Positions 1 through 54,666 of a DNA stretch of 54,666 nucleotides are shown here, in pieces. The position numbers and the translations under genes were made by a program. The stretch is from IMG/VR virus record IMGVR_UViG_3300017963_000316, positions 1 through 54,666 of that record. One strand, 5' to 3'. The notes beneath the pieces are model-generated. The model did no database searches and was not told the origin of the DNA. It worked only from the letters and a program-made list of their open reading frames with translations. Each line of letters starts with the position of its first letter. The stretch's first letter is position 1. The DNA comes from a virus. Its lineage: Duplodnaviria > Caudoviricetes.

Positions 1-13
1 ATTTTTTCGGATA

Positions 14-211
14 TTGAAAATGTTATTGTGGGAAGGGTTAAAGCTTTCAGCAAATCAAAAGAGAGCATTCCGCAAACTACTCAACGAACCAGAGTGGTTG
101 ACTGCGGAGTGGCTTAATGAACGGAAGCAGACGCTCGATAGCTTGGTAAAGATGGGTCTTGCTACACAAAATGGAGACAAATACAAGATTAAGTATAGGA
201 TTATTGGTTAA
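14..211 (+). CDS. hypothetical protein
   Basis: 65-aa ORF whose stop abuts the next ATG. Confidence 0.5.
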   Translation: MKMLLWEGLKLSANQKRAFRKLLNEPEWLTAEWLNERKQTLDSLVKMGLATQNGDKYKIKYRIIG

Positions 212-658
212 ATGACAGACTTGCTGAAGCTGAAGTTAGAAAAAACTGGTAATGTAGTTGGTAAAGGCTGGCATGAATACAAATCAGATATGCCAGAAAT
301 TGACCATGTATTAGTCAAGTCTAGTGGTAGCGATTATCCATTAGCATTAGATATAATGATAATGCACGAACCCTTCAACGAGAAGGCAACAGTCTGTACT
401 GCTCATATTACAGAAATGGGTGTAAACAAAATCAATATGATAAAAGTTATTAGGGAACACACAAGTTGGGGGTTAAAAGAAAGTAAGACTTTCGTAGAAA
501 CCTTACCTAAAAAGCTAACACCTGCGGATGGGGTATCACGTGAAATGCTAAAATCCCTAGTGTCTGCTGTGAACAATGCTGGTGGCAAAGCAGAAATGAT
601 TATAGGTCGGCATTGTGATAGTTGTGAATTGAGATTTCGCTGTTTTACAGAACGATGA
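212..658 (+). CDS. ribosomal protein bL12 (L7/L12) C-terminal-domain protein with C-terminal Cys module
   Basis: NKINMIKVIREHTSWGLKESKTFVETLP...AGGKAE matches the L7/L12 CTD signature; ends HCDSCELRFRCFTER. Confidence 0.8.
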   Translation: MTDLLKLKLEKTGNVVGKGWHEYKSDMPEIDHVLVKSSGSDYPLALDIMIMHEPFNEKATVCTAHITEMGVNKINMIKVIREHTSWGLKESKTFVETLPKKLTPADGVSREMLKSLVSAVNNAGGKAEMIIGRHCDSCELRFRCFTER

Positions 659-927
659 AAAAACTCCTGTTCAATTGTGAGGGCAAGGAATACTATGCTA
701 ACGGACACGCTAATCATCGAATGAAAGTCAGAAAAATTACGTGTTCAGACATAGAAGCAGTGGTGGCACATCCTAGTAAGGTGGAAGAAAAAGGTTATGG
801 AACACTGTTTGAAGGTTTGCGGGATACAAGATTGTTACGAGTTTATTGTAGAGAAAAACCAACAGGATATGTTGAGATATTAACTACTCATTGGAGAGGA
901 AATGGAACTGGCAAAAGCAGAACATAG
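655..927 (+). CDS. DUF4258/RelE-fold-like small protein
   Basis: HANHRMKVRKITCSDIEAVV...LRVY...EILTTH pattern. Confidence 0.5.
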   Translation: MKKLLFNCEGKEYYANGHANHRMKVRKITCSDIEAVVAHPSKVEEKGYGTLFEGLRDTRLLRVYCREKPTGYVEILTTHWRGNGTGKSRT

Positions 928-1087
928 AAATGATTACACTTGGAAGGGGCTGACACTTGGTAAACTTCTTGCAATCCAAGCGGCTTTAACTGAAGCAGAG
1001 AAAGCGGGAACGCTTACGATTGTTGGGAACGATATTAAAATATTCCTAGACCATCAAGTGTTAGGTAAACAAGAACCTTTTGCATAA
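902..1087 (+). CDS. hypothetical protein
   Basis: GAGG upstream; TAATG coupling to the next gene. Confidence 0.55.
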   Translation: MELAKAEHRNDYTWKGLTLGKLLAIQAALTEAEKAGTLTIVGNDIKIFLDHQVLGKQEPFA

Positions 1088-1392
1088 TGGGAACAAAGTT
1101 ACAAATTGGGCAAATTGTAAAAGCAAGGATGCGTTTGGTGGTCTCTCCTTACTTGTATAGTAAGAGTGAGGCGAATCATTTTGAGATACCAAAGGGAACG
1201 ATAGGAGAAGTTGTAGATATTAAATGGAAGTCACAGAAAGGCAACAGATTTTTGGTGGACTTCTTGGGTTGTGGTAAGGGTTTTACACAGTTCTCCTTGC
1301 TTGCTCCTTGCATCATCTCTGAGATGTGTGATAAATGCACCTTTAAGTTTAGGTGTTTTACTAATAAAGTGAAATGGGGGAGAGTGTCTTGA
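1087..1392 (+). CDS. hypothetical protein with Cys module
   Basis: MCDKCTFKFRCFTN. Confidence 0.7.
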   Translation: MGTKLQIGQIVKARMRLVVSPYLYSKSEANHFEIPKGTIGEVVDIKWKSQKGNRFLVDFLGCGKGFTQFSLLAPCIISEMCDKCTFKFRCFTNKVKWGRVS

Positions 1393-2750
1393 GCATTAAG
1401 GATAAACTACAAGAACGATTACAAGGTAAATTAAGTAATGTAACATTCGAAAAGAACGTGGCAAGGGAGAACATAGTAGATGCTGTACCTGATTTAAGAG
1501 TATCAAGACCCAAAACATCAATAGAGGTATTTGAGTCCTTTAAGAGTATTAACCTCTTACCAGTATCTCCACTGTTGACTATGAAAGTTGGTGATAATGG
1601 AGAACGGCAAATAATTGATGGACAAACTAGAAAGATTGGTTTTCCCGATGCACAAAGCTTTTCTGCTTTAGTTATACCAGAAATGGATGAGGAACTCCAA
1701 ATTTTCTTAAATTATATTTTGAACTCAAAACGTTCAAATCTATCTGATTATGAGCGATTAAAAGCTTGTGAGGCTTTATTTGAGAGATTTGGGTGGGAAG
1801 CTAAGGAAATTGCGGAGACATTAAAATTCTCGTTAAAAGATGTTGAAAGACATATTGACTTGATAAGCTTTCCCGATGAAGTAAAAGATATGTTAAGATG
1901 TGAAGAAATTAGCCAACGTAAAATTGAGGAAGCAATGGGTGATTTATATAAAAATAATCCCCATGTTGATGTATCAATAAAAGATGCAGTAGCGAAAACA
2001 ATGGCGAACAAAGTTCACACAGAAAATCTTGGGCGTGATAGTATGCACGCTAAACATACACATGAAACACTTGACACAAATCTTGGTGTGATGCACAATG
2101 ATTATACACCAGAGCAAATTGTAGAAAGCTCTTATTTGGATGGGGAACAATCTAACTTTATTTGTGAACACCCTTCTAAGGTAGATGCTGTAGAACAACT
2201 TTTTAACGAAAGAAGTCCGAAGAAATACATAGGATTGTGTGCCGAAGGTCCGATACTTTATGATGCTGAAGGCAATAAAGTTACACAGATGCTACTGAGG
2301 GCTTCAACTAAGATAGGTAAAGATAATGTTTTTGGTGTGGGTTACTTTGAAGGTGCAAAAATAGATGATGTAATCGCATATGACTTACCTCATTATCGTG
2401 GAAATATGTTCAAATGGTTGGATACGGCTATACCCGACCCCGATGTTGAATTTATTTTCATTGACTCTTTTGGTGGTATGGATTTCTGGTCTAAACCACT
2501 ATTAGAGTTGCTGGCAGAAAAATACCCGAATGCAGAAATTGTAATTCTTGTCCAGAGTCGTTTCCATAATCGCAGGGGAGATATAGATAAGCTAGAGGAA
2601 GATTGTATTAAGTTTTGGGGTCTTGAAGTTCCTGACACATTAGAGGCATTTATTTCAAAGGCTACAACAAAACTTGGTCGTAGCATGGAAATATTTTGGA
2701 CAGAGGAAAACGAAAGTGGACAACCTGTCAGCTTGGTAAGGATTAATTAA
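1374..2750 (+). CDS. ParB/Srx-like N-terminal domain plus HTH protein with unidentified C-terminal alpha/beta domain
   Basis: RQIIDGQTR, NSKRSNLSDYER and EIAETLKFSLKDVERHI resemble ParB-HTH architecture. Confidence 0.65.
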   Translation: MGESVLSIKDKLQERLQGKLSNVTFEKNVARENIVDAVPDLRVSRPKTSIEVFESFKSINLLPVSPLLTMKVGDNGERQIIDGQTRKIGFPDAQSFSALVIPEMDEELQIFLNYILNSKRSNLSDYERLKACEALFERFGWEAKEIAETLKFSLKDVERHIDLISFPDEVKDMLRCEEISQRKIEEAMGDLYKNNPHVDVSIKDAVAKTMANKVHTENLGRDSMHAKHTHETLDTNLGVMHNDYTPEQIVESSYLDGEQSNFICEHPSKVDAVEQLFNERSPKKYIGLCAEGPILYDAEGNKVTQMLLRASTKIGKDNVFGVGYFEGAKIDDVIAYDLPHYRGNMFKWLDTAIPDPDVEFIFIDSFGGMDFWSKPLLELLAEKYPNAEIVILVQSRFHNRRGDIDKLEEDCIKFWGLEVPDTLEAFISKATTKLGRSMEIFWTEENESGQPVSLVRIN

Positions 2751-2947
2751 TGTTCTGGATAGTATTTGGTACGGCAAGTTTCACAACTCTAATAGTCAGT
2801 TGGGCAATGATGCTATGGTGGGCAAAAAGCTCAGTGAAAGCAAGAGAAGCTATACGAAAAAATGGTTTTTGTCCTGAATGTGGAGCACCATTGCTATTTA
2901 AGCCAAAAAGGAAGAAGAAAGAAAAGATAGGGTTTCGCACAAGATGA
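2750..2947 (+). CDS. small membrane protein with CPECG knuckle
   Basis: N-terminal hydrophobic helix; coupled start and stop. Confidence 0.55.
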   Translation: MFWIVFGTASFTTLIVSWAMMLWWAKSSVKAREAIRKNGFCPECGAPLLFKPKRKKKEKIGFRTR

Positions 2948-3435
2948 TAGAAACAGTGGCATGGGTTCTTCCAAGACCAAGTAAGTCAAAATATATTGGT
3001 AGCTTTCCTCTACATTTCGAGAGGAAACTTCTAAACTTGCTTGGAATGAATGAGCATGATTACAAAATACTTCATCCTTTTGGGGGCAAAGCGGAGTTCG
3101 GTATTCGGTGTGACATAAATCCTGATGTTGAACCCGATTATATTTGTGATGCACACAACCTACCATTTAGTGATAATGAGTTTGATTTGGTAGTGCTTGA
3201 CCCACCTTATAGTGATGAACTGTCAGCAGGGCTATATGGGACTGGCAAATTAAAGTTTAAGACTTATACTGCGGAAGCGGTGAGAGTATGCAAACCAGGT
3301 GGCTACGTAGTAATGTACCATCGCTCCGCAACGCCAGGGATTGCTGGTACTAAGCTGGTTAAGCGAATACTAATAGAAACGAGGATATGGCATCAGGGAA
3401 GAATTGTCCATATTCATCAAAAGGGGATAGAATGA
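2944..3435 (+). CDS. SAM-dependent N6-adenine/N4-cytosine methyltransferase-like protein
   Basis: LHPFGG motif I-like segment and FDLVVLDPPY motif IV. Confidence 0.75.
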   Translation: MIETVAWVLPRPSKSKYIGSFPLHFERKLLNLLGMNEHDYKILHPFGGKAEFGIRCDINPDVEPDYICDAHNLPFSDNEFDLVVLDPPYSDELSAGLYGTGKLKFKTYTAEAVRVCKPGGYVVMYHRSATPGIAGTKLVKRILIETRIWHQGRIVHIHQKGIE

Positions 3436-3578
3436 ACTCTTTACTATATCACTGTAACGATTGTGATGGTCGGGAATTTATAATTGATGATGAAGAAGCA
3501 TTAGTTCCCAAGACTTATCCACCCTACTGTCCTTATTGTGGCAAGAAGGATGGTGTGGAGTTTGTTGGAGAGCTATGA
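3432..3578 (+). CDS. small zinc-ribbon protein
   Basis: CNDC...CPYCG; ATGA overlap with the upstream stop. Confidence 0.55.
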   Translation: MNSLLYHCNDCDGREFIIDDEEALVPKTYPPYCPYCGKKDGVEFVGEL

Positions 3579-3823
3579 AACCAGAGTGTAAATTAACTGA
3601 GCAGAATGGCAATGTCTTCAATCTCGCTGGAATAGTTATCAGGACTCTAAAAAGGGTTGAACGGAGCGAGGAAAGATGTAGTGATTGCCACCATAAGTTC
3701 AAATGCTACACAGAACGGAACAGGACTTGCTATTTAGTAGAGGAATTTCAAACTCGATTACAAGACTGCGGAAGTTATGATGAGGCTCTACAGCTAATGA
3801 TGGAATATGTGGAGGTTATCTAA
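3575..3823 (+). CDS. small hypothetical protein with internally inserted Cys module
   Basis: KPECKLTEQNGNVFNL...CSDCHHKFKCYTER...GSYDEALQLMMEYVEV. Confidence 0.7.
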   Translation: MKPECKLTEQNGNVFNLAGIVIRTLKRVERSEERCSDCHHKFKCYTERNRTCYLVEEFQTRLQDCGSYDEALQLMMEYVEVI

Positions 3824-4384
3824 ATGCACATGGTAATTAAGGTTATCGTCTTTGCCGAAGATGAAGAAGAAGCACTGAGTGAAGCTCAATGTATCTTAGA
3901 TAGCTTATGTGGAGAAAGTGAACCGTTTGACTACTACAACACTTTTGATGATGTGTATGCTACGGAGCGATGGGGAGAATTACCAAAAGTTATTAGAGTG
4001 TGTGCTGATTTGGGGTCAGAGAAGTGCGAGGAATGTAAGGAACGCTTCCGTTGTTATACTACACAGATGAACGGAATGCTAGAAGAAGCCATGCAACAGA
4101 CAAAGCAGGAATTCTTTGAACATCTTGGTATGATAAAGAAATTTCTCACCACGCACGATGATGACCAACTCTTTGAAGATGGTGATTTTAAGTACCATTG
4201 TCATTCGGCTGGACAATATCAAGGTCCAAATGTCTGGCTTTATGACCAAGATGGTGAGGGTATTAGAGATAGTGAACACTTGAAAAATGTTCTCAGCAAA
4301 TGGGCTTGCAATAATGGTGGACAACCAATTCCTGAGTTAGCAAATAAAAATACATACGTTATTCCAGCAGATGTCCATTACTAG
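3824..4384 (+). CDS. hypothetical protein with internal Cys module
   Basis: KCEECKERFRCYTT; ends PADVHY. Confidence 0.75.
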   Translation: MHMVIKVIVFAEDEEEALSEAQCILDSLCGESEPFDYYNTFDDVYATERWGELPKVIRVCADLGSEKCEECKERFRCYTTQMNGMLEEAMQQTKQEFFEHLGMIKKFLTTHDDDQLFEDGDFKYHCHSAGQYQGPNVWLYDQDGEGIRDSEHLKNVLSKWACNNGGQPIPELANKNTYVIPADVHY

Positions 4385-4394
4385 CCATAAAAGG

Positions 4395-4426
4395 GGCTTG
4401 ACATCTACACTGGCGTATGGTATAAT
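4395..4426 (+). promoter_or_regulatory. sigma70/sigmaA-type promoter with extended -10
   Basis: GGC TTGACA N17 TATAAT, preceded by TGG. Confidence 0.85.
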
Positions 4427-4655
4427 GAAAGAAAGGGGTGAAATCCATGACCTGACGATGTATAAAATAGAATGTTTTATATTAGATTTTATGCTTTGGG
4501 GGAAAGTTCCTCAACGCTAGGTACAAATGGGTATTTATAAAAGTTGGATCAACGCCTTGAAGCAATGTGCTTCAATGCACCTTTATAATTTAGATTGTAA
4601 TAAAATTACTAAACTTGAGAAAAGGTGGAGCGTGAAAAGAAAGTTTCCTTATTAA

Positions 4656-5192
4656 GTGATGAAAGTGCGGGGCTATGAATTGAGAATAGATAGAGTATGG
4701 GCAATGCCGAGCAGAAATACATTTACGATAAAACCGATTGCGGAGCTTCTTAAAGAAGAAGTAGGTGAAGGGTTATGGATTGACCCCTTTTGTGGTGAGA
4801 ATAGCCCCGCACACATCACGAACGACTTGAAACCAGAGATTAAAGCAGATTTCAATGTTGATGCCATTGACTTCCTCAAAATGTTTGATGATGAGAGTGT
4901 TGATGGCGTTCTATATGACCCACCATATAGTGTTAGACAAGTAGCAGAATGCTACAAACACGTGGGTTATGTAGTAACACAAGAAACTACAAGAGCGAAT
5001 TTCTGGTCTGATACAAAACGTGAGGTCGGGAGAATTACTAAAGTTGGGGGTAAAGTCATTTGTTGCGGATGGAACACAATGGGGATAGGAAAGACTCGTG
5101 GCTTTGAAATGCAAAGGATACTTCTAGTCCCTCATGGCGGACCTCACAACGATACGATTATAACGGTAGAGATAAAGGTAAGGAATGTTTGA
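4656..5192 (+). CDS. adenine-specific DNA methyltransferase-like protein
   Basis: WIDPFCG and VDGVLYDPPYS motifs. Confidence 0.8.
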   Translation: MMKVRGYELRIDRVWAMPSRNTFTIKPIAELLKEEVGEGLWIDPFCGENSPAHITNDLKPEIKADFNVDAIDFLKMFDDESVDGVLYDPPYSVRQVAECYKHVGYVVTQETTRANFWSDTKREVGRITKVGGKVICCGWNTMGIGKTRGFEMQRILLVPHGGPHNDTIITVEIKVRNV

Positions 5193-6186
5193 GAAATTAT
5201 TTAAGAACTTGTTTAATAGATGTGCTGTTTGCGGTAAAGTGGGCAGTCCAGATGACGGAACACTAATCATAGCACATGGTGTTTATATGTGCAGAGAGTG
5301 TTTAGGAGCAGAAACAAGCCAACCAAAGACCAAAACTGGTAAGTCAAAGCATGGTTGGAATGAACTTGTTTCTCCTAGAGACTTTGAGAGCTTTATCGGA
5401 CAAGAACCTATAAAGTCAGAGTTGAACACTATATTAAGAGCGACTAAGAAACATGGAATTCCAGTTCAACACGTGCTCTTTAGTGGCAACTTTGGTTTAG
5501 GTAAAACAACGCTTGCTAACATTTTTGCAAGTATGGTTGGAAAATACAGCTACGTAACTGCTGTAAACATTCGGGATGAGCAGGATTTTCCCAAAACTCA
5601 GGTTGTTGTTGTAGATGAGGTACATACAATTCGGGATGAGGAATGGTTGCTGACAATTATGGACAAGGGTGAACAGACCATACTTGGAGCGACCACAACG
5701 GCTGGTACTTTGAGTGGACCTCTCCGTTCCAGATTTGTTTCTCTGGTCTTAGAACCTTATTCTGTTGAAGAATTGCAGAGAATGGTAGTTGGAGCGGCAA
5801 AGAATTTGAAGTACGATTGTCCTGATTATGTAAGTTACGAAGTAGCTCGTAGAGGAAAGACAGTAGCTCGTATAGCTCTATTTTTGTTCAAGAGAATATA
5901 CGACAGGATAATATTGAGCGATACTCCTGTCACCCCTGAACTACTAAATGAATGGTTTGAGGGGATGCAAATTGATGCTGATGGGTTAGACAATGCAGAT
6001 AGAGCATACATTGGTTGTCTTTCGGATAGACCGACTGGTATTCAGAATCTATCAGCAATGACTGGTATGGATAGAGTCACGATTGAGGAATCAGTAGAAC
6101 CCTATCTCCTAACTCATGGATTTGTTAAGAGAACACCAAGAGGCAGAATTTTAGGAGATAGAGAAGTTATAGGAGTGTGGAAATAA
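5185..6186 (+). CDS. ruvB: RuvB-like Holliday junction branch-migration ATPase with N-terminal Zn finger
   Basis: FIGQE, HVLFSGNFGLGKTTLA, DEVH, GATT, PLRSRF, EPYLL...RTPRGR; N-terminal CAVC...CREC. Confidence 0.85.
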   Translation: MFEKLFKNLFNRCAVCGKVGSPDDGTLIIAHGVYMCRECLGAETSQPKTKTGKSKHGWNELVSPRDFESFIGQEPIKSELNTILRATKKHGIPVQHVLFSGNFGLGKTTLANIFASMVGKYSYVTAVNIRDEQDFPKTQVVVVDEVHTIRDEEWLLTIMDKGEQTILGATTTAGTLSGPLRSRFVSLVLEPYSVEELQRMVVGAAKNLKYDCPDYVSYEVARRGKTVARIALFLFKRIYDRIILSDTPVTPELLNEWFEGMQIDADGLDNADRAYIGCLSDRPTGIQNLSAMTGMDRVTIEESVEPYLLTHGFVKRTPRGRILGDREVIGVWK

Positions 6187-6383
6187 TGGGAGCAATATTA
6201 AATGTGTGTTGCATATACTTTGATAAAGAAAGTTATAACTGCAAATTCATGCCTAAGATATGGGGTATTTGGAGCAGGAAGTGTGTGCAAGTAGACAATC
6301 CATTTGAACCATGCCATCTACAGAAAGAATATCCTAACCCTATCACTAAAGAAATTTTACAAGCAAATGGAGTAATTCATTGA
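6177..6383 (+). CDS. Cys-rich hypothetical protein
   Basis: ORF in the operon flow. Confidence 0.45.
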   Translation: MEIMGAILNVCCIYFDKESYNCKFMPKIWGIWSRKCVQVDNPFEPCHLQKEYPNPITKEILQANGVIH

Positions 6384-6444
6384 CATTCTTTGTAGTGATG
6401 ATTATAGCACTACTGATAGCAATATTTATTGTATTGGGAAGGAA

Positions 6445-6759
6445 ATGACTCAGCCACAACATAAGATAGTCACTATAACATTGGAGGGCAATAGAGACTT
6501 CGATGGTTTTGACTGCCGAGGTCGGGTTAAAAGTCTCTGTGATGGTTGTAGGCTGAGATTTTTATGCCTATCAGAACGGGACAACATACAAATCTCAAGC
6601 GAGATTATCAAAGAACATAAAATAAAAGACCTGAAAAGTGTGGTGAATTATATGTTCGGTGAGGGCAGAATTCCTTACGAAATTAAAGAAAGTACACGCA
6701 CCACTCCATCAGGTGACACGGAAACTAGACTTATAATGAGGGCAAAAGATGGAAGATAA
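6445..6759 (+). CDS. hypothetical protein with Cys module
   Basis: DCRGRVKSLCDGCRLRFLCLSER. Confidence 0.7.
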   Translation: MTQPQHKIVTITLEGNRDFDGFDCRGRVKSLCDGCRLRFLCLSERDNIQISSEIIKEHKIKDLKSVVNYMFGEGRIPYEIKESTRTTPSGDTETRLIMRAKDGR

Positions 6760-7207
6760 AGAGATTTTAGAACGCTGTCATAAGGGGGAATGTATCTGCG
6801 ATGGATGCGAGAGACGCTTCATATGTTGGACAACTAAGCGTGTTTTCAGTGACCCGACACACCAAGCACTGTATGAAGCATACATAGCAGAGGGGCTTCC
6901 ACACGAAGAAGCACTTAAAGAAGTGGAGGAAGTGCTACAACGTGCAATAATGGAAGCGGCAATAAGAGAAGCATCAAAGCACCCAAAGAAACCAGACTTT
7001 GACAAAGTGGATATTTGGGAAGATAAGTGGAAGAAAGACGAGTGGAGAGACGTACCCAAATTTCCAGATTACGGTAAGTGGATAAAGTGGCAGAATGACC
7101 CTAACAGGATATATGATATTATGAAACTTCCTGTGGATGATGCCAAGAAAGAAATTAAAGACCTAACAAAATATTTTAGGAGCATGATAAGTGGAAAAAG
7201 CACCTAA
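6749..7207 (+). CDS. hypothetical protein with N-terminal Cys module
   Basis: CHKGECICDGCERRFICWTT. Confidence 0.7.
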   Translation: MEDKEILERCHKGECICDGCERRFICWTTKRVFSDPTHQALYEAYIAEGLPHEEALKEVEEVLQRAIMEAAIREASKHPKKPDFDKVDIWEDKWKKDEWRDVPKFPDYGKWIKWQNDPNRIYDIMKLPVDDAKKEIKDLTKYFRSMISGKST

Positions 7208-7925
7208 AGGAAAATGTGAGGAATGTCCACTAATCCAAGCAATATTAGTTCCATCAGAGCTACACGATAAATCTAAGGTGTTGTTCTTGGCAGAAGCACC
7301 AGGTTATCACGAAGCAAAAGAGGGTAGACCCCTAGTTGGTGTGGCAGGTCAAGACTTTAATCGCATTATGACGGATTGTGGAGCAAAACGAGAGGACGGA
7401 AATTACATCAATGCTGTCACTTGTAGACCTACAAAAGTTGTGGATGGCAAAACCTATAATCGTACACCAACTGATGTGGAGATACGGTGCTGTAATGATA
7501 GATTATACTATGAGGTAGAGGCACTATCGCCTGTGGTCATTGTCTGCATGGGGAAGATACCCTATGTTGCTTTGGGTGGTAATTCAAAAGTTGCAATGAA
7601 AGATATTGTAGGAACTAGGTTTATTTGGCGACAAAAATACAGTGTAATTGTAACTTATCATCCAGCGGCAATTGCACATTCTGGTGGTACTGGAACTGAG
7701 CGAGGCAAAGTAATAAGGGATGAAATTGAGAAAGCGGTGAAGGAAGCATTGAGCATTAAGCACGCAGACAAACAGATGCGATTGCTCGATGCACCCATTG
7801 TGTTTGACCCTAAGCTTCAACCAATATTGGTTGATATGGAAAAGCAGAAGATAAATTGTAATCTGTGGTGGAAAGACCCAAGTAAGTGCGATAAATGCAA
7901 GCAAAAATTTTATTGCTTTAGATAA
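7191..7925 (+). CDS. uracil-DNA glycosylase family 4 (Fe-S) with C-terminal Cys module
   Basis: CEECPL, AEAPG..E...GRPLVG, NAVTCRP, NRTPT, TYHPA; tail CDKCKQKFYCFR. Confidence 0.88.
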   Translation: MEKAPKGKCEECPLIQAILVPSELHDKSKVLFLAEAPGYHEAKEGRPLVGVAGQDFNRIMTDCGAKREDGNYINAVTCRPTKVVDGKTYNRTPTDVEIRCCNDRLYYEVEALSPVVIVCMGKIPYVALGGNSKVAMKDIVGTRFIWRQKYSVIVTYHPAAIAHSGGTGTERGKVIRDEIEKAVKEALSIKHADKQMRLLDAPIVFDPKLQPILVDMEKQKINCNLWWKDPSKCDKCKQKFYCFR

Positions 7926-7926
7926 A

Positions 7927-8250
7927 ATGGAACGAAAAACAATACTAATAAAAAATGATGTTTATGATGATAGACCTTTTTATATCAAAAAAGTAATCTG
8001 TCATAACCTAGAGCATCCAGAGCTTTGTGAGCAGTGCCGATTAAGGTTTAAGTGCTATAGTGTAAGGGCTAAGAATGAGAGTGTCTTAAATGCTAGTGAC
8101 ATTGAGGTTATGTTAAGTACAATATTGAACACAAATAAAGAGCACAAAAATTATCTGGAAGCACAGTTTATGATGGAAGAATATATGTTTGGGCATCAAT
8201 TGGATTTGACAGATGCGGCTATGGTGAAGGTATGGATGAGCAACAGGTAG
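7927..8250 (+). CDS. hypothetical protein with Cys module
   Basis: CHNLEHPELCEQCRLRFKCYS. Confidence 0.7.
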   Translation: MERKTILIKNDVYDDRPFYIKKVICHNLEHPELCEQCRLRFKCYSVRAKNESVLNASDIEVMLSTILNTNKEHKNYLEAQFMMEEYMFGHQLDLTDAAMVKVWMSNR

Positions 8251-8576
8251 AACCGAGAACAATAAAAGTTCTTGGTGATGGTGAAGAAAGAAATAGAGAA
8301 ATTGAGAGGTATCGTGACTTTATCTGCTTTGGCAGAAAGAATGTAGATGAAGTTTGTGGTAATTGTAAGCTACGCTTCGCTTGTTTTTCTACACGTGATG
8401 ATATAGAAATACCAGTAAGAGAGTTCCGCAAGAGAAGCATTAAAGATGTAACTGTTAAGATGGTTGCAAATAAATATTCTGCTTTAAGATACAAATTCAG
8501 GAAAGCAAAGAATTGGCAGGATAGAGATAGAGTACAAATAGACTTTGAAAAGGTGGTGAGGAAAGATGACGTGTGA
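8232..8576 (+). CDS. hypothetical protein with Cys module
   Basis: CFGRKNVDEVCGNCKLRFACFST. Confidence 0.7.
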   Translation: MDEQQVEPRTIKVLGDGEERNREIERYRDFICFGRKNVDEVCGNCKLRFACFSTRDDIEIPVREFRKRSIKDVTVKMVANKYSALRYKFRKAKNWQDRDRVQIDFEKVVRKDDV

Positions 8577-9276
8577 ATATACTCCGCCGAAAGTGTTTGA
8601 GTTTAGTCCAGAGGCAAACAAACAAGTTGTGTATCTAAGTGGACCTCATGGCGTTGGTAAGTCTACTTTAATAGAGGACTTGAAAAGCTTTGACAGGAAA
8701 AGAATCGTAGAGCAAATTGCTCATATGGAAGGACTTACTGACAATGTTAGCCGTCAGATTTGGCGAAACGCTCTACATTGCATTGAACATAGGGAGAATT
8801 TGAACTACGTAATGAACCAACCACCAAACTCAGTGGTCATTGGAGATAGGTGTTTCTTAGACGACATAGCTTATGTTGATGCCTGTACTGAGCTTGGGTG
8901 GATAACACCAGAGCACAGAAAGGGAATTTTTGAGAATGCCGAATTTCAATATCAAATGTCAGGAACTCCAAAACCAGAGAACTTTATTATCTTACTTCCT
9001 CCGATGGAGTGGAACATCGAGAGAATTGAAGAAAGATGGCAAGAAGGAATCCCTGCAAAATGGTGTGAGAAAAACTTCCATTACTTAGGTATTGTCCGAA
9101 AGCAATTTGAGCATCTTGGTTGGGCTTATAGCGATAAGGCTATAGTTGTTGAGGAAACTAGCCGAGAAGGTAGAGTTAAGAGAGTAAAAAATTGGTTAAA
9201 CGACCACAACTTAGAGGACTTTATCGTTGAGGGTAGAACCTATATTGAGGGTATAAGAAGTTCAGTCGGAAGTTAA
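8566..9276 (+). CDS. P-loop nucleoside/nucleotide kinase-like ATPase
   Basis: LSGPHGVGKST Walker A; IGDRC (DR motif of dNMP/dN kinases). Confidence 0.75.
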   Translation: MTCEYTPPKVFEFSPEANKQVVYLSGPHGVGKSTLIEDLKSFDRKRIVEQIAHMEGLTDNVSRQIWRNALHCIEHRENLNYVMNQPPNSVVIGDRCFLDDIAYVDACTELGWITPEHRKGIFENAEFQYQMSGTPKPENFIILLPPMEWNIERIEERWQEGIPAKWCEKNFHYLGIVRKQFEHLGWAYSDKAIVVEETSREGRVKRVKNWLNDHNLEDFIVEGRTYIEGIRSSVGS

Positions 9277-9280
9277 ATAT

Positions 9281-9396
9281 GGCGGTGCGTAACAAATAAG
9301 TAAAGGGTGAAGATACCAGTAGATAGCAGAGGTAACGTTGCTGTGAAGTAGATGGGAAAATAGCCTCCCAGGTGTGATGTCTGGTCACTGCCACCA
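9281..9396 (+). ncRNA. candidate tRNA-like structured RNA with encoded ACCA end
   Basis: GGCGGTG/CACTGCC 7-bp terminal stem plus A-CCA; internal hairpins; intergenic. Confidence 0.5.
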
Positions 9397-9402
9397 ATAA
9401 AA

Positions 9403-9678
9403 ATGAGTAACGGTTATTATAAAATATGTCCTAAATGTTGGAGAAAGTATGGAAGGCACTTTACTTGGTGTCTAGATTGCACTCCTAGAGCCAAACTAGA
9501 CGAAAAGGGGAGGTTTCCATCTGACTCCTACAAAACACGATATGGCACAATCCGTTCGAGGGATAGGGTAAATCTACATTTCTGTTGTAGTAAGCAACTC
9601 CCTTTAGACAAGAGGTTGTCTATATGTGACAAATGTAGGACAAGATTTAAGTGTTTCACCGAGGCTGAAGATAATTAA
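9403..9678 (+). CDS. Cys-rich hypothetical protein with Cys module
   Basis: ICDKCRTRFKCFTE. Confidence 0.7.
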   Translation: MSNGYYKICPKCWRKYGRHFTWCLDCTPRAKLDEKGRFPSDSYKTRYGTIRSRDRVNLHFCCSKQLPLDKRLSICDKCRTRFKCFTEAEDN

Positions 9679-10073
9679 TGAAGTCATTATCTACAGGTAT
9701 TGTAAGAAAAGTCGAACCTATTGGTATGAATGACCCAAGACGAGTAAGACCAATGGATGGCGAACGAATTGTGTTTCATGTAGTCAGTCGGCATTCCACA
9801 TTTCATTATGACCAAGATTTCGGATGCAGACCAGTGATGAAAGAGCATTGCGACTCTTGCCCCTATAGGTTTGAATGTTTTACCATTAGAGAAAATCCTA
9901 ATGGAGATGGTAGTGAGCTTATTCAGATAGAGTTCAAAGGTGAGACTCTTGGAAGTTTTCCGAATTATTGGCGTACACCAGAACCTACAGCAAATGAACT
10001 TGAAGCTTATCTTTGGGGGAGGTCTAATGGACGGCTTCAAATGAGAACTTCAAGAGGTGGTGGATGGAGATAA
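9678..10073 (+). CDS. hypothetical protein with Cys module
   Basis: CRPVMKEHCDSCPYRFECFT. Confidence 0.7.
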   Translation: MKSLSTGIVRKVEPIGMNDPRRVRPMDGERIVFHVVSRHSTFHYDQDFGCRPVMKEHCDSCPYRFECFTIRENPNGDGSELIQIEFKGETLGSFPNYWRTPEPTANELEAYLWGRSNGRLQMRTSRGGGWR

Positions 10074-10090
10074 ATTAAAGGAGGCTAAAA

Positions 10091-10684
10091 ATGGGAACAA
10101 GGCATCTAATTTGTGTGGTAAAGGATGGGGATTATAAGGTTGCTCAATATGGGCAATGGGATGGTTACCCTAGTGGACAAGGTGTGGATATATTAAACTT
10201 CTTGGCAAGCATGGATAGAAAACTCTTTGAGTCCAAAGTAGACTTACTCTCATGGATAACTGATGATGAGCTTCAAGAGCAATGGAGAGAGTGTGGAGCT
10301 AACGATAACTCAGGTTTTGTTACAATGGAAGTAGCCGATAAGCACAATCTACTCTATCCAGAGAATAGTCGGGACACAGGGGCAAAGTTACTTGGGATTA
10401 TACAGGATGCAGATAGACCTATTAAGCTAGTTAATCAAGTCAAGTTTGCTGGTGACTCTTTATTCTGTGAGTGGGCATATGTTATTGACCTTGATAAGAA
10501 TGTACTCGAAGTCTACGAAGGTTTCAACAAAGAGCCTCATCAGGGTGAAAGGTTCAGTGATTTTGAGAGAGACAAAGAAGATAGCGAATATTATCCTGTG
10601 AAGCTTGCACAGACATTTGACCTAAACAACCTGCCATCTGTGGAAGATTTCTTATCAATACTTGAGCCTAATGAAGAAGAATGA
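10091..10684 (+). CDS. conserved phage hypothetical protein (MGTR...QWDGYP type)
   Basis: AAGGAGG RBS; YGQWDGYP and CEWAYVIDLD motifs. Confidence 0.8.
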   Translation: MGTRHLICVVKDGDYKVAQYGQWDGYPSGQGVDILNFLASMDRKLFESKVDLLSWITDDELQEQWRECGANDNSGFVTMEVADKHNLLYPENSRDTGAKLLGIIQDADRPIKLVNQVKFAGDSLFCEWAYVIDLDKNVLEVYEGFNKEPHQGERFSDFERDKEDSEYYPVKLAQTFDLNNLPSVEDFLSILEPNEEE

Positions 10685-10860
10685 TAAGAAAAGTACAAGC
10701 ACCGAACCGATGCCCTATATTCTGCAACAATAAGTGTAATACGTGTGTTAAACGTTACCTGTGTTACACTGTTGCTGAGGGTATTGTCTTAGATGTTACA
10801 ATACCTGAATGGTATAAGATTACCAATGCACTAGAGTTTAAGAAAATAGCCGAAGATTAG
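10681..10860 (+). CDS. 59-aa protein with Cys module (not in the ORF track)
   Basis: Hand translation MIRKVQAPNRCPIFCNNKCNTCVKRYLCYTVAEG...; ATGA overlap. Confidence 0.65.
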   Translation: MIRKVQAPNRCPIFCNNKCNTCVKRYLCYTVAEGIVLDVTIPEWYKITNALEFKKIAED

Positions 10861-10891
10861 GCTTGACATTGCTCATGGCATGTGTTATAAT
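10860..10891 (+). promoter_or_regulatory. sigma70-type promoter with extended -10
   Basis: GGCTTGACA TTGCTCATGGCATG TGT TATAAT. Confidence 0.85.
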
Positions 10892-10900
10892 AAGGACAGA

Positions 10901-11260
10901 ATGAAAGAAGATTTATACGTAGTAAGACTCTATGACGGTTTCGATAACGAATGGATTGATGTGTCCGAAGCTGTGTCTAAAGATGGGGCAGATAGGATAT
11001 GGAATGAGAAAACGAAGAACGGAACTGAAAAGACAAAATTTGATGATATAGACTATTATAGAATATTTCCAGCAGATACCGTAATGTTTTTTTTCACAGG
11101 AGGGAAGGGAGAAACGTGGCAAAGATTAAAGCTTTTAGGTCACCGAACTACAACTTCATTTTTAACATGGAAGATGGTTTCTTTGCAAGGTGGGGTAAAA
11201 CCCAAGAAGATGATCCCGAATATGCCCCATTTGGACCTGAAATTCTTGATATTGAAATAA
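10901..11260 (+). CDS. hypothetical protein; C-terminus possibly frameshifted at a T8 run
   Basis: ATG 9 nt after the -10 box; 145-nt overlap with the radical SAM gene begins after T8 at 11087-11094. Confidence 0.6.
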   Translation: MKEDLYVVRLYDGFDNEWIDVSEAVSKDGADRIWNEKTKNGTEKTKFDDIDYYRIFPADTVMFFFTGGKGETWQRLKLLGHRTTTSFLTWKMVSLQGGVKPKKMIPNMPHLDLKFLILK

Positions 11261-12147
11261 GCACTATTTGTTCACGTGGTTGCCCTTGGTGTTACAAATC
11301 AAATGGTTATTACCAGGGTAAAAATATGTCATTTGAGACTTTCAAAATAATGTTCGATAAATTTCCTAAACACCTCACTCAGATTGCGTTTGGAATAGGG
11401 GACATTGATGCTAACCCTGACCTGTGGAAAATCATGGATTATTGTAGGGAAAATAAGGTTATTCCAAATATTACAATCAATGGTGAACGGATGACTGATG
11501 ACCTCTATGACAGGTTAGCAAGAACCTGTGGAGCGATTGCGGTTAGTAAGTATGATAAAGACATCTGCTATAATGCAGTTAAGAGGCTATCAGATAGAGG
11601 TATGAAACAGGTAAATATACATGCTCTCCTTTCAAAAGAGACATATATGAATTGTTATAATACACTCCTTGACAAAGTAATTGACCCCCGTCTGACGGGA
11701 TTGAGTGCAGTCGTGTTTCTGTGGTTAAAACCAAAAGGTGAGAAGAATAGTTTTCATCAACTCGATTCGATGAAAAGATTCCAAGACTTAATTGATACTG
11801 CTATGCAGACTGGTGGCAAGTTTGGTTTTGATAGCTGTACTGCACCCACTTTCCTAAGAGCAGTTGAAGGAAATCCAAACTTTGAGACATACAAAACTAT
11901 GTCAGAACCTTGCGAGAGTACCCTATTCTCTTATTACATAAATGTAGATGGGGTAGGTTTTCCGTGTAGTTTTTCGGAAGGAACTCCCGAATACAGAGGA
12001 GTGGATGTGATTGGATGTGATGATTTCCTTCGAGACGTGTGGAACTCAGAGGAGAGTATAAAATTCCGCACTCGTGTAATGAGTAATAAAGACCACAACG
12101 GATGCAGAATGTGTCCAGTTTACAACTTAGGGTGGGGGAAGAAATAA
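11116..12147 (+). CDS. radical SAM enzyme with C-terminal SPASM/Twitch-like Cys cluster
   Basis: CSRGCPWC (CxxxCxxC); CESTLFSYYINVDGVGFPC...GCRMCP. Confidence 0.9.
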   Translation: MAKIKAFRSPNYNFIFNMEDGFFARWGKTQEDDPEYAPFGPEILDIEISTICSRGCPWCYKSNGYYQGKNMSFETFKIMFDKFPKHLTQIAFGIGDIDANPDLWKIMDYCRENKVIPNITINGERMTDDLYDRLARTCGAIAVSKYDKDICYNAVKRLSDRGMKQVNIHALLSKETYMNCYNTLLDKVIDPRLTGLSAVVFLWLKPKGEKNSFHQLDSMKRFQDLIDTAMQTGGKFGFDSCTAPTFLRAVEGNPNFETYKTMSEPCESTLFSYYINVDGVGFPCSFSEGTPEYRGVDVIGCDDFLRDVWNSEESIKFRTRVMSNKDHNGCRMCPVYNLGWGKK

Positions 12148-12260
12148 GGACATAAGTAGTTCCTATTAAACATTTCCGTTATTACTACTCGTCCTTTGCA
12201 AAATAACGGCAGAAGCAGTTCCTATTTTATTTACAGTTAGTGAAATTATACTGCTCGCCG
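12146..12260 (+). ncRNA. tandem pair of a conserved hairpin RNA motif
   Basis: GGAC-ATA-AGTAGT-TCCTATT...ACTACT-C-GTCC followed by CGGC-AGA-AGCAGT-TCCTATT...ACTGCT-C-GCCG. Confidence 0.7.
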
Positions 12261-12274
12261 ATTTGGAGAAAGAA

Positions 12275-14167
12275 ATGGAAGCAACAATTAAATTATTTAG
12301 AGCATTACCTATTGAGAATAAGGTGGTATCAAAGTCAGTTAGCAAACGACTAAAGGCACAACATGCTGATGTGATAAAAAAGACTATTAAACATGGTTTC
12401 ATCTTCACAGAAGATGTGTTTGCCAACTATTCTAACTATGATGAACTGATTGCACTGGTTACAAAAACAGTTGGTCTAACAGCAGAGCAGATGAATAGTT
12501 CTTTCCATAAGTCATGGAAGAAGGTGAAGGATGCCAGTATAGAACAGCTAGTCATAGAACAAATTATGCACTACTTTACCACATATGGTTTTGAAGCTCT
12601 TGGTATTGATAGCGACTTTGTTTATATTCCCGATGAAGCGTTAAATATCCCAAAGATAAAGTTAGACAAAATACAGCTTACCATAATTAAGGGATATACC
12701 AAAGATGAACTCAAGGAAAAGTTGCTTTCATTATTGGAGACTGGAATTGCTTTGGCTGAAGATACAATAGAAGCTGTCGTAGAGGTAGCAATGTATGTTG
12801 GTCTTAGCGATTTTGACAGAGTAAGGAATAAGGAAGTTAAAGCGGCATTATATGATTACTCAGGACTAATTCCAGAGAACCCAACCGAGTTCTTGAGGTA
12901 TGCCATTTTCAAAGCAACAAGCACAACATTGCTGATAAAGAGTCCTGCCGTGATTGCGTCAATCAAGGATAGCAACAATTTGAATGTTACCAAGTTATTT
13001 GATGATTACGAAAAGAAATATGGTCTGGTAAGACTAGCAGAGATATTCTACAGGTTCAAACCATTGTTCTTGGCGTTCAGGACTAATGCTAGGATGAAAG
13101 TCTTAGTAAACAAGATAAGAAGGCTTGCTGTTAAATATCATAAACCAATGCCAATTGATGTTCTTAATAATGTTACAAGCATTATTGCAACTAATGGTTT
13201 TATCAGCGAGGCACGTCTTAATGAGGAACTTGCTAGAGTAAATGTGTTCAGAAAGATACGTCTAGCATACGCTTTGAAGTTCAGGACAAAAGATGTAGAG
13301 TCAATTCTATACAGAATAAGAAACGGTAAGGGATATGCTACTGCATTCAGCTTTAACAAACAAGCTGAAGCTGAAGAAGCATTAAAAATCGTACTAGACT
13401 CAATTGCCAATGACATTAGCAAGAATGTAAAGGGTAAGAAGATATACATTCCAGACACTATAAATTATAGTCTACCCGCAACCGAGAAGCAATTCACTGG
13501 TAATCTACCTTCTGGAAGTTATGTAGCAATACCTGATGATATGATTGCTGGTATACATTGGAATAATGTAAAAGGTCACAGAATTGACCTTGACTTATCT
13601 TTAATCTCACTAGGTGGTAAGTTAGGGTGGGATGCGTATTATCGTGACGAGGGTAGAAGTACGTTATTCTCAGGAGACGTAACTGATGCTCGAAACGGTG
13701 CGTCAGAGCTTTTCTATGTAAAGAAACAAGAAAAACAAGCTTACATTATGAACGTAAATTACTTTAACTTCGATAAGAATGTACCAGTACCATTCAAGAT
13801 ACTCGTGGCAAAGGAAGCAGTTAGGGATTTCAAGAAGAACTATACTGTAAATCCTAACAATGTATTGGTAACAAGCAACACTGTAATTGATGAGAAGCAG
13901 AAAGTGTTGGGGTTATTGATAGCATCAAAGAAAGAGAACAGATTCTACTTTGCTGAGGTAAATATTGGAAAGTCAATAACATCACGTGAGACAGATTTCA
14001 CCAAGCATAGCAGACAATACCTAATAGATTACTATGAAAACACTATTGGACTGCGTGACGTTTTGGTTCAAGCTGGTGCAGAGCTTATCAGTGATAAGGC
14101 AAAAGCTGATATAGACTTATCTCCAGAAACTCTTGAAAAGGATACTATTTTAGGATTACTAAAATGA
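12275..14167 (+). CDS. large helical protein with C-terminal TerD-like domain
   Basis: GIHW...RIDLDLS...GWD...FSGDVTDA..GASE motif typical of TerD-related domains. Confidence 0.7.
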   Translation: MEATIKLFRALPIENKVVSKSVSKRLKAQHADVIKKTIKHGFIFTEDVFANYSNYDELIALVTKTVGLTAEQMNSSFHKSWKKVKDASIEQLVIEQIMHYFTTYGFEALGIDSDFVYIPDEALNIPKIKLDKIQLTIIKGYTKDELKEKLLSLLETGIALAEDTIEAVVEVAMYVGLSDFDRVRNKEVKAALYDYSGLIPENPTEFLRYAIFKATSTTLLIKSPAVIASIKDSNNLNVTKLFDDYEKKYGLVRLAEIFYRFKPLFLAFRTNARMKVLVNKIRRLAVKYHKPMPIDVLNNVTSIIATNGFISEARLNEELARVNVFRKIRLAYALKFRTKDVESILYRIRNGKGYATAFSFNKQAEAEEALKIVLDSIANDISKNVKGKKIYIPDTINYSLPATEKQFTGNLPSGSYVAIPDDMIAGIHWNNVKGHRIDLDLSLISLGGKLGWDAYYRDEGRSTLFSGDVTDARNGASELFYVKKQEKQAYIMNVNYFNFDKNVPVPFKILVAKEAVRDFKKNYTVNPNNVLVTSNTVIDEKQKVLGLLIASKKENRFYFAEVNIGKSITSRETDFTKHSRQYLIDYYENTIGLRDVLVQAGAELISDKAKADIDLSPETLEKDTILGLLK

Positions 14168-14337
14168 AAACAGCACTAGAATTTCCAACATATGTTGAGT
14201 GTCCAAGATGCGGCTCAAAGTATGACGAAACTGAGGTTGACATAACAAACATTGAGGAAAACATATTTGGGCAGGACACCGTGACCTTTGAGTGTCCAAG
14301 ATGTGGTGCAACTGTTCAATCTTTGAGGTACGGATGA
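14164..14337 (+). CDS. 57-aa zinc-ribbon protein (not in the ORF track)
   Basis: MKTALEFPTYVECPRCG...FECPRCG; ATGA coupling at both ends. Confidence 0.65.
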   Translation: MKTALEFPTYVECPRCGSKYDETEVDITNIEENIFGQDTVTFECPRCGATVQSLRYG

Positions 14338-14735
14338 AGATACGAAACGGCTTTGTAAGTAACAGTAGCAGTTCATCTTTCATGGTATCTTTACGTAAGT
14401 TATCAATAGAACAATTGTGCAAGATACTAAACCACCAAATTTGGGGTGAAAAGATGGGAATGGAGTATGCTAAATCAGATGCTTGGAACATAGAGATAAG
14501 GAACGGTGTGCTCTACGGTGATACATTCATGGATAACTTTGATATGGAAGCATTCATGGAAAAACTTGGTGTCACAGGTGTTGTATGGGGGCAGTTCGGT
14601 CATGGTGCAGAGTACAATGATGAGGAAGTAGAACCCTGTGACGAAATGTGTGACAACTGTCAGTTAAGGTTTGTATGCTATACTAATAGATGGAACGAAA
14701 AGGGAGACGAGGTAATAGACGATGAAGAAGTTTGA
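14334..14735 (+). CDS. GFVSNSSS-motif family protein 1, also carrying the Cys module
   Basis: MKIRNGFVSNSSSSSF; CDEMCDNCQLRFVCYTN. Confidence 0.8.
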   Translation: MKIRNGFVSNSSSSSFMVSLRKLSIEQLCKILNHQIWGEKMGMEYAKSDAWNIEIRNGVLYGDTFMDNFDMEAFMEKLGVTGVVWGQFGHGAEYNDEEVEPCDEMCDNCQLRFVCYTNRWNEKGDEVIDDEEV

Positions 14736-15102
14736 AACCAGTTGTGATATGGGAAGCATCAAAATATTTAATGCTACAATGTCATGTTTCTTTGATAATG
14801 GTATTGGTGACGTACCAACGGTTGTCTACATTCAAGATGGCGAAGACCCAATACCTGCACTAAAGAAAGACCCAACAAGAGTAGAATTGTCACCATTTGC
14901 TCCACTTAGTGGCTCTGAGTTACATGCTAAAGGTAAAGCAGAATTCTTAGGTCATTTTACAGTAAAGAAGGAAGCTTATCTGGCTGATTATGATTGTTCA
15001 GACTACCCCCTGTACACGTTTGGTAAAGGTCGCTGGTTCGTTTATCGTTATGAAGATGCGGTTTTAATTATAGAGAAAGCAGATGAGGATTTGCACGCAT
15101 GA
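14722..15102 (+). CDS. hypothetical protein
   Basis: GAGG RBS; in the operon flow. Confidence 0.7.
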   Translation: MKKFETSCDMGSIKIFNATMSCFFDNGIGDVPTVVYIQDGEDPIPALKKDPTRVELSPFAPLSGSELHAKGKAEFLGHFTVKKEAYLADYDCSDYPLYTFGKGRWFVYRYEDAVLIIEKADEDLHA

Positions 15103-15243
15103 CTAAGATAAATATGAAAAGAAGTGAGGCTCTTGAATGGGTCAAACTTGGTATAGAAAGAGGAAACTATGAAGCCGCTCTTAGCATATTGAATGATTTG
15201 ATAGAACAAGAGAAGAAACACGAAGAAGAACAGGAGGAAAAGA

Positions 15244-15492
15244 GTGAAGATTAGGTATGGTTTTGTAAGCAATAGTTCCAGTAGCTCCTTTGTTCTTGAC
15301 AAAGATGGTATGACAGAGGCAATGCTAAAAGAGTTTCGTGTGGCAGTGCATGAAGCTGAAAAAGAAGATGGAAGTGGTGATACCTACATCTTTGAAAGTG
15401 AACGTCATTTTCATGGCAATCTAAGTATGCACGATGAGAAAGTATCAAACTTTCTCCGCAAGTACAATCTTAAAGCTGATATTTGCATGTAA
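15244..15492 (+). CDS. GFVSNSSS-motif family protein 2
   Basis: GTG start after AGGAGG; KIRYGFVSNSSSSSF. Confidence 0.8.
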   Translation: MKIRYGFVSNSSSSSFVLDKDGMTEAMLKEFRVAVHEAEKEDGSGDTYIFESERHFHGNLSMHDEKVSNFLRKYNLKADICM

Positions 15493-15752
15493 TGAAGATG
15501 ATTTTTCACTTTCCCATTCTTCACAATACTTGTGAGTCTTGCCGTTACAGATTTCAATGTATGACAATGAAAATTCACAAAGAGTATGAGTTTGGGATTG
15601 GTGGTAGTGGATACAAGAAGATGCAAGAAATCGTACCTTTCAGATTTGGATTAAGGTGTTTCTCAATTGAACCACACAATAGAATTACAAATCTGAAACT
15701 TGAGCTATGTAATGATAAGGAAAGTATGGTAGTCGAGGCACATTGGGATTAA
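15492..15752 (+). CDS. hypothetical protein with Cys module
   Basis: TCESCRYRFQCMT. Confidence 0.65.
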   Translation: MKMIFHFPILHNTCESCRYRFQCMTMKIHKEYEFGIGGSGYKKMQEIVPFRFGLRCFSIEPHNRITNLKLELCNDKESMVVEAHWD

Positions 15753-15763
15753 ATGGAGGCAAA

Positions 15764-16123
15764 ATGAAAACGAGAAAAGGGTTCGTAAGCAATTCAAGCT
15801 CAACGAGTTTTATCGTAGGTGTCGAGGACAATACTGAGATAGAGCTACACATTAAAGTTGACCTTGCGAGATACGGTGACGTTATTGACAACAAGGAAGA
15901 ACTTGATGAGTATTTCCAAGACAGGTATTGGCAATATGATGAGGATGAGGAATACTGGAAAGAAGAATATGATAAGTGTATCGCCGTTCTTGAGGCGGGA
16001 AAGAAGCTAATTATAGGTGACTTCTCAGATGATGCGGGAGACGATTTATCAGGTTTCCTCTGCAATCATGGAATCCCCGAATCACCTGGCATTGAGATAA
16101 TCCACTCAGAAGAAGGATATTAA
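15764..16123 (+). CDS. GFVSNSSS-motif family protein 3
   Basis: GGAGG RBS; MKTRKGFVSNSSSTSF. Confidence 0.8.
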   Translation: MKTRKGFVSNSSSTSFIVGVEDNTEIELHIKVDLARYGDVIDNKEELDEYFQDRYWQYDEDEEYWKEEYDKCIAVLEAGKKLIIGDFSDDAGDDLSGFLCNHGIPESPGIEIIHSEEGY

Positions 16124-16375
16124 ATGAGAACAATCTCCGTTTGTGGCAAGCATAAGAATGACCACTATTGCGAGGAATGTAAACGGTTGTTAAGTATAAT
16201 CCAAGAACATAATCCTTGTAATAAGTGTAATGCCCACACAAACGATGAGGTTTGTGGTTGGCATAATTCTTGTCCTGACCGAAGCAAGTATGAAACTTGG
16301 CGAATCGAGAATGGATATGACCCTGCATATGACCCTGACGTAGCAAAGGAACTACATGAGGCAGGTCTTATATGA
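16124..16375 (+). CDS. Cys/His-rich hypothetical protein
   Basis: Coupled ORF containing CEEC and CNKC. Confidence 0.6.
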   Translation: MRTISVCGKHKNDHYCEECKRLLSIIQEHNPCNKCNAHTNDEVCGWHNSCPDRSKYETWRIENGYDPAYDPDVAKELHEAGLI

Positions 16376-16932
16376 AAAGTAGAAGTGGGTTTGTAAGTAA
16401 TAGTTCTAGCACCAGCTTTGTCATTCTGGTTAAACCAGATAAGGCTCAGTCGGTAGAGTTTATTCTCAAACATCTAAAAGCATTTGGGGATAAACCAATT
16501 CTTACTGTGCCTGAACGTAAAAAGGAACTCAGAAAAGAGATAAGGGAAATTGATAAAGACCTTATCTACGTTGATGGTATATACGATAGAGTGAACAATA
16601 TGCCAGAGCAGTCTTTCTCTGACCATGACTACTTGGTACTTACAGCTTCGTACAATAGATTGCGTAAGGATGCTATAAGGTGTATAAGAGAGTACCCAAA
16701 TAGCTTTGATACTATGAGTAAAGAGGAATACCTAACTCGTATAGCTAGACTCAAGGAAGACTTACAGGAAGACCGAGCCGAAAACGAAAAGCAACTCAAA
16801 CTCCTTGAGGGCAATGAGAAGTGGAGTATTATTTCCTTTGAGGAAGATGCGAATTGGGGACACTTACGTCATATGGTTGATGAACTTGTAGACAGGGGTG
16901 ACGCAGTAGTTCTTATAAAGGAAACAACATGA
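16372..16932 (+). CDS. GFVSNSSS-motif family protein 4 (coiled-coil insert)
   Basis: MKSRSGFVSNSSSTSF. Confidence 0.8.
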   Translation: MKSRSGFVSNSSSTSFVILVKPDKAQSVEFILKHLKAFGDKPILTVPERKKELRKEIREIDKDLIYVDGIYDRVNNMPEQSFSDHDYLVLTASYNRLRKDAIRCIREYPNSFDTMSKEEYLTRIARLKEDLQEDRAENEKQLKLLEGNEKWSIISFEEDANWGHLRHMVDELVDRGDAVVLIKETT

Positions 16933-17483
16933 AGATACGTGCTGGTTTTGTAAGTAATAGCTCTAGTTCTATGTTTGTAGTAGCATTCCCACATGAACCA
17001 AAGAGTGTTAAAGATGTGCGAGAAATGATGTTCAATGGTCATCAGTTCCTTGATAATCCATATGATGATGACAAAACAGAAACAAAGATAATTGCAAAGA
17101 CAGTGTGGGATGATATAAAACCACAAAAACGGTGGAAGCACGCAACAATGCTAAAGAGGGTCGCAGAAGCAGTAAGGGGTGGTTGGAACGAAGGGCAACC
17201 AAGCTATGACGATTTTAGGATAACACCGCAACATGTTACAGAGATAGAATATGATGGCAAAGTTATAATCACGGCTAGACCTAGTGAACAAACTGATTGG
17301 AAAGCTTACCAAGAAGCTTGTGATAAACATGCACAAAAATTAGTGGACACCCTATTGGAAAAGTATACAGGTAAGTGCATATATGTGTTTAGCTATGGTG
17401 ATAATGACGGTGATTATTTCTCTGTATTAGAACATGGGGGAATATTTAATAACCTGCCCCACAAACAAATAAGTTATCACTAG
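16929..17483 (+). CDS. GFVSNSSS-motif family protein 5
   Basis: MKIRAGFVSNSSSSMF. Confidence 0.8.
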   Translation: MKIRAGFVSNSSSSMFVVAFPHEPKSVKDVREMMFNGHQFLDNPYDDDKTETKIIAKTVWDDIKPQKRWKHATMLKRVAEAVRGGWNEGQPSYDDFRITPQHVTEIEYDGKVIITARPSEQTDWKAYQEACDKHAQKLVDTLLEKYTGKCIYVFSYGDNDGDYFSVLEHGGIFNNLPHKQISYH

Positions 17484-17490
17484 GAGAATA

Positions 17491-17676
17491 ATGTATCCAA
17501 GTCTAGCAGATGTTGAGAAAGCGAGTCGTTGGCAACTTGCGGAATGGTATAGATTTCTACCATCCCCAAGAAACGATGAACAGAACAAAATTCTTGATAA
17601 AATAGTTGAGAAGTTTAACGCTTCTGGTGGCATGACACCAGAAATAAGTAAAAGCATTGGATGGAGGAACAAATGA
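17491..17676 (+). CDS. small hypothetical phage protein
   Basis: AGGAG RBS; WYRFLPSP...GGMTPEISKSIGW. Confidence 0.7.
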   Translation: MYPSLADVEKASRWQLAEWYRFLPSPRNDEQNKILDKIVEKFNASGGMTPEISKSIGWRNK

Positions 17677-18077
17677 AAATAAGAGTCGGTTTTGTCAGTA
17701 ACAGTAGTTCTAGTAGCTTCGTTATGATAGGGACAAAGGTATCTGATGTGGACAAAGTTGCACTAGCGGAGAAGCTTCTAGCCAAGTATCCTAACATTGA
17801 GCTTCCAGATTACGTAAACAAAGAGGAAGATGCTGAGGATTGGGCGTGGGAAGTCCTGTACGCATTACATGACAACTGTCCATTTGAATATTATGGTGAA
17901 GAAGGATTATTTGGTTACTCAATCTACTCTGGTAGTAGCGAGGACTACGGACTAGAGGAATTTTCACTGTCTATCGAGGAAATCCAGAAAGCAGTTGAAG
18001 ATACCAAAGCCATAATGGAAGAGCTAGGGATACCAGCTAACGAAATTAAACTAATAGGTGGACAAAGAGCCTGTTAA
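17673..18077 (+). CDS. GFVSNSSS-motif family protein 6
   Basis: GGAGG RBS; MKIRVGFVSNSSSSSF. Confidence 0.8.
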   Translation: MKIRVGFVSNSSSSSFVMIGTKVSDVDKVALAEKLLAKYPNIELPDYVNKEEDAEDWAWEVLYALHDNCPFEYYGEEGLFGYSIYSGSSEDYGLEEFSLSIEEIQKAVEDTKAIMEELGIPANEIKLIGGQRAC

Positions 18078-18086
18078 GGAGAGGAA

Positions 18087-18476
18087 ATGAAAGTAAGAAA
18101 AGGTTTTGTATCTAATTCCAGTTCTACGAGCTTCTTAATCGTGGGTATTTCTGCTTGGGATAATGAAGCACGTGAAGATGACCCAATCGTTGCTGAACTG
18201 GCGAGAGCAGATGGTTGTAATGAGATGGGTGGATACGGTTATTCAGAGGGTAAAACTCTACTTTTTATCGGTGGTGAAGGTGGTTATGATTGTGAGGACG
18301 AGGATGAACCATATCTACCTGACTACGCTGGTCTTGATGCCGAAGCAGACCTGAAAGCTGGTAAGACAGTTCAGGAAATTGCTGATGAGTTTATTGCCAA
18401 AGCAAAAGCACTCGGATTTGACATACCAAGAGAACGAGTAACTTTGCACTATGGCGAATGTAGTGATGGAGGATAG
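18087..18476 (+). CDS. GFVSNSSS-motif family protein 7
   Basis: MKVRKGFVSNSSSTSF. Confidence 0.8.
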   Translation: MKVRKGFVSNSSSTSFLIVGISAWDNEAREDDPIVAELARADGCNEMGGYGYSEGKTLLFIGGEGGYDCEDEDEPYLPDYAGLDAEADLKAGKTVQEIADEFIAKAKALGFDIPRERVTLHYGECSDGG

Positions 18477-18477
18477 A

Positions 18478-18768
18478 ATGAAAGTAAGACTAGGATTTGT
18501 TAGCAATAGTAGTTCCTGTAGCTTCTGTATCTACGGCATTTGGGTTGACCATCCAGATGAAGAACTACGAGACAAAGCAGAGGAATTAAGACTATTCTGC
18601 CACCGTGACCAGTACGGTGATGGACTCTATATTGGTAGAGAGTGGTCAAGCATAGGGGATGAGGAAACTGGTAGAATGTTCAGGGAAGATACCGAGAAAA
18701 AGATAGAACAACTTCCAATAGAAGATAAACATTGTTCAACACATGAGGAAGGATGGTTTGACGGATGA
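18478..18768 (+). CDS. GFVSNSSS-motif family protein 8
   Basis: GGAGG RBS; MKVRLGFVSNSSSCSF. Confidence 0.8.
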   Translation: MKVRLGFVSNSSSCSFCIYGIWVDHPDEELRDKAEELRLFCHRDQYGDGLYIGREWSSIGDEETGRMFREDTEKKIEQLPIEDKHCSTHEEGWFDG

Positions 18769-19175
18769 AGATACGAAAAGGATTTATCAGCAACAGTAGC
18801 TCAACTTCTTTTATCTGTGATGCCTGTGGAGAAACTGTGTCTGGATGGGACGTAGGTTTGGAAGAAGCGGAAATGTATGAGTGTGAGAATGGTCATACTT
18901 TCTGTAAAGACCACGCCATTGATGGAGAAGAACTTGAGGAATACTTGAGCAACTTGGCAGAGAATGAGGAAGATGAGGATACTGAGGATTACTATGATGC
19001 AATCTACGCAATAAAGGCAAAGTATTGTCCATGTTGCACCTTTAATATGGTCAGTAATTATGACCTCATTGACTATCTCTTAAAGAAAGCAGGGATGGAC
19101 AAGGAAGCTGTCGCAAAAGAAATGCAAGGAACGTTTGCAAATTTCGGTGCATTTCGAGAATATTTGAAAGGATAG
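18765..19175 (+). CDS. GFVSNSSS-motif family protein 9 with Zn-binding Cys residues
   Basis: MKIRKGFISNSSSTSFICDACG. Confidence 0.8.
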   Translation: MKIRKGFISNSSSTSFICDACGETVSGWDVGLEEAEMYECENGHTFCKDHAIDGEELEEYLSNLAENEEDEDTEDYYDAIYAIKAKYCPCCTFNMVSNYDLIDYLLKKAGMDKEAVAKEMQGTFANFGAFREYLKG

Positions 19176-19179
19176 AAAG

Positions 19180-19395
19180 ATGGCAGAAGACAAAAAGGTT
19201 GTTATTAATGGTGGACCTGGCATCGGATTAGCGGGAATACTTACAATCATATTTGTCATTATGAAGTGTTTGGGGCATCTATCTTGGTCATGGTTATGGG
19301 TGTTTGCTCCGCTATGGATTAGTGCTGGTATAGGTATCGCAATCCTGATTGTTGTCGGGTTAGTTATACTTGGGGTTTATCTAGCCAATAAATAG
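19180..19395 (+). CDS. small two-helix membrane protein
   Basis: LTIIFVIMK...WSWLWVFAPLWI hydrophobic pattern. Confidence 0.75.
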   Translation: MAEDKKVVINGGPGIGLAGILTIIFVIMKCLGHLSWSWLWVFAPLWISAGIGIAILIVVGLVILGVYLANK

Positions 19396-19426
19396 GCTTG
19401 ACTTACCAAATGGCATATGGTATAAT
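19395..19426 (+). promoter_or_regulatory. sigma70-type promoter with extended -10
   Basis: GGCTTGACT TACCAAATGGCATA TGG TATAAT. Confidence 0.85.
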
Positions 19427-19434
19427 GAGGTATC

Positions 19435-19647
19435 ATGGGTAAGTTAGAATTTAAGTGGAATGGGGAAGAACTTATTGTAAAGCAATGTGACAAGATGAAA
19501 ACTTCCCCACACGAATGCGAAACTTGCAACAGTCGGTTCGTGTGCTTTACTGTGCGTATCAAACCTGATGATACAAAGGTTTCGTCAAAAGATACTCCAC
19601 GACTAAGTGACATCATGAAAGCAGTTGAAAGAATTGGTGCAGATTAG
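19435..19647 (+). CDS. hypothetical protein with Cys module
   Basis: ECETCNSRFVCFT. Confidence 0.7.
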   Translation: MGKLEFKWNGEELIVKQCDKMKTSPHECETCNSRFVCFTVRIKPDDTKVSSKDTPRLSDIMKAVERIGAD

Positions 19648-20005
19648 TAGTAACACAATGTTTATGTTTGCAGAGCTTGATTACGAATGTGCAATAAAAG
19701 ATGAACAAAAGTGTGAAGTATGTGATGATAGGTTCAGATGTTGGACAAGTCGTGGTGTTAATCTACAGATATTACACTTCTCCATGACAAAAAACGTAAA
19801 CAGTATGAGAGACGAATTTGAACTTGAGTCAGAGTTACCTAATTGTTTTCGTGCTGGTAATATGGTAGGAAGTAAGATTAGGGTGCATGTAGAACAGAAC
19901 AATGTAATACAAGTATTAAATGGTATCGTTACTGCTCAGACCATAATGGCAGATAACGCTAACCAAATGAAAATAATATTGAAAGGTATGGGAGTAATTT
20001 TTTAG
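19625..20005 (+). CDS. hypothetical protein with Cys module
   Basis: CAIKDEQKCEVCDDRFRCWTS. Confidence 0.7.
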   Translation: MKELVQISSNTMFMFAELDYECAIKDEQKCEVCDDRFRCWTSRGVNLQILHFSMTKNVNSMRDEFELESELPNCFRAGNMVGSKIRVHVEQNNVIQVLNGIVTAQTIMADNANQMKIILKGMGVIF

Positions 20006-20014
20006 GAGAACAAA

Positions 20015-20365
20015 ATGAAAGACAAGGCAATCTATTACGTGGATGGACAAACTACAGTTTGTTTGCTTCAAGAGGATGGTGATATTGTAGCAAGAGGAAT
20101 CTCTGTATGCTCAAGACTGGACGAGTTTGACAAAGTAGAGGGAAGAACTCGTGCTAGAAATCGTGCTCTCGAAGCTAGAGGACGGCAGAGAGATTGTGGT
20201 GAGATTTTACTAGATGTGCCAAGAAGCACATGGTTTGATGTGGTTCATCTGTCTCTTGCACGTGACCGTTTTGGTGAGTATAAGGGGTATTATTATCCTA
20301 CACTGACACCAACGGAGAGATTAGTTCTTGGATTAAAGAATGGAAATAATTCAAATTCTGCCTGA
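20015..20365 (+). CDS. hypothetical phage protein
   Basis: AGGAG RBS; TTVCLL...GISVCS..DEFDKVEGR..AR.RA. Confidence 0.75.
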   Translation: MKDKAIYYVDGQTTVCLLQEDGDIVARGISVCSRLDEFDKVEGRTRARNRALEARGRQRDCGEILLDVPRSTWFDVVHLSLARDRFGEYKGYYYPTLTPTERLVLGLKNGNNSNSA

Positions 20366-20621
20366 ACTTTACAGATATAAAGACTGTAAATGCTCTGAAT
20401 GTACCTTTCGTTTCGGTTGTTGGACTTCTCAGAGCACGTGTTGTCCTTTGAAAGCAGTTAGGGTGGTTGAGAAAACAATTGGAGACAACCATCTATTCAT
20501 GCGATGCAAGGGGGCGGAGATTTCCATAAACAATAACTTGGGTAAATTTGACAATTCGCTTCTTGCAAAGATTGGACAACTTCTATTAGAGGAATGGTAT
20601 GAGAGTCAGCAAAAAAGTTAA
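20340..20621 (+). CDS. hypothetical protein with Cys module
   Basis: KCSECTFRFGCWTS. Confidence 0.65.
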   Translation: MEIIQILPELYRYKDCKCSECTFRFGCWTSQSTCCPLKAVRVVEKTIGDNHLFMRCKGAEISINNNLGKFDNSLLAKIGQLLLEEWYESQQKS

Positions 20622-21060
20622 AAGGGCGATGGAGAAGGCTAAAAAGGAAGTCATAAAGAACGCCGAAAAACCGAAGAAGAAGAAAAAGAGGGTAATAAAA
20701 AAAGTTGATACTGCTACAGAAACAAGAAGTCCATCGGGCAAATGGATTAAGGATGAGTGGGGAAATCAGGGAGAAGTATTCTTTGATGGTTATAGATATT
20801 GGGGAGTATTCCTTGAACCAAGTAAAACACCAGGTGTAATGAATGCAGTATCAAGGTATTGGAGTCCTGAAAAATGGGAAGAACGAAAGAAACCACAGAA
20901 TGCCGCACCGAAATCAGAGACTTTGGAGACAGAGCAACAATTGTCCTCTATACCGAAGACAACCTCATCTACCAAACACTCAAGGACAAAGCCCAAAAAG
21001 AAGTCCCCTACGAAGTCTGGAAAAATGCTGACCCAAGGAAAGCAAGTAAAGTGGCAGTAG
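20599..21060 (+). CDS. basic hypothetical protein
   Basis: GAGG RBS; Lys-rich; 3' part overlaps the next ORF. Confidence 0.6.
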   Translation: MRVSKKVKRAMEKAKKEVIKNAEKPKKKKKRVIKKVDTATETRSPSGKWIKDEWGNQGEVFFDGYRYWGVFLEPSKTPGVMNAVSRYWSPEKWEERKKPQNAAPKSETLETEQQLSSIPKTTSSTKHSRTKPKKKSPTKSGKMLTQGKQVKWQ

Positions 21061-21179
21061 ACTTGTATTTCCCCAAGACCTCAATAAAAGCTGTAAAAGC
21101 GGTATTAGAACAGCTTCAAAAATCGGGTCAAAATGCCGTCAAATCGAAATCCTGCCAAAGAATGTTAAAGGCTATATAA
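20874..21179 (+). CDS. hypothetical protein (overlapping frame)
   Basis: GGAG upstream; globular-looking sequence; stop 6 nt before the next gene. Confidence 0.55.
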   Translation: MGRTKETTECRTEIRDFGDRATIVLYTEDNLIYQTLKDKAQKEVPYEVWKNADPRKASKVAVDLYFPKTSIKAVKAVLEQLQKSGQNAVKSKSCQRMLKAI

Positions 21180-21185
21180 AGTATC

Positions 21186-21407
21186 ATGTTAGACCTTAAC
21201 CAAGAAATATGGAGCGAGGAACGACTTCTTGAACTACTGAAAGTAGACAAGAGTGTGTTGTCTCGTCTTATAAGAGATGATGGGTTTCCTGTCATACGAC
21301 TAGGAAATAGGCGTGCGTTCTTAGCTGAAAGTGTGCTCAAATGGATGAAAGAACGAGAGTCTATTGGTAAGTGGGAAGGTAGAGGCAGGAAAGCAAAAAA
21401 TGTTTAA
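21186..21407 (+). CDS. excisionase/HTH_17-like DNA-binding protein
   Basis: ELLKVDKSVLSRLIRDDGFPVIRLGNRRAFLAESVLKWM. Confidence 0.75.
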   Translation: MLDLNQEIWSEERLLELLKVDKSVLSRLIRDDGFPVIRLGNRRAFLAESVLKWMKERESIGKWEGRGRKAKNV

Positions 21408-21719
21408 TTGGAACATATGGGTGTTAGAGGAAGAAGTTATCAAACGAACATCTAAAGAGTATCTAAGCACCTTAAAGGTTTTGTATCCATTTTATGACGA
21501 ATATATTGAGGAATTACAGAAGCACTTAATATTACCTGTGAAGGAGTAATAAGATGCCAACTGGAAAAGAAATGTGTGAAACGATTGTTAAAGCGTTGAA
21601 ACTTGACAATCCCGATACACCAGTAACACCAGAAAGTATTTGGAATGCTTCGGAGACTGGTGAACTATCTCATGTATTCATCCTTTATGATTGGGCAAAG
21701 GAAAGGTTGGAGGAACAAA

Positions 21720-21953
21720 ATGATTAAAGTTTATGTCTACTTCGTTAACGGCAACGTTGATGTTTATGAAGTAGAAAATGAATGGAAAGCTCGTGAACAT
21801 GCGGAGAAGATATTCAACACTGGTTACAGGATGAGAGTGGGTAACCGCATGGAGTGGTTTGGTGCTCACTTCATAGATAAGATTTGTTGGGATGCTCCTA
21901 ACGAAGATTATTTGTCTGCAAAGTATGAAGGTGGCACTCAGAAAAAGAAATGA
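21720..21953 (+). CDS. hypothetical protein
   Basis: GGAGG RBS before MIKVYV. Confidence 0.65.
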   Translation: MIKVYVYFVNGNVDVYEVENEWKAREHAEKIFNTGYRMRVGNRMEWFGAHFIDKICWDAPNEDYLSAKYEGGTQKKK

Positions 21954-22471
21954 TGAAACTACCAACGAAAGTCAGGGCATATGGTTGGTATTGTCCACAT
22001 TGCAAAGAGCACAAAAACATAGAACAGGTCAATGTGGTCAAGGTAACTAAAAACAGATACATGACTATGATATGTGCTGACTGCAACTTCGAGGTTGTGG
22101 ACTGCTTCCTAGTAAAGACCGCCAATAAATCTTGCGATGACTGTCCAGATAGGTTTAGGTGCTTTACTAGGTCTGATGCTGTTATAGAAAAGATGTTACT
22201 AAATGTAAAGACACACGAAATCTCAAGTGTTCCTAATGTAGTAGACCCTAGAAACATTGAGGGTGTCAGGTCTTACACAGGCATCTATAATTATAGGTTA
22301 GAAGATGATGATAACTTTTGTGCATATCCAGAAAGAGAAGATTGTAACCATAGCTGGATGCGTCAGAACTATGATGGAGAACCTTATAAAAGGTGTCATT
22401 ACATGAAGTACCACATTCAAGACAAAATATGGTATTGTTATTATGGAAAAAGTAAAAGGGGTGAAATATAA
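21950..22471 (+). CDS. Zn-ribbon protein with Cys module
   Basis: CPHC...CADC; SCDDCPDRFRCFTR. Confidence 0.7.
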   Translation: MMKLPTKVRAYGWYCPHCKEHKNIEQVNVVKVTKNRYMTMICADCNFEVVDCFLVKTANKSCDDCPDRFRCFTRSDAVIEKMLLNVKTHEISSVPNVVDPRNIEGVRSYTGIYNYRLEDDDNFCAYPEREDCNHSWMRQNYDGEPYKRCHYMKYHIQDKIWYCYYGKSKRGEI

Positions 22472-22812
22472 TGGGTGACAGAGCAATGGCAGAAATAATT
22501 ACAGAAGATGGTAGCTTGTATGTCTACTCTCATTGGGGTGGATTTGAGCTTCCAGACAATGCGAAACAAGCAATTATGGCGGCACAGGACAGGTGGGATG
22601 ATGAGTCTTATGCTACTCGCATTATCGTAGACCAGTTGACAAAAGGTGGACGTGACCAAGAAACAGGTTATGGTCTGATGCTAAAACCTAATGCCGAGGA
22701 TGAGTATAATAATGATAACCCATCCGTTATTATTGACTTGGTACAAAAACGATTATCTGTTTTCAGGGATGGTGACGAGGAACATATAAACTTCCTAGAT
22801 ATTGAGGGGTAA
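22471..22812 (+). CDS. conserved phage hypothetical protein (MGDRA...YSHWGG type)
   Basis: N-terminus resembles ORF 10091. Confidence 0.75.
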   Translation: MGDRAMAEIITEDGSLYVYSHWGGFELPDNAKQAIMAAQDRWDDESYATRIIVDQLTKGGRDQETGYGLMLKPNAEDEYNNDNPSVIIDLVQKRLSVFRDGDEEHINFLDIEG

Positions 22813-22813
22813 G

Positions 22814-23032
22814 ATGAAATTAGAAAAATTTGATAGCACAAGTACCACAGGGAGAGTTCCTCTAGTACGTGGTGATAGCACCAATGGTGAAACATTTGTT
22901 GTTTCGGTTCTTTCCGATGGCACTGGAATTGTGATGGAATTCGAGGACGAAGAAGCCTATCTCTTAAAAATAGATGAACTAATCCTAGAACTGCTGAAAG
23001 GGAGAGAAAATGCAAAACGACTGGCAACTTAG
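22814..23032 (+). CDS. hypothetical protein
   Basis: GAGG RBS; in the operon flow. Confidence 0.6.
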   Translation: MKLEKFDSTSTTGRVPLVRGDSTNGETFVVSVLSDGTGIVMEFEDEEAYLLKIDELILELLKGRENAKRLAT

Positions 23033-23654
23033 AGGATTTCCTTTAATGAAGGATATTATCCCCGAAGGTACGTCTGGTAACTATGCAATTGAACATTATG
23101 ATATTCCCGAAGATAAAGCACGACTCGCAATAACAATGGCTACATACAATCGTGATTATCTTGGTAGAGAAATATTTGCAGGTGAATTTTGCAAGTTGAC
23201 ATATAATGGTCATATAATAATGTCGGATTCTGGTGGAGAACGATACTCCAATACAGAGATTGTGAGAGAAGCACATGGCAATATGTTAATTGCTGGATTA
23301 GGACTCGGAATGGTTCTCTGTAGTATTCTTCCTAAACCAGAAGTAGAGAGTGTAACTGTAGTAGAAATATCACATGACGTTTGCAAACTTGTCCTTCCAC
23401 ATTTGACTAAGTATCTCGGTGACCACATAGTAAAGCTTAGAGTTGATGAAGATGATATTTACCAGTATACACCAGACCGTAAATACAACGTAATATACTT
23501 CGATATTTGGGGTGACTATTCTGGTGATGAATACGAGGAAACAAAGAAATTACACAGACGTTACCAGAAATATCTTGATAGGTCAGACCACCCCTATATG
23601 AATAGTTGGATGCGGTGGCACATGAAAGAACTCCATTTCGGCGACAGATATTAG
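23010..23654 (+). CDS. class I SAM-dependent methyltransferase (spermidine-synthase-like fold)
   Basis: MLIAGLGLG, VTVVEIS, YNVIYFDIW. Confidence 0.8.
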   Translation: MQNDWQLRGFPLMKDIIPEGTSGNYAIEHYDIPEDKARLAITMATYNRDYLGREIFAGEFCKLTYNGHIIMSDSGGERYSNTEIVREAHGNMLIAGLGLGMVLCSILPKPEVESVTVVEISHDVCKLVLPHLTKYLGDHIVKLRVDEDDIYQYTPDRKYNVIYFDIWGDYSGDEYEETKKLHRRYQKYLDRSDHPYMNSWMRWHMKELHFGDRY

Positions 23655-23685
23655 GCTTGACTTATTTCTTGGCATATGGTATAAT
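23654..23685 (+). promoter_or_regulatory. sigma70-type promoter with extended -10
   Basis: GGCTTGACT TATTTCTTGGCATA TGG TATAAT. Confidence 0.85.
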
Positions 23686-23695
23686 GTATAAGACA

Positions 23696-24118
23696 GTGGA
23701 TAGTCCAGAGGAATTGAAAAAGGTCATTGAGTTCATTGACAAGATGAAAAAGTTCGTTGACCGTTATGGTGAGTGGTTACAGAACTATCCATCATTTATG
23801 AATCACCACGACCATTTAGATGTGTCTATGAACATGTTGTCAAAGACTGTCTGGTATATTGAACAACACGTGAACCAACACTTCCACTGTGATACATGCG
23901 GCAGAAGCTTCAAGTTTGTTGACATGAATAGGTATGTATTAAGATGTAGATGTGGTGGTGAATTGTGGTTGTGTACATACAGAGAACCATCAGATAGATG
24001 CGACACGTGTCCTGAGAGATTTAAGTGTCTTACAGACAGAGTTGATGAAAAATTGGTTAGTCATAATCTGCATGATTTGGAAGAAATGGATAATTATAAA
24101 GTAATAGCGGAGTATTAA
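23696..24118 (+). CDS. Zn-ribbon protein with Cys module
   Basis: CDTCG...CRCGG; RCDTCPERFKCLTD; start placed at the first GTG after the promoter. Confidence 0.65.
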   Translation: MDSPEELKKVIEFIDKMKKFVDRYGEWLQNYPSFMNHHDHLDVSMNMLSKTVWYIEQHVNQHFHCDTCGRSFKFVDMNRYVLRCRCGGELWLCTYREPSDRCDTCPERFKCLTDRVDEKLVSHNLHDLEEMDNYKVIAEY

Positions 24119-24373
24119 ATGAGTTTTTCAGAAGTAGATAAGAAATATGACAAAAAGAGCAAAGCATTTGAACTTTTGGACATTCTTGCAGAGGTTCAAA
24201 AGAATAAGTTTTCTACAGTAAGAGTTGCTAAGGTAAAATGTTGGGGGGCAGAGTTTATACAGCTACAGGTCTGGAAAGAAGAGAACGACAAGAAGTTTGC
24301 CGCAAAGGGTCAGAATATCATAATTAAACCAGAGGTCGCAAACCAAATAGGAAAGATTTTATTAGACGTATGA
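24119..24373 (+). CDS. PC4/p15-like ssDNA-binding protein (possible)
   Basis: VRVAKVKCWGAEFIQLQVW...KGQNI beta pattern. Confidence 0.5.
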   Translation: MSFSEVDKKYDKKSKAFELLDILAEVQKNKFSTVRVAKVKCWGAEFIQLQVWKEENDKKFAAKGQNIIIKPEVANQIGKILLDV

Positions 24374-24672
24374 TTTGTTATAAGGCTGTTGATAATGATT
24401 TGTTGTCTCTAGGGTTAAAGCGGTGTACTCCTATTCAATATCGTATAGGAGAGTGGGTATACCCTAGAGAAGAACCACAAGAAGGACAATATACGCCAGG
24501 TGGTCTGTGGGTCGGTAAGCATACTGCGTTTATTCGGTGGTTAGATAAGTATTTGGCTGAGAAGTATGACCGACCCATGCTTGTTTATTCTTGTGAAATC
24601 GGAGAGGTTCTTTGGGAGTCAGTGAACAGAATAAAAACTGACAGGGTAAAATTGTTGGAGCTAGTGTGTTGA
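24370..24672 (+). CDS. hypothetical protein
   Basis: Coupled ORF: YKAV...YRIGEW...GGLW. Confidence 0.65.
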   Translation: MICYKAVDNDLLSLGLKRCTPIQYRIGEWVYPREEPQEGQYTPGGLWVGKHTAFIRWLDKYLAEKYDRPMLVYSCEIGEVLWESVNRIKTDRVKLLELVC

Positions 24673-25124
24673 GGTTACCTAAACTACAACTTGATATGAT
24701 TAAAGATGATACTCAGATAAAGCTATATGATGGTATTATCACTGGTAGAATACGAAGTAGTGAACCTACTATTCAGGAAATACCAAGAGGTAGTTTTCGT
24801 GACTACATGATAGATAAAACCTCCCCCGAATGGAAGTTTGAGCAATGTAGGATAAAAGAGAGAAACGTTGATTTTAGATATTGTGGTAAGTGTGACCAAA
24901 GATTCCAATGCTGGACTGCTGGTAAACCACAACCAAAACTTATTTTTGAAGATACTCATATAGGGTTGCAGAGGTTACAGCAAGCTGTATCTGCACAAAT
25001 GTTTACAATAGATGAAGCATCGGAAGCTTTTAAGAATTTAAGTGACGTATTAGTAAAGAGGTTAAATGAAACTTTGGAACAAAATATTCAAAGTCATTAT
25101 GAGGTATCCAGAGAATCATGGTGA
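24666..25124 (+). CDS. hypothetical protein with Cys module
   Basis: YCGKCDQRFQCWTA. Confidence 0.7.
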   Translation: MLRLPKLQLDMIKDDTQIKLYDGIITGRIRSSEPTIQEIPRGSFRDYMIDKTSPEWKFEQCRIKERNVDFRYCGKCDQRFQCWTAGKPQPKLIFEDTHIGLQRLQQAVSAQMFTIDEASEAFKNLSDVLVKRLNETLEQNIQSHYEVSRESW

Positions 25125-25512
25125 GTTGCTCAAGGATGGTGAAGAACCCCAAAAACCTGACTCTTTGGTATGTCCGAATTGTGGCAGTAATCAATGGTAC
25201 GAAGGTCCGAGTGGTGGAATGTCAACAAACATAAAATGTGCTAATCCTGACTGTGGACTATGGTTCAATAGCACGCCATTTGGTTTAGATTTTATTGGCA
25301 TAAAAGAGAATGTAGGAGAAGAAAAATTTATACGGTGGTATTGTCCAGAGTGTGATGATATTCGAGACTTTGCACTGGAATATGGGACTTACCCACATTG
25401 TCCATTTTGCAAGACACCACTTAAAGTATGCTGGTCACATAACATACCGCAAAAAATCTGTGACGCATGTCCTGAAAGGTTTAAGTGTTATACAACAAGA
25501 GGTAATTTTTAA
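25099..25512 (+). CDS. multi-Zn-ribbon protein with C-terminal Cys module
   Basis: CPNC, CPEC, CPFC; ICDACPERFKCYTT. Confidence 0.7.
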   Translation: MRYPENHGELLKDGEEPQKPDSLVCPNCGSNQWYEGPSGGMSTNIKCANPDCGLWFNSTPFGLDFIGIKENVGEEKFIRWYCPECDDIRDFALEYGTYPHCPFCKTPLKVCWSHNIPQKICDACPERFKCYTTRGNF

Positions 25513-26141
25513 TGTTTGGTAAGAAAAAGAAAGAACCTGTTAAAGAACCTGTTGTTGTCACATCCGAACTTACACCTAATGAGTGTGACAGGGGTATTGA
25601 ATGTGATAAATGTCCAGAAAGATTTAGATGTTGGACTGAGAGGACAACAAAGTACCAACCAGAAATATTAAAGTTGAAAGAGGAACTTACTCTAATAGAG
25701 GAAGAACTAACTATAGATAACCTAAAACCCCGAATTAACGCTCTCAATGATAGGAAAACTGCTATATATGATAGGTTGGATAGGTTGGATAAGATCAACA
25801 CCATCGTTGGAACTCTAGGTAGTATGGAACAAGTAGACCCACCTGGAGGTTGGCATGCTGGAATGATTTCAAGTTGCTCAACTAGCGGTATAGTAGACAA
25901 AAAAGTAGGTCATGCACCTGATAGCTACCGTTTCATAGCAAGAGTACCAAAAAATGTTATTGACATACACAATAACTTAATCCAGAATTTTAGCGAAGGT
26001 AACATAGTAGTATGGTGTAATACTAAAGAAGTGTATAAAAAATGGAATGCTAAAAATTTTGAGGCTAAATTATTCCTTTTGTATAATAATCATTGGTATC
26101 ATTTAGTCAGTTGGAATGGTGAAAAAGATGAACCACTATGA
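25512..26141 (+). CDS. coiled-coil protein with N-terminal Cys module
   Basis: CDRGIECDKCPERFRCWTER. Confidence 0.7.
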   Translation: MFGKKKKEPVKEPVVVTSELTPNECDRGIECDKCPERFRCWTERTTKYQPEILKLKEELTLIEEELTIDNLKPRINALNDRKTAIYDRLDRLDKINTIVGTLGSMEQVDPPGGWHAGMISSCSTSGIVDKKVGHAPDSYRFIARVPKNVIDIHNNLIQNFSEGNIVVWCNTKEVYKKWNAKNFEAKLFLLYNNHWYHLVSWNGEKDEPL

Positions 26142-27441
26142 TGTGGCAATAGTCGGAGCTGGACCTGCTGGTATGGCAGTAGCCAAAACTCTCGACCCAA
26201 GATTAAAGTTTATCTTGGTAGATAAAGGTTTGGGAATAAAAGAACGCACCTCAATCACCTCTGGTTTCGGAGGTGCAGGATTGTTCTCAGATGGTAAGCT
26301 TATAATGTCAGATGTGGTTGGTGGGAATATAAAGAACTACACTACCAAACCATATTATTATCTAGAACAAGCGGCTTATATGTTCGGTGTCACAGGAGCA
26401 CCGTATACCAAGGTGTACTTGGATGATAAGAAACAGAAACTTGCTGACGAAGCGTCAAAGGTTGGATTAGAACTCATAGCTACTAACACCATCCATCTTG
26501 GAACGGATGGTTGCAAAACAGTAACAGAGAGAATCTATGAGGAACTAAAACCAGTATGTGAAATTTTGGTGGATAATCCAGTGTCCAACATACTGTATCC
26601 AACAGAGGATGAGGAATTTTATCTTGAGGCAAAGAAATTCCCTATCTACTGTAAATATTTGGTATTAGCTCCAGGTCGTGAAGGAGCTAAATGGCTAAGC
26701 GAAGTCTTAACAAATATGAACGTAAAGGTGAGTGGTAACAAAGTAGACTTAGGTTTGCGAATGGAAGTTCCAAATGCGGTTGCAAAGGAATTAGTGGAGT
26801 TTGCTCACGACTTCAAAGCACATTATCATACTAAAGCATTTGATGACTTGGTTAGAACTTTCTGCACCTGTCCTAGCGGGCAAGTGGTCAGAGAGCAGTT
26901 CGATGACCTGACGACATGCAATGGACACAGTTTTTCACAAGGTAGAACAGACTATACTAACTTTGCTATACTTGTTAGCATCCCGTTTGGTGACCCTATC
27001 AATCCAAATGAATATGGTAGGTCAATCGTTTCTTTGGCTAACAACATTGCAAAGGGTGGAGTGGTTGTTCAGAGATTGGGCGACTTGTTGGTTGGTAGAC
27101 GGTCAACAGCGAGTAGGATAGCAAAAAGTGTAGTAAAACCAACACTAGACGCATTTCCTGGCGACTTGTCTTTGGTGCTACCATATAGATATTTAAGTGA
27201 TATTGTTGAAATGATTGAAAAACTGGACAACATAGCACCTGGGATGATGGCAGGTGGTAATTTACTTTATGGTGTAGAAGCCAAATTCTACTCCAATGTG
27301 ATAGAGTTAAAGAATATGGAGACATCTGTCCCCAATTTATTCTGTGCAGGTGATGGAAGTGGAGTTTCCAGAGGGATAGTCCAAGCAGTTGCAAGTGGCA
27401 TCATTGCTGGTGATGCTATAAACAAAAAGGCTGGTGCTTAA
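26128..27441 (+). CDS. FAD-dependent oxidoreductase (uncharacterised FAD dehydrogenase family)
   Basis: YDVAIVGAGPAG, GFGGAGLFSDGK, RTFCTCP, NGHS, GDGSGVSRG. Confidence 0.88.
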   Translation: MNHYDVAIVGAGPAGMAVAKTLDPRLKFILVDKGLGIKERTSITSGFGGAGLFSDGKLIMSDVVGGNIKNYTTKPYYYLEQAAYMFGVTGAPYTKVYLDDKKQKLADEASKVGLELIATNTIHLGTDGCKTVTERIYEELKPVCEILVDNPVSNILYPTEDEEFYLEAKKFPIYCKYLVLAPGREGAKWLSEVLTNMNVKVSGNKVDLGLRMEVPNAVAKELVEFAHDFKAHYHTKAFDDLVRTFCTCPSGQVVREQFDDLTTCNGHSFSQGRTDYTNFAILVSIPFGDPINPNEYGRSIVSLANNIAKGGVVVQRLGDLLVGRRSTASRIAKSVVKPTLDAFPGDLSLVLPYRYLSDIVEMIEKLDNIAPGMMAGGNLLYGVEAKFYSNVIELKNMETSVPNLFCAGDGSGVSRGIVQAVASGIIAGDAINKKAGA

Positions 27442-27968
27442 TGGTTAAGAAGAAGCCAACAGATAACAATATAAATACGAAAAAAATTGAGGATATGCTT
27501 AAAGCATTGGAAGCGGCAGGCATTCCTTGGCAACAAACTACAGTACCAAACAAGCAAAAGAATCCTCCAGTTTTTATTCCTACGGTGTGGACAGTTCCGC
27601 CCAAACAACCTGGATTCCCATATTCACCAGTTAGTGAGGATTGGGAAAAGCGGATGGAAGACCAGCAAACAGTGGCATTTATGCAGGAGTGTCGTGAACG
27701 TACTGCTGACATGAAGGATGATGAGAAGTGTGCAAGATGTAAACTTCGGTTCAGATGCTATACAGAAATCAAGGTTGAGAAGAAACGTAAGACTAAGACT
27801 AGGAAACCAAGAAAGTTAGGTACTCAACCAGTAAAAAGAATAAACACGGTGCTTTATAGTCAATCAATCACTCCACCAATCATGGATGGAAATACTGACT
27901 TTGACTGGATGAAGGTAATAAAAGATGTTGCGGAAAATACCAGACCCGATACTGAGAAAGAAGTCTAA
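27441..27968 (+). CDS. hypothetical protein with Cys module
   Basis: KCARCKLRFRCYTE. Confidence 0.65.
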   Translation: MVKKKPTDNNINTKKIEDMLKALEAAGIPWQQTTVPNKQKNPPVFIPTVWTVPPKQPGFPYSPVSEDWEKRMEDQQTVAFMQECRERTADMKDDEKCARCKLRFRCYTEIKVEKKRKTKTRKPRKLGTQPVKRINTVLYSQSITPPIMDGNTDFDWMKVIKDVAENTRPDTEKEV

Positions 27969-28395
27969 ACCAGTTAATACTAGCCTTGACTTAACTCATC
28001 TATTTGAGGAAATGTCACGTATCAGACAGGAGAACAACGGAGCAGGAATAGCCGCCCCACAACTTGGTGAGCTACTTCGTATAATCAACTTTGTGTATAA
28101 AGGTAGAGAAGTCACGGTAGTAAATCCTGTTATCAAACATAAAAAGGGTGCTGTGTTAATTGACGAGGGGTGTTTAAGCATTCCTGATTTTATCTACCAA
28201 GTAAAAAGACCAACATCTCTTACGTTGTTTGGTGAAGATACGCATGGTGAACCTGTGAAGTTTAAGTGCGATATTAACCATGCTTACATTGTGGAACATG
28301 AGGTAGACCACTTGAACGGAATACTGATTGATGTGAAGGGAAAGCTTGTTGGTACAAAAGAAGAAAGGAAGGTGGATAAATTAGCATGGAGTTAG
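27925..28395 (+). CDS. def: peptide deformylase
   Basis: GAGIAAPQLG, EGCLS, EHEVDHLNG motifs. Confidence 0.95.
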   Translation: MLRKIPDPILRKKSKPVNTSLDLTHLFEEMSRIRQENNGAGIAAPQLGELLRIINFVYKGREVTVVNPVIKHKKGAVLIDEGCLSIPDFIYQVKRPTSLTLFGEDTHGEPVKFKCDINHAYIVEHEVDHLNGILIDVKGKLVGTKEERKVDKLAWS

Positions 28396-28814
28396 CAATT
28401 TGTCATGATTGTGGAGCAAAAGAGGGTGAGTATCATAAATTAGGTTGTGATATGGAAAGGTGTCCATTTTGTGGGCATCAATTGATAAGTTGTGAGTGCT
28501 GTTACGAATTACTGGGGATTGATGTGTCAGTAGGAACTTGGGCATACGAGAATGGACTGACTGAGGAACAAGAAGAGAAGTTTTTTGAGTTGTGTGAACA
28601 GAAGGGCAGAATTCCTTGGGTTCAAATTCCAGTTCTATGTGCTCTATGCGGGGAAGTCTTTCCAGACATGTTTATTGTACCAGACGAAGAATGGCAGAAA
28701 TTTGTAATACCAGAACTACAATATGAAGTTCTATGTCGTCATTGCTACGACAGACAAAAAGAGTTATTTCCTAATGGATGGCGAAACGCACAATCCCATC
28801 CAAGAGGTAGGTAA
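28386..28814 (+). CDS. Cys-rich hypothetical protein
   Basis: CHDCG...GEYHKLGCDMERCPFCG.QLISC. Confidence 0.75.
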   Translation: MELAICHDCGAKEGEYHKLGCDMERCPFCGHQLISCECCYELLGIDVSVGTWAYENGLTEEQEEKFFELCEQKGRIPWVQIPVLCALCGEVFPDMFIVPDEEWQKFVIPELQYEVLCRHCYDRQKELFPNGWRNAQSHPRGR

Positions 28815-29147
28815 GTGAACAAATATGAATTTACAGGAAGTCTACCGATATGCACTAAAGCTGGTATACCTGTAGCAGATAGTTTTACTCGCATTGTACA
28901 CGGTGGACGTGGTGCATATGTTGAATTTGATGATGTAAAGAATGTGTTTATACCAGATAAGGAACAGTGGAGGTTGAGGTCAGACAGAGCATTCTATGTT
29001 GAACATAGGACTTTTGATGGTGTAAAAGTATACCACCAGAAAAAACCTGTAGATTATGCTGATTATAAAGTAGGGAAGTGGTACATTTCACCACTATATT
29101 TAGATGATTTTGAGGTAGTAGGAAAATATGATAATAATGAACCCTAA
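28815..29147 (+). CDS. hypothetical protein
   Basis: RIVHGGRGAYVEF...VDYADYKVGKWYISP. Confidence 0.75.
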   Translation: MNKYEFTGSLPICTKAGIPVADSFTRIVHGGRGAYVEFDDVKNVFIPDKEQWRLRSDRAFYVEHRTFDGVKVYHQKKPVDYADYKVGKWYISPLYLDDFEVVGKYDNNEP

Positions 29148-29601
29148 TTTCTTCGATTGGGAAGAATTGAAAATGCGTGGTAAGGTCATTGCAGAATCAG
29201 GATATTTTGACCCTCCACATCCAGAACACCTATCTTATTTTAGAGAAGGTAAGAAACTCGGTGACATTCTTGTTATTATCCTGAACACCGATGAGCAGTT
29301 ACTACTAAAACGTAAAGGTACTGCACTGGAAGGTATAATAAGGTATCCATTTGAGGATAGAGCAATCATTGTGAACGAGTTCAAACCTGTTGACATTGTT
29401 GTTCGCTCAATAGATAAGGATGCTAGTATAGCAAAGACACTGAGGTTAATTAAACCTCACGTATTCGCAAAAGGTGGAGATAGGACAATTGATACTCTAC
29501 CAAAAGCAGAGATAGATACAGCTAAAGAAGTAGGTTATGAGATAATTTGTAATGTGGGAAATCCCAAAGAACATTCTAGCTCATGGTACAAGTGGGAATA
29601 A
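29128..29601 (+). CDS. cytidylyltransferase-family nucleotidyltransferase (RfaE/TagD-like)
   Basis: SGYFDPPHPEH (HxGH variant), FAKGGDR, HSSSW. Confidence 0.8.
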   Translation: MIIMNPNFFDWEELKMRGKVIAESGYFDPPHPEHLSYFREGKKLGDILVIILNTDEQLLLKRKGTALEGIIRYPFEDRAIIVNEFKPVDIVVRSIDKDASIAKTLRLIKPHVFAKGGDRTIDTLPKAEIDTAKEVGYEIICNVGNPKEHSSSWYKWE

Positions 29602-29602
29602 G

Positions 29603-30970
29603 ATGGACAAGCTACTAAACAAGATTGCAAAGAAGTTCAACAAGCAAGGCTACGAACTTTATGAAGTTGGTGGTCATGTTCGTGATGCCATTCTCGAAAG
29701 AGAATCTCACGATATTGACCTGGCAACTAACGCACGTCCAGATAAGATAAAGGAACTGCTGGACGAATTTGGTGCTATTTACACTATGGGTGCGGAGTTT
29801 GGTACTATTGGTCTTAATGTAGATGGTCAAACTATCGAGGTAACCACCTTTAGAAAGGAAGTTTACCCTGTTGAATCTCGTAAGCCATCTGTTATCTTTG
29901 GTGACAACCTAGAAGAAGACCTATCAAGACGAGATTTTACCATCAATGCAATAGCACGAAACCCACTGACTGGTGAGATATTTGACCCGTTTAAGGGTAT
30001 AGAAGACATGAAGAAGAAGTTGATAAGAGTTGTAGGTGGAGACGAAAGATTTGACGAAGACCCACTAAGAATGCTTCGTGCAATCCGTTTTGCCTGTGAA
30101 CTTGGTTTCTCACTTGACATAAGAATAGAGCATCCAGAAAGACTGGAAATCATTTCTAAGGAAAGAATTCGTGAAGAACTAAACAAGATTCTTCTATCAA
30201 GACGTGCCTCATATGGTTTCAGAAAGTTGTGTCAAACTGGTCTAATATACTATGTTGCACCAGAGTTCATGGATTTGAAGAACATAGTACAAGGTAAGAA
30301 TCACATAAAGGATGCTTTCGAGCATTCACTACTGGTTCTACACAAGGGTACTAAGGTTGATGCTGGTGACAGAAACCTAATATTTCGTCTTGCCTGCATC
30401 TTCCATGACATCGGTAAGCCAGAAACTAAGATAGAAGATGATGACGGTGTTCACTTCTACTCACATCACAATGTGGGTGCAAGAAAGGCAAGAAAGATAC
30501 TACGCAGACTTCGTTATGATAACGAAACTGTTAATGCCGTTTGCCACCTAATCAAGTACCACATGACTCCAATTGTTCTACAAAGAGAAATTCAAAACGG
30601 CAGAATAAAGAAGAGAATCATCATGCGACTGGTAAGAAAGGTCGGTGAAGATAACATTTACCTACTGTTGGATTTGGTGAAGTGTGACATTCGTTCTTCA
30701 AAGAACCCACGTTACAAGTTCGTTACTATACTAATGAGACTGGTAAATGAGTGCATGAAGGAACAACCAGATACTCTAACTTCACCTATTGATGGTAAGG
30801 AAATCATGGCAGAGTTTGAACTTGAACCAGGTAAGTTTGTGGGTGAGATTAAGAGACATTTGACTAACCTTGTTATTGATGGTAAGCTAGATAAGGATGA
30901 CAGGGAAGGTGCATTTGCAGAAGCGAGGGATTACATATATGAGCGAAGAAAAGGAATTGGAGCAGTTTAA
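29603..30970 (+). CDS. cca: CCA tRNA nucleotidyltransferase with HD domain
   Basis: VGGHVRD, DIDLAT, RRDFTINA, EDPLRMLRA.RF, ERIREEL, FHDIGK. Confidence 0.92.
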   Translation: MDKLLNKIAKKFNKQGYELYEVGGHVRDAILERESHDIDLATNARPDKIKELLDEFGAIYTMGAEFGTIGLNVDGQTIEVTTFRKEVYPVESRKPSVIFGDNLEEDLSRRDFTINAIARNPLTGEIFDPFKGIEDMKKKLIRVVGGDERFDEDPLRMLRAIRFACELGFSLDIRIEHPERLEIISKERIREELNKILLSRRASYGFRKLCQTGLIYYVAPEFMDLKNIVQGKNHIKDAFEHSLLVLHKGTKVDAGDRNLIFRLACIFHDIGKPETKIEDDDGVHFYSHHNVGARKARKILRRLRYDNETVNAVCHLIKYHMTPIVLQREIQNGRIKKRIIMRLVRKVGEDNIYLLLDLVKCDIRSSKNPRYKFVTILMRLVNECMKEQPDTLTSPIDGKEIMAEFELEPGKFVGEIKRHLTNLVIDGKLDKDDREGAFAEARDYIYERRKGIGAV

Positions 30971-31172
30971 GCAGGAATTCACTCAGGGTTACATTGATGC
31001 CTACCTTGACAGACTGCTTGACCTACGTAATAAAATAAAAGCCGCCACCAGTTTTGGTGAAGTCCAAACGCTGATGGAAAGAGAACAAGAATTCTTGCAC
31101 ACCGAATTTGGTGTACCAAGGAGAGAAGATGCCACAGAGAAGAAAGAAGAACCCAATCCCACAGAGAAATAA
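30939..31172 (+). CDS. hypothetical protein
   Basis: Helical ORF in the operon flow. Confidence 0.55.
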   Translation: MSEEKELEQFKQEFTQGYIDAYLDRLLDLRNKIKAATSFGEVQTLMEREQEFLHTEFGVPRREDATEKKEEPNPTEK

Positions 31173-31297
31173 GGTACAACCCCTCTCAAAACCACCGACC
31201 CCCCAAATACCAGAACAACCTGTGGTATCACCAGAGGAAGAAGAAGCTATATTAGCAAAAGCTAAAGGTGGGGTTAAGGGTAAGAAAGAGAAAAAAG

Positions 31298-31630
31298 ATG
31301 AAGATACGAAAGCTGATATGCCCAAAGTGTGGGAATACAAAAGAATTTAGAGTTGATGTTCAGCTTCAGTACGTTTCGACATCTTTGACATTTAATGAGG
31401 ATAATGAGGCAGAACTAGACACAGATTTCCCTAATGACGTGGACATCATGTGTCCAGTTTGTGGTGTTTGTGATACAGAGTTAGACTTGTCTATCACTGA
31501 ACCTCATGTCCTCTGTCCTTCGTGCCTACACTATGTAGATGGGGATGTGACAGATGTATGTCCACATAGAGAAAGGAACTATCCCAAGTGCTTTATGTGG
31601 GCAGAGGAAGAAGCAGAGTTGGATTTATGA
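31298..31630 (+). CDS. Zn-ribbon hypothetical protein
   Basis: CPKC...CGVC...CPSC. Confidence 0.6.
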   Translation: MKIRKLICPKCGNTKEFRVDVQLQYVSTSLTFNEDNEAELDTDFPNDVDIMCPVCGVCDTELDLSITEPHVLCPSCLHYVDGDVTDVCPHRERNYPKCFMWAEEEAELDL

Positions 31631-31971
31631 AATGTGAGGAATGTGAATATAGATTCTTGTGTTATACATTGGCAAATACGGAGAGACCACAAAGAGTTAC
31701 AGTAAACTGGAAAATTACAGCAAGCTGTGGTAAATGTCAACATAGTAAATTTGGTACATCAACACAAGGAAGCAGGGTAATACAAAATCCTGCGGGATAT
31801 TGTGAAAAGATGAATGCAATAGTACATAAAGAAAGTGCCATTTGTAACGAAGAAAACTATATGCCACGCAAAATTGCTAACATAGACAAGGTTTACAAAG
31901 AAATAAGAGAGGTACTCGGTACGAAGAATAGAAGGACTAAACTTCCTAAATACTGTGTAATAGAGGAGTAA
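31627..31971 (+). CDS. hypothetical protein with N-terminal Cys module
   Basis: MKCEECEYRFLCYT. Confidence 0.7.
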   Translation: MKCEECEYRFLCYTLANTERPQRVTVNWKITASCGKCQHSKFGTSTQGSRVIQNPAGYCEKMNAIVHKESAICNEENYMPRKIANIDKVYKEIREVLGTKNRRTKLPKYCVIEE

Positions 31972-32045
31972 GGAGATTTTGTTTTGGATATTTGTTATAA
32001 TTATTTTTATAATGGCACTAATTTACGAATTATCGAGGAGCAGAA

Positions 32046-32588
32046 ATGTTTAAATTAGAACCAGCAGATTTAATACTATGCGTAAATGACAGGACTGATT
32101 GGTTTAGCTCATTTAAGCGGTGGGGTTCTGGAAGATATGAGCACATATCAATGTACTTAGGTATGTTCCATGACATCCCAATGTTATATGAGAGCGATGG
32201 TCGTGGTGTAGTAATTCAAAATGTTGCACACCAGACGGGTAGACCAGTTGTTATCATGCGTCCTAAGTTAACGAAGGCACAAAAGAATAAGGTCATTAAG
32301 ACAGCATTCAACATTGCAAGTGATGACAAGTCTTATTATGACTATTTCGGAATCGTCAAGTCCGCAATTCCTAGAATACTTAAAGAGAAATTCTCGTTTT
32401 TACCAATACCTTCTCAGTATGTCAGAGATGCGATGATGATTTGTTCAGAAGCTACAGCAGAACCATTTTGGAGAAATGAGATTATGGTTCTCCCACAAGA
32501 TGTTATACCACTCCCTACAGATTACTTTACAAACCCAATCTTGGAGTATGCCTATGAGGGTAAACTGCTCGAAGATATTAGTGGCTAA
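32046..32588 (+). CDS. permuted papain-like (YiiX/YebB NlpC/P60) amidase/peptidase
   Basis: LEPADLIL, YEHISMY, YYDY, ICSE (His before Cys). Confidence 0.75.
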   Translation: MFKLEPADLILCVNDRTDWFSSFKRWGSGRYEHISMYLGMFHDIPMLYESDGRGVVIQNVAHQTGRPVVIMRPKLTKAQKNKVIKTAFNIASDDKSYYDYFGIVKSAIPRILKEKFSFLPIPSQYVRDAMMICSEATAEPFWRNEIMVLPQDVIPLPTDYFTNPILEYAYEGKLLEDISG

Positions 32589-32656
32589 ATAGCCGTTCGA
32601 CTCGGTTAGAATGCTCAGAATATGATTTTGAGCTTTCAATGTCTAATTTTAGGCAT

Positions 32657-32692
32657 AAAAAAAGAAGCTCAGGGAATATTACTCCTGAGCTT
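32657..32692 (-). terminator. intrinsic terminator at the convergence of the two arms
   Basis: AAGCTCAGG/CCTGAGCTT hairpin next to an A7 tract (U-tract on the - strand). Confidence 0.75.
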
Positions 32693-32755
32693 ACTTTCTG
32701 CCCGTAGCTATCGGGACTTCATCGGCAACTTTCAAAAATTTTTTTCAACATTTTT

Positions 32756-32833
32756 TGGTTGCGGAGGTAGGACTCGAACCTACAACCTGCTGATTCAAAG
32801 TCAGCCGTCCAAACCAATTTAGACTACTCCGCA
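32756..32833 (-). tRNA. tRNA-Gln(UUG)
   Basis: Cloverleaf; anticodon arm GCTGA-CTTTGAA-TCAGC; CCA encoded. Confidence 0.9.
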
Positions 32834-32837
32834 ATAG

Positions 32838-33193
32838 TAAGCAGACCCGTAAGCCGAATTCTGTTTTATGTGAACATTTGTCTTGACTCAATGTTACCAT
32901 TGAATTCCTTGCCACCCACCCAAGACTATAGAGTGTAGCCCTCAGTCTTTGCTTGGTGTTGCACCAGATGGAGATTGCCCGTTTCACTCTCGTTAGAGTC
33001 AGGTGTTTGGGGAGCAGGTTGAAGATTCCCTTACTCTCCCTACCTAGACTACGCTTATCTTCCGAAGCCCTTTTCTAACAAGACTCGTCTCTGTTGCTCT
33101 AATCGTCAGATTACTCTGCCAGGGTGTTACCCTGCATCCTGCTCGTTGGTGTTCGGACTTTCCTCTCCGTAGAGCGTTCACTCAGTCTGCTTA
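32838..33193 (-). ncRNA. rnpB: RNase P RNA
   Basis: GAGGAAAGTCCG, GCAACAGAGA, GTGAAACG and ACAGAATTCGGCTTA conserved boxes; P1 TAAGCAGAC/GTCTGCTTA. Confidence 0.92.
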
Positions 33194-33337
33194 TGTTTTT
33201 TAGCATCTAACCTGCAAGCTCTCCTACAAACAGTTAAGCATATAGGAATACAAATACACAAGTCAATTGCTACATGTATTAGAATTTCAATTAATGAAAT
33301 AGTAATCCCGAAAATTATAAATTCAATCATTTTCTTT

Positions 33338-33425
33338 TGGCGGAGGGTGCAGGATTCGAACCTGCGGGGCTGTTATACCCTTCTGTTTTCAAGACAGCTA
33401 CAATAAACCGCTCTGCCAACCCTCC
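33338..33425 (-). tRNA. tRNA-Ser(UGA)
   Basis: Long variable arm; loop CTTGAAA; GCCA end. Confidence 0.92.
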
Positions 33426-33538
33426 ATTATTTAATTTTAAGAAGCTCTAAACTGGCTTCTTCAATTAATTTCGTGCGATATGGAGATTCTAGTTTAGTTA
33501 TATATGGGTCATCAATTTGTACCACTTTTAATAGTAGC

Positions 33539-33907
33539 TTACTCAGAATCTCTCGTATCTGTTTCAGCTTTTGTTCTTTCTTCCCTGCCATAGTCATCCT
33601 CTAGTCTGACAACATCTTCAACTTCTGGTGTGGAGACTTCAATTATCCCCATATCACTGTCAGTTGCTTCTATACGATGTTTGGTGTAAGGTGGGATATG
33701 TTGAACATCACCTTCATTGAAAGGAATAACAGTTTTGTTAAGTACAATAATACCTTGACCACGAATCACTAACAGTGTTTCTTCCTTAACCTTATGGTAT
33801 TGATAACTTAATCTACTACCCTTCTCGACAAAAATATACTTACCAACGTACTTATCTGTTTGAGCAAACCAAATCTCATAACCCCAAGGTTTCCTAACTT
33901 TCTGCAT
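33539..33907 (-). CDS. cupin (type II phosphomannose isomerase-like)
   Basis: KPWGYE, RLSYQYH..KEET, HRIEA, EVSTPE. Confidence 0.85.
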   Translation of the reverse strand: MQKVRKPWGYEIWFAQTDKYVGKYIFVEKGSRLSYQYHKVKEETLLVIRGQGIIVLNKTVIPFNEGDVQHIPPYTKHRIEATDSDMGIIEVSTPEVEDVVRLEDDYGREERTKAETDTRDSE

Positions 33908-34132
33908 CTAACCTATTTCCTCTCCTAGCCTAATACGAAGTGGAATTACACCATATATCAAAATTGCATATTCAGGTAGTTGGTTCTTAATGTCTACAAA
34001 TGATGCAATTACATAATAATCATCGTTATCAAAGCAATGAATATACTCTTTAGAATTCAACCAATCAGATAACTTCTGACGTTCTAAAGCAGTTAAGCAA
34101 GTTTTAGCAACTAAATATGTACTTATGTCCAT
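33908..34132 (-). CDS. hypothetical protein
   Basis: ATG directly after the tRNA-Thr 3' end; stop abuts the next gene. Confidence 0.55.
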   Translation of the reverse strand: MDISTYLVAKTCLTALERQKLSDWLNSKEYIHCFDNDDYYVIASFVDIKNQLPEYAILIYGVIPLRIRLGEEIG

Positions 34133-34133
34133 G

Positions 34134-34207
34134 AGCCGCCGAGAGGAATCGAACCCCCATCCTACCGCTTACAAGGCGATTGCTCAACCAGTACGAGCTA
34201 CGGCGGC
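34134..34207 (-). tRNA. tRNA-Thr(UGU)
   Basis: Loop CTTGTAA; full CCA not encoded. Confidence 0.9.
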
Positions 34208-34579
34208 ATATCTTTCACGTCTCCATGCTCTACCATTTCCTTTGTTCTTACTCTTATATGTCGGGGTTTGTGAGTCACAGTTAGAGCATATTAAACGTAA
34301 GTTTCCAAGTAACCAATTGTCAGCGTTACCGTCTATATGGTCAAGAATAAGCACTATGGGTTCATTTAGCCACTCAGATAACCCACAAATCTCACATCTA
34401 TGACCTCTGGTTTCTATCAAGTACCATTTTTCTCTGCCTGATATTAACCTGTTAGACCTTTCAATCTCTTGTCTACGTAGACTACGTTGGTAATCCATCT
34501 GACATCTAAGACTACAATACTTTAAATTATGGTGCTCCGCACCACAATGTATACATTTCTTTTTACGATACCTGCTCAT
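34184..34579 (-). mobile_element. free-standing HNH (homing) endonuclease gene
   Basis: CEICG...LDHIDGNADN...NLRLICSNCDSQT; between two tRNA-Thr genes. Confidence 0.85.
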
Positions 34580-34580
34580 G

Positions 34581-34651
34581 AGCCACTGGTAAGACTTGAA
34601 CTTACTTCCGTTGTTTACGAAACAACTGCACTACCTATATGCTACAGTGGC
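34581..34651 (-). tRNA. tRNA-Thr(CGU)
   Basis: GTTGT-TTCGTAA-ACAAC; full CCA not encoded. Confidence 0.88.
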
Positions 34652-34795
34652 TAATCAAAATATTCTTGCCTTCCACAAATCCTGTGCATGTGTTTAACTT
34701 GCTGTCTAACCCAACGTCTAATCTTCATGTATCTATGATGAGAAGCTTTATAATGTTTTCGCACTTCTTTGTTTTTTAGAGCTTCTTTTTTAAAC

Positions 34796-35053
34796 TCACG
34801 GAAGTCTGTCATCTTCAGTTATACAACCACTTTCCCAAGTTCCATCAGGATGAATAAGGATAAAAATATCTTCATCACCCAACGTAATTTGTATACCACC
34901 TTCAGATGTTGGAGCGATGAATAGACCTTCAGTGAAGAATTTTGCCATCATTGTTGCTTTCTTGGTAATTGGTAATCCACCATAGCTGTCCCAATCATGC
35001 TCTAGTTCTAGAAAACTATCTATCTTCTTTGCTAGTTCTTTTCTCCAAGGCAT
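34796..35053 (-). CDS. hypothetical protein
   Basis: LEHDWDSYGG...PTSEGGIQ motif. Confidence 0.7.
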   Translation of the reverse strand: MPWRKELAKKIDSFLELEHDWDSYGGLPITKKATMMAKFFTEGLFIAPTSEGGIQITLGDEDIFILIHPDGTWESGCITEDDRLP

Positions 35054-35142
35054 TTCTATAAACCATCCCTATGTTTTTGCCATGCTTTGGTATTCTACTC
35101 TTTCGAGATTCCAGTTTTCGTTCTCTATTAGTTTGTTCGTAT

Positions 35143-35367
35143 TCACCATCCATTTGTAAAACACCTAAAACGCCAATGACACTTCTCACAATCTTTAACG
35201 TCTATTTCTGGTGGTAATCTACCTACGTGCCGAACAATGTTGATACAACTTTTGGTAGGAGTACCACAAGTAGGACAATAATGCCTAGTCGCCGCACCGT
35301 GTCCTACAACTCTAGTCTCACTGCCATTTGCGTACACTTTTTGACACTCAAAGCAGTAATATTTCAT
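35143..35367 (-). CDS. Zn-ribbon protein with C-terminal Cys module
   Basis: DCEKCHWRFRCFTN; ATG overlaps the tRNA CCA. Confidence 0.7.
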   Translation of the reverse strand: MKYYCFECQKVYANGSETRVVGHGAATRHYCPTCGTPTKSCINIVRHVGRLPPEIDVKDCEKCHWRFRCFTNGW

Positions 35368-35442
35368 GGTCAGGGTGGCTGGATTCGAACCAGCGACCTC
35401 CTGAGTCCAGGTCAGGTAGTCTGTCCACTGACGTACACCCTG
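35367..35442 (-). tRNA. tRNA-Pro(UGG) with atypical loop CCUGGAC
   Basis: Cloverleaf with C1-G72 and A73, CCA; C33/A37/C38. Confidence 0.8.
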
Positions 35443-35549
35443 ATAGGGGAAGCAAATGGCTTGGTATCACTTCCCACTTATTCTTTATACGTTTGGTTGA
35501 AACTCGTAGTTTCAATACTCAACACCAGTTCCAAGCAACTAAGTGTATG

Positions 35550-35624
35550 TCGGAATGAAAGGATTTGAACCTTCGACCCCATGCTCCCAAAGCATGTGCT
35601 CTAGCCTGACTGAGCTACACTCCG
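35550..35624 (-). tRNA. tRNA-Pro(UGG)
   Basis: CATGC-TTTGGGA-GCATG; no CCA. Confidence 0.9.
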
Positions 35625-36220
35625 ATGTCAATTACAACAGGTTTATTTACATTTTGGTAGTATTCATTAAGGACAGAAGCATTAACAAATGTTGTCTTAC
35701 CAATTCTTTTCTGCCCCGCTCCTTCGTGAATATGTCCGAAAACATGCACTTTAGGTTCAATCATGCTTGACCGCTCAAGTAAAGACTTTGAACCAAGATG
35801 ACTGCCACTTATACTGTAATCAAGGATTCCTTTTGGTGGACTATGCGTGATAAGAACATCAACCTTATCTGGAATACATTTCCAAATATCTGCTAGTCTT
35901 TCTTCAGACCTCATAAATGCCCAACCACCAAACCTTGATGTGTAAGGAGATGCCCAAAATATAAGACCATCAATTATAACAGCTTCGCTTATTAACATCG
36001 TAGCATTTATTATGATGTTCCTGTCACTCTCAAGGTAGAAATCGTGATTACCTGGTGTGAATAAAATATGTCTAAATTTTAAAGTACCAAGCCACGCATC
36101 AAATCTTTCAACTTCTTCTCTAGTCCCGTTGGACGTGGCATCACCTGCATGGATTAAAATATCACCATCGGGAAGTTCAGGAGTACGATTATGCGTGTCT
36201 GCTATTAAAACAATCCTCAT
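35615..36220 (-). CDS. metallophosphoesterase (calcineurin-like)
   Basis: ADTH, HAGD, PGNHD, THSPP, FGHIHE. Confidence 0.9.
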   Translation of the reverse strand: MRIVLIADTHNRTPELPDGDILIHAGDATSNGTREEVERFDAWLGTLKFRHILFTPGNHDFYLESDRNIIINATMLISEAVIIDGLIFWASPYTSRFGGWAFMRSEERLADIWKCIPDKVDVLITHSPPKGILDYSISGSHLGSKSLLERSSMIEPKVHVFGHIHEGAGQKRIGKTTFVNASVLNEYYQNVNKPVVIDIGV

Positions 36221-36227
36221 ATTATTT

Positions 36228-36301
36228 TGGTGGAGGTTACGAGACTCGAACTCGTCTTTTCTCATTGCAAGTGAGAGGTTCTCCCACTGAACTAAACCCC
36301 C
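36228..36301 (-). tRNA. tRNA-Ala(UGC)
   Basis: G3:U70; loop CTTGCAA; CCA. Confidence 0.92.
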
Positions 36302-36334
36302 ATTCTATACGAATTAGCTATTGAGCTTCACCCG

Positions 36335-36634
36335 TTATCCAACCTCGTCTACATATTTTCTGTTGTGGGTAATTCTTGCTTGTGTCATACTTGGTATTCT
36401 TTTTTCATCACCAGCCCTGTGTGTCCAACACCAAAATCTATTCTGGCAATCTTTACACTGTTCTTTAACCTTGACCCTTCCATTCAGCAAAGCCCACCAA
36501 CAAGTGGTGAGTTTAGTTCCACATACAGGACAACTAAGATTAAAGTCTGGTAATAACAACACGTCACAAACAGTACAGTATAATCGTTTTGGTTGTATTA
36601 GCTTTTCCATTCCTATATGCCAACAAGTTGTCAT
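36335..36634 (-). CDS. Zn-ribbon protein with Cys module
   Basis: QCKDCQNRFWCWTH; ATG overlaps the tRNA-Tyr CCA. Confidence 0.65.
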   Translation of the reverse strand: MTTCWHIGMEKLIQPKRLYCTVCDVLLLPDFNLSCPVCGTKLTTCWWALLNGRVKVKEQCKDCQNRFWCWTHRAGDEKRIPSMTQARITHNRKYVDEVG

Positions 36635-36720
36635 GGTGGGTTAGATAGGATTTGAACCTACTTAGTCCGAAGACGCCAGTTTTACAGACTGGTGCGACTC
36701 CCCATCTTCGCCGCTAACCC
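36634..36720 (-). tRNA. tRNA-Tyr(GUA)
   Basis: Long variable arm; loop CTGTAAA; CCA. Confidence 0.92.
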
Positions 36721-36769
36721 ATAAATAGGTAACGTTCCTGTAGGCATTTCTACCCACAGGATACATTCC

Positions 36770-36845
36770 TGGTGCCGACTAGAGGAGTCGAACCTCTTAC
36801 ACCTGGTGCTTCACGCCAGTGCTCTACCACATGAGCTTAGTCGGC
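36770..36845 (-). tRNA. tRNA-Phe(GAA)
   Basis: Cloverleaf; loop GTGAAGC; CCA. Confidence 0.85.
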
Positions 36846-36849
36846 ATAA

Positions 36850-36999
36850 ATCTGAGCGTTGGGCAGACTGTCTACCTTCCACAGAGCCTAGATTACTAGC
36901 ATGGAGGCTAAACTCCTAATCCAATAACTCTGGTTAGATTTTCCCCGACCTGCCACATCCTGCGGGCTAGTTAGACAATACCTGCTTACTAACTCAGAT
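36850..36999 (-). ncRNA. candidate rod-shaped structured RNA (6S-like?)
   Basis: Nested pairings ATCTGAG/CTCAGAT, GCAGG/TCTGC, TGTCTA/TAGACA, bubble, TGGATTA/TAATCTA. Confidence 0.5.
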
Positions 37000-37007
37000 G
37001 TCCCGAT

Positions 37008-37382
37008 TTAGGAAAATTTCTTCAGGAGTTTCTCCAAACGTGCTACTTCACCATTGGTTGTTCCAGCATTAGCTTTTGAAACGTTGATAGCTTGCTCGTT
37101 CTTCCTCTTGGTAGCTTCCCTCTCAGCTTTCAAGCGTGCGATACCCTGCTTCGTTTCCTCATCATTGCGAGCATCCTCGGTCTTGATTTTAGCGATTTGT
37201 CTCTCAGATGCAATAACATCTTTGTTGAGAGCCGCTATAGCCTCTTGACCTTCGGGTACTACGGTAAGAGGTAAATCCACAATCGCACACACACCCTTGA
37301 TTGTCCGTACATCGGACTTTTTGAAGCCTACCTCAGCTTCATAGCGTTCGAGTTCCCTTAACCCAAATTTCTCAGCAGTCAT
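37008..37382 (-). CDS. coiled-coil hypothetical protein
   Basis: AAGGA RBS; first gene after a promoter. Confidence 0.75.
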   Translation of the reverse strand: MTAEKFGLRELERYEAEVGFKKSDVRTIKGVCAIVDLPLTVVPEGQEAIAALNKDVIASERQIAKIKTEDARNDEETKQGIARLKAEREATKRKNEQAINVSKANAGTTNGEVARLEKLLKKFS

Positions 37383-37424
37383 TTCCGTTCCTTTCCTTTA
37401 TTTAGAATTTTTCATTCTACCTAT

Positions 37425-37456
37425 ATTATACCATATGCCAAGTGAGATGTCAAGCC
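37425..37456 (-). promoter_or_regulatory. sigma70-type promoter with extended -10
   Basis: GGCTTGACA TCTCACTTGGCATA TGG TATAAT. Confidence 0.85.
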
Positions 37457-37470
37457 CTTTCTACGGCTTG

Positions 37471-37553
37471 TGTCGGTGGAGAGATTTGAACTCTCATGCC
37501 CTTTTGAGCACTGGATTTTAAGTCCAGCGTGTATGCCATTCCACCACACCGAC
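37471..37553 (-). tRNA. tRNA-Leu(UAA)
   Basis: Loop CTTAAAA; long variable arm; no CCA. Confidence 0.92.
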
Positions 37554-37879
37554 TAATCTAACCACCCTTTTAACCATCTTAGTTTTCGGTGATTCCAACA
37601 TATTTCTTCACACTGTGAATCTGCGTTTAAGTGCTGTCTAACCTCCTGCATCGGTAGATAACCCCAATGTCTTCTAGGATTACCGCACATATAACAAGAA
37701 CATGGAACTTTTGTTTTACGGTAGATTCCTAATGTTCTTTCTAGCTCATCTTTTGTCCACCAAGAACGATAACGCCTACCTGATTGATTCTTATTTCGTG
37801 GGGAAAACCCCTCATACCTTTTAAAGACCTTTTCGGCTTTACGCCGAGCAACAGCCAATCTAGTTCCAAGCATACACAT
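37553..37879 (-). CDS. basic hypothetical protein
   Basis: CSCYMCGNPRR motif. Confidence 0.7.
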   Translation of the reverse strand: MCMLGTRLAVARRKAEKVFKRYEGFSPRNKNQSGRRYRSWWTKDELERTLGIYRKTKVPCSCYMCGNPRRHWGYLPMQEVRQHLNADSQCEEICWNHRKLRWLKGWLD

Positions 37880-37882
37880 CTC

Positions 37883-38020
37883 CTAGTTATCATGTAATCG
37901 CATCCTTGCCTCTAGTTCTCTTGGAGACTCCACATCAATATCATAGACCCAATCTATGCCATATAGATAAAGCACTGAATGTTCTATGACCCAAGTAGAA
38001 TATTCTGTTTGCTCAATCAT
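37883..38020 (-). CDS. small hypothetical protein
   Basis: MIEQTEY...; ATG overlaps the tRNA-Trp CCA. Confidence 0.45.
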   Translation of the reverse strand: MIEQTEYSTWVIEHSVLYLYGIDWVYDIDVESPRELEARMRLHDN

Positions 38021-38097
38021 GGCAGGAGCAGTAGGATTCGAACCCACATTTCCTCGTTTTGGAGACGAGTGTTTTAATCCTGTTAAACTATACTCCC
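38020..38097 (-). tRNA. tRNA-Trp(CCA)
   Basis: CTCGT-CTCCAAA-ACGAG; G73; CCA. Confidence 0.92.
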
Positions 38098-38804
38098 AAT
38101 AAACAATCAACCAGTTCATCTGCTGTCATGTAATATTTTGCTTCTAGCGTATTTTTGTTAGTAGAGATACCAAATCCAGCCGCTGAAATCATTTCTTTGT
38201 CGTTTATCTTGTCACCTATTGCTACAACATCATTTCTGTCTATATCTAGGTACATAGCAATAGCTTTTACACCTACACCTTTGGATATGGACTTCTTTTG
38301 AATGTCAAACGCTTCGCCGTTCCACATAACTTTTAAGTCACCATCAGTGTCATACTTACGGACAATCTCATAAACTTCTGGAATTTCTCTATCAGCATGT
38401 GCTGTCAAGATGAACTGTTTAGGTTCAAAACCTTTAATGTCTAGTTTAGATATTCCCCTTCGTATGTCATATATTTTATCAAAATACGCATCATCATAAG
38501 TAATGTGCTGAATTACCCTGCCGTCCACAAGGGACAAGTTCCCATTTTCAGCCTGTAATATTACTCCACCACCTAGAACCTTTGAATACATTCCTTGAAG
38601 GTAAATAAGACTTCTTCCAGAGGATACACAAATTCGTATCTTTTTCTTTAATCTATTAACCTTCTCTGCAAAGGAATCAGTTATAAGATTAGTTTTTACT
38701 ACAACCTTATGATAGTCTTCTTCGGTTGTCTCTAGGATTTCTGTACCTACTGGAACGGACACACCATCCGAATCAAGAATCAACAATTTAATATTACTGA
38801 ACAA
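38088..38804 (-). CDS. HAD-superfamily subfamily IIB hydrolase
   Basis: LDSDG, SSGRS, ENG, SKG, AIGDKIND. Confidence 0.88.
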   Translation of the reverse strand: MFSNIKLLILDSDGVSVPVGTEILETTEEDYHKVVVKTNLITDSFAEKVNRLKKKIRICVSSGRSLIYLQGMYSKVLGGGVILQAENGNLSLVDGRVIQHITYDDAYFDKIYDIRRGISKLDIKGFEPKQFILTAHADREIPEVYEIVRKYDTDGDLKVMWNGEAFDIQKKSISKGVGVKAIAMYLDIDRNDVVAIGDKINDKEMISAAGFGISTNKNTLEAKYYMTADELVDCLLGV

Positions 38805-38826
38805 TCATAACTCCTTGTTTTTTAGT

Positions 38827-38914
38827 TGGTGTCCGAAGCAGGATTTGAACCTGCACCCCTGTTACGGGAATAGGGTTTGAGCCTATCGTGTCTACCGTGT
38901 TCCACCATTCGGAC
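38827..38914 (-). tRNA. tRNA-Leu(CAA)
   Basis: Loop CTCAAAC; long variable arm; CCA. Confidence 0.92.
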
Positions 38915-39086
38915 TTACATCTCAAAATTTTCGAAGTCTTTAACTCTGAAGCTGAAGAAATCACCTTTCTTTACTTCTTGGTCATCTTCTATTCTAGTCC
39001 ACCCTGAACTATGAAAATTAACCACCCAAAATAAATCCACAAACTCTGGTTTTAATATCTTTTGTTTTAGTTCTAGTGCTGTCAAA

Positions 39087-39458
39087 TTACTTCTCCATTA
39101 AACAATCGCCATCTGTGTTATAAAGGTCATTTACAAATTCACAATCATCAACTCCACATCGTTCACAAGTAATGTAGTGATGACATATAGGACATTCCTC
39201 ACCACGTGGTCGTGCTACTAATACCATATTACTTGGGTCTGCTCTGTAGCATACTGGACATAGAAAGTCATGGTTACCTATAATACGCTTCAGTCTGGCA
39301 TGTACCATCAATAGGTCTAGTTGTGGAAATCCTCTTAAAGTTAAAGTATCACCCACTTTCTTGTTCGTATAACAGATGTATCGGATTGGACAATCATCAC
39401 ATTGTTCATTACATCTGTATCGGTAGATGATGTCACCTTGGTCTACCACTATATCCAT
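39087..39458 (-). CDS. Cys-rich protein with Cys module
   Basis: CNEQCDDCPIRYICYTN; ATG 6 nt after the -10 box. Confidence 0.7.
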   Translation of the reverse strand: MDIVVDQGDIIYRYRCNEQCDDCPIRYICYTNKKVGDTLTLRGFPQLDLLMVHARLKRIIGNHDFLCPVCYRADPSNMVLVARPRGEECPICHHYITCERCGVDDCEFVNDLYNTDGDCLMEK

Positions 39459-39464
39459 ACTACT

Positions 39465-39496
39465 ATAATAGCACAAGCCTCATTAAAAGTCAAGCC
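39465..39496 (-). promoter_or_regulatory. sigma70-type promoter
   Basis: GGCTTGACT TTTAATGAGGCTTG TGC TATTAT. Confidence 0.75.
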
Positions 39497-39617
39497 TCGG
39501 ATAACCTTCGCCACATACAATATGTAGGTGCTAATATTGGCATTGCTGGTTTATCACAATACTTTTTTCCATCGAGTTCTTTCTTGAATGGACAGTCTTC
39601 TTTGTTATGGCAGGGTA

Positions 39618-39836
39618 TTAACATCCAAATCTCCCGCAGTCATAAACTACAATTGTTTCCCCATCCGATTCATAGAAGCAATTGGAACAGTGTGTTCCAC
39701 CGCAAGCGTTACAGTGCCAAGAATAATCCGCAAATTCAAAAGTTGCTATCTCATCTTGTTCGTAATGTATCTTACCTGATTTAGCACAGAGGATACGCTT
39801 ACCCTTTTGCACTTTATAACCATAGACGTTATTCAT
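39618..39836 (-). CDS. Cys-rich hypothetical protein
   Basis: ATG overlaps the tRNA-Gly CCA. Confidence 0.6.
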   Translation of the reverse strand: MNNVYGYKVQKGKRILCAKSGKIHYEQDEIATFEFADYSWHCNACGGTHCSNCFYESDGETIVVYDCGRFGC

Positions 39837-39911
39837 GGAGCGAGTGGCGGGAATCGAACCCGCTACCTTCTGGATGGCAACCAGACGTTCAACCTCGTGA
39901 ACTTCACCCGC
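39836..39911 (-). tRNA. tRNA-Gly(GCC)
   Basis: Loop TTGCCAT; U73; CCA. Confidence 0.92.
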
Positions 39912-40230
39912 ATTTTACTTTTCGTGGGGATGAAAATGTACCATAAGCGGGACTACCATTAACTACAGCATAACTTAGGACTATTAGTTCATCACCAATT
40001 TCCACAAGAAGTGATGCCGCACCATTGACACAAACCTCTTTCTCGTCACCTTTTATTGCATAGGTCACAAATCGCTTACCGTTGGTAACGTTAAGAACAT
40101 GAACCTGCTCATATTCCAAAATATCTGCTTCGTGCATCCATTTGGGGTCAAGTGTTATGCTACCATCACACCTAGAGTCTGCATCAGTAACTTGTAAACC
40201 GTATAGTTTACTTTTAAGCATTACTCGCAT
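39904..40230 (-). CDS. panD: aspartate 1-decarboxylase (pyruvoyl-dependent)
   Basis: MLKSK, GSITLD self-cleavage site, NGKRFVTYAI, VNGAA. Confidence 0.88.
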   Translation of the reverse strand: MRVMLKSKLYGLQVTDADSRCDGSITLDPKWMHEADILEYEQVHVLNVTNGKRFVTYAIKGDEKEVCVNGAASLLVEIGDELIVLSYAVVNGSPAYGTFSSPRKVKCG

Positions 40231-40421
40231 AAATCTCTCCTTGTTTCATATAGTTTTTTGATTGCAGAACTAACCTCAGCTTTAGTACCAAGTATAGTTC
40301 CAGTTGTGTAGCAATAAAATCTGTGTCTACAGTTATCACATTTGCTGTGGCAACCATCGCATATAAGGATTGTGGCGGTATTACCAAAAGCTGAATCGTG
40401 CATCACTATAGGTCTATCCAT
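40221..40421 (-). CDS. small protein with Cys module
   Basis: CHSKCDNCRHRFYCYTT. Confidence 0.65.
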   Translation of the reverse strand: MDRPIVMHDSAFGNTATILICDGCHSKCDNCRHRFYCYTTGTILGTKAEVSSAIKKLYETRRDLCE

Positions 40422-40422
40422 A

Positions 40423-40497
40423 TGGGGTGACTGACGGGATTCGAACCCGTGTTACCTGGGTCACAACCAAGCATCCTTCCATTGAATGACAGCCACC
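40423..40497 (-). tRNA. tRNA-His(GUG)
   Basis: G-1:C73; loop TTGTGAC. Confidence 0.92.
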
Positions 40498-40500
40498 ATA

Positions 40501-40779
40501 TTAAACTAAAGGTTTTACATTTTCAGTACCTAAAATCTTCATACCTATTAACTTATGTCTTTTACTTCCTTTAACATAAATCTTACTGCCTGTAACACCT
40601 GCTAAAAATCTTGAGGGGCTTTTATAAGTCTTTATTTTTGACCAATCAACCTCTACGATTTCTATTCGTGACGCTGTGAAACACTTAAATCGTATTGCAC
40701 ACACATCACAACCACTACCATCACAAACAAACATATCGTTACCAGACGGTTTATTTATTAGCTTAATGAACCTGTTCAC
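40501..40779 (-). CDS. hypothetical protein with Cys module
   Basis: CDGSGCDVCAIRFKCFTA. Confidence 0.7.
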   Translation of the reverse strand: MNRFIKLINKPSGNDMFVCDGSGCDVCAIRFKCFTASRIEIVEVDWSKIKTYKSPSRFLAGVTGSKIYVKGSKRHKLIGMKILGTENVKPLV

Positions 40780-40978
40780 GTCTTGATAACTCCTTAGCTA
40801 AATCAATGCCACTCCAAGAATGTACCACTATAGATGTCCAACATCTAAACCTGAGCCAGCAAGTATCACAATCCCTCGGTGTTTTGTCACAAATAATCTT
40901 GTCAGGTAGGATTCTAGGAGTAGAACGGTATATTTCTACGTCTCTTTTGTTCCTTTCTAACTTTTCTGAACTAATCAT
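40763..40978 (-). CDS. hypothetical protein with Cys module
   Basis: CDKTPRDCDTCWLRFRCWTS. Confidence 0.7.
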   Translation of the reverse strand: MISSEKLERNKRDVEIYRSTPRILPDKIICDKTPRDCDTCWLRFRCWTSIVVHSWSGIDLAKELSRREQVH

Positions 40979-40980
40979 TT

Positions 40981-41054
40981 TGGCTCTCCTGTCAGGGTTC
41001 GAACCTGAGTCCGTTGGTTCAGAGCCAACTGTGCTACCACTACACTACAGGAGA
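40981..41054 (-). tRNA. tRNA-Gln(CUG)
   Basis: U1-A72; loop CTCTGAA; GCCA. Confidence 0.92.
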
Positions 41055-41324
41055 TTACTTATATAAATGTTTATAATATTTCCAATTCCTATTCCATCCC
41101 AAGTCGTGGCAAGTCTTTGGTGATAAGAAACCTAGTTCTTCTGCCCTGTATCTAGCTGACTTGTAATGCCCGAAGATGTATCTGATACCTCTTTTATCAC
41201 CAAGTAGACCAGAATCAAAACTACTTTTCCACTGGTTATTAACACCAAATCTTTTAGTATTCAACAATAAGTGTACTATGAGCTTCCAGTTTTTACAGAT
41301 AAAGATAATCCCGTGTATGTTCAT
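41055..41324 (-). CDS. hypothetical protein
   Basis: ATGA coupling; stop abuts the tRNA. Confidence 0.55.
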   Translation of the reverse strand: MNIHGIIFICKNWKLIVHLLLNTKRFGVNNQWKSSFDSGLLGDKRGIRYIFGHYKSARYRAEELGFLSPKTCHDLGWNRNWKYYKHLYK

Positions 41325-41821
41325 AATAAACCAAGCAACTTGTCTAGCGAAAGCGGGTAGTAATCAAGCATCTCAGCACTTACGTTAATCGTTCTTCTTT
41401 CCTTGTTGACTAGAGGGTATAGTTCTGGATAATTGTTATGATGATGCCCATGAATCATCCAACCATCCCACTTGGGTTTATCATAGTCAGGAGAATGTAT
41501 TAATAAGAACCTTACTCCACCCAACTCTACTATGTGCCATCTGTGAACTGGTGTGATTCCTCTAATACTTTCTTTCCTGTCATGATTACCCTTGATAAGA
41601 ACTTTCTTACCATTTAGTTTTTGCCACCACCAACTACCATCCCTACTTCCTCTGCCATACGCAATGTCACCCAAGTAATAAACCGTATCTTCTACGGTCA
41701 CCGTCTCGTTCCAACGTTTAACAAGAGTCTCATTCATTTCCTCAACAGAACTGAACGGTCTATTGCAATACTTGATGATGTTTGTATGGTCTAGGTGTAA
41801 ATCACCAATTAAGTATATCAT
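41321..41821 (-). CDS. metallophosphoesterase (calcineurin-like)
   Basis: MIYLIGDLH, YYLGD, GNHD, IHGHHH; start overlaps the tRNA CCA. Confidence 0.9.
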   Translation of the reverse strand: MIYLIGDLHLDHTNIIKYCNRPFSSVEEMNETLVKRWNETVTVEDTVYYLGDIAYGRGSRDGSWWWQKLNGKKVLIKGNHDRKESIRGITPVHRWHIVELGGVRFLLIHSPDYDKPKWDGWMIHGHHHNNYPELYPLVNKERRTINVSAEMLDYYPLSLDKLLGLL

Positions 41822-41895
41822 GGTTGCGGGGGTGAGAATCGAACTCACGTAGACCTGCTTATGAGACAAGTCGGGTAACCAACAACCTCCCCACT
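41821..41895 (-). tRNA. tRNA-Met(CAU), atypical (1:72 mismatch, irregular D arm)
   Basis: Loop CTCATAA; T arm GTGAG-TTCGATT-CTCAC; ACCA. Confidence 0.7.
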
Positions 41896-41897
41896 GT

Positions 41898-42047
41898 TTA
41901 ATGATTCTTGAAGAAACAATCTTCTTCACACGGCGTACCATCAGGTAGTGTCCAAGGTGGAACTCTACTCCCACATCCTCTGCACTTGTCAGGTACGTTT
42001 CCAATATGGTCAAGGATAAAATCTAATATTTTATCTACTATTTTCAT
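41898..42047 (-). CDS. small hypothetical protein
   Basis: MKIVDKIL...; ATG overlaps the tRNA-Glu CCA. Confidence 0.5.
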   Translation of the reverse strand: MKIVDKILDFILDHIGNVPDKCRGCGSRVPPWTLPDGTPCEEDCFFKNH

Positions 42048-42120
42048 GGTAGCGATAGAGGGAATCGAACCCTCGTTGCTAGGTTGAAAGCCTAGTTGCC
42101 TGCCATTAGCAGATACCGCC
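42047..42120 (-). tRNA. tRNA-Glu(UUC)
   Basis: CTAGG-CTTTCAA-CCTAG; CCA. Confidence 0.9.
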
Positions 42121-42263
42121 AATATAGATTGCTCTGTAGTCTCCGCACCGCAAAATTACGTTGTCTTCCTTCCACCTATCATTCAATAATATTATAAGAA
42201 GGTCACCAATTATTATACGATTGTTATTTACCATTGACTTAGGAGCACTACGCTTTTTCATTT

Positions 42264-42339
42264 TGGCTCTGGTGGTTGGACTCGAACCAACATATTTACG
42301 GTTAACAGCCGTTCCTATTACCGATTATAGTACACCAGA
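42264..42339 (-). tRNA. tRNA-Asn(GUU)
   Basis: U1-A72; loop CTGTTAA; GCCA. Confidence 0.9.
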
Positions 42340-42633
42340 ATCGAAACCGAAATCATCTGGATAAGCAGAATAAATTGCGTCTGCCTCACCATTTACCACA
42401 TCCACAATAACTGTTCTTTCAAAAACTCTCGTACTAGCACATACAAACTTGAAGTCACAGTGACGGCATTTAGGTTTGAAACCAAAATTATCACTTTTAC
42501 CCATCCTGCAAAGCTTAGTACGGTGATTGAGTGAATGACAAGCGGATGGGTCTTTTACTTTCCCCTTAACAAATCTAAAGATAGTGATTGTTTTACATTC
42601 ACGACAAATACCCAAATAAACCCTTTTGTTCAT
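42325..42633 (-). CDS. hypothetical protein with Cys module
   Basis: KCRHCDFKFVCAST; start overlaps a CCA, stop lies inside tRNA-Asn. Confidence 0.65.
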   Translation of the reverse strand: MNKRVYLGICRECKTITIFRFVKGKVKDPSACHSLNHRTKLCRMGKSDNFGFKPKCRHCDFKFVCASTRVFERTVIVDVVNGEADAIYSAYPDDFGFDSGVL

Positions 42634-42708
42634 GGAGGCACTGGTCGGAATCGAACCGACTTAAAATCGCTTTGCAGGCGACCGCCTTATCCAATTAGCT
42701 ACAGTGCC
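42633..42708 (-). tRNA. tRNA-Cys(GCA)
   Basis: Loop CTGCAAA; U73; CCA. Confidence 0.92.
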
Positions 42709-42969
42709 TTATAATCTTGTTACCAGATTAAACGCTCTGATATAGAATTCCTCATCTGGTATTTCCCAATAATTTTTATACCTCAAATCAGCTAACATCT
42801 CGGACGGTAATTCTCGTAGTTTCTCATCTATATCTATACACCACAAATCAAGTCCTTCACTCGTAGTATAACAAGTAAATCTAAAAGGACACCCATCACA
42901 TCTTGTATGACAAGGGAACTTTACTACTAATTCTTGTTCAGCATTTTTAATAGTAACTATCTTTTTCAT
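42709..42969 (-). CDS. hypothetical protein with Cys module
   Basis: CHTRCDGCPFRFTCYTT. Confidence 0.7.
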   Translation of the reverse strand: MKKIVTIKNAEQELVVKFPCHTRCDGCPFRFTCYTTSEGLDLWCIDIDEKLRELPSEMLADLRYKNYWEIPDEEFYIRAFNLVTRL

Positions 42970-43130
42970 GCACTGCCAGTCCCACGAGGTCCATTACCAC
43001 CTTTAGATGCTAACCAAAGTAGGAAAGCAATAAACAACATAACCCAAACAAATGCCCAAAACATTGTCATAGCTATAAATTCTAACATGAAGTCTTTACC
43101 TCTCATAGTAAGACCTCACCGTTCCTCACT

Positions 43131-43206
43131 TGGCGGTCTATACGGGTTTCGATCCCGTCCCTCATCCTTGACAGGGATGTATGCTCACCATTAACACCTA
43201 TAGACC
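43131..43206 (-). tRNA. tRNA-Asp(GUC)
   Basis: Loop CTGTCAA; G73; T-loop variant ATCGAAA. Confidence 0.9.
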
Positions 43207-43593
43207 TCTACCTGTTCCTGTAACGTATAGAATATTTGGGAACTTTACCCATGAACGTTCTATACCAATTCTCTCGTCATCTTCCTCTACTATTGCTCCT
43301 AGCTTAAACCCATCACCGAAATTCTCTCTATAACTTCTGCTCCAATAACCAGTATCAGCTACTTGCTTGTAGAGTCCCAATCTTAAACATTTGGGTAGGT
43401 GGAACTCTGCTTTGAATCTCTCATAACTTCTATATTGGTCATGTACTTCTTCAGTTTCCACCTTGACAGGATTAACGTGAATCCTATCATCAGTAAAGCA
43501 CTCAAACCTATGGAGACAAGTATTACAATACTCAGAATCCCAAGTCCAAGTTCTTTTCATCGTTCTGTCATCTGTTGCTGTATATAAATACAT
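43198..43593 (-). CDS. hypothetical protein with Cys module
   Basis: YCNTCLHRFECFTD. Confidence 0.7.
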   Translation of the reverse strand: MYLYTATDDRTMKRTWTWDSEYCNTCLHRFECFTDDRIHVNPVKVETEEVHDQYRSYERFKAEFHLPKCLRLGLYKQVADTGYWSRSYRENFGDGFKLGAIVEEDDERIGIERSWVKFPNILYVTGTGRGL

Positions 43594-43603
43594 AATCTTT
43601 CAT

Positions 43604-43690
43604 TGGTGCGGGTGATAGGAGTCGAACCTACACGCATGTTACTGCACTACGTTCTAAGCGTAGGGTGTCTACCAGTTTCACCACACCCGC
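43604..43690 (-). tRNA. tRNA-Leu(UAG)
   Basis: Loop CTTAGAA; long variable arm; CCA. Confidence 0.92.
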
Positions 43691-43768
43691 ATGATGGGGA
43701 AGTACCAGTATTGCATGACGTTCATCAATTGCCTTTGTGTACCTTTTCATCGGCTGTACTCCACCCCG

Positions 43769-43848
43769 ACTCGCTGGCGGGACTTGAACCCGCATTTACA
43801 GATCCACTTACGGTTAACAGTTTAGGAAACTGCCCCGACTACAGCGAG
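43769..43848 (-). ncRNA. D-arm-less tRNA-like RNA (apparent CCU anticodon)
   Basis: CTCGCTG/CAGCGAG acceptor, GCGGG-TTCAAGT-CCCGC T arm, GCAGT-TTCCTAA-ACTGT hairpin, no D stem. Confidence 0.65.
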
Positions 43849-43870
43849 ATAAAAGTAAGATTGGCTTACC

Positions 43871-43946
43871 TGGCACCCCTGCCGAGATTTGAACTCGGAC
43901 TATTGGTTTAGAAGACCAATGTGTTCTCCAGTTACACTACAGGGGC
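43871..43946 (-). tRNA. tRNA-Arg(UCU)
   Basis: Loop CTTCTAA; GCCA. Confidence 0.92.
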
Positions 43947-44363
43947 AAATATTTTCCATTCGTTTTTATATTTTTCGTATTTACCACAATTATCATTAGC
44001 ACGTTTATCAAGTTCTCTATGTGGATACAATGATACGTATATTGTGCTAATAGCTTCTATAGGAATAAAATACCACACATCCTCTGGTATTATATAACAA
44101 CCAATAATATCAACATCATCTTTTGTGTATTTTACTTTTGTCTTACTCCCTTTACCAATTATTAGTCTGTAAGTTTTATTGTCACTATTCTTCAATTTTT
44201 GCTGGTATGACACACTTTTAATTTGCAATCTATTGAAAGTTCTATTACTTTCTATAATATAATCATATCCTACAGTATTAAAAGGAGTGGCTACAACAAG
44301 ACCACGAAGCATCGCTTCATATAAAAACTTAGCTTGTGCCGTTTCTCCTTGTTTTAATGACAT
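43932..44363 (-). mobile_element. free-standing PD-(D/E)XK (group I intron-associated type) homing endonuclease gene
   Basis: GETAQ..., P...GYDYIIE...RLQIKS, YTKDDVD, WYFIP; AT-rich; between two tRNA-Arg genes. Confidence 0.8.
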
Positions 44364-44374
44364 TTCATTCTCCT

Positions 44375-44452
44375 TGGACCCCCTGGCGAGACTCGAACTC
44401 GCAACAACCTTGGTTCGTAGCCAAGTGCTCTATTCCATTGAGCTACAGGGGG
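44375..44452 (-). tRNA. tRNA-Arg(ACG)
   Basis: CTTGG-CTACGAA-CCAAG; CCA. Confidence 0.9.
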
Positions 44453-44453
44453 A

Positions 44454-44549
44454 TGGTAGGAACGGAAGGACTCGAACCTTCAACCTTGGGGAAATCAGCC
44501 CCTAATACCGCTTATAAGACGGTTGCACTGCCAATTGTGCTACGTTCCC
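44454..44549 (-). tRNA. tRNA-Ile(UAU) with long variable arm
   Basis: ACCGT-CTTATAA-GCGGT; 25-nt variable region with GGGG/CCCC stem; A73; CCA. Confidence 0.8.
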
Positions 44550-44791
44550 ATCCTCCAATTATTGAAACATTCTCGTATCTTTCTAGGAGACCCCATTTTC
44601 CTAAGCTCATAGTAAAGACATGGGTCTGCAATTGTCACGTACCATTTAAGCGTATAACATTTAAATCTTAACTTACATTCGTTACACTTAACAACACCGT
44701 TACCATTACAAGAAAACGAAACAAAGTCATTATTCTTGTAGGAAAATGGATGTTCAGGAACATCATCGTAAATACGAATTTCTTTCTGCAT
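44540..44791 (-). CDS. hypothetical protein with Cys module
   Basis: CNGNGVVKCNECKLRFKCYT; start overlaps a CCA, stop is tRNA U8A9G10. Confidence 0.7.
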   Translation of the reverse strand: MQKEIRIYDDVPEHPFSYKNNDFVSFSCNGNGVVKCNECKLRFKCYTLKWYVTIADPCLYYELRKMGSPRKIRECFNNWRMGT

Positions 44792-44869
44792 GGTAGGGCT
44801 ATGGGGGTTCGAACCCCAGTTCACACTTCGAGAGAGTGTTGTCCTTATTGTCCACTAGACGATAGCCCC
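44791..44869 (-). tRNA. tRNA-Glu(CUC)
   Basis: ACACT-CTCTCGA-AGTGT; CCA. Confidence 0.88.
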
Positions 44870-44870
44870 A

Positions 44871-45190
44871 TAGTCAGGGAGACGATAACTTATTTTAGTT
44901 AAGTCTCTCTATTGTTTTTCCTTCATCATTAAGAAGGTAAGTTGTACGATTTGTTAATACCAGAAATTCCTGACCATCCCTTTTTAGAGCACGAATCAAA
45001 AGTGCTACACCATCTTCAGCATCAAACCAGCGTGCATCCACTTCATAATCCTTGACACTAGCCTCATCTACGAAATCATAATGGACACGAGTTAATCCAT
45101 CATAAAAAATCCAACCATTTAATTTGGCTTTACCTTTCTCGCTTTTTATCTTTACTATCATATTATCCTCCCTATCTATCTCCCTGACTA
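44871..45190. repeat. 12-bp perfect inverted repeat enclosing one gene
   Basis: TAGTCAGGGAGA (44871-44882) and TCTCCCTGACTA (45179-45190). Confidence 0.75.
44895..45161 (-). CDS. hypothetical protein (C-terminal YLLNDEGKTIERL motif)
   Basis: GGGAGG RBS. Confidence 0.8.
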   Translation of the reverse strand: MIVKIKSEKGKAKLNGWIFYDGLTRVHYDFVDEASVKDYEVDARWFDAEDGVALLIRALKRDGQEFLVLTNRTTYLLNDEGKTIERLN

Positions 45191-45193
45191 ACG

Positions 45194-45332
45194 TGGCGGG
45201 TAGTATTTAAACTCAAATGTCTTTTTTAAGAGGAACTACCTATGCCATCTAAACCGACTATACAAGGACGAGTAGTAAATTCGTACCGCCTTTCGGCGGT
45301 TCTGTCCATAAATAGGAACTACTTATGTCCTT
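45194..45332 (-). ncRNA. second tandem pair of the conserved hairpin RNA motif
   Basis: GGAC-ATA-AGTAGT-TCCTATT...ACTACT-C-GTCC and TGGC-ATA-GGTAGT-TCCTCTT...ACTACC-C-GCCA. Confidence 0.7.
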
Positions 45333-45408
45333 TGGTGCTTGCGAAGGGACTCGAACCCTTATTGTCTGGTTTAAGAGACCAGTGCTGTGCCAATTTAGCT
45401 ACGCAAGC
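45333..45408 (-). tRNA. tRNA-Lys(CUU)
   Basis: Loop CTCTTAA; CCA. Confidence 0.92.
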
Positions 45409-45410
45409 TT

Positions 45411-45517
45411 TGGTGAGGGAGCAGGAATTGAACCTACATCTTTACTCTAAAACGAGAGCAAGGGAAAACCGACATTCAACTTTAAAACCTATTGTTCTAC
45501 CTTTGAACTATCCCCCA
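45411..45517 (-). ncRNA. tRNA-like RNA with acceptor, D and T arms but replaced anticodon arm
   Basis: GTTC-AAAGGTA-GAAC D arm, GTAGG-TTCAATT-CCTGC T arm, CCA; about 55 nt non-canonical middle. Confidence 0.7.
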
Positions 45518-45519
45518 CG

Positions 45520-45591
45520 TGGATGTGATGGGACTCGAACCCACACCGTTCGGTTTAAAAGACCGCTACTCTTCCATCGAGCTACACATCC
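45520..45591 (-). tRNA. tRNA-Lys(UUU)
   Basis: Loop CTTTTAA; no CCA. Confidence 0.9.
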
Positions 45592-45810
45592 TTATTGTAA
45601 CATCCCTTGATTCCTAGTAAAAGTTACCGCATCTAATAGAGCTTCATTAGGAAACTCAGAATCATCTACTGACCAATTATAACCATGTTCCCAAAACCAG
45701 TCTACAGGATTAAATCCTTCCCAAGTTAAGTATAACCACAACTCTAACTTGAGACTCCACTTCTCTGAGTCATATTCAGGAAAAGTTAAATACTTACTAA
45801 AATCCTTCAT
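45592..45810 (-). CDS. hypothetical protein
   Basis: ATGA coupling; stop abuts the tRNA. Confidence 0.6.
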   Translation of the reverse strand: MKDFSKYLTFPEYDSEKWSLKLELWLYLTWEGFNPVDWFWEHGYNWSVDDSEFPNEALLDAVTFTRNQGMLQ

Positions 45811-46196
45811 ACCTTACATTTCTCATAAAGTGGACAAGATTTACCAATACATTCCTCTCCTGTCCCACTTTTGATACACATTTGAAACCCCGCATATTCG
45901 AACTTTGATATTCCAACCAAAATAGCTGGTATTTCATCTACTCTAGTAGTAGCACAAGTGAACCTAAAGTTACACTCTTTACACTTGCGAGCGAAACCAG
46001 GTGGTTTTTGATATTTAGTGATTATACAAACACCACATGGACTTCCGCACTCATCACATTCTTCTATGCTTCCCCATTGCTGACTTTCTATAACATCATC
46101 TGTAACTTTATAGACTTGCACATTTCTACAGTTAGTACAACAACTCAATATGTAGTGCTTATACTTTGACTTCCTATTAACATAGTCGTTACTCAC
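45807..46196 (-). CDS. Cys-rich protein with Cys module
   Basis: KCKECNFRFTCATT; start placed at the GTG after the promoter. Confidence 0.65.
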   Translation of the reverse strand: MSNDYVNRKSKYKHYILSCCTNCRNVQVYKVTDDVIESQQWGSIEECDECGSPCGVCIITKYQKPPGFARKCKECNFRFTCATTRVDEIPAILVGISKFEYAGFQMCIKSGTGEECIGKSCPLYEKCKV

Positions 46197-46206
46197 TGTC
46201 CTTAAC

Positions 46207-46238
46207 ATTATAGCATATGCCTTCCCGTATGTCAAGCC
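46207..46238 (-). promoter_or_regulatory. sigma70-type promoter with extended -10
   Basis: GGCTTGACA TACGGGAAGGCATA TGC TATAAT. Confidence 0.85.
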
Positions 46239-46245
46239 TTTTTTG

Positions 46246-46333
46246 TGGCGGAGAGGGAGAGATTCGAACTCTCGGTGGTATTACCCACACTACTTTAGCA
46301 AAGTAGCACAATAAGCCACTCTGACACCTCTCC
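46246..46333 (-). tRNA. tRNA-Ser(GCU)
   Basis: Loop TTGCTAA; long variable arm; GCCA. Confidence 0.92.
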
Positions 46334-46474
46334 ATAGACTTACTCTCCTTACGGAGTCCCACCAATCTGCATAGCACCTAGACTTTCGTCATTCGTGTCG
46401 CATCCAGCTTTCGCTCGGTGTATGTGTATGCGAGTTTTACTCTCCCCACAGAGAACCAAAGCCCCTCAGTCTAT
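46334..46474 (-). ncRNA. candidate multi-hairpin structured RNA with GNRA tetraloops
   Basis: ATAGACT/AGTCTAT closing stem; AGC-GAAA-GCT, GAC-GAAA-GTC, CTCC-GTAA-GGAG. Confidence 0.55.
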
Positions 46475-46494
46475 TCCTACCCATCGCAAGGTTG

Positions 46495-46568
46495 AGCTTG
46501 GGGACGGATTCGAGCCGACATCTCCTTTCTTACCAAGAAAGAGCTTTACCGTGTTAAGCTACCCAAGC
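46495..46568 (-). tRNA. tRNA-Thr(GGU)
   Basis: CTTTC-TTGGTAA-GAAAG; T-loop variant CTCGAAT. Confidence 0.85.
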
Positions 46569-46655
46569 CTATCCCACTACTATAGAGTGGGACACTATCA
46601 TCATTCGCCAGAGCTACTTTAATGTAGATGGCTAGATTGTTGCATTCAAACAATC

Positions 46656-46731
46656 TGGTAGAGGCGACAGGAGTTGAACCTGCTGAACACAGTTTGTAGG
46701 ACTGTTGCTTTACCCTTTTAGCTACGCCTCT
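46656..46731 (-). tRNA. tRNA-Val(UAC) with atypical C33
   Basis: ACAGT-CCTACAA-ACTGT; CCA. Confidence 0.85.
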
Positions 46732-46962
46732 ATTTATTCCAATCTAATACTATTGTTAACAAATACTTATAAACCCACTGTCTAAAGCGGACTCGTCTCC
46801 CTATTTTTCTCAAGTGGTGAAAGATTTTCTTGGGTTTCAAACTTGAACCCCAAAAGGGAGTTACAGTTTCTAGGGATACACTAAAATAAATTCGCAACAA
46901 GGTTCTCCAAAATAAACAGAATCACCGAACCTCACCTTAAATTAAAAAATCCCTAACCTGTT

Positions 46963-47036
46963 TGGTAGGGATGAGAAGAATCGAACTTCTGTTAGCAGTA
47001 TATCAGACTGCCGTTCTGCCTTTGAACTACATCCCC
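46963..47036 (-). tRNA. tRNA-Ile(GAU)
   Basis: GCAGT-CTGATAT-ACTGC; CCA. Confidence 0.9.
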
Positions 47037-47164
47037 ATTTTAACCCCAACTTGTGCAGACTATGGCACAATCAGGTTGTTCCGAATTAAATAAATTATAT
47101 TTATGTCGCTTAATCATCTATCTGCACCCACATTTATTAGAGAGATTCTTAACTCTCTACTATT

Positions 47165-47196
47165 ATTATACCATACAAATAGCGAGTTGTCAAGCC
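47165..47196 (-). promoter_or_regulatory. sigma70-type promoter heading the tRNA array
   Basis: GGCTTGACA ACTCGCTATTTGTA TGG TATAAT; AT-rich UP-like region upstream. Confidence 0.85.
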
Positions 47197-47408
47197 TTTT
47201 TGATGGCTTTTTTAAAGAAATTTTAAAAATTATTTAAAATTAATCTTTCTTTTCTCTCTTAGTCACAATAGGTCTCTTGGTTGTCTCTTCCTGAGTTACA
47301 TCATAGTCGGGTTCGTTTGGAACAACTTTAACCTTGTACCTATCATCAGGGTTTCTTTTGCGTGGTGCAAATTCTCTATTTATATCTTTTCCAGTCTGGT
47401 CTTTCATG

Positions 47409-47609
47409 CTATTCACCTAAAAAGTATGTCGTAAGGTCTTTCTTAGTATCAGGGTCTTTTATTTGAATAGTCTCAAATGGTCTTTGCTCATCCAAGAATG
47501 CCATAACACCATGTTCTGTGTTAACCACCATCTTGAATGCTTTTTTCATTCTACTAACTGAACCATCAGGATAGAATTTAACAGCATAAACTCCACTAAT
47601 TTCAAACAT
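47409..47609 (-). CDS. hypothetical protein
   Basis: AGGAGAGG RBS. Confidence 0.65.
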   Translation of the reverse strand: MFEISGVYAVKFYPDGSVSRMKKAFKMVVNTEHGVMAFLDEQRPFETIQIKDPDTKKDLTTYFLGE

Positions 47610-47618
47610 CTTCCTCTC

Positions 47619-47900
47619 CTAATAAACATCTCCATTCTCTTGTATTTTAGTATCTTCATATGGAGAAACTTTTCTGCGATAGAATTCTCTACCTACACAA
47701 TCTATTACTCCCATTGCTCTATTGAACATATAATAACCACCCATGCCATATAGAGCATTTAGGATTCTAGTTATCGTATAGTTAACTTCTCCATCCAAAG
47801 CACCCTCAGCGTGGCACTCTTTGATTCGTTGGAGCTTTTGTAGCAGAGAATCTATCTCTACGTCCACGAACTCTCGGAACTCTTGGTTTACGTAGGGCAT
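47619..47900 (-). CDS. conserved phage hypothetical protein
   Basis: MPYV...GEVNYTIT...EFYRRKVSPYEDTKIQENGDVY. Confidence 0.8.
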   Translation of the reverse strand: MPYVNQEFREFVDVEIDSLLQKLQRIKECHAEGALDGEVNYTITRILNALYGMGGYYMFNRAMGVIDCVGREFYRRKVSPYEDTKIQENGDVY

Positions 47901-48120
47901 CCTTCCTCTCCTTTCTCAACCTACGAAGCTTTGCTTCTCTTTGCTTTCTACGTCTCTTTGTAGATGGTTTTTCATAGAACTCATGCTTCTTCAAGTCTCT
48001 CAGGACTCCTGAAGCTTGAACAAGACGATGAAACCTAGCAAGCATAGAGCTTATTGCTCCTACCTTGTCTCCCCTGCGGTATAGGTCTTCTTCTAATTTA
48101 TTTATTTTAACTTGAACCAT
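47806..48120 (-). CDS. rpsU: ribosomal protein bS21
   Basis: LARFHRLVQASGVLRDLKKHEFYEKPSTKRRRK. Confidence 0.88.
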   Translation of the reverse strand: MVQVKINKLEEDLYRRGDKVGAISSMLARFHRLVQASGVLRDLKKHEFYEKPSTKRRRKQREAKLRRLRKERKDALRKPRVPRVRGRRDRFSATKAPTNQRVPR

Positions 48121-48566
48121 TAACCATTCCATTCCACAATAACAAATCTGTCATCCAGATATGTACTACAGATGGGTTTTACCTCAGTTTCCCAATCACG
48201 TCTACCATTATCACAGCCAGGTCTTACCATATAAAACTTGCCATGCTTACGTGGTGGAATATCTGCCCAAGCAACAAGCTGTTGCAGAGACTTTGCGATA
48301 AGATTAAGGTCTGCTTTATCTTTCCAATGATGTTTAACAGGTAGGGTAATTATTTTCAAATCATCAAAAATATTAACCTTATTCCCACCAACATTTAGTG
48401 CATTACCAAGTTTGTACGGTAAATCGGGGAATTTGTCAGCCGCTTGTTTAGCTACACCACGACCCATGACGCAAGCTCCGTCTTTCCTAACGTCCCCATT
48501 AGTAGTAATAACTACCCATCTACCAACTTCGTGCTGTTCCCAAATATTTCCAAATATTTCTTGCAT
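48120..48566 (-). CDS. macro-domain-like (ADP-ribose-binding/processing) protein
   Basis: VITTNG...VMGRGVAKQA...LPVK.HW...RPGCDNG. Confidence 0.75.
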   Translation of the reverse strand: MQEIFGNIWEQHEVGRWVVITTNGDVRKDGACVMGRGVAKQAADKFPDLPYKLGNALNVGGNKVNIFDDLKIITLPVKHHWKDKADLNLIAKSLQQLVAWADIPPRKHGKFYMVRPGCDNGRRDWETEVKPICSTYLDDRFVIVEWNG

Positions 48567-48569
48567 TTT

Positions 48570-48989
48570 CTACTCCAATGTTAAAGTCTCCCACTCAACT
48601 TTCCCCTCTTTAATCAACTTCTTCAATTTGTTTTGAAGTGGGGTTGTTGAACTTGAACCTTTTTTGACTTCGACTAAAACTATTTTTTCTGGTTTACCAG
48701 TAGACATACCTTCGAACACAACATAATCTATTGGTGAACCTAAGAACCTAGCCTCACTAGGAGTATGTGTCCACTCAGGAAAGTGTGGGACTAATTGTTC
48801 AAACACTTGTCCTTCAATCACTGAACGACTCCTCTTAACTGCATCTATTCGTTGCTCTCTTATATCAATTTGATGTTGTTTCTCGGCTATCCTTGATTTT
48901 GCCACTTCACGAACATACATGACTGCAAAATAAGCCACCAATCCGAATGCCAAACAGAGAGCTATTATCGTACCTACTGTTCCAAACAT
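48570..48989 (-). CDS. membrane-anchored Holliday junction resolvase-like endonuclease
   Basis: N-terminal TM; RSRSVIEGQVFEQLVP...RFLGSPIDYVVF...VEVK. Confidence 0.8.
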   Translation of the reverse strand: MFGTVGTIIALCLAFGLVAYFAVMYVREVAKSRIAEKQHQIDIREQRIDAVKRSRSVIEGQVFEQLVPHFPEWTHTPSEARFLGSPIDYVVFEGMSTGKPEKIVLVEVKKGSSSTTPLQNKLKKLIKEGKVEWETLTLE

Positions 48990-48991
48990 AA

Positions 48992-49177
48992 TTATCCTCT
49001 GTAAACTAACGCTGGTTTATCTGTACTTTTCAATACAGCACAGAAGCTTTTCCAGTTTAGTTCAACCTCGTCTCTTTCAGTATAACATACAAATCTGAGA
49101 CCACACCCATCACAATGTGTAGCATCGCAATCGTATAGGTCTTCATCTTCATATTTATTCTCTACCTTTAATCGCAT
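48992..49177 (-). CDS. small protein with Cys module
   Basis: CDATHCDGCGLRFVCYTER. Confidence 0.7.
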   Translation of the reverse strand: MRLKVENKYEDEDLYDCDATHCDGCGLRFVCYTERDEVELNWKSFCAVLKSTDKPALVYRG

Positions 49178-49992
49178 ATGACCTCCAAAAGTTTAGCTCC
49201 AGCATGGGTCATAGCATACCCATCTTTACTCTTCCAAACATTATAACCAACCTTCTCAACTGGTTCATCTGTAAACCAAGGGTCTCCCGAAGATACATAG
49301 GTTCTTATAGGTTTACCGATTTGGGTCATCCGAAAAATATCAAGTTCCTCATTATCCCTTACTTGTTTGTGATTAGTCATAGATAAGTTCGTAAAATCAA
49401 GTTCATCATCATCAAAAAAGTAAATTTTGATTATGTCGAAATCACCCTGATTTGGAATGGTCTGAACAAACTGTTGCCTAGTCTTTAGGTCAACGTCACA
49501 ATTATTTATTTTTATAGTAATCTTACCCCAAGGAGATTCAGCCACGAAATCGGCGAAGTCACTTTTAACCAAATTGAACCTATTCACACATGCAATAATA
49601 TCTTCGCTATTGTGAAATTGGTACTGAATCGGAAGCTTTGACTCTGTTACATGGTCTGTCCATACCATGCTACGCATAATGTCCGATTCTGGTTCTGGAA
49701 ATTGGAATTGGTTCAATAAATTAACTGTAAATATATTAACCTTATCAATCCACTCTTCGCCAATATTGGGTAACTTTTTAAATCTAAAACCAGGATGTGA
49801 AGCGAACTCAAAATGCTCCCAATCATACCAATATTCCTTCGGTTTGCCCCATTGAAATAATCCAAATCCCGACTCGTCTATCTTGGTGATGTATCCATGA
49901 GTGTAATCCTCACGAAATCCCACCACAATCTGCTCACCTTTATGAAATAATGTGTTGAACCGTTTATAGTTAGACTGTGATAGCTTGTTCAT
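49168..49992 (-). CDS. hypothetical protein
   Basis: 274-aa ORF; GAGGAG RBS. Confidence 0.75.
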   Translation of the reverse strand: MNKLSQSNYKRFNTLFHKGEQIVVGFREDYTHGYITKIDESGFGLFQWGKPKEYWYDWEHFEFASHPGFRFKKLPNIGEEWIDKVNIFTVNLLNQFQFPEPESDIMRSMVWTDHVTESKLPIQYQFHNSEDIIACVNRFNLVKSDFADFVAESPWGKITIKINNCDVDLKTRQQFVQTIPNQGDFDIIKIYFFDDDELDFTNLSMTNHKQVRDNEELDIFRMTQIGKPIRTYVSSGDPWFTDEPVEKVGYNVWKSKDGYAMTHAGAKLLEVICD

Positions 49993-50758
49993 TTACTCCT
50001 CTCCTATGCCGATTAACATTATTGGAATTAACATTAACCACATCCAATGCAAATTGTGGAATCTCAGGTAGGACTATATACTTATTTTTCGCTACTTGTT
50101 CTTTCCAAATTAGCGAGTCATCTTTAGGATAGTCTTTATTCCACCCTCTTGCTTCTACTTCCTTCCTGACCTTCTTGTTAAGAGGATAAACGTAACGATA
50201 CATTTTACCTCTTATTCTCCTTATTCCTTTCTTTTTCATGAACTCAGGAGTTAGCCAGAATACCATATCCTTACCCACAAATTCGGCGTTTTCTTTACAT
50301 AGTTGTCTTGTGGTTCTAGGATGAATCTTTTCTCCATCCGCTCCGATATAGACATCAGTCCAGAAGAATCCACCATAGTAGAAGTTACTAGCTTGATAAA
50401 CATACCCTATCTTACCAACAATACCATCCGCTAATGTATAAAGTAACTTCTTATCGGTGTTCTCTTTCATCCACTTAATCAAGAGGGAAATGTACTGACT
50501 TTCTGTATTGCGTGGCATTTTATCATGAACACATAATTTGCCAAGTTCATAATAGTCTTGAGTTGTATACCCAGGGAACAGTTTATTTATAGTAGCTAAC
50601 GGTTGAGTTCCCCATCCTAAAGTAACAACCCCAACAAACTCATCATCGTTAAATAACCCTAAATAATGCTTGGTTAATCTTGGCATTACTTTTGAATAGT
50701 GGTGAGCCTGAGTAAAGTCAATACATTCGACACTATCATATTCTCTTATACTAAACAC
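49970..50758 (-). CDS. Mom-like GNAT DNA adenine-modification protein
   Basis: HHYSK, YYELGKLC, PRNTES, TLAD, GYVYQASNFYYGG. Confidence 0.75.
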   Translation of the reverse strand: MFSIREYDSVECIDFTQAHHYSKVMPRLTKHYLGLFNDDEFVGVVTLGWGTQPLATINKLFPGYTTQDYYELGKLCVHDKMPRNTESQYISLLIKWMKENTDKKLLYTLADGIVGKIGYVYQASNFYYGGFFWTDVYIGADGEKIHPRTTRQLCKENAEFVGKDMVFWLTPEFMKKKGIRRIRGKMYRYVYPLNKKVRKEVEARGWNKDYPKDDSLIWKEQVAKNKYIVLPEIPQFALDVVNVNSNNVNRHRRGVNEQAITV

Positions 50759-51029
50759 TATCCAAATATTCCTTTATAATGTCCCCATGACAAGTTTGTG
50801 GTTTACAGAAGCAACCTAATCTCTTACCCTTCAAACGGGAAACCATGAGTTTAAACATGGGGTCTTCAAGTCTGCCTTTGAAGTAACTTCTATATTTCTC
50901 TATCACTTCTTCCCTTGTACCATCCTCACCTATCTTGAACGGGTTGCCAAAAGGAGAACCACGACCAATATAGATATAGTTCTTCTCTTTACATTTGTAG
51001 ATATTAACTATTTCCGTTCCGTTGCACAT
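50751..51029 (-). CDS. DUF4326-like protein
   Basis: YIGRGSPFGNPF...LKGKRLGCFCKPQTCHGD. Confidence 0.85.
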   Translation of the reverse strand: MCNGTEIVNIYKCKEKNYIYIGRGSPFGNPFKIGEDGTREEVIEKYRSYFKGRLEDPMFKLMVSRLKGKRLGCFCKPQTCHGDIIKEYLDSV

Positions 51030-51214
51030 ATAAACCTTTTCTTACACTCCTTACAGAAGTCATAAAAACCACATCTGTGAGGTTCACCAATCACTTCTCC
51101 ACGTCCACAAACTGTATACCTGATGAACTGTTTCTCAGTATCACCAAAAGTAGTAACTTCAACTTCTTCTTTAATACAATTATAACACACTTCGAACTGA
51201 TTGTCAAGCCCCAT
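51008..51214 (-). CDS. small protein with C-terminal Cys module
   Basis: CGFYDFCKECKKRFICATERK. Confidence 0.65.
   Translation of the reverse strand: MGLDNQFEVCYNCIKEEVEVTTFGDTEKQFIRYTVCGRGEVIGEPHRCGFYDFCKECKKRFICATERK
51179..51210 (-). promoter_or_regulatory. sigma70-type promoter embedded in an ORF
   Basis: GGCTTGACA ATCAGTTCGAAGTG TGT TATAAT. Confidence 0.7.
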
Positions 51215-52165
51215 TTAGACTAAACCATCTTTAATCCTCTGAATTCGTGGTAAACACCAACGTTCCTTCCAATGAGCAGACAACTCCTCAAATGTTTCGT
51301 GAGCATATGGTATCAACTCATCTGTTTCTCCCCTGAGAAATTCCCTAGAGTTCTCTGATAATGGGATAAAATAGACTCCTCTTTGGTTCTCAGTTTGCTG
51401 GATGTCCCAATATTTTGTAAGCTTCTGGAATCCCTTAACAACTCCATACGCCTCTCTAACTGAACCGTCCTCATTATAATAGATTTCAGAATGCTTTCCC
51501 TTATCCCGCTTATAATCCTCACGCATTTTGTCTTTAACTTCAAGAGGAACTAAAGCAATACTATGCCCCTTAGTTAACCCCAAATATTCATAACCCTTTA
51601 ACCTATTATATACAGATGACTTACCAAATAAGCTCGTACAAGTCATTGCGGCTAATTTGTGTCCATATTTCTGTTCAAAATAATCCTGAATCTCTCTACT
51701 CTCGACTGAGAGAGCACATAACTTACCTGTCAAATATTGAGACATGGGTGGAGTGCTAACACAAAGGTGAACATTCATCAGATACTTCATCCTATCCCAT
51801 TTATCTTTAGTAGTCCATCCAATATGCTTATCCCTAATCGGAATGGTCAAATCAGACATTAGAACTACCATACCTATGATATAGTCCGTTGTCTTATCTC
51901 TTACCAAAAAATGGACTCTCCTACCAACCGCACCAGAAAAAGCGAAACTGCTCACCGTCATCCTGCCATAAAATAGTAAATCTAACAGTTCTTTTTTACC
52001 GTCTGCCATCTGGATATAAGGTTGGATGTCCTCTATTTTTGGTTCATTAGCTTGAATTTCATCCCACTTTGGTTTTATTTTGCTTAACCTATCTGCATAT
52101 TTTACTAGATAAGGTTGCTGTGCTTCAATTAACTTAGCTCGTAGCTCTTCTTTCGTAAATGTCAA
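51215..52165 (-). CDS. DUF4338/Druantia DruA-like domain protein
   Basis: GRRVHFLVRD, RDKHIGW, LTGKLCAL, TSLFGKSSVYNRL..LGLTKG. Confidence 0.7.
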   Translation of the reverse strand: MTFTKEELRAKLIEAQQPYLVKYADRLSKIKPKWDEIQANEPKIEDIQPYIQMADGKKELLDLLFYGRMTVSSFAFSGAVGRRVHFLVRDKTTDYIIGMVVLMSDLTIPIRDKHIGWTTKDKWDRMKYLMNVHLCVSTPPMSQYLTGKLCALSVESREIQDYFEQKYGHKLAAMTCTSLFGKSSVYNRLKGYEYLGLTKGHSIALVPLEVKDKMREDYKRDKGKHSEIYYNEDGSVREAYGVVKGFQKLTKYWDIQQTENQRGVYFIPLSENSREFLRGETDELIPYAHETFEELSAHWKERWCLPRIQRIKDGLV

Positions 52166-52425
52166 GACATCCTCTCCTGCTCTTCCTGTGGTAAATCAGC
52201 CTTTAGTCCAACCTTGATATTAGGTTTTCTTTTTCTACCCGTTATCCCTCTGGACTCCGTTGTGTGAAAACCTGGACCTTTATAAATAGGAGTAAAGGTA
52301 CTAAATAGTTTGCGTAAAGCGTCTTTACCACACGCAGGACAAGTTACACAAGGTTCATCATAAAACCCCTGTCTGACTTCAATTTTGTGTTCACACTCAT
52401 CACATTTATACTCATAAATCGGCAT
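52162..52425 (-). CDS. FmdB-family zinc-ribbon protein
   Basis: MPIYEYKCDECEH...CPACG...KGPGFHTT. Confidence 0.85.
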   Translation of the reverse strand: MPIYEYKCDECEHKIEVRQGFYDEPCVTCPACGKDALRKLFSTFTPIYKGPGFHTTESRGITGRKRKPNIKVGLKADLPQEEQERMS

Positions 52426-52808
52426 TATTTCTGCATATCCTTCGGTTTTCTTCGTTGTGTATAACATTTGAATCGGTAAGGACATGTCTCACAAGTTTCA
52501 TGTTTACCGCACTCAAAGATAATATCGTATTCTCCCTTAACCTTCAGCCACTCTTTACATCCCATCATATGTTCTATGAGGCACTCATAACAAAAGTATT
52601 TATGACAACCCCAACACTCACGTATTGTAGTTATCTTATGGCAACCCGCACACTTAACTGTAGTAGCACCAAAGATGTCACCTAAATCACCAGGTCTTCT
52701 GAATCTATCCCTGGCAACTAAGCCTTTTCTTGCTGAATCAGGAGAAAGAAAGTGTCTTTCAAATGTATCATAGTCAAAGATTGGTGGGTCACCTGTTGCC
52801 ATTACCAC
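52425..52808 (-). CDS. Zn-finger protein with C-terminal Cys module
   Basis: CAGC...CWGC...CYEC..H; CGKHETCETCPYRFKCYTQR. Confidence 0.7.
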   Translation of the reverse strand: MVMATGDPPIFDYDTFERHFLSPDSARKGLVARDRFRRPGDLGDIFGATTVKCAGCHKITTIRECWGCHKYFCYECLIEHMMGCKEWLKVKGEYDIIFECGKHETCETCPYRFKCYTQRRKPKDMQK

Positions 52809-53212
52809 TCCTTCTTTGCTTTAGGAAACCACTTCTCAAAGTCTTTCTGAGCCTTAGCCATCTCTTCATTCCACTTTTTCATGCTTGGGTGGTCATCACT
52901 AATCACTGTAATCTCGTTTAACCAGTTATCGTTATAAGTCCATTTACCCCAAAACCACCAATGTAATTTCCAGTAGACATCTTCTGTAATCCAAGCTCTT
53001 AGTTTATCCCAAACAATCTTGCGTAGTGGTACAAAGAAAGCCGCATCACGTTCGGTAGCATCGCTTGTCCACGCAAAGTGGGGGCAATGTTTAGTCCTAC
53101 CGTTGCCTAGGCAGAACGGAGAAGGTACGTTTCTCCCACAAGGGTTATTACCATTCTCATCTTCCTTTCCAAAGCAATGACCTTCAACAACTACATAAGT
53201 CCAATGTTTCAT
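52802..53212 (-). CDS. hypothetical protein
   Basis: ATGA coupling; Trp-rich. Confidence 0.65.
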   Translation of the reverse strand: MKHWTYVVVEGHCFGKEDENGNNPCGRNVPSPFCLGNGRTKHCPHFAWTSDATERDAAFFVPLRKIVWDKLRAWITEDVYWKLHWWFWGKWTYNDNWLNEITVISDDHPSMKKWNEEMAKAQKDFEKWFPKAKKEW

Positions 53213-53538
53213 CGTCTACTCCTAAAATAATATGGGTCATCCATTCCTGCTAGTCCTTGAAACTGACCGATTAAATCATCATAAGAACCTACCTCACACC
53301 CCCATTTGTCGAAACAGGGGATGTTGGGGAAATCTTCAGGGTAGTAAGCTAATCTAGTATTCTCTCGTATCTCAGAAATTACACCATTCTTAACACGAAC
53401 AAAACCATTTTCACGGAGAAGAACAATGTACTCTGGTAAACCAAAATCGGGAACTGCATCACCAATTTTCTTAGTGACCATTTCACAGTTCCAAAGCTTT
53501 ACCTGACTGCCTTTCGGTAGCATATCATAAACACCCAT
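53209..53538 (-). CDS. hypothetical protein
   Basis: GAGG RBS; MGVYD...QVK...DKWG. Confidence 0.7.
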   Translation of the reverse strand: MGVYDMLPKGSQVKLWNCEMVTKKIGDAVPDFGLPEYIVLLRENGFVRVKNGVISEIRENTRLAYYPEDFPNIPCFDKWGCEVGSYDDLIGQFQGLAGMDDPYYFRSRR

Positions 53539-53548
53539 CTTTACCTCA

Positions 53549-53890
53549 CTATTTCAAAGTAAGTAGACTTTTACCAAGTTCTTTTCGCATTGAGTTGACT
53601 TCATCAAGAAGTTCTTGCAGTAGTATTTCCCCACGTAGAAGTTGTTCTTCTGGTGGTACTGCAAGCAAGATTCCATCATTTATTGCCCAATTTTGATACT
53701 CTTCCCAAAGAGCTTTATATGCCGCTTCATAAGTAGCAGTTTCAAGAGCAGTTACACCAATGGTATTCTTCTTCTCATAGTAAGGGTCACTTAAAGCTTT
53801 ACTAGCTTCGTAATATTCTTTGTCTTTTACTTCTTTTGCCGCAACTTGTTCCTCAGTTAAAGATTGATTAACTTCATACAATATTTCCAT
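53549..53890 (-). CDS. hypothetical protein
   Basis: GGAGG RBS right after tRNA-Met. Confidence 0.7.
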   Translation of the reverse strand: MEILYEVNQSLTEEQVAAKEVKDKEYYEASKALSDPYYEKKNTIGVTALETATYEAAYKALWEEYQNWAINDGILLAVPPEEQLLRGEILLQELLDEVNSMRKELGKSLLTLK

Positions 53891-53903
53891 TTTACCTCCA
53901 TTT

Positions 53904-53980
53904 TGGTAGCGGGAATGGGATTCGAACCCATGTTCTTCTCCTTATGAGGAAGATGACTTAGACCGCTTGTCCATCCCGCC
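53904..53980 (-). tRNA. tRNA-Met(CAU), elongator type (Ile2 not excluded)
   Basis: TCTTC-CTCATAA-GGAGA; CCA. Confidence 0.88.
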
Positions 53981-54206
53981 CTAAAGTTCTGTGCTTCCCA
54001 CATTTGCATCTTTGGTGTTTCCATCCCCGACTATCAATTACAATCGTATGATAACGATGGTGGTGTTTTTTAGGAGTTACCATCCACCAATAAGAACACT
54101 CTGCCATCGGAATTTGGCACTTATCACAGTTACCTGGCTCTGGACAGATGTTGTCTGGTTCATATTGCTCACAAGGTTTCTTTACCATTGGACACCAAAA
54201 TAACAA
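53958..54206 (-). CDS. Cys/His-rich hypothetical protein
   Basis: Stop lies inside tRNA-Met. Confidence 0.5.
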   Translation of the reverse strand: MLFWCPMVKKPCEQYEPDNICPEPGNCDKCQIPMAECSYWWMVTPKKHHHRYHTIVIDSRGWKHQRCKCGKHRTLGRDGQAV

Positions 54207-54444
54207 AAAATCGGTTGTCCTTCTCGTACCTTGCCTTTACGGTAGCAACATCTTTGGTCTCTTCTATAACCCTATGTAAGAGATTACTCCCAATCTCAGG
54301 GTGTGTAAATTCCCTACCACGAAAGAAAATCTGAATCTTGACCTCATTTCGAGGTAAAAGTCTTCTTACTGCACGAAGTTTAGTTTGGAAGTCATGTTCA
54401 GCTATTTTGGGTCTTATTTGAATCTCTTTGACCTTTTTTGCCAC
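54169..54444 (-). CDS. infC: translation initiation factor IF3, C-terminal domain only
   Basis: KVKEIQIRPKIAEHDFQTK...VKIQIFFRGRE..HPEIG. Confidence 0.88.
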   Translation of the reverse strand: MAKKVKEIQIRPKIAEHDFQTKLRAVRRLLPRNEVKIQIFFRGREFTHPEIGSNLLHRVIEETKDVATVKARYEKDNRFFVILVSNGKETL

Positions 54445-54666
54445 CTAAATTCTTTACCATCCTATCATATAAGACACAAGTTAGTGCCTCTTGAGAATAC
54501 AGAGCAACATCTTCATGCAGATACTCAATAGTCACTAGCTTATCTTTTTCTGTAAGTGTAGGTAGTGCTGTTCCTACTGCATCTGCACCAAAGCAATATA
54601 GCACGTCTCCTTGCGGATGTTTAAAATCATGCAAGAATTCATACTTAACATTCCCTGGAATTACTC
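54398..54666 (-). CDS. SPOUT-like RNA methyltransferase (partial, runs off the window)
   Basis: DFKHP...LYCFGAD..G...VTI...LY..EA...VLYDR resembles the TrmH/TrmL C-terminus. Confidence 0.55.
   Translation of the reverse strand, partial: VIPGNVKYEFLHDFKHPQGDVLYCFGADAVGTALPTLTEKDKLVTIEYLHEDVALYSQEALTCVLYDRMVKNLGGKKGQRDSNKTQNS

What the first reader, a model, noticed from the sequence alone, without database searches (positions are those of the whole stretch)
32838..33193. RNase P RNA gene inside a phage-like tRNA array
Seen: the main universally conserved boxes are present. The RNA goes from a long P12-like region straight into GTGAAACG-GGCAATCTC, apparently without P13/P14, and has a GTAA-capped P18-like hairpin. 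It ends 4 nt before tRNA-Gln. No rnpA gene is visible in the window. Known: RNase P RNA is a cellular housekeeping ribozyme and is uncommon in viruses. Inference: the phage supplies its own 5' tRNA maturation ribozyme, complementing its CCA enzyme.
Basis: partly seen in the sequence, partly recalled or inferred. Interest (0 to 1): 0.75.

Follow-up and report, generated by a model that had tools for sequence, protein, structure and literature searches.

The report
Phage-encoded RNase P ribozyme gene
A large marine phage carries its own full-length copy of the RNase P ribozyme at the end of its 33-gene tRNA cluster; related phages keep it under selection for its fold, and I found no published description of phages carrying this normally cellular housekeeping RNA.

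Summary
A bacterial type-A RNase P RNA lies on the minus strand at 33193..32834 (RF00010, 188.2 bits, gathering score 100, whole model). P13/P14 are absent, P12 is enlarged, P18 has a GUAA loop, and tRNA-Gln(UUG) abuts the 3' tail. The window is a whole IMG/VR virus record. It is collinear with a complete 138.6-kb genome with terminal repeats (G001) that has terminase, portal and tape-measure genes. Two further relatives (G002, G003) and a metagenome contig (L067) carry the RNA. None of G001, G002 or G003 has rnpA. Across four copies, 20 of 74 core base pairs changed on both sides and 97.6% of cells still pair, against 0-2 in slid controls; two of the 20 are in catalytic helix P4. The RNA is therefore under selection for its fold. 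Best reading: a phage rnpB that works with host RnpA on phage pre-tRNAs; activity is untested. P13/P14 loss is not phage-specific, because two cellular Flavobacteriaceae RNAs lack them too. At least 16 other IMG/VR loci hold an RNase P RNA inside tRNA arrays. Eight literature searches found no description.

The parts
32834..33193 (-). RNase P RNA gene (rnpB-like), bacterial type A, 360 nt including a 4-nt 3' tail
   Evidence: RF00010 188.2 bits, E 2.5e-59, whole model. Core helices covary among four phage copies.
32988..33083 (-). Enlarged P12: a 9-bp base helix plus a branched extension of about 78 nt. The 43 model positions I read as P13/P14 are missing just 3' of it, after GUGAAA.
   Evidence: cmscan shows a ~74-nt insertion and a 43-position deletion. 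The base helix and extension pair in both the window and L067, with 2 compensatory pairs in the extension. The extension's structure was predicted from these same two sequences.
32759..32833 (-). tRNA-Gln(UUG), starting at the base after the ribozyme's 4-nt tail; it encodes 3'-CCA
   Evidence: Rfam tRNA 65.8 bits; CCA after the discriminator. Same abutting layout in L067. Not called by ARAGORN.
32657..32692 (-). Terminator-like hairpin (9-bp stem, 10-nt loop) followed by seven U, downstream of tRNA-Gln at the convergence of the two transcription directions
   Evidence: Fold of 32630-32762 minus strand, z -2.86. The consensus scan did not list it; its loop is longer than that scan allows.
33338..53980 (-). 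tRNA array on the same strand as the ribozyme. With tRNA-Gln(UUG) at 32759-32833 the window holds 33 tRNA genes by the union of two programs, covering all 20 amino acids.
   Evidence: ARAGORN finds 31 and Rfam finds 31; each finds 2 the other misses. 24 of the 31 Rfam tRNAs encode CCA, and 19 of 31 have U at position -1.
29552..30970 (+). CCA-adding enzyme (tRNA nucleotidyltransferase) gene, 472 aa
   Evidence: phrog_2244 1.9e-70. Pfam PolyA_pol 123 bits, PolyA_pol_RNAbd and HD.
33178..33330 (-). Small ORF (50 aa, hydrophobic, Cys-rich) between tRNA-Ser and the ribozyme; its last 16 nt overlap the ribozyme's 5' end
   Evidence: Translation. A 51-aa homologue exists in G001, where it lies upstream of tRNA-Ser; the ORF is frameshifted in L067. 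It explains the conserved upstream block, which I had first read as a promoter.

Best explanation
This is a functional phage-encoded RNase P RNA. It belongs to a translation and tRNA-biogenesis module (33 tRNA genes, a CCA-adding enzyme, peptide deformylase) in an uncultured lineage of tailed phages of about 135-140 kb.

Shown:
- The gene is a full-length bacterial type-A RNase P RNA with both P4 strands, J5/15 GCAA, a GGGU on the 3' side of L15, GNRA loops on P9 and P18, and the J11/12 and J12/13 motifs of the specificity domain.
- It sits in phage DNA.
- It is kept across the phage family with compensatory base-pair changes.

Inferred:
- It is transcribed on the minus strand with the tRNA array.
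- Its 3' end is released when RNase P cuts at the 5' end of the abutting tRNA-Gln. Host enzyme would do this first, the phage's own enzyme later.
- A hairpin plus U-tract ends the transcript.
- The RNA pairs with the HOST's RnpA protein, because no phage rnpA exists. It then removes 5' leaders from the phage's many pre-tRNAs, keeping RNase P capacity up during infection independently of host rnpB.
- The retained GGU motif fits substrates that already carry CCA (24 of 31 tRNA genes). The CCA-adding enzyme serves the remaining 7 and repairs 3' ends.
For: Identity: RF00010 188.2 bits, whole model. This is comparable with a bona fide cellular Flavobacteriaceae RNA of the same architecture (L085, 211.3 bits). 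The archaeal and type-B models fall below their cut-offs.

Viral setting: virus record; 34 collinear HSPs to the complete genome G001, which has phage hallmark genes. One assembled 1868-nt contig spans 31947-33814 with no differences (it may be the source data).

Conservation: the RNA is present in L067 (193.3 bits), G002 (176 bits) and G003 (175.6 bits). The G002 and G003 terminases are about 70% identical to G001's.

Selection on the fold:
- Window against L067: 104 pairs, 99.5% of cells paired, 9 pairs changed on both sides, 0-2 in slid controls.
- Four copies: 74 core pairs, 97.6% of cells paired, 20 pairs changed on both sides (P1 4, P3 1, P4 2, P8 1, P9 1, P11 1, P16 5, P18 5). Slid controls give 0-2, and 0 of 500 shuffles reach this.
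- The core helices came from the Rfam consensus, not from these sequences.

Partner: PF00825 is absent from the window and from G001, G002 and G003.

Substrates: 33 co-oriented tRNA genes; U at -1 in 19 of 31 and C in 0 of 31.

tRNA punctuation:
- tRNA-Gln abuts the 3' tail in the window and in L067.
- G003's copy has tRNAs 3 nt away on both sides.
- In the first scan, 11 of 13 other viral copies have a tRNA within 7 nt on at least one side.

Module: CCA-adding enzyme, peptide deformylase and a cytidylyltransferase-like protein lie within 5 kb.
Against: There is no evidence of expression or activity. No RNA run is listed for this DNA, and that says nothing either way.

In relative G001 the gene is interrupted by a 167-aa HNH endonuclease ORF and scores only as two sub-threshold pieces (59.8 and 36.4 bits). 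The G001/G002 subclade also lacks the ACAGARA J11/12 motif. Canonical substrate-elbow recognition is therefore not indispensable to every member of the family.

P3 is reduced to 3 bp plus a UACG loop. Whether that affects protein binding is unknown.

The 5' end has no supported promoter: 5 promoter-like sites were found against 5.4 expected in shuffles, and the conserved upstream block is a small ORF.

The host, and so the partner RnpA, is not identified. The covariation rests on only four sequences, which are related to one another.
Confidence: 0.75

Rival explanations
1. A non-catalytic RNase P look-alike. The RNA binds and titrates host RnpA, or other RNase P-interacting factors, to redirect or shut down host tRNA maturation, or it acts as a regulatory decoy.
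For: A viral precedent exists: the camelpox RNase P-like RNA is expressed but inactive in pre-tRNA processing (PMC3001073, passages seen). The G001/G002 subclade has lost the J11/12 motif, and G001 tolerates an HNH gene in the specificity domain. No phage rnpA exists, so host protein must be engaged in any case.
Against: A decoy would not need the whole catalytic core. Yet P4 covaries (2 compensatory pairs), as do P1, P8, P9, P16 and P18. The L15 GGU motif and J5/15 GCAA are intact. The phage's own 33 tRNAs need RNase P, so sequestering the protein would harm the phage.
Confidence: 0.1
2. A neutral passenger. A host rnpB was captured together with tRNA genes and is drifting towards a pseudogene without benefit to the phage.
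For: Phage tRNA regions are recombination hot spots. The neighbours of the RNA differ among relatives: Ser/Gln in the window, Leu/His in G003, and no downstream tRNA in G001. G001's copy is disrupted.
Against: The RNA is kept in 5 of 5 family members, across about 30% terminase divergence. 97.6% of core pair cells are intact and 20 pairs are compensatory; drift would break pairs. No close cellular donor was found among the 80 cellular loci compared. The best hits cover only the universal boxes, and the nearest tree path is 1.28 changes per column, so the capture is old.
Confidence: 0.08
3. Not viral at all: a cellular fragment, a mis-assembly or a mis-binned chromosome piece.
For: Many IMG/VR hits to RNase P boxes lie outside tRNA arrays (38 of 53) and may be host flanks. 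One GenBank 'phage' record (MaAM05) has an RNase P-like match among cell-like genes.
Against: The same locus appears in five independent records. Two of them close with direct terminal repeats at 100% estimated completeness, and G001 carries phage structural genes. The window is collinear with G001 over about 40 kb on both sides of the gene. A single contig bridges the gene and both flanks.
Confidence: 0.02
4. A structural or processing element rather than an enzyme: a folded spacer that directs cleavage of the polycistronic tRNA precursor, or a full-length attachment-site mimic for integration into host rnpB.
For: Tight sandwiching between tRNAs in many phages.
Against: Attachment-site fragments are usually partial 3' pieces (recalled), whereas here the whole gene, with its catalytic core, is conserved. 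I ran no integrase search. A spacer would not need P4 or L15 conservation.
Confidence: 0.03

Closest known systems
Bacterial type-A RNase P RNA (Rfam RF00010), especially the P13/P14-less form seen in Flavobacteriaceae
   Same: Whole-model match above the gathering score. It has P1-P5, P7-P12 and P15-P18, both P4 strands, the L15 GGU and GNRA loops on P9 and P18. Two cellular Flavobacteriaceae RNAs (L085, L132) show the same 43-position deletion and the same AACACCA and ACAGAAUUCGGCUUAC boxes. They are also the nearest cellular rows in the tree.
   Different: It is encoded by a phage, with no rnpA on the replicon. P12 measures about 96 nt here, whereas L085 has only a short hairpin at the same place. 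P3 is cut to 3 bp plus a UACG loop. The gene is fused head-to-tail with a tRNA gene. The tree path to any sampled cellular RNA is long (1.28 or more).
Translation-related genes of large phages: tRNA arrays, tmRNA, CCA-adding enzyme, peptide deformylase
   Same: Same genomic logic: the phage duplicates parts of the host translation apparatus. The huge-phage survey lists CCA-adding enzyme, peptide deformylase and tmRNA (PMC7162821, passages seen). Two viral loci here (L046, L054) carry tmRNA next to their RNase P RNA.
   Different: That survey's main text mentions RNase P zero times. RNase P RNA is a catalytic RNA for tRNA maturation, a step not previously listed among phage-borne functions in anything I could find.
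Reduced RNase P RNAs of CPR bacteria
   Same: Natural type-A RNAs that lack P13, P14 and sometimes P16/P17, P18 or P12, and often need lowered thresholds to be detected (PMC8172020, passages seen). Phage copies show the same kinds of loss.
   Different: Those are the sole, essential cellular genes and have an rnpA partner in the genome. Here the gene is an extra copy on a virus.
[quoted passage not shown]
   Same: A virus-encoded RNA with resemblance to RNase P RNA (PMC3001073, passages seen).
   Different: It has only partial structural similarity and showed no pre-tRNA cleavage. The phage RNA is a full, high-scoring family member with a covarying catalytic core.
GOLLD RNA in phage-derived tRNA clusters
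   Same: A large structured RNA embedded in a horizontally transferred tRNA array together with an HNH endonuclease gene (PMC6582537, passages seen).
   Different: GOLLD has no known function or cellular housekeeping homologue. This RNA is a recognisable ribozyme.

Membership tests
Bacterial RNase P RNA, type A (RF00010) | Covariance-model score at or above the curated gathering score, over the whole model | tested here: met
   188.2 bits against 100, model 1-367, not truncated.
Bacterial RNase P RNA, type A (RF00010) | P4 long-range helix formed by the two universally conserved strands, with a bulged U | tested here: met
   Both strands are identical to the consensus letters. 7 P4 pairs are 100% paired in four phage copies, with 2 compensatory pairs in G002.
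Bacterial RNase P RNA, type A (RF00010) | Catalytic-domain helices P1-P3, P5, P7-P9 and P15-P18, with the L15 GGU that binds tRNA 3'-CCA (the motif's role is recalled knowledge) | tested here: met
   All are aligned and paired. GGGU is kept on the 3' side of L15 in all four copies. P3 is very short (3 bp).
Bacterial RNase P RNA, type A (RF00010) | Specificity domain with P10-P12 and the conserved J11/12 (ACAGARA) and J12/13 (GUGAAA) motifs | tested here: met
   ACAGAGA and GUGAAA are present in the window and L067. ACAGAGA is present in G003, whose GUGAAA positions were not aligned by the model. The J11/12 motif is NOT met in G001 or G002.
Bacterial RNase P RNA, type A (RF00010) | P13 and P14 (present in the family consensus) | tested here: not met
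   43 model positions are skipped with 0 nt. This is not disqualifying: cellular Flavobacteriaceae members above the gathering score lack them too (L085 211.3 bits, L132 180.1 bits), and a published account calls such loss 'not unusual' (PMC8172020).
Bacterial RNase P RNA, type A (RF00010) | Pre-tRNA 5'-leader cleavage, alone at high salt or with RnpA | not testable with these tools
   Needs in vitro cleavage or complementation.
Bacterial RNase P RNA, type B (RF00011) / archaeal (RF00373) | Score at or above the family's gathering score | tested here: not met
   Type B 52.7 against 97; archaeal 80.8 against 84.
Virus-encoded gene (as opposed to a cellular one) | Physical linkage to phage hallmark genes on a replicon with phage termini | tested here: met
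   The window is collinear with G001. G001 and G002 have direct terminal repeats and are rated 100% complete. G001 has terminase, portal, tape measure and baseplate hub genes.
Ribonucleoprotein RNase P holoenzyme encoded entirely by the phage | An rnpA (PF00825) gene on the same replicon | tested here: not met
   No match at E<=10 in the window, G001, G002 or G003. The control search rings in 10 of 14 known genomes.

The most novel reading that the evidence does not exclude
Phage-borne RNase P ribozymes form a recurrent class that I could not find described. They are embedded in tRNA arrays and matured by tRNA punctuation. They work with the host's RnpA or without protein, which makes phage tRNA maturation independent of host rnpB. 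This might be a counter-measure to host shut-off or to defences that target tRNA supply. Freed from being the cell's only copy, their specificity domain evolves unusually freely. P12 is enlarged in this window and more so in G003. An HNH homing-endonuclease gene sits inside the RNA gene in G001. Possible forms of 257-281 nt occur in other phage arrays (L219, L229, L241), near or below the smallest natural bacterial RNase P RNA I recall.
Probability: 0.4. Interest if true: 0.85.

Novelty: new variant of a known kind. Interest (0 to 1): 0.72.

Why it matters
RNase P RNA is one of the few universal ribozymes and is treated as a cellular housekeeping marker; one paper uses it as a completeness check for bacterial genomes (PMC8172020).

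A phage family that keeps its own copy under selection extends the list of translation functions that viruses duplicate to a catalytic RNA.

It also offers natural experiments in minimising and remodelling the ribozyme:
- no P13/P14;
- a 3-bp P3;
- P12 expansions;
- a homing-endonuclease gene inside the RNA gene;
- possible forms under 280 nt.

It raises a testable question: how does a foreign RNA subunit recruit a host protein subunit?

There is a practical point as well. RNase P RNA on a contig cannot be taken as proof of cellular origin when curating viral bins.

Tried and rejected
1. Promoter upstream of the gene. A TTGACT-18-TATGCT site at 33266->33237 lies in a block conserved in L067 and G001. 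However, the scan found no more sites than shuffles (5 against 5.4), and the block is a small ORF. I dropped it as promoter evidence. My first three translate calls (77-79) were in the wrong frame and were redone.

2. Group I or group II intron in G001's interrupted gene. No intron family appears at E<=1 in L047:850-1900, so this is unsupported.

3. The duplicated UAAACUCC in G001 as a target-site duplication of the HNH insertion. Rejected, because G002 has the same junction without any HNH ORF.

4. G001's enlarged P3 as a structured expansion. The fold is no better than shuffles (z -0.03), so I cannot tell.

5. Expression. No RNA holder is listed. Read laying returned contigs only, from two runs that may both be the source of the window and may be one data set filed twice.

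6. Host from cultured relatives.
- megablast of 25000-33200: no match.
- blastn of the locus: tRNA-Ser hits only.
- G001 terminase by tblastn: a single hit at 23% identity among 50,697 records.
- CCA enzyme: 505 records, all under 60% identity and from mixed hosts.
None of these is informative.

7. Host or donor from the RNA.
- blastn against 80 cellular loci matched only the universal boxes.
- The tree has 68 rows: 13 phage and 55 cellular. 25 of the 80 cellular loci were dropped because my regular expression did not find both boxes.
- It places window+L067 in an unresolved group with 6 Flavobacteriaceae and 8 other phage RNAs.
- Branches are long, the cellular sample is biased, and the search was the quick one. 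This is a hint only.

8. Cultured phages with RNase P RNA. blastn with two consensus-like viral copies found uncultured 'Bacteriophage sp.' contigs, two contigs labelled Acinetobacter phage MD-2021a, a Salmonella genome record filed among phages, and Microcystis phage MaAM05. The MaAM05 match lies among fabI, engB, mtgA and glyS, so it is not a clean phage case.

9. Literature.
- Eight searches were answered.
- I read passages from PMC7191817, PMC11143913, PMC3001073, PMC8172020, PMC6582537 and PMC7162821.
- None describes a phage-encoded RNase P RNA.

Full report
THE OBSERVATION

Scanning the whole window against Rfam at gathering thresholds gives one RNase P hit: RF00010, bacterial class A, at 33193..32834 on the minus strand. 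It scores 188.2 bits against a gathering score of 100, E 2.5e-59, covers model positions 1-367 and is not truncated. One search repeats this. The archaeal model reaches 80.8 bits (cut-off 84) and the type-B model 52.7 (cut-off 97), so the RNA is type A.

- Both P4 strands are present.
- A block of 43 model positions after GUGAAA, which I read as P13/P14, is skipped with nothing in its place.
- P12 carries about 74 extra nucleotides.
- P18 is capped by GGUAAC.
- Four nucleotides after the last P1 pair, a tRNA begins at 32833..32759 (Rfam tRNA 65.8 bits; anticodon UUG, Gln). ARAGORN missed this tRNA.

IS IT A PHAGE?

The window is an entire IMG/VR virus record, linear and 37% complete by CheckV. 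Genes run on the + strand to about 32.6 kb and on the - strand from there on. The proteins include a clamp loader, ParB-like and Mom-like proteins, thymidylate kinase and a CCA-adding enzyme. No structural gene lies in the window, so I looked for a complete relative.

A scan of IMG/VR for the P4 box found L047, which has the same tRNA order as the window. Its parent record, G001, is 138,618 bp with direct terminal repeats and 100% estimated completeness. The window gives 34 collinear BLAST segments (66-94% identity) against G001 from 101.8 kb to its end, continuing at its start. G001 encodes tape measure, terminase large subunit, portal, a baseplate hub/tail protein, DNA polymerase, DnaB helicase and ribonucleotide reductase.

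The RNase P gene is therefore on a tailed phage of about 135-140 kb. The lineage has no cultured relatives: G001's terminase finds a single hit at 23% identity in 50,697 phage records.

IS THE GENE KEPT?

Five family members were examined and all five carry it.
- L067, a 4,980-bp metagenome contig found with a clade-specific pattern. It has tRNA-Thr, Thr and Ser, then a 360-nt RNase P RNA of 193.3 bits, then tRNA-Gln abutting it. This is the window's layout.
- G002 (133,760 bp, terminal repeats, 100% complete) and G003 (134,397 bp, 90% complete). I found them through G001's terminase, which is about 70% identical to theirs. Their RNAs measure 375 and 422 nt and score 176 and 175.6 bits.
- G001 itself (see below).

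None of G001, G002 and G003 has an rnpA gene, and neither does the window. PF00825 gives no match at E<=10, while the control search rings in 10 of 14 known genomes.

IS THE FOLD UNDER SELECTION?

I laid the canonical helices on alignments of the phage copies, taking them from the Rfam consensus line.

Window against L067 (94% identical). 42 columns differ, 26 of them in paired columns. Of 104 pairs, 99.5% of cells pair. Nine pairs changed on both sides, four of them in P16. Sliding the 3' partners by 1-3 columns gives 0-2 such pairs. Two of the nine lie in the P12 extension, whose structure I predicted from these same two sequences, so those two are partly circular.

Four copies: window, L067, G002, G003. 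I left out P12 and its extension because they do not align across subclades. Of 74 core pairs, 97.6% of 296 cells pair. Twenty pairs changed on both sides: P1 4, P3 1, P4 2, P8 1, P9 1, P11 1, P16 5, P18 5. Slid controls give 0-2, and 0 of 500 shuffles reach the observed values.

The seven unpaired cells are:
- four in P17 of G002 and G003, where an insertion makes the alignment doubtful;
- one in P1 of G003;
- two at a terminal A.G in P11.

Two compensatory pairs in P4, the helix at the catalytic centre, are hard to explain unless the RNA works as a ribozyme. The caveat is that these are four related sequences.

ANATOMY OF THE WINDOW'S RNA

Relative to the consensus:
- P3 is cut to 3 bp closed by a UACG loop.
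- P9 and P18 carry GUAA loops.
- J5/15 reads GCAA.
- The 3' side of L15 keeps GGGU.
- J11/12 (ACAGAGA) and J12/13 (GUGAAA) are intact.
- P12 is a 9-bp base helix plus a branched extension of about 78 nt (window 32988-33083).

From recalled knowledge of the E. coli enzyme, the GGU of L15 pairs with the 3'-CCA of the substrate, and a J5/15 adenosine contacts the -1 base, preferably U. Both fit the phage's tRNA genes: 24 of 31 encode CCA, 19 of 31 have U at -1 and none has C.

The missing P13/P14 are not a phage peculiarity. Two cellular Flavobacteriaceae RNAs (L085, 309 nt, 211.3 bits; L132) show the same 43-position deletion and the same AACACCA and ACAGAAUUCGGCUUAC boxes. All eight other phage copies aligned in that call lack P13/P14 as well.

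In a rough tree (68 rows, quick search), window+L067 (support 99) fall in an unresolved group with six Flavobacteriaceae and eight other phage RNAs. 25 of the 80 cellular loci were dropped because my pattern missed a box. The nearest cellular path is long, at 1.28 changes per column. This is a weak hint of a marine Bacteroidota donor or host and no more.

HOW IT IS PROBABLY MADE AND USED

The ribozyme is the last-but-one gene of a minus-strand array of 33 tRNA genes. tRNA-Gln follows it with no gap beyond the 4-nt tail. About 65 nt further on lies a 9-bp hairpin followed by seven U (32657-32692, z -2.86).

RNase P cleavage at the 5' end of tRNA-Gln would therefore create the ribozyme's own 3' end. 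This tRNA punctuation is general:
- G003's copy has tRNAs 3 nt away on both sides.
- Among 13 other viral copies, 11 have a tRNA within 7 nt on at least one side, always on the same strand.

The 5' end is unexplained. The conserved upstream block is not a promoter but a 50-aa hydrophobic, Cys-rich ORF whose last 16 nt overlap the ribozyme.

Within 5 kb on the other strand lie the CCA-adding enzyme, a cytidylyltransferase-like protein and peptide deformylase.

With no phage rnpA, the simplest model is that the RNA borrows the host's RnpA and adds RNase P capacity for the phage's own pre-tRNAs. This part is inference.

THE RELATIVE G001

There the gene scores only as two pieces (59.8 and 36.4 bits). 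Between them lies a 167-aa ORF with a GAGG ribosome-binding site. It is an HNH endonuclease: phrog_10822 3e-36, and Pfam HNH 26.7 bits against a cut-off of 21.4. No intron family matches at E<=1.

G002 has the same unusual junction after P11 and the same P12-like stem, but no ORF. G001 is therefore a G002-type RNA into which a homing-endonuclease gene was inserted. That subclade also lacks the ACAGARA motif.

G001's catalytic domain still shows compensatory changes and no broken pair among those that align. Whether its RNA works is open. It shows that the specificity domain is under looser constraint in this family than the catalytic core.

HOW COMMON, AND IS IT KNOWN?

First pattern. It found 53 stretches in 2.9 million IMG/VR contigs. 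15 lie in or beside tRNA arrays, and 13 of those 15 have RF00010 above the gathering score. Two of the 13 (L016, L028) score identically, and one (L015) is cut by the locus end. Parent contigs reach 463 kb.

Second pattern. It gave 73 new loci, 10 with a P4 box upstream and 8 of those with two or more tRNAs nearby. Three of those 8 are above the gathering score (L246 280 bits, L200 263.7, L272 260.6). Three more give whole-model hits of 257-281 nt at 49.7-64.8 bits, each abutting a tRNA.

Both patterns missed G002 and G003, so these are lower bounds.

Eight literature searches, and passages from six papers, turned up no description of a phage-encoded RNase P RNA. The papers include a 2024 review of RNase P, an rnpB annotation tool and the huge-phage survey, whose main text never mentions RNase P. 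The only viral case found is the inactive camelpox RNase P-like RNA. Supplements were closed and much of the literature is not in the library, so 'not described' is provisional.

VERDICT

The RNA is a bona fide type-A RNase P RNA on a phage, kept by selection on its fold, without a phage protein subunit. Catalysis, expression, the protein partner and the host remain to be shown.

Noticed in passing
L047:1073-1576 (minus strand) = G001 about 122030-122533: In the complete relative G001 the RNase P RNA gene is interrupted, at the P12 position, by a 167-aa HNH endonuclease ORF with its own GAGG ribosome-binding site. The sister genome G002 has the same RNA without the ORF. I know of no homing-endonuclease gene inside an RNase P RNA gene (recalled).
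   Followed up: partly
window 33178-33330 (minus strand): Conserved small ORF (50 aa, hydrophobic N-terminal half, Cys-rich C-terminal half) between tRNA-Ser and the ribozyme, overlapping the ribozyme's first 16 nt. G001 has a 51-aa homologue upstream of tRNA-Ser; the ORF is frameshifted by a 10-nt deletion in L067.
   Followed up: partly
L006, L008, L011, L015, L016, L020, L023, L028, L038, L041, L046, L054, L055, L200, L246, L272: Sixteen further IMG/VR loci have an RF00010 match above the gathering score inside a tRNA array, on the tRNA strand. Parent contigs run from 7 to 463 kb and RNA lengths from 269 to 415 nt. L016 and L028 score identically, and L015 is cut by the locus end. L046 and L054 also carry a tmRNA next to it. 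All eight whose alignments I saw lack P13/P14, four lack most of P12, and L020 lacks P18.
   Followed up: partly
L219:3884-4149, L229:425-705, L241:1410-1666: Whole-model but sub-threshold RF00010 hits (64.8, 52.0 and 49.7 bits; E 1e-17 to 2e-12) of only 257-281 nt, each directly abutting a tRNA in a dense phage tRNA array. These are candidate ultra-reduced RNase P RNAs.
   Followed up: no
window 45413-45517, 41821-41895, 46246-46333, 44454-44549: The tRNA callers disagree. Rfam alone reports a 105-nt tRNA-like gene at 45413-45517 (43 bits). ARAGORN alone reports tRNA-Met at 41821-41895 and tRNA-Ser(gct) at 46246-46333. The tRNA-Ile(tat) call at 44454-44549 is unusually long (96 nt).
   Followed up: no
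window 51215-52165 (minus strand): 316-aa protein matching Pfam DruA (Druantia defence protein A; 97.1 bits, cut-off 27) on a phage.
   Followed up: no
L068 = MW495066.1 111323-119473 (Microcystis phage MaAM05): An unannotated stretch similar to RNase P RNA (record 115323-115473) lies among genes annotated fabI, engB, mtgA and glyS. This part of the 'phage' record looks cellular.
   Followed up: partly
L221:3792-3874: A tRNA-Sec model hit (49.1 bits, cut-off 47) inside a viral array of 38 tRNA genes on a 103-kb contig.
   Followed up: no
window 26116-28395 and 29128-29601 (+ strand): A GidA/FAD-dependent protein, peptide deformylase and a cytidylyltransferase-like protein lie just upstream of the CCA-adding enzyme. 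Together with the tRNA array this gives a translation-themed block.
   Followed up: partly

What the first reader, a model, noticed from the sequence alone, without database searches (positions are those of the whole stretch)
33908..44869. tRNA punctuation I: start codons built from the tRNA 3' CCA (CCA-UG)
Seen: for eight tRNAs the terminal A of the encoded CCA is the A of the next ORF's ATG (35367, 36634, 38020, 39836, 41821, 42047, 42633, 44791). Two tRNA-Thr genes end U-CA-UG with the same effect (34132, 34579), and others have ATG 0-2 nt after CCA. The 41821 case gives the canonical metallophosphoesterase N-terminus MIYLIGDLH, which supports a real start, and the upstream sequence is tRNA with no evident SD. 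Inference: 3' processing decides translation. Cleavage after the discriminator (RNase Z-like) would release a near-leaderless CCAUG mRNA, with the phage CCA enzyme completing the tRNA. Keeping the encoded CCA would destroy the start codon.
Basis: partly seen in the sequence, partly recalled or inferred. Interest (0 to 1): 0.82.

Follow-up and report, generated by a model that had tools for sequence, protein, structure and literature searches.

The report
Start codons fused to tRNA ends
In this uncultivated phage and its relatives, about half of the tRNA genes are followed at once by the ATG of a real protein gene, with no ribosome-binding site and often sharing the tRNA's last A, which suggests that cutting out the tRNA is what makes the message translatable.

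Summary
Eight of the 25 CCA-encoding tRNAs in the window end CCA|TG, against about 6% by chance (p about 4e-5). Two tRNA-Thr genes end U-C-ATG.

The pattern recurs in four independent relatives: 19 of 79 CCA-encoding tRNAs, against 31 of 539 control phage tRNAs.

The real rule is wider than CCATG. An ATG that opens an ORF lies 0-6 nt past the discriminator at 64 of 117 eligible tRNAs, against 14 of 278 in controls. Phage T5 has none in 23.

- These starts have no Shine-Dalgarno sequence.
- They use ATG almost only: 65 of 66, against 74 of 106 for SD-led genes.
- They open real proteins, with Pfam matches from residue 1.
- The junction type persists at a tRNA while the ORF behind it is swapped.
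- A relative with no CATG sites places the ATG 1-2 nt after CCA, so nearness is selected, not the pentamer.

The array is three operons driven by consensus promoters. The phage encodes a CCA-adding enzyme and an RNase P RNA.

Best reading (about 0.42): a cut at the tRNA 3' end creates leaderless-type mRNAs, and the tRNA end is rebuilt. No RNA data exist. Known RNase Z enzymes avoid CCA or cut after it. Many ORF stop codons lie inside the next tRNA, so simple punctuation fails.

The parts
35367..35442 (-). tRNA-Pro(UGG). Its A76 (35367) is the A of the next ATG.
35143..35367 (-). 74-aa Cys-rich ORF that starts at CCA|TG.
   Evidence: The ortholog in G001 has the same CCATG junction and 72% amino-acid identity. 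dN is 0.19 and dS is saturated. It carries the CxxCxxRFxCFT motif.
36634..36720 (-). tRNA-Tyr. A76 is shared with the ATG.
36335..36634 (-). 99-aa ORF that starts at CCA|TG.
   Evidence: Homologs in G001 (79% identity, aligned from residue 9) and G002. In G001 a different 43-aa ORF abuts tRNA-Tyr, and this homolog follows it through an ATGA-type overlap.
38020..38097 (-). tRNA-Trp. A76 is shared with the ATG.
37883..38020 (-). 45-aa ORF that starts at CCA|TG.
   Evidence: The ortholog in G004 follows a CCA-less tRNA-Trp as G|C-ATG, at 64% identity, with dN 0.18 and dS 0.84.
39836..39911 (-). tRNA-Gly(GCC). A76 is shared with the ATG.
39618..39836 (-). 72-aa Cys/His-rich ORF that starts at CCA|TG.
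   Evidence: Ten metagenome homologs at 59-92% identity all align from the same M1. One called product runs upstream through a translated tRNA T-arm.
41821..41895 (-). tRNA-Met(CAU). A76 is shared with the ATG.
41321..41821 (-). 166-aa phosphoesterase that starts MIYLIGDLH at CCA|TG.
   Evidence: phrog_547, E 9e-43, residues 1-163. Metallophos_2 is weak.
42047..42120 (-). tRNA-Glu(UUC). A76 is shared with the ATG.
41898..42047 (-). 49-aa ORF that starts at CCA|TG. It ends 2 nt before tRNA-Met.
   Evidence: No family and no homolog were found, so this is the weakest of the eight.
42633..42708 (-). tRNA-Cys. A76 is shared with the ATG.
42325..42633 (-). 102-aa ORF that starts at CCA|TG. Its stop lies 15 nt inside tRNA-Asn.
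   Evidence: Only weak paralog hits.
44791..44869 (-). tRNA-Glu(CUC). A76 is shared with the ATG.
   Evidence: The junction is also CCATG in G002, G003 and G004, with unrelated ORFs behind it.
44540..44791 (-). 83-aa ORF that starts at CCA|TG. Its stop lies 10 nt inside tRNA-Ile(UAU).
   Evidence: It carries the CNECKLRFKCYT motif.
34184..34651 (-). CCA-less tRNA-Thr(CGU), 34580-34651, ending U73-C. It is followed at once by the ATG (34579) of a 131-aa HNH endonuclease.
   Evidence: phrog_14736, E 1e-20.
33908..34207 (-). CCA-less tRNA-Thr(UGU), 34133-34207, ending U73-C. It is followed at once by the ATG (34132) of a 74-aa ORF.
40221..41054 (-). tRNA-Gln(CUG) then CCA-AA-ATG (ORF 40763-40978), and tRNA-His then CCA-T-ATG (ORF 40221-40421). 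Both ORFs are small Cys-motif proteins.
35615..36301 (-). tRNA-Ala, then 7 nt without an SD, then the ATG (36220) of a second phosphoesterase-like ORF that begins MRIVLIADTH.
   Evidence: G004 has the same arrangement.
37425..37453 (-). Consensus promoter TTGACA-17-TATAAT with TG. It lies after tRNA-Leu(UAA) and drives the unit that runs down to the terminator near 32660.
   Evidence: Conserved after Leu-UAA in G001, G002 and G005.
46207..46235 (-). Consensus promoter (12 of 12 matches, with TG) after tRNA-Ser(GCU). It drives the unit that holds six of the eight CCATG junctions.
47165..47193 (-). Consensus promoter (12 of 12 matches, with TG) at the head of the array.
32834..33193 (-). Phage-encoded RNase P RNA, bacterial class A, at the end of the last tRNA operon.
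   Evidence: 188 bits, model positions 1-367 of 367.
32655..32833 (-). tRNA-Gln(UUG), 32759-32833, found by Rfam only, butting onto the RNase P RNA. A stem-loop with a T-run terminator follows at about 32690-32655.
   Evidence: The terminator was read by eye from the sequence.
29552..30970 (+). tRNA nucleotidyltransferase (CCA-adding enzyme).
   Evidence: phrog_2244, E 2e-70.

Best explanation
What the sequences show:
- The tRNA array is three long operons read from consensus sigma-70-type promoters. tRNA genes alternate with small protein genes.
- In this phage clade the protein genes that follow a tRNA usually begin 0-6 nt past the discriminator. Most often the A of the ATG sits at tRNA position 76.
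- These starts have no Shine-Dalgarno sequence, use ATG almost only, and have an open, A-rich start region.

What is inferred:
- A host endonuclease cuts the precursor at the tRNA 3' end, somewhere between N73 and one or two bases past position 76.
- That cut frees the downstream ORF as an mRNA with a 5'-monophosphate and a leader of 0-3 nt.
- Ribosomes start on this mRNA by the 5'-end-dependent, AUG-dependent route used for leaderless mRNAs.
- The tRNA loses part or all of its CCA, and the phage's own CCA-adding enzyme rebuilds it.
- Because A76 is shared, one RNA molecule cannot give both a tRNA with its encoded CCA and an intact start codon. Processing and translation are therefore tied together.
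- Because many ORFs end inside the next tRNA, translation has to finish before RNase P cuts that tRNA.
For: 1. Enrichment and replication.
- CCATG: 8 of 25 in the window, 19 of 79 in four relatives, 31 of 539 in controls.
- An ORF-opening ATG at 0-6 nt: 64 of 117 eligible tRNAs, against 14 of 278 in controls, p = 1e-27. In controls the first ORF-opening ATG mostly lies 14-30 nt away.
- Phage T5: 0 of 23, with SD-led starts 14-37 nt away.

2. No SD. Only 3 of 72 abutting ATGs have an SD motif. The median duplex energy is +0.1 kcal/mol, against -5.9 for 51 other window genes and -3.0 at random positions.

3. ATG almost only. The counts are 65 ATG, 1 GTG and 0 TTG, against 74, 18 and 14 for SD-led genes, p = 3.5e-7. 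Leaderless mRNAs show the same bias: 4.4% non-AUG against 27% in Caulobacter (PMC8459731, passages read).

4. The starts are real.
- Pfam matches begin at residues 1-6 in relatives: PDDEXK_5 covers residues 1-130 against profile positions 1-135 of 138, and NADAR and cREC_REC also match from the first residues.
- The phosphoesterase matches from residue 1.
- Ten homologs of the Gly ORF share M1.
- dN is well below dS in two ortholog pairs.
- The start regions are as open as SD-led ones: 0.50 against 0.54, with random ATGs at 0.43.

5. No promoter-like site is placed to start transcription at any of the ten junction ATGs. There are only three 12-of-12 promoters.

6. The junction persists while the ORF behind it is swapped, for example at His, Glu-CUC, Met and Asn. 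G005 has 0 CATG in 32 kb, against about 114 expected. It puts the ATG 1-2 nt after CCA instead.

7. The 3' end looks rebuilt.
- Encoded CCA toggles with CA, CG or CT at the same tRNA across relatives.
- C74 is kept in 151 of 153 tRNAs.
- The phage encodes a CCA-adding enzyme.
- Abutting starts are equally common after CCA-encoding tRNAs (46 of 104) and CCA-less tRNAs (21 of 49).

8. The unrelated lineage G006 has CCA-less tRNAs with N73-CU-ATG at 7 of 21.

9. There are precedents for cutting plus repair. In P. acnes, cleavage was mapped inside encoded CCA (PMC3848588, passages). Mitochondrial tRNA genes can overlap the next gene by 1 nt, and the truncated tRNA is repaired (PMC4787750, abstract).
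Against: - There are no RNA 5'-end, ribosome or protein data for this phage.
- Each extra leader nucleotide roughly halves leaderless initiation in Caulobacter (PMC8459731). Yet the commonest position is 2 nt past the discriminator, not 0. After a cut at N73 this would be a 2-nt leader.
- B. subtilis RNase Z is slowed 1520-fold by CCA, and archaeal RNase Z enzymes cut after CCA (PMC7479834, abstract). In E. coli, RNase E cuts 1-3 nt downstream of CCA (PMC2190699, abstract start in the search listing). Any of these would spare the tRNA but destroy a CCA|UG start.
- No RNase Z-like gene (PF12706) was found in 5 phage records.
- 45 of 77 ORFs that precede a tRNA have their stop codon inside it. 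A fully punctuated mRNA would therefore lack a stop.
- Three SD-less starts lie 10-13 nt past the discriminator (Ala, Ser-UGA, Leu-UAG). These are not leaderless under any cut near the tRNA.
- Only 24-32 of 51 other window genes show an SD motif. The host may therefore tolerate SD-less internal starts.
Confidence: 0.42

Rival explanations
1. Ribosomes start inside the uncut polycistronic RNA without an SD. The folded tRNA only keeps the following AUG single-stranded, and an A-rich second codon helps. Strong genome compaction has removed every spacer, so the ATG ends up against the tRNA, or sharing its last A.
For: - Compaction acts at both ends. 65 of 77 ORF stops lie inside the next tRNA or within 5 nt of it.
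- SD-less starts also occur 10-13 nt after tRNAs: Ala, Ser-UGA and Leu-UAG.
- Only 24-32 of 51 other window genes have an SD motif.
- The base after the ATG is A in 46 of 67 abutting starts, against 47 of 105 SD-led starts, and the start regions are open.
- Stops inside the next tRNA require that RNA to be uncut during translation.
Against: - Pure compaction predicts a pile-up at the smallest allowed spacing. CCA-less tRNAs almost never use N73|ATG (1 case). G005 uses CCA+1 or CCA+2 but never CCA-ATG, although that is allowed there.
- T5 and the control arrays keep SD-sized spacers.
- An acceptor helix ending 3 nt before the AUG would sit where the 30S subunit normally holds single-stranded mRNA or the SD helix. 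This point is general knowledge and was not tested.
Confidence: 0.3
2. Termination and re-initiation across the tRNA. A ribosome that finishes the upstream ORF inside the 5' part of a tRNA has already unfolded it. It then slides about 60-70 nt and restarts at the first AUG, at the tRNA's 3' end. A transcript would be read either as a chain of ORFs or folded into tRNAs.
For: - Stops cluster at fixed tRNA positions. The stop ends at tRNA base 10 in 9 cases, base 15 in 6 cases and base 1 in 7 cases.
- Most abutting starts in the window have an ORF ending at or in that same tRNA.
Against: - The Tyr and Pro CCATG starts in the window follow another tRNA, not an ORF.
- Re-initiation over tens of nucleotides without an SD is inefficient in studied bacteria (recalled, not checked here).
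Confidence: 0.08
3. The junctions are a by-product with little or no translation. ORF cassettes, many of them selfish nucleases, are exchanged by recombination within flanking tRNA genes and squeezed by deletions. Poor translation is tolerated, or even favoured for toxic nucleases.
For: - HNH and PD-(D/E)XK endonucleases are among the abutting ORFs.
- ORF content differs greatly between relatives while tRNA order is kept.
Against: - Purifying selection and full-length domains starting at the abutting ATG.
- The ATG-only rule and open, A-rich start regions point to selection for initiation.
- Housekeeping-type enzymes use these starts: phosphoesterase, NUDIX, NADAR and cREC_REC.
Confidence: 0.1

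Closest known systems
Mitochondrial tRNA punctuation (model of Ojala, Montoya and Attardi; recalled, not read here)
   Same: Polycistronic transcripts in which tRNAs flank ORFs. The ORFs start at or within a few nucleotides of the tRNA 3' end without an SD. The tRNA 3' ends are completed by a CCA-adding enzyme.
   Different: This is a bacteriophage in a host that uses SD for other genes. 104 of 153 tRNAs still encode CCA, and the A is shared with the ATG. Stop codons lie inside the next tRNA instead of being completed by polyadenylation. SD-led genes sit in the same operons. Processing has not been shown.
One-nucleotide overlap of metazoan mitochondrial tRNA genes with the downstream gene, with repair of the truncated tRNA (PMC4787750, abstract)
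   Same: One nucleotide is shared between a tRNA 3' end and the next gene. The downstream product is released intact and the tRNA is repaired by nucleotide addition.
   Different: There the downstream gene is another tRNA and the repair uses poly(A) polymerase plus the CCA enzyme. Here the downstream gene is an mRNA start codon and the repair is only inferred.
Bacterial leaderless mRNAs such as lambda cI (PMC8459731, passages)
   Same: No SD, a strong preference for AUG, and a need for an open 5' region.
   Different: Classical leaderless mRNAs arise by transcription starting at the A of AUG. Here no promoter is placed for that, so the 5' end would have to come from RNA cleavage.
Phage T5 tRNA region (NC_005859)
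   Same: tRNA genes interspersed with small ORFs and HNH endonucleases on one strand, with several promoters.
   Different: In T5, 0 of 23 tRNAs have an abutting ATG. The ORF starts lie 14-37 nt past the discriminator, behind SD-like sequences.
Stop-start overlaps of coupled bacterial genes (ATGA, TAATG; general knowledge)
   Same: A single base is shared between the end of one gene and the ATG of the next in a compact genome. 7 of the 8 window cases read CCATGA.
   Different: The upstream gene is a tRNA and is not translated. There is no terminating ribosome to hand over and no SD hidden in upstream coding sequence.

Membership tests
Mitochondrial-type tRNA punctuation | ORFs and tRNAs are co-transcribed as one polycistronic precursor. 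| tested here: inconclusive
   The DNA fits. There are three 12-of-12 promoters, no promoter-like site at the ten junction ATGs, and no minus-strand terminators inside the array. No RNA data could be obtained.
Mitochondrial-type tRNA punctuation | The mRNA 5' end is made by tRNA 3' cleavage. | not testable with these tools
   This needs 5'-end mapping.
Mitochondrial-type tRNA punctuation | The start codon lies 0-3 nt from the tRNA end, with no ribosome-binding sequence. | tested here: met
   Offset from the discriminator, with number of cases: 0 nt: 1; 1 nt: 9; 2 nt: 28; 3 nt: 6; 4 nt: 9; 5 nt: 12; 6 nt: 2. An SD motif is present at 3 of 72.
Mitochondrial-type tRNA punctuation | CCA is not encoded and is added after cleavage. 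| tested here: not met
   104 of 153 tRNAs encode CCA. The encoded CCA is labile, and a CCA-adding enzyme is encoded.
Mitochondrial-type tRNA punctuation | The mRNA 3' end is made by RNase P at the next tRNA, leaving a usable stop. | tested here: not met
   45 of 77 stops lie inside the next tRNA.
Bacterial leaderless mRNA | AUG at the very 5' end of the RNA. | not testable with these tools
   This needs 5'-end mapping.
Bacterial leaderless mRNA | Strong dependence on AUG rather than GUG or UUG. | tested here: met
   65 of 66 abutting starts are ATG, against 74 of 106 SD-led starts.
Bacterial leaderless mRNA | The 5' end is produced by transcription initiation at the start codon. | tested here: not met
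   No promoter-like -10 element ends about 7 nt upstream of any of the ten junction ATGs.
T5-type phage tRNA/ORF mosaic | tRNAs are interspersed with small ORFs and homing-type endonucleases on one strand. | tested here: met
T5-type phage tRNA/ORF mosaic | ORFs start behind an SD, 14-37 nt after the tRNA. | tested here: not met
   In the window only 4 of 20 ORFs that follow a tRNA are SD-led: those after Met-2, Arg-ACG, Asp and Leu-CAA. T5 has 0 of 23 abutting starts.

The most novel reading that the evidence does not exclude
Each tRNA-ORF-tRNA unit is a dual-use RNA that must choose its fate.
- A cut at or inside the 3' CCA of the upstream tRNA creates a leaderless message.
- The 3' end of that message is protected by the still-attached downstream tRNA, and its stop codon lies inside that tRNA.
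- Only after translation does RNase P release the second tRNA and discard the message. Here RNase P is supplied by the phage itself.
- The phage CCA-adding enzyme then rebuilds every clipped end.

The shared A76 would be a built-in switch between making tRNA and making protein. The phage's own RNase P RNA and CCA enzyme would set the timing. This would be the first tRNA-punctuated, processing-dependent translation system outside organelles.
Probability: 0.25. Interest if true: 0.88.

Novelty: new variant of a known kind. Interest (0 to 1): 0.74.

Why it matters
If the inferred mechanism holds, this phage clade and at least one unrelated lineage use tRNA processing to create translatable mRNAs. 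That logic is so far known from mitochondria, not from bacteria or phages.

It would matter in four ways:
- It would show that bacterial ribosomes routinely translate RNase-generated leaderless messages.
- It would explain why some phages carry their own CCA-adding enzyme.
- It would give a compact, SD-free way to co-express tRNAs and proteins.
- It matters for annotation. Gene callers that demand an SD or forbid overlap with tRNAs will miss or mis-start these genes. One database homolog was extended through the tRNA.

The claim is directly testable with a cloned tRNA-ORF reporter.

Tried and rejected
- Near and distant DNA searches of the isolated-phage collection found no relative, only scattered tRNA matches. 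A protein search with the CCA enzyme gave at best 36-39% identity, to unannotated gut phage records and a Clostridioides phage. The host remains unknown.
- The first search for relatives, with the 41821 phosphoesterase, gave 5 loci at 34-35% identity with no tRNAs. These were not used further.
- RNA evidence: the look-up of sequencing runs with kind rna on window 34000-43999 listed no RNA holder.
- A phage RNase Z was sought with PF12706 in G001, G002, G004, G005 and G006. There were 0 matches. The window itself was not searched with that family.
I used the other tRNAs in the 80 returned loci as a control set instead and dropped the 75 seed tRNAs. That control may contain relatives of the clade, which would make the tests conservative.
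- G003 is nearly identical to G004 over the array, so I left it out of all pooled counts except the SD count (72 junctions, six genomes).
- The Phe junction in the window (CCAGGAATG, 34 codons) would run through tRNA-Tyr and is probably spurious. It is still counted among the 14 of 31.
- Literature: nine searches found no paper describing start codons abutting or overlapping phage tRNA 3' ends, or a phage-encoded RNase P RNA (listings and abstract starts only). Subscription papers, including the 1980s T5 tRNA-region papers, are not in the library. PMC4681348 was checked and has nothing relevant. No supplementary files were opened.
- I considered and rejected a promoter inside the T-arm that would start transcription at A76. 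No site fits. I also rejected the tRNA body docking in the ribosome like a tmRNA, because the 3' end of a ribosome-bound tRNA lies far from the decoding site (general knowledge).

Full report
**The object.** The window is a 54,666-base viral contig, estimated about 37% complete. ARAGORN finds 31 tRNA genes, all on the minus strand between 33338 and 53980. Rfam adds two more, at 32759-32833 and 45413-45517. Small ORFs lie between the tRNAs. There is no close relative among isolated phages.

**Checking the observation.** I printed the 3' end of every tRNA with its downstream sequence and located each discriminator by acceptor-stem pairing.
- Eight tRNAs read CCA|TG: Pro 35367, Tyr 36634, Trp 38020, Gly 39836, Met 41821, Glu-UUC 42047, Cys 42633 and Glu-CUC 44791. 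All eight ATGs open ORFs of 45-166 codons.
- Two CCA-less tRNA-Thr genes read U73-C-ATG (34579, 34132).
- Twenty-five of the 31 tRNAs encode CCA.
- Eight of 25 compares with 54 of 986 for TG after any CCA in the window (p = 3.8e-5), and with 1/16 (p = 9.6e-5).

**Relatives.**
- A search with the window's tRNA nucleotidyltransferase (29552-30970, phrog_2244) found five viral contigs with 64-78% identical enzymes and syntenic tRNA arrays. I fetched the rest of each array and merged the pieces.
- G003 and G004 are near-duplicates, so G003 is left out of pooled counts.
- CCATG junctions number 9 of 27 in G001, 5 of 22 in G002, 5 of 16 in G004 and 0 of 14 in G005. That is 19 of 79 in genomes that did not suggest the hypothesis.

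**Controls.**
- A collection scan returned 80 unrelated viral loci. After dropping the 75 seed tRNAs, 31 of 539 CCA-encoding tRNAs (5.8%) read CCATG. This is the chance level.
- Fisher tests give 1.2e-4 for the window, 1.7e-6 for the relatives alone and 8e-9 for the five genomes together.

**The wider rule.**
- Counting any ATG that opens at least 30 codons within 0-6 nt after the discriminator gives 67 of 153 tRNAs in the clade, against 26 of 710 control tRNAs.
- I then restricted both sets to tRNAs with more than 120 nt before the next tRNA. This gives 64 of 117 against 14 of 278 (p = 1e-27). In the controls the first ORF-opening ATG lies mostly 14-30 nt away, which is room for an SD.
- The offsets peak at 2 (28 cases, A of the ATG at position 76), with 9 at 1, 6 at 3, 9 at 4 and 12 at 5.
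- G005 contains no CATG at all in 32 kb, against about 114 expected. This is presumably restriction avoidance. It has no CCATG, but 13 of its 26 tRNAs still have abutting ATGs, mostly 1-2 nt after CCA. So closeness is selected, not the pentamer.
- Phage T5 has the same mosaic of tRNAs, small ORFs and HNH endonucleases. It has 0 of 23 abutting starts, and its ORFs begin 14-37 nt downstream behind SD-like sequences.

**Are they real starts?**
- The 41821 ORF matches a phage phosphoesterase family from residue 1. The next in-frame Met would remove the GDxH motif (read).
- In relatives, abutting ORFs match Pfam domains from their first residues:
  - PDDEXK_5: residues 1-130 against profile positions 1-135 of 138.
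  - NADAR: residues 6-140 against positions 7-161 of 163.
  - cREC_REC: residues 6-106 against positions 5-86 of 88.
  - NUDIX also matches.
- The Pro ORF is conserved in G001 with the same junction (dN 0.19, dS saturated). The Trp ORF is conserved in G004 behind a CCA-less tRNA-Trp as C-ATG (dN 0.18, dS 0.84).
- The Gly ORF has ten metagenome homologs that all align from the same first Met. One was called longer, through a translated tRNA T-arm.
- The Glu-UUC and Cys ORFs remain without outside support.

**How the starts look.**
- Abutting ATGs have essentially no anti-SD complementarity: 3 of 72 have a motif, and the median energy is +0.1 kcal/mol. For 51 other window genes the median is -5.9, and at random positions it is -3.0.
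- They use ATG in 65 of 66 cases. SD-led genes of the same genomes use 74 ATG, 18 GTG and 14 TTG (p = 3.5e-7). The SD-led set was picked by best SD, so its numbers are rough.
- The first 18 nt are predicted to be as open as at SD-led starts and more open than at random ATGs. The base after the ATG is A in 46 of 67.
- Absence of an SD, dependence on AUG and an open 5' region are the three determinants reported for leaderless mRNAs (PMC8459731, passages).

**Transcription.** Only three perfect promoters (TTGACA-17-TATAAT with TG) lie on the minus strand, at 47193, 46235 and 37453. None of the weaker hits is placed to start an RNA at a junction ATG, and no terminator-like site interrupts the array. 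The last unit ends with an RNase P RNA, a tRNA-Gln and a hairpin with a T-run near 32660. The ORFs are therefore co-transcribed with the tRNAs.

**The tRNA 3' ends.**
- C74 is present in 151 of 153 tRNAs.
- The same tRNA is CCA-encoding in one genome and CA-, CG- or CT- in another, for example Cys, Trp, Phe and Arg-ACG.
- Abutting ORFs are equally frequent after CCA-encoding tRNAs (46 of 104) and CCA-less tRNAs (21 of 49).
- Together with the phage CCA-adding enzyme, this fits ends that are cut and rebuilt.
- Retention of C74 fits recognition of the RCCA end by the L15 GGU loop of class A RNase P RNA. That role is recalled. The GGU is visible in the phage RNA.

**The other end of the ORFs.** Of 77 ORFs that precede a tRNA, 45 have their stop codon inside the tRNA. 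The stop ends at tRNA base 10 in 9 cases, base 15 in 6 cases and base 1 in 7 cases. Another 20 end 0-5 nt before the tRNA. RNase P cleavage would remove these stops. Translation must therefore use RNA whose downstream tRNA is still attached. This rules out a simple copy of the mitochondrial model.

**Turnover.** tRNA order is conserved, but the ORFs between tRNAs differ greatly among relatives. Abutting junctions persist at the same tRNA with unrelated ORFs behind them: His in all five genomes, Glu-CUC in all five, and Met and Asn in several. The cREC_REC gene follows tRNA-Met as CCATG in G003 and G004, and follows tRNA-Asn as CCAAGATG in G005.

**A second lineage.** Among the control loci, one contig (G006; 112 kb; about 32% G+C in the stretches fetched) carries CCA-less tRNAs that end N73-C-U-A. 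It has N73-CU-ATG at 7 of 21 tRNAs, plus CCTATG and CCTTATG. Again the A of the ATG sits at position 76. Here an endonucleolytic cut after the discriminator is obligatory for tRNA maturation.

**Mechanism.** The best-supported reading is that a cut at the tRNA 3' end makes the mRNA 5' end and that initiation is of the leaderless type. The clipped tRNA is then completed by the phage enzyme. I put this at about 0.42. The arguments against are these:
- Short leaders reduce leaderless initiation.
- Known RNase Z enzymes avoid CCA or cut after it.
- RNase E cuts 1-3 nt after CCA in E. coli (listing).
- No phage RNase Z was found.
- Stops lie inside downstream tRNAs.
- Three SD-less starts lie 10-13 nt from the tRNA.

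Cleavage inside an encoded CCA has been seen in P. acnes (PMC3848588). One-nucleotide tRNA overlaps repaired after cleavage are known in mitochondria (PMC4787750). The main rival, at about 0.30, is SD-independent initiation on the uncut precursor in a maximally compacted array. Re-initiation across the tRNA and a non-functional by-product are less likely.

**Novelty.** Nine literature searches found no description of this arrangement in phages or bacteria. Older subscription papers on T5 are outside the library. I rate it a new variant of a known kind: tRNA punctuation and leaderless initiation, in a phage, with a shared A76.

Noticed in passing
window 32834-33193 (-): A full-length bacterial class A RNase P RNA (188 bits, model positions 1-367 of 367) sits at the end of the last tRNA operon, with the conserved core and the L15 GGU. 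It butts directly onto tRNA-Gln(UUG) at 32759-32833. Copies above the cut-off also lie in the arrays of G001 (175.6 bits) and G002 (196 bits). G005 has a weak match (59.8 bits). G004 and G006 have none. Two literature searches found no report of a phage-encoded RNase P RNA (listings only).
   Followed up: partly
window, 30 sites on both coding strands (e.g. 212-658 +, 19435-19647 +, 40221-40421 -, 48992-49177 -): The 12-residue motif CxxCxxR[F/Y]xC[F/Y/W/M][T/S] occurs in frame in 30 otherwise dissimilar ORFs of the window. Chance expectation is 0.0004. It lies at N-terminal, middle or C-terminal positions with varied codons, including both AGR and CGN for Arg. There are 6-13 copies on the tRNA strand of each relative's array. 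The spacing C-x2-C-x5-C resembles WhiB-type or iron-sulfur cluster loops. No Pfam family matched.
   Followed up: partly
window array and G001, G002, G004, G005: ORFs that precede a tRNA mostly end inside it. 45 of 77 stop codons lie within the tRNA 5' part, often using the conserved U8-A9-G10 as TAG. Another 20 end 0-5 nt before the tRNA.
   Followed up: yes
G005 (L015 + L020), 32 kb: CATG is totally absent (0 against about 114 expected). GGCC is absent from all six arrays. GATC is absent in G001 and G002 and rare in the window (5 sites). This looks like restriction-site avoidance, and it shapes the junction sequences.
   Followed up: partly
G006 (L140-L142): An unrelated phage contig, about 32% G+C in the stretches fetched, has CCA-less tRNAs that nearly all end N73-C-U-A or N73-C-C-U. 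Seven of its 21 tRNAs are followed by ATG as N73-CU-ATG.
   Followed up: partly
G003 (L013), upstream of the Trp-ORF homolog: tRNA-Trp has been replaced by an ORF, but its last 13 or so bases (…GTACTCCCGC) remain directly before the ATG of the conserved 45-aa ORF. This is a footprint of the former tRNA-ORF junction.
   Followed up: no
window 45413-45517 (-) and 44454-44549 (-): Rfam finds a 105-nt tRNA between the two tRNA-Lys genes that ARAGORN missed. tRNA-Ile(UAU) is 96 nt long. Both may carry an insertion or an intron.
   Followed up: no
L013:14945-15313 (-), L020:1737-2120 (-), L011:19734-20174 (-), L011:13846-14310 (-): The genes abutting tRNAs in relatives include a cyclic-phosphate-processing receiver domain (cREC_REC), NADAR and NUDIX. 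Together with the window's two phosphoesterases, these suggest a cargo for RNA-end or nucleotide repair inside the array.
   Followed up: no
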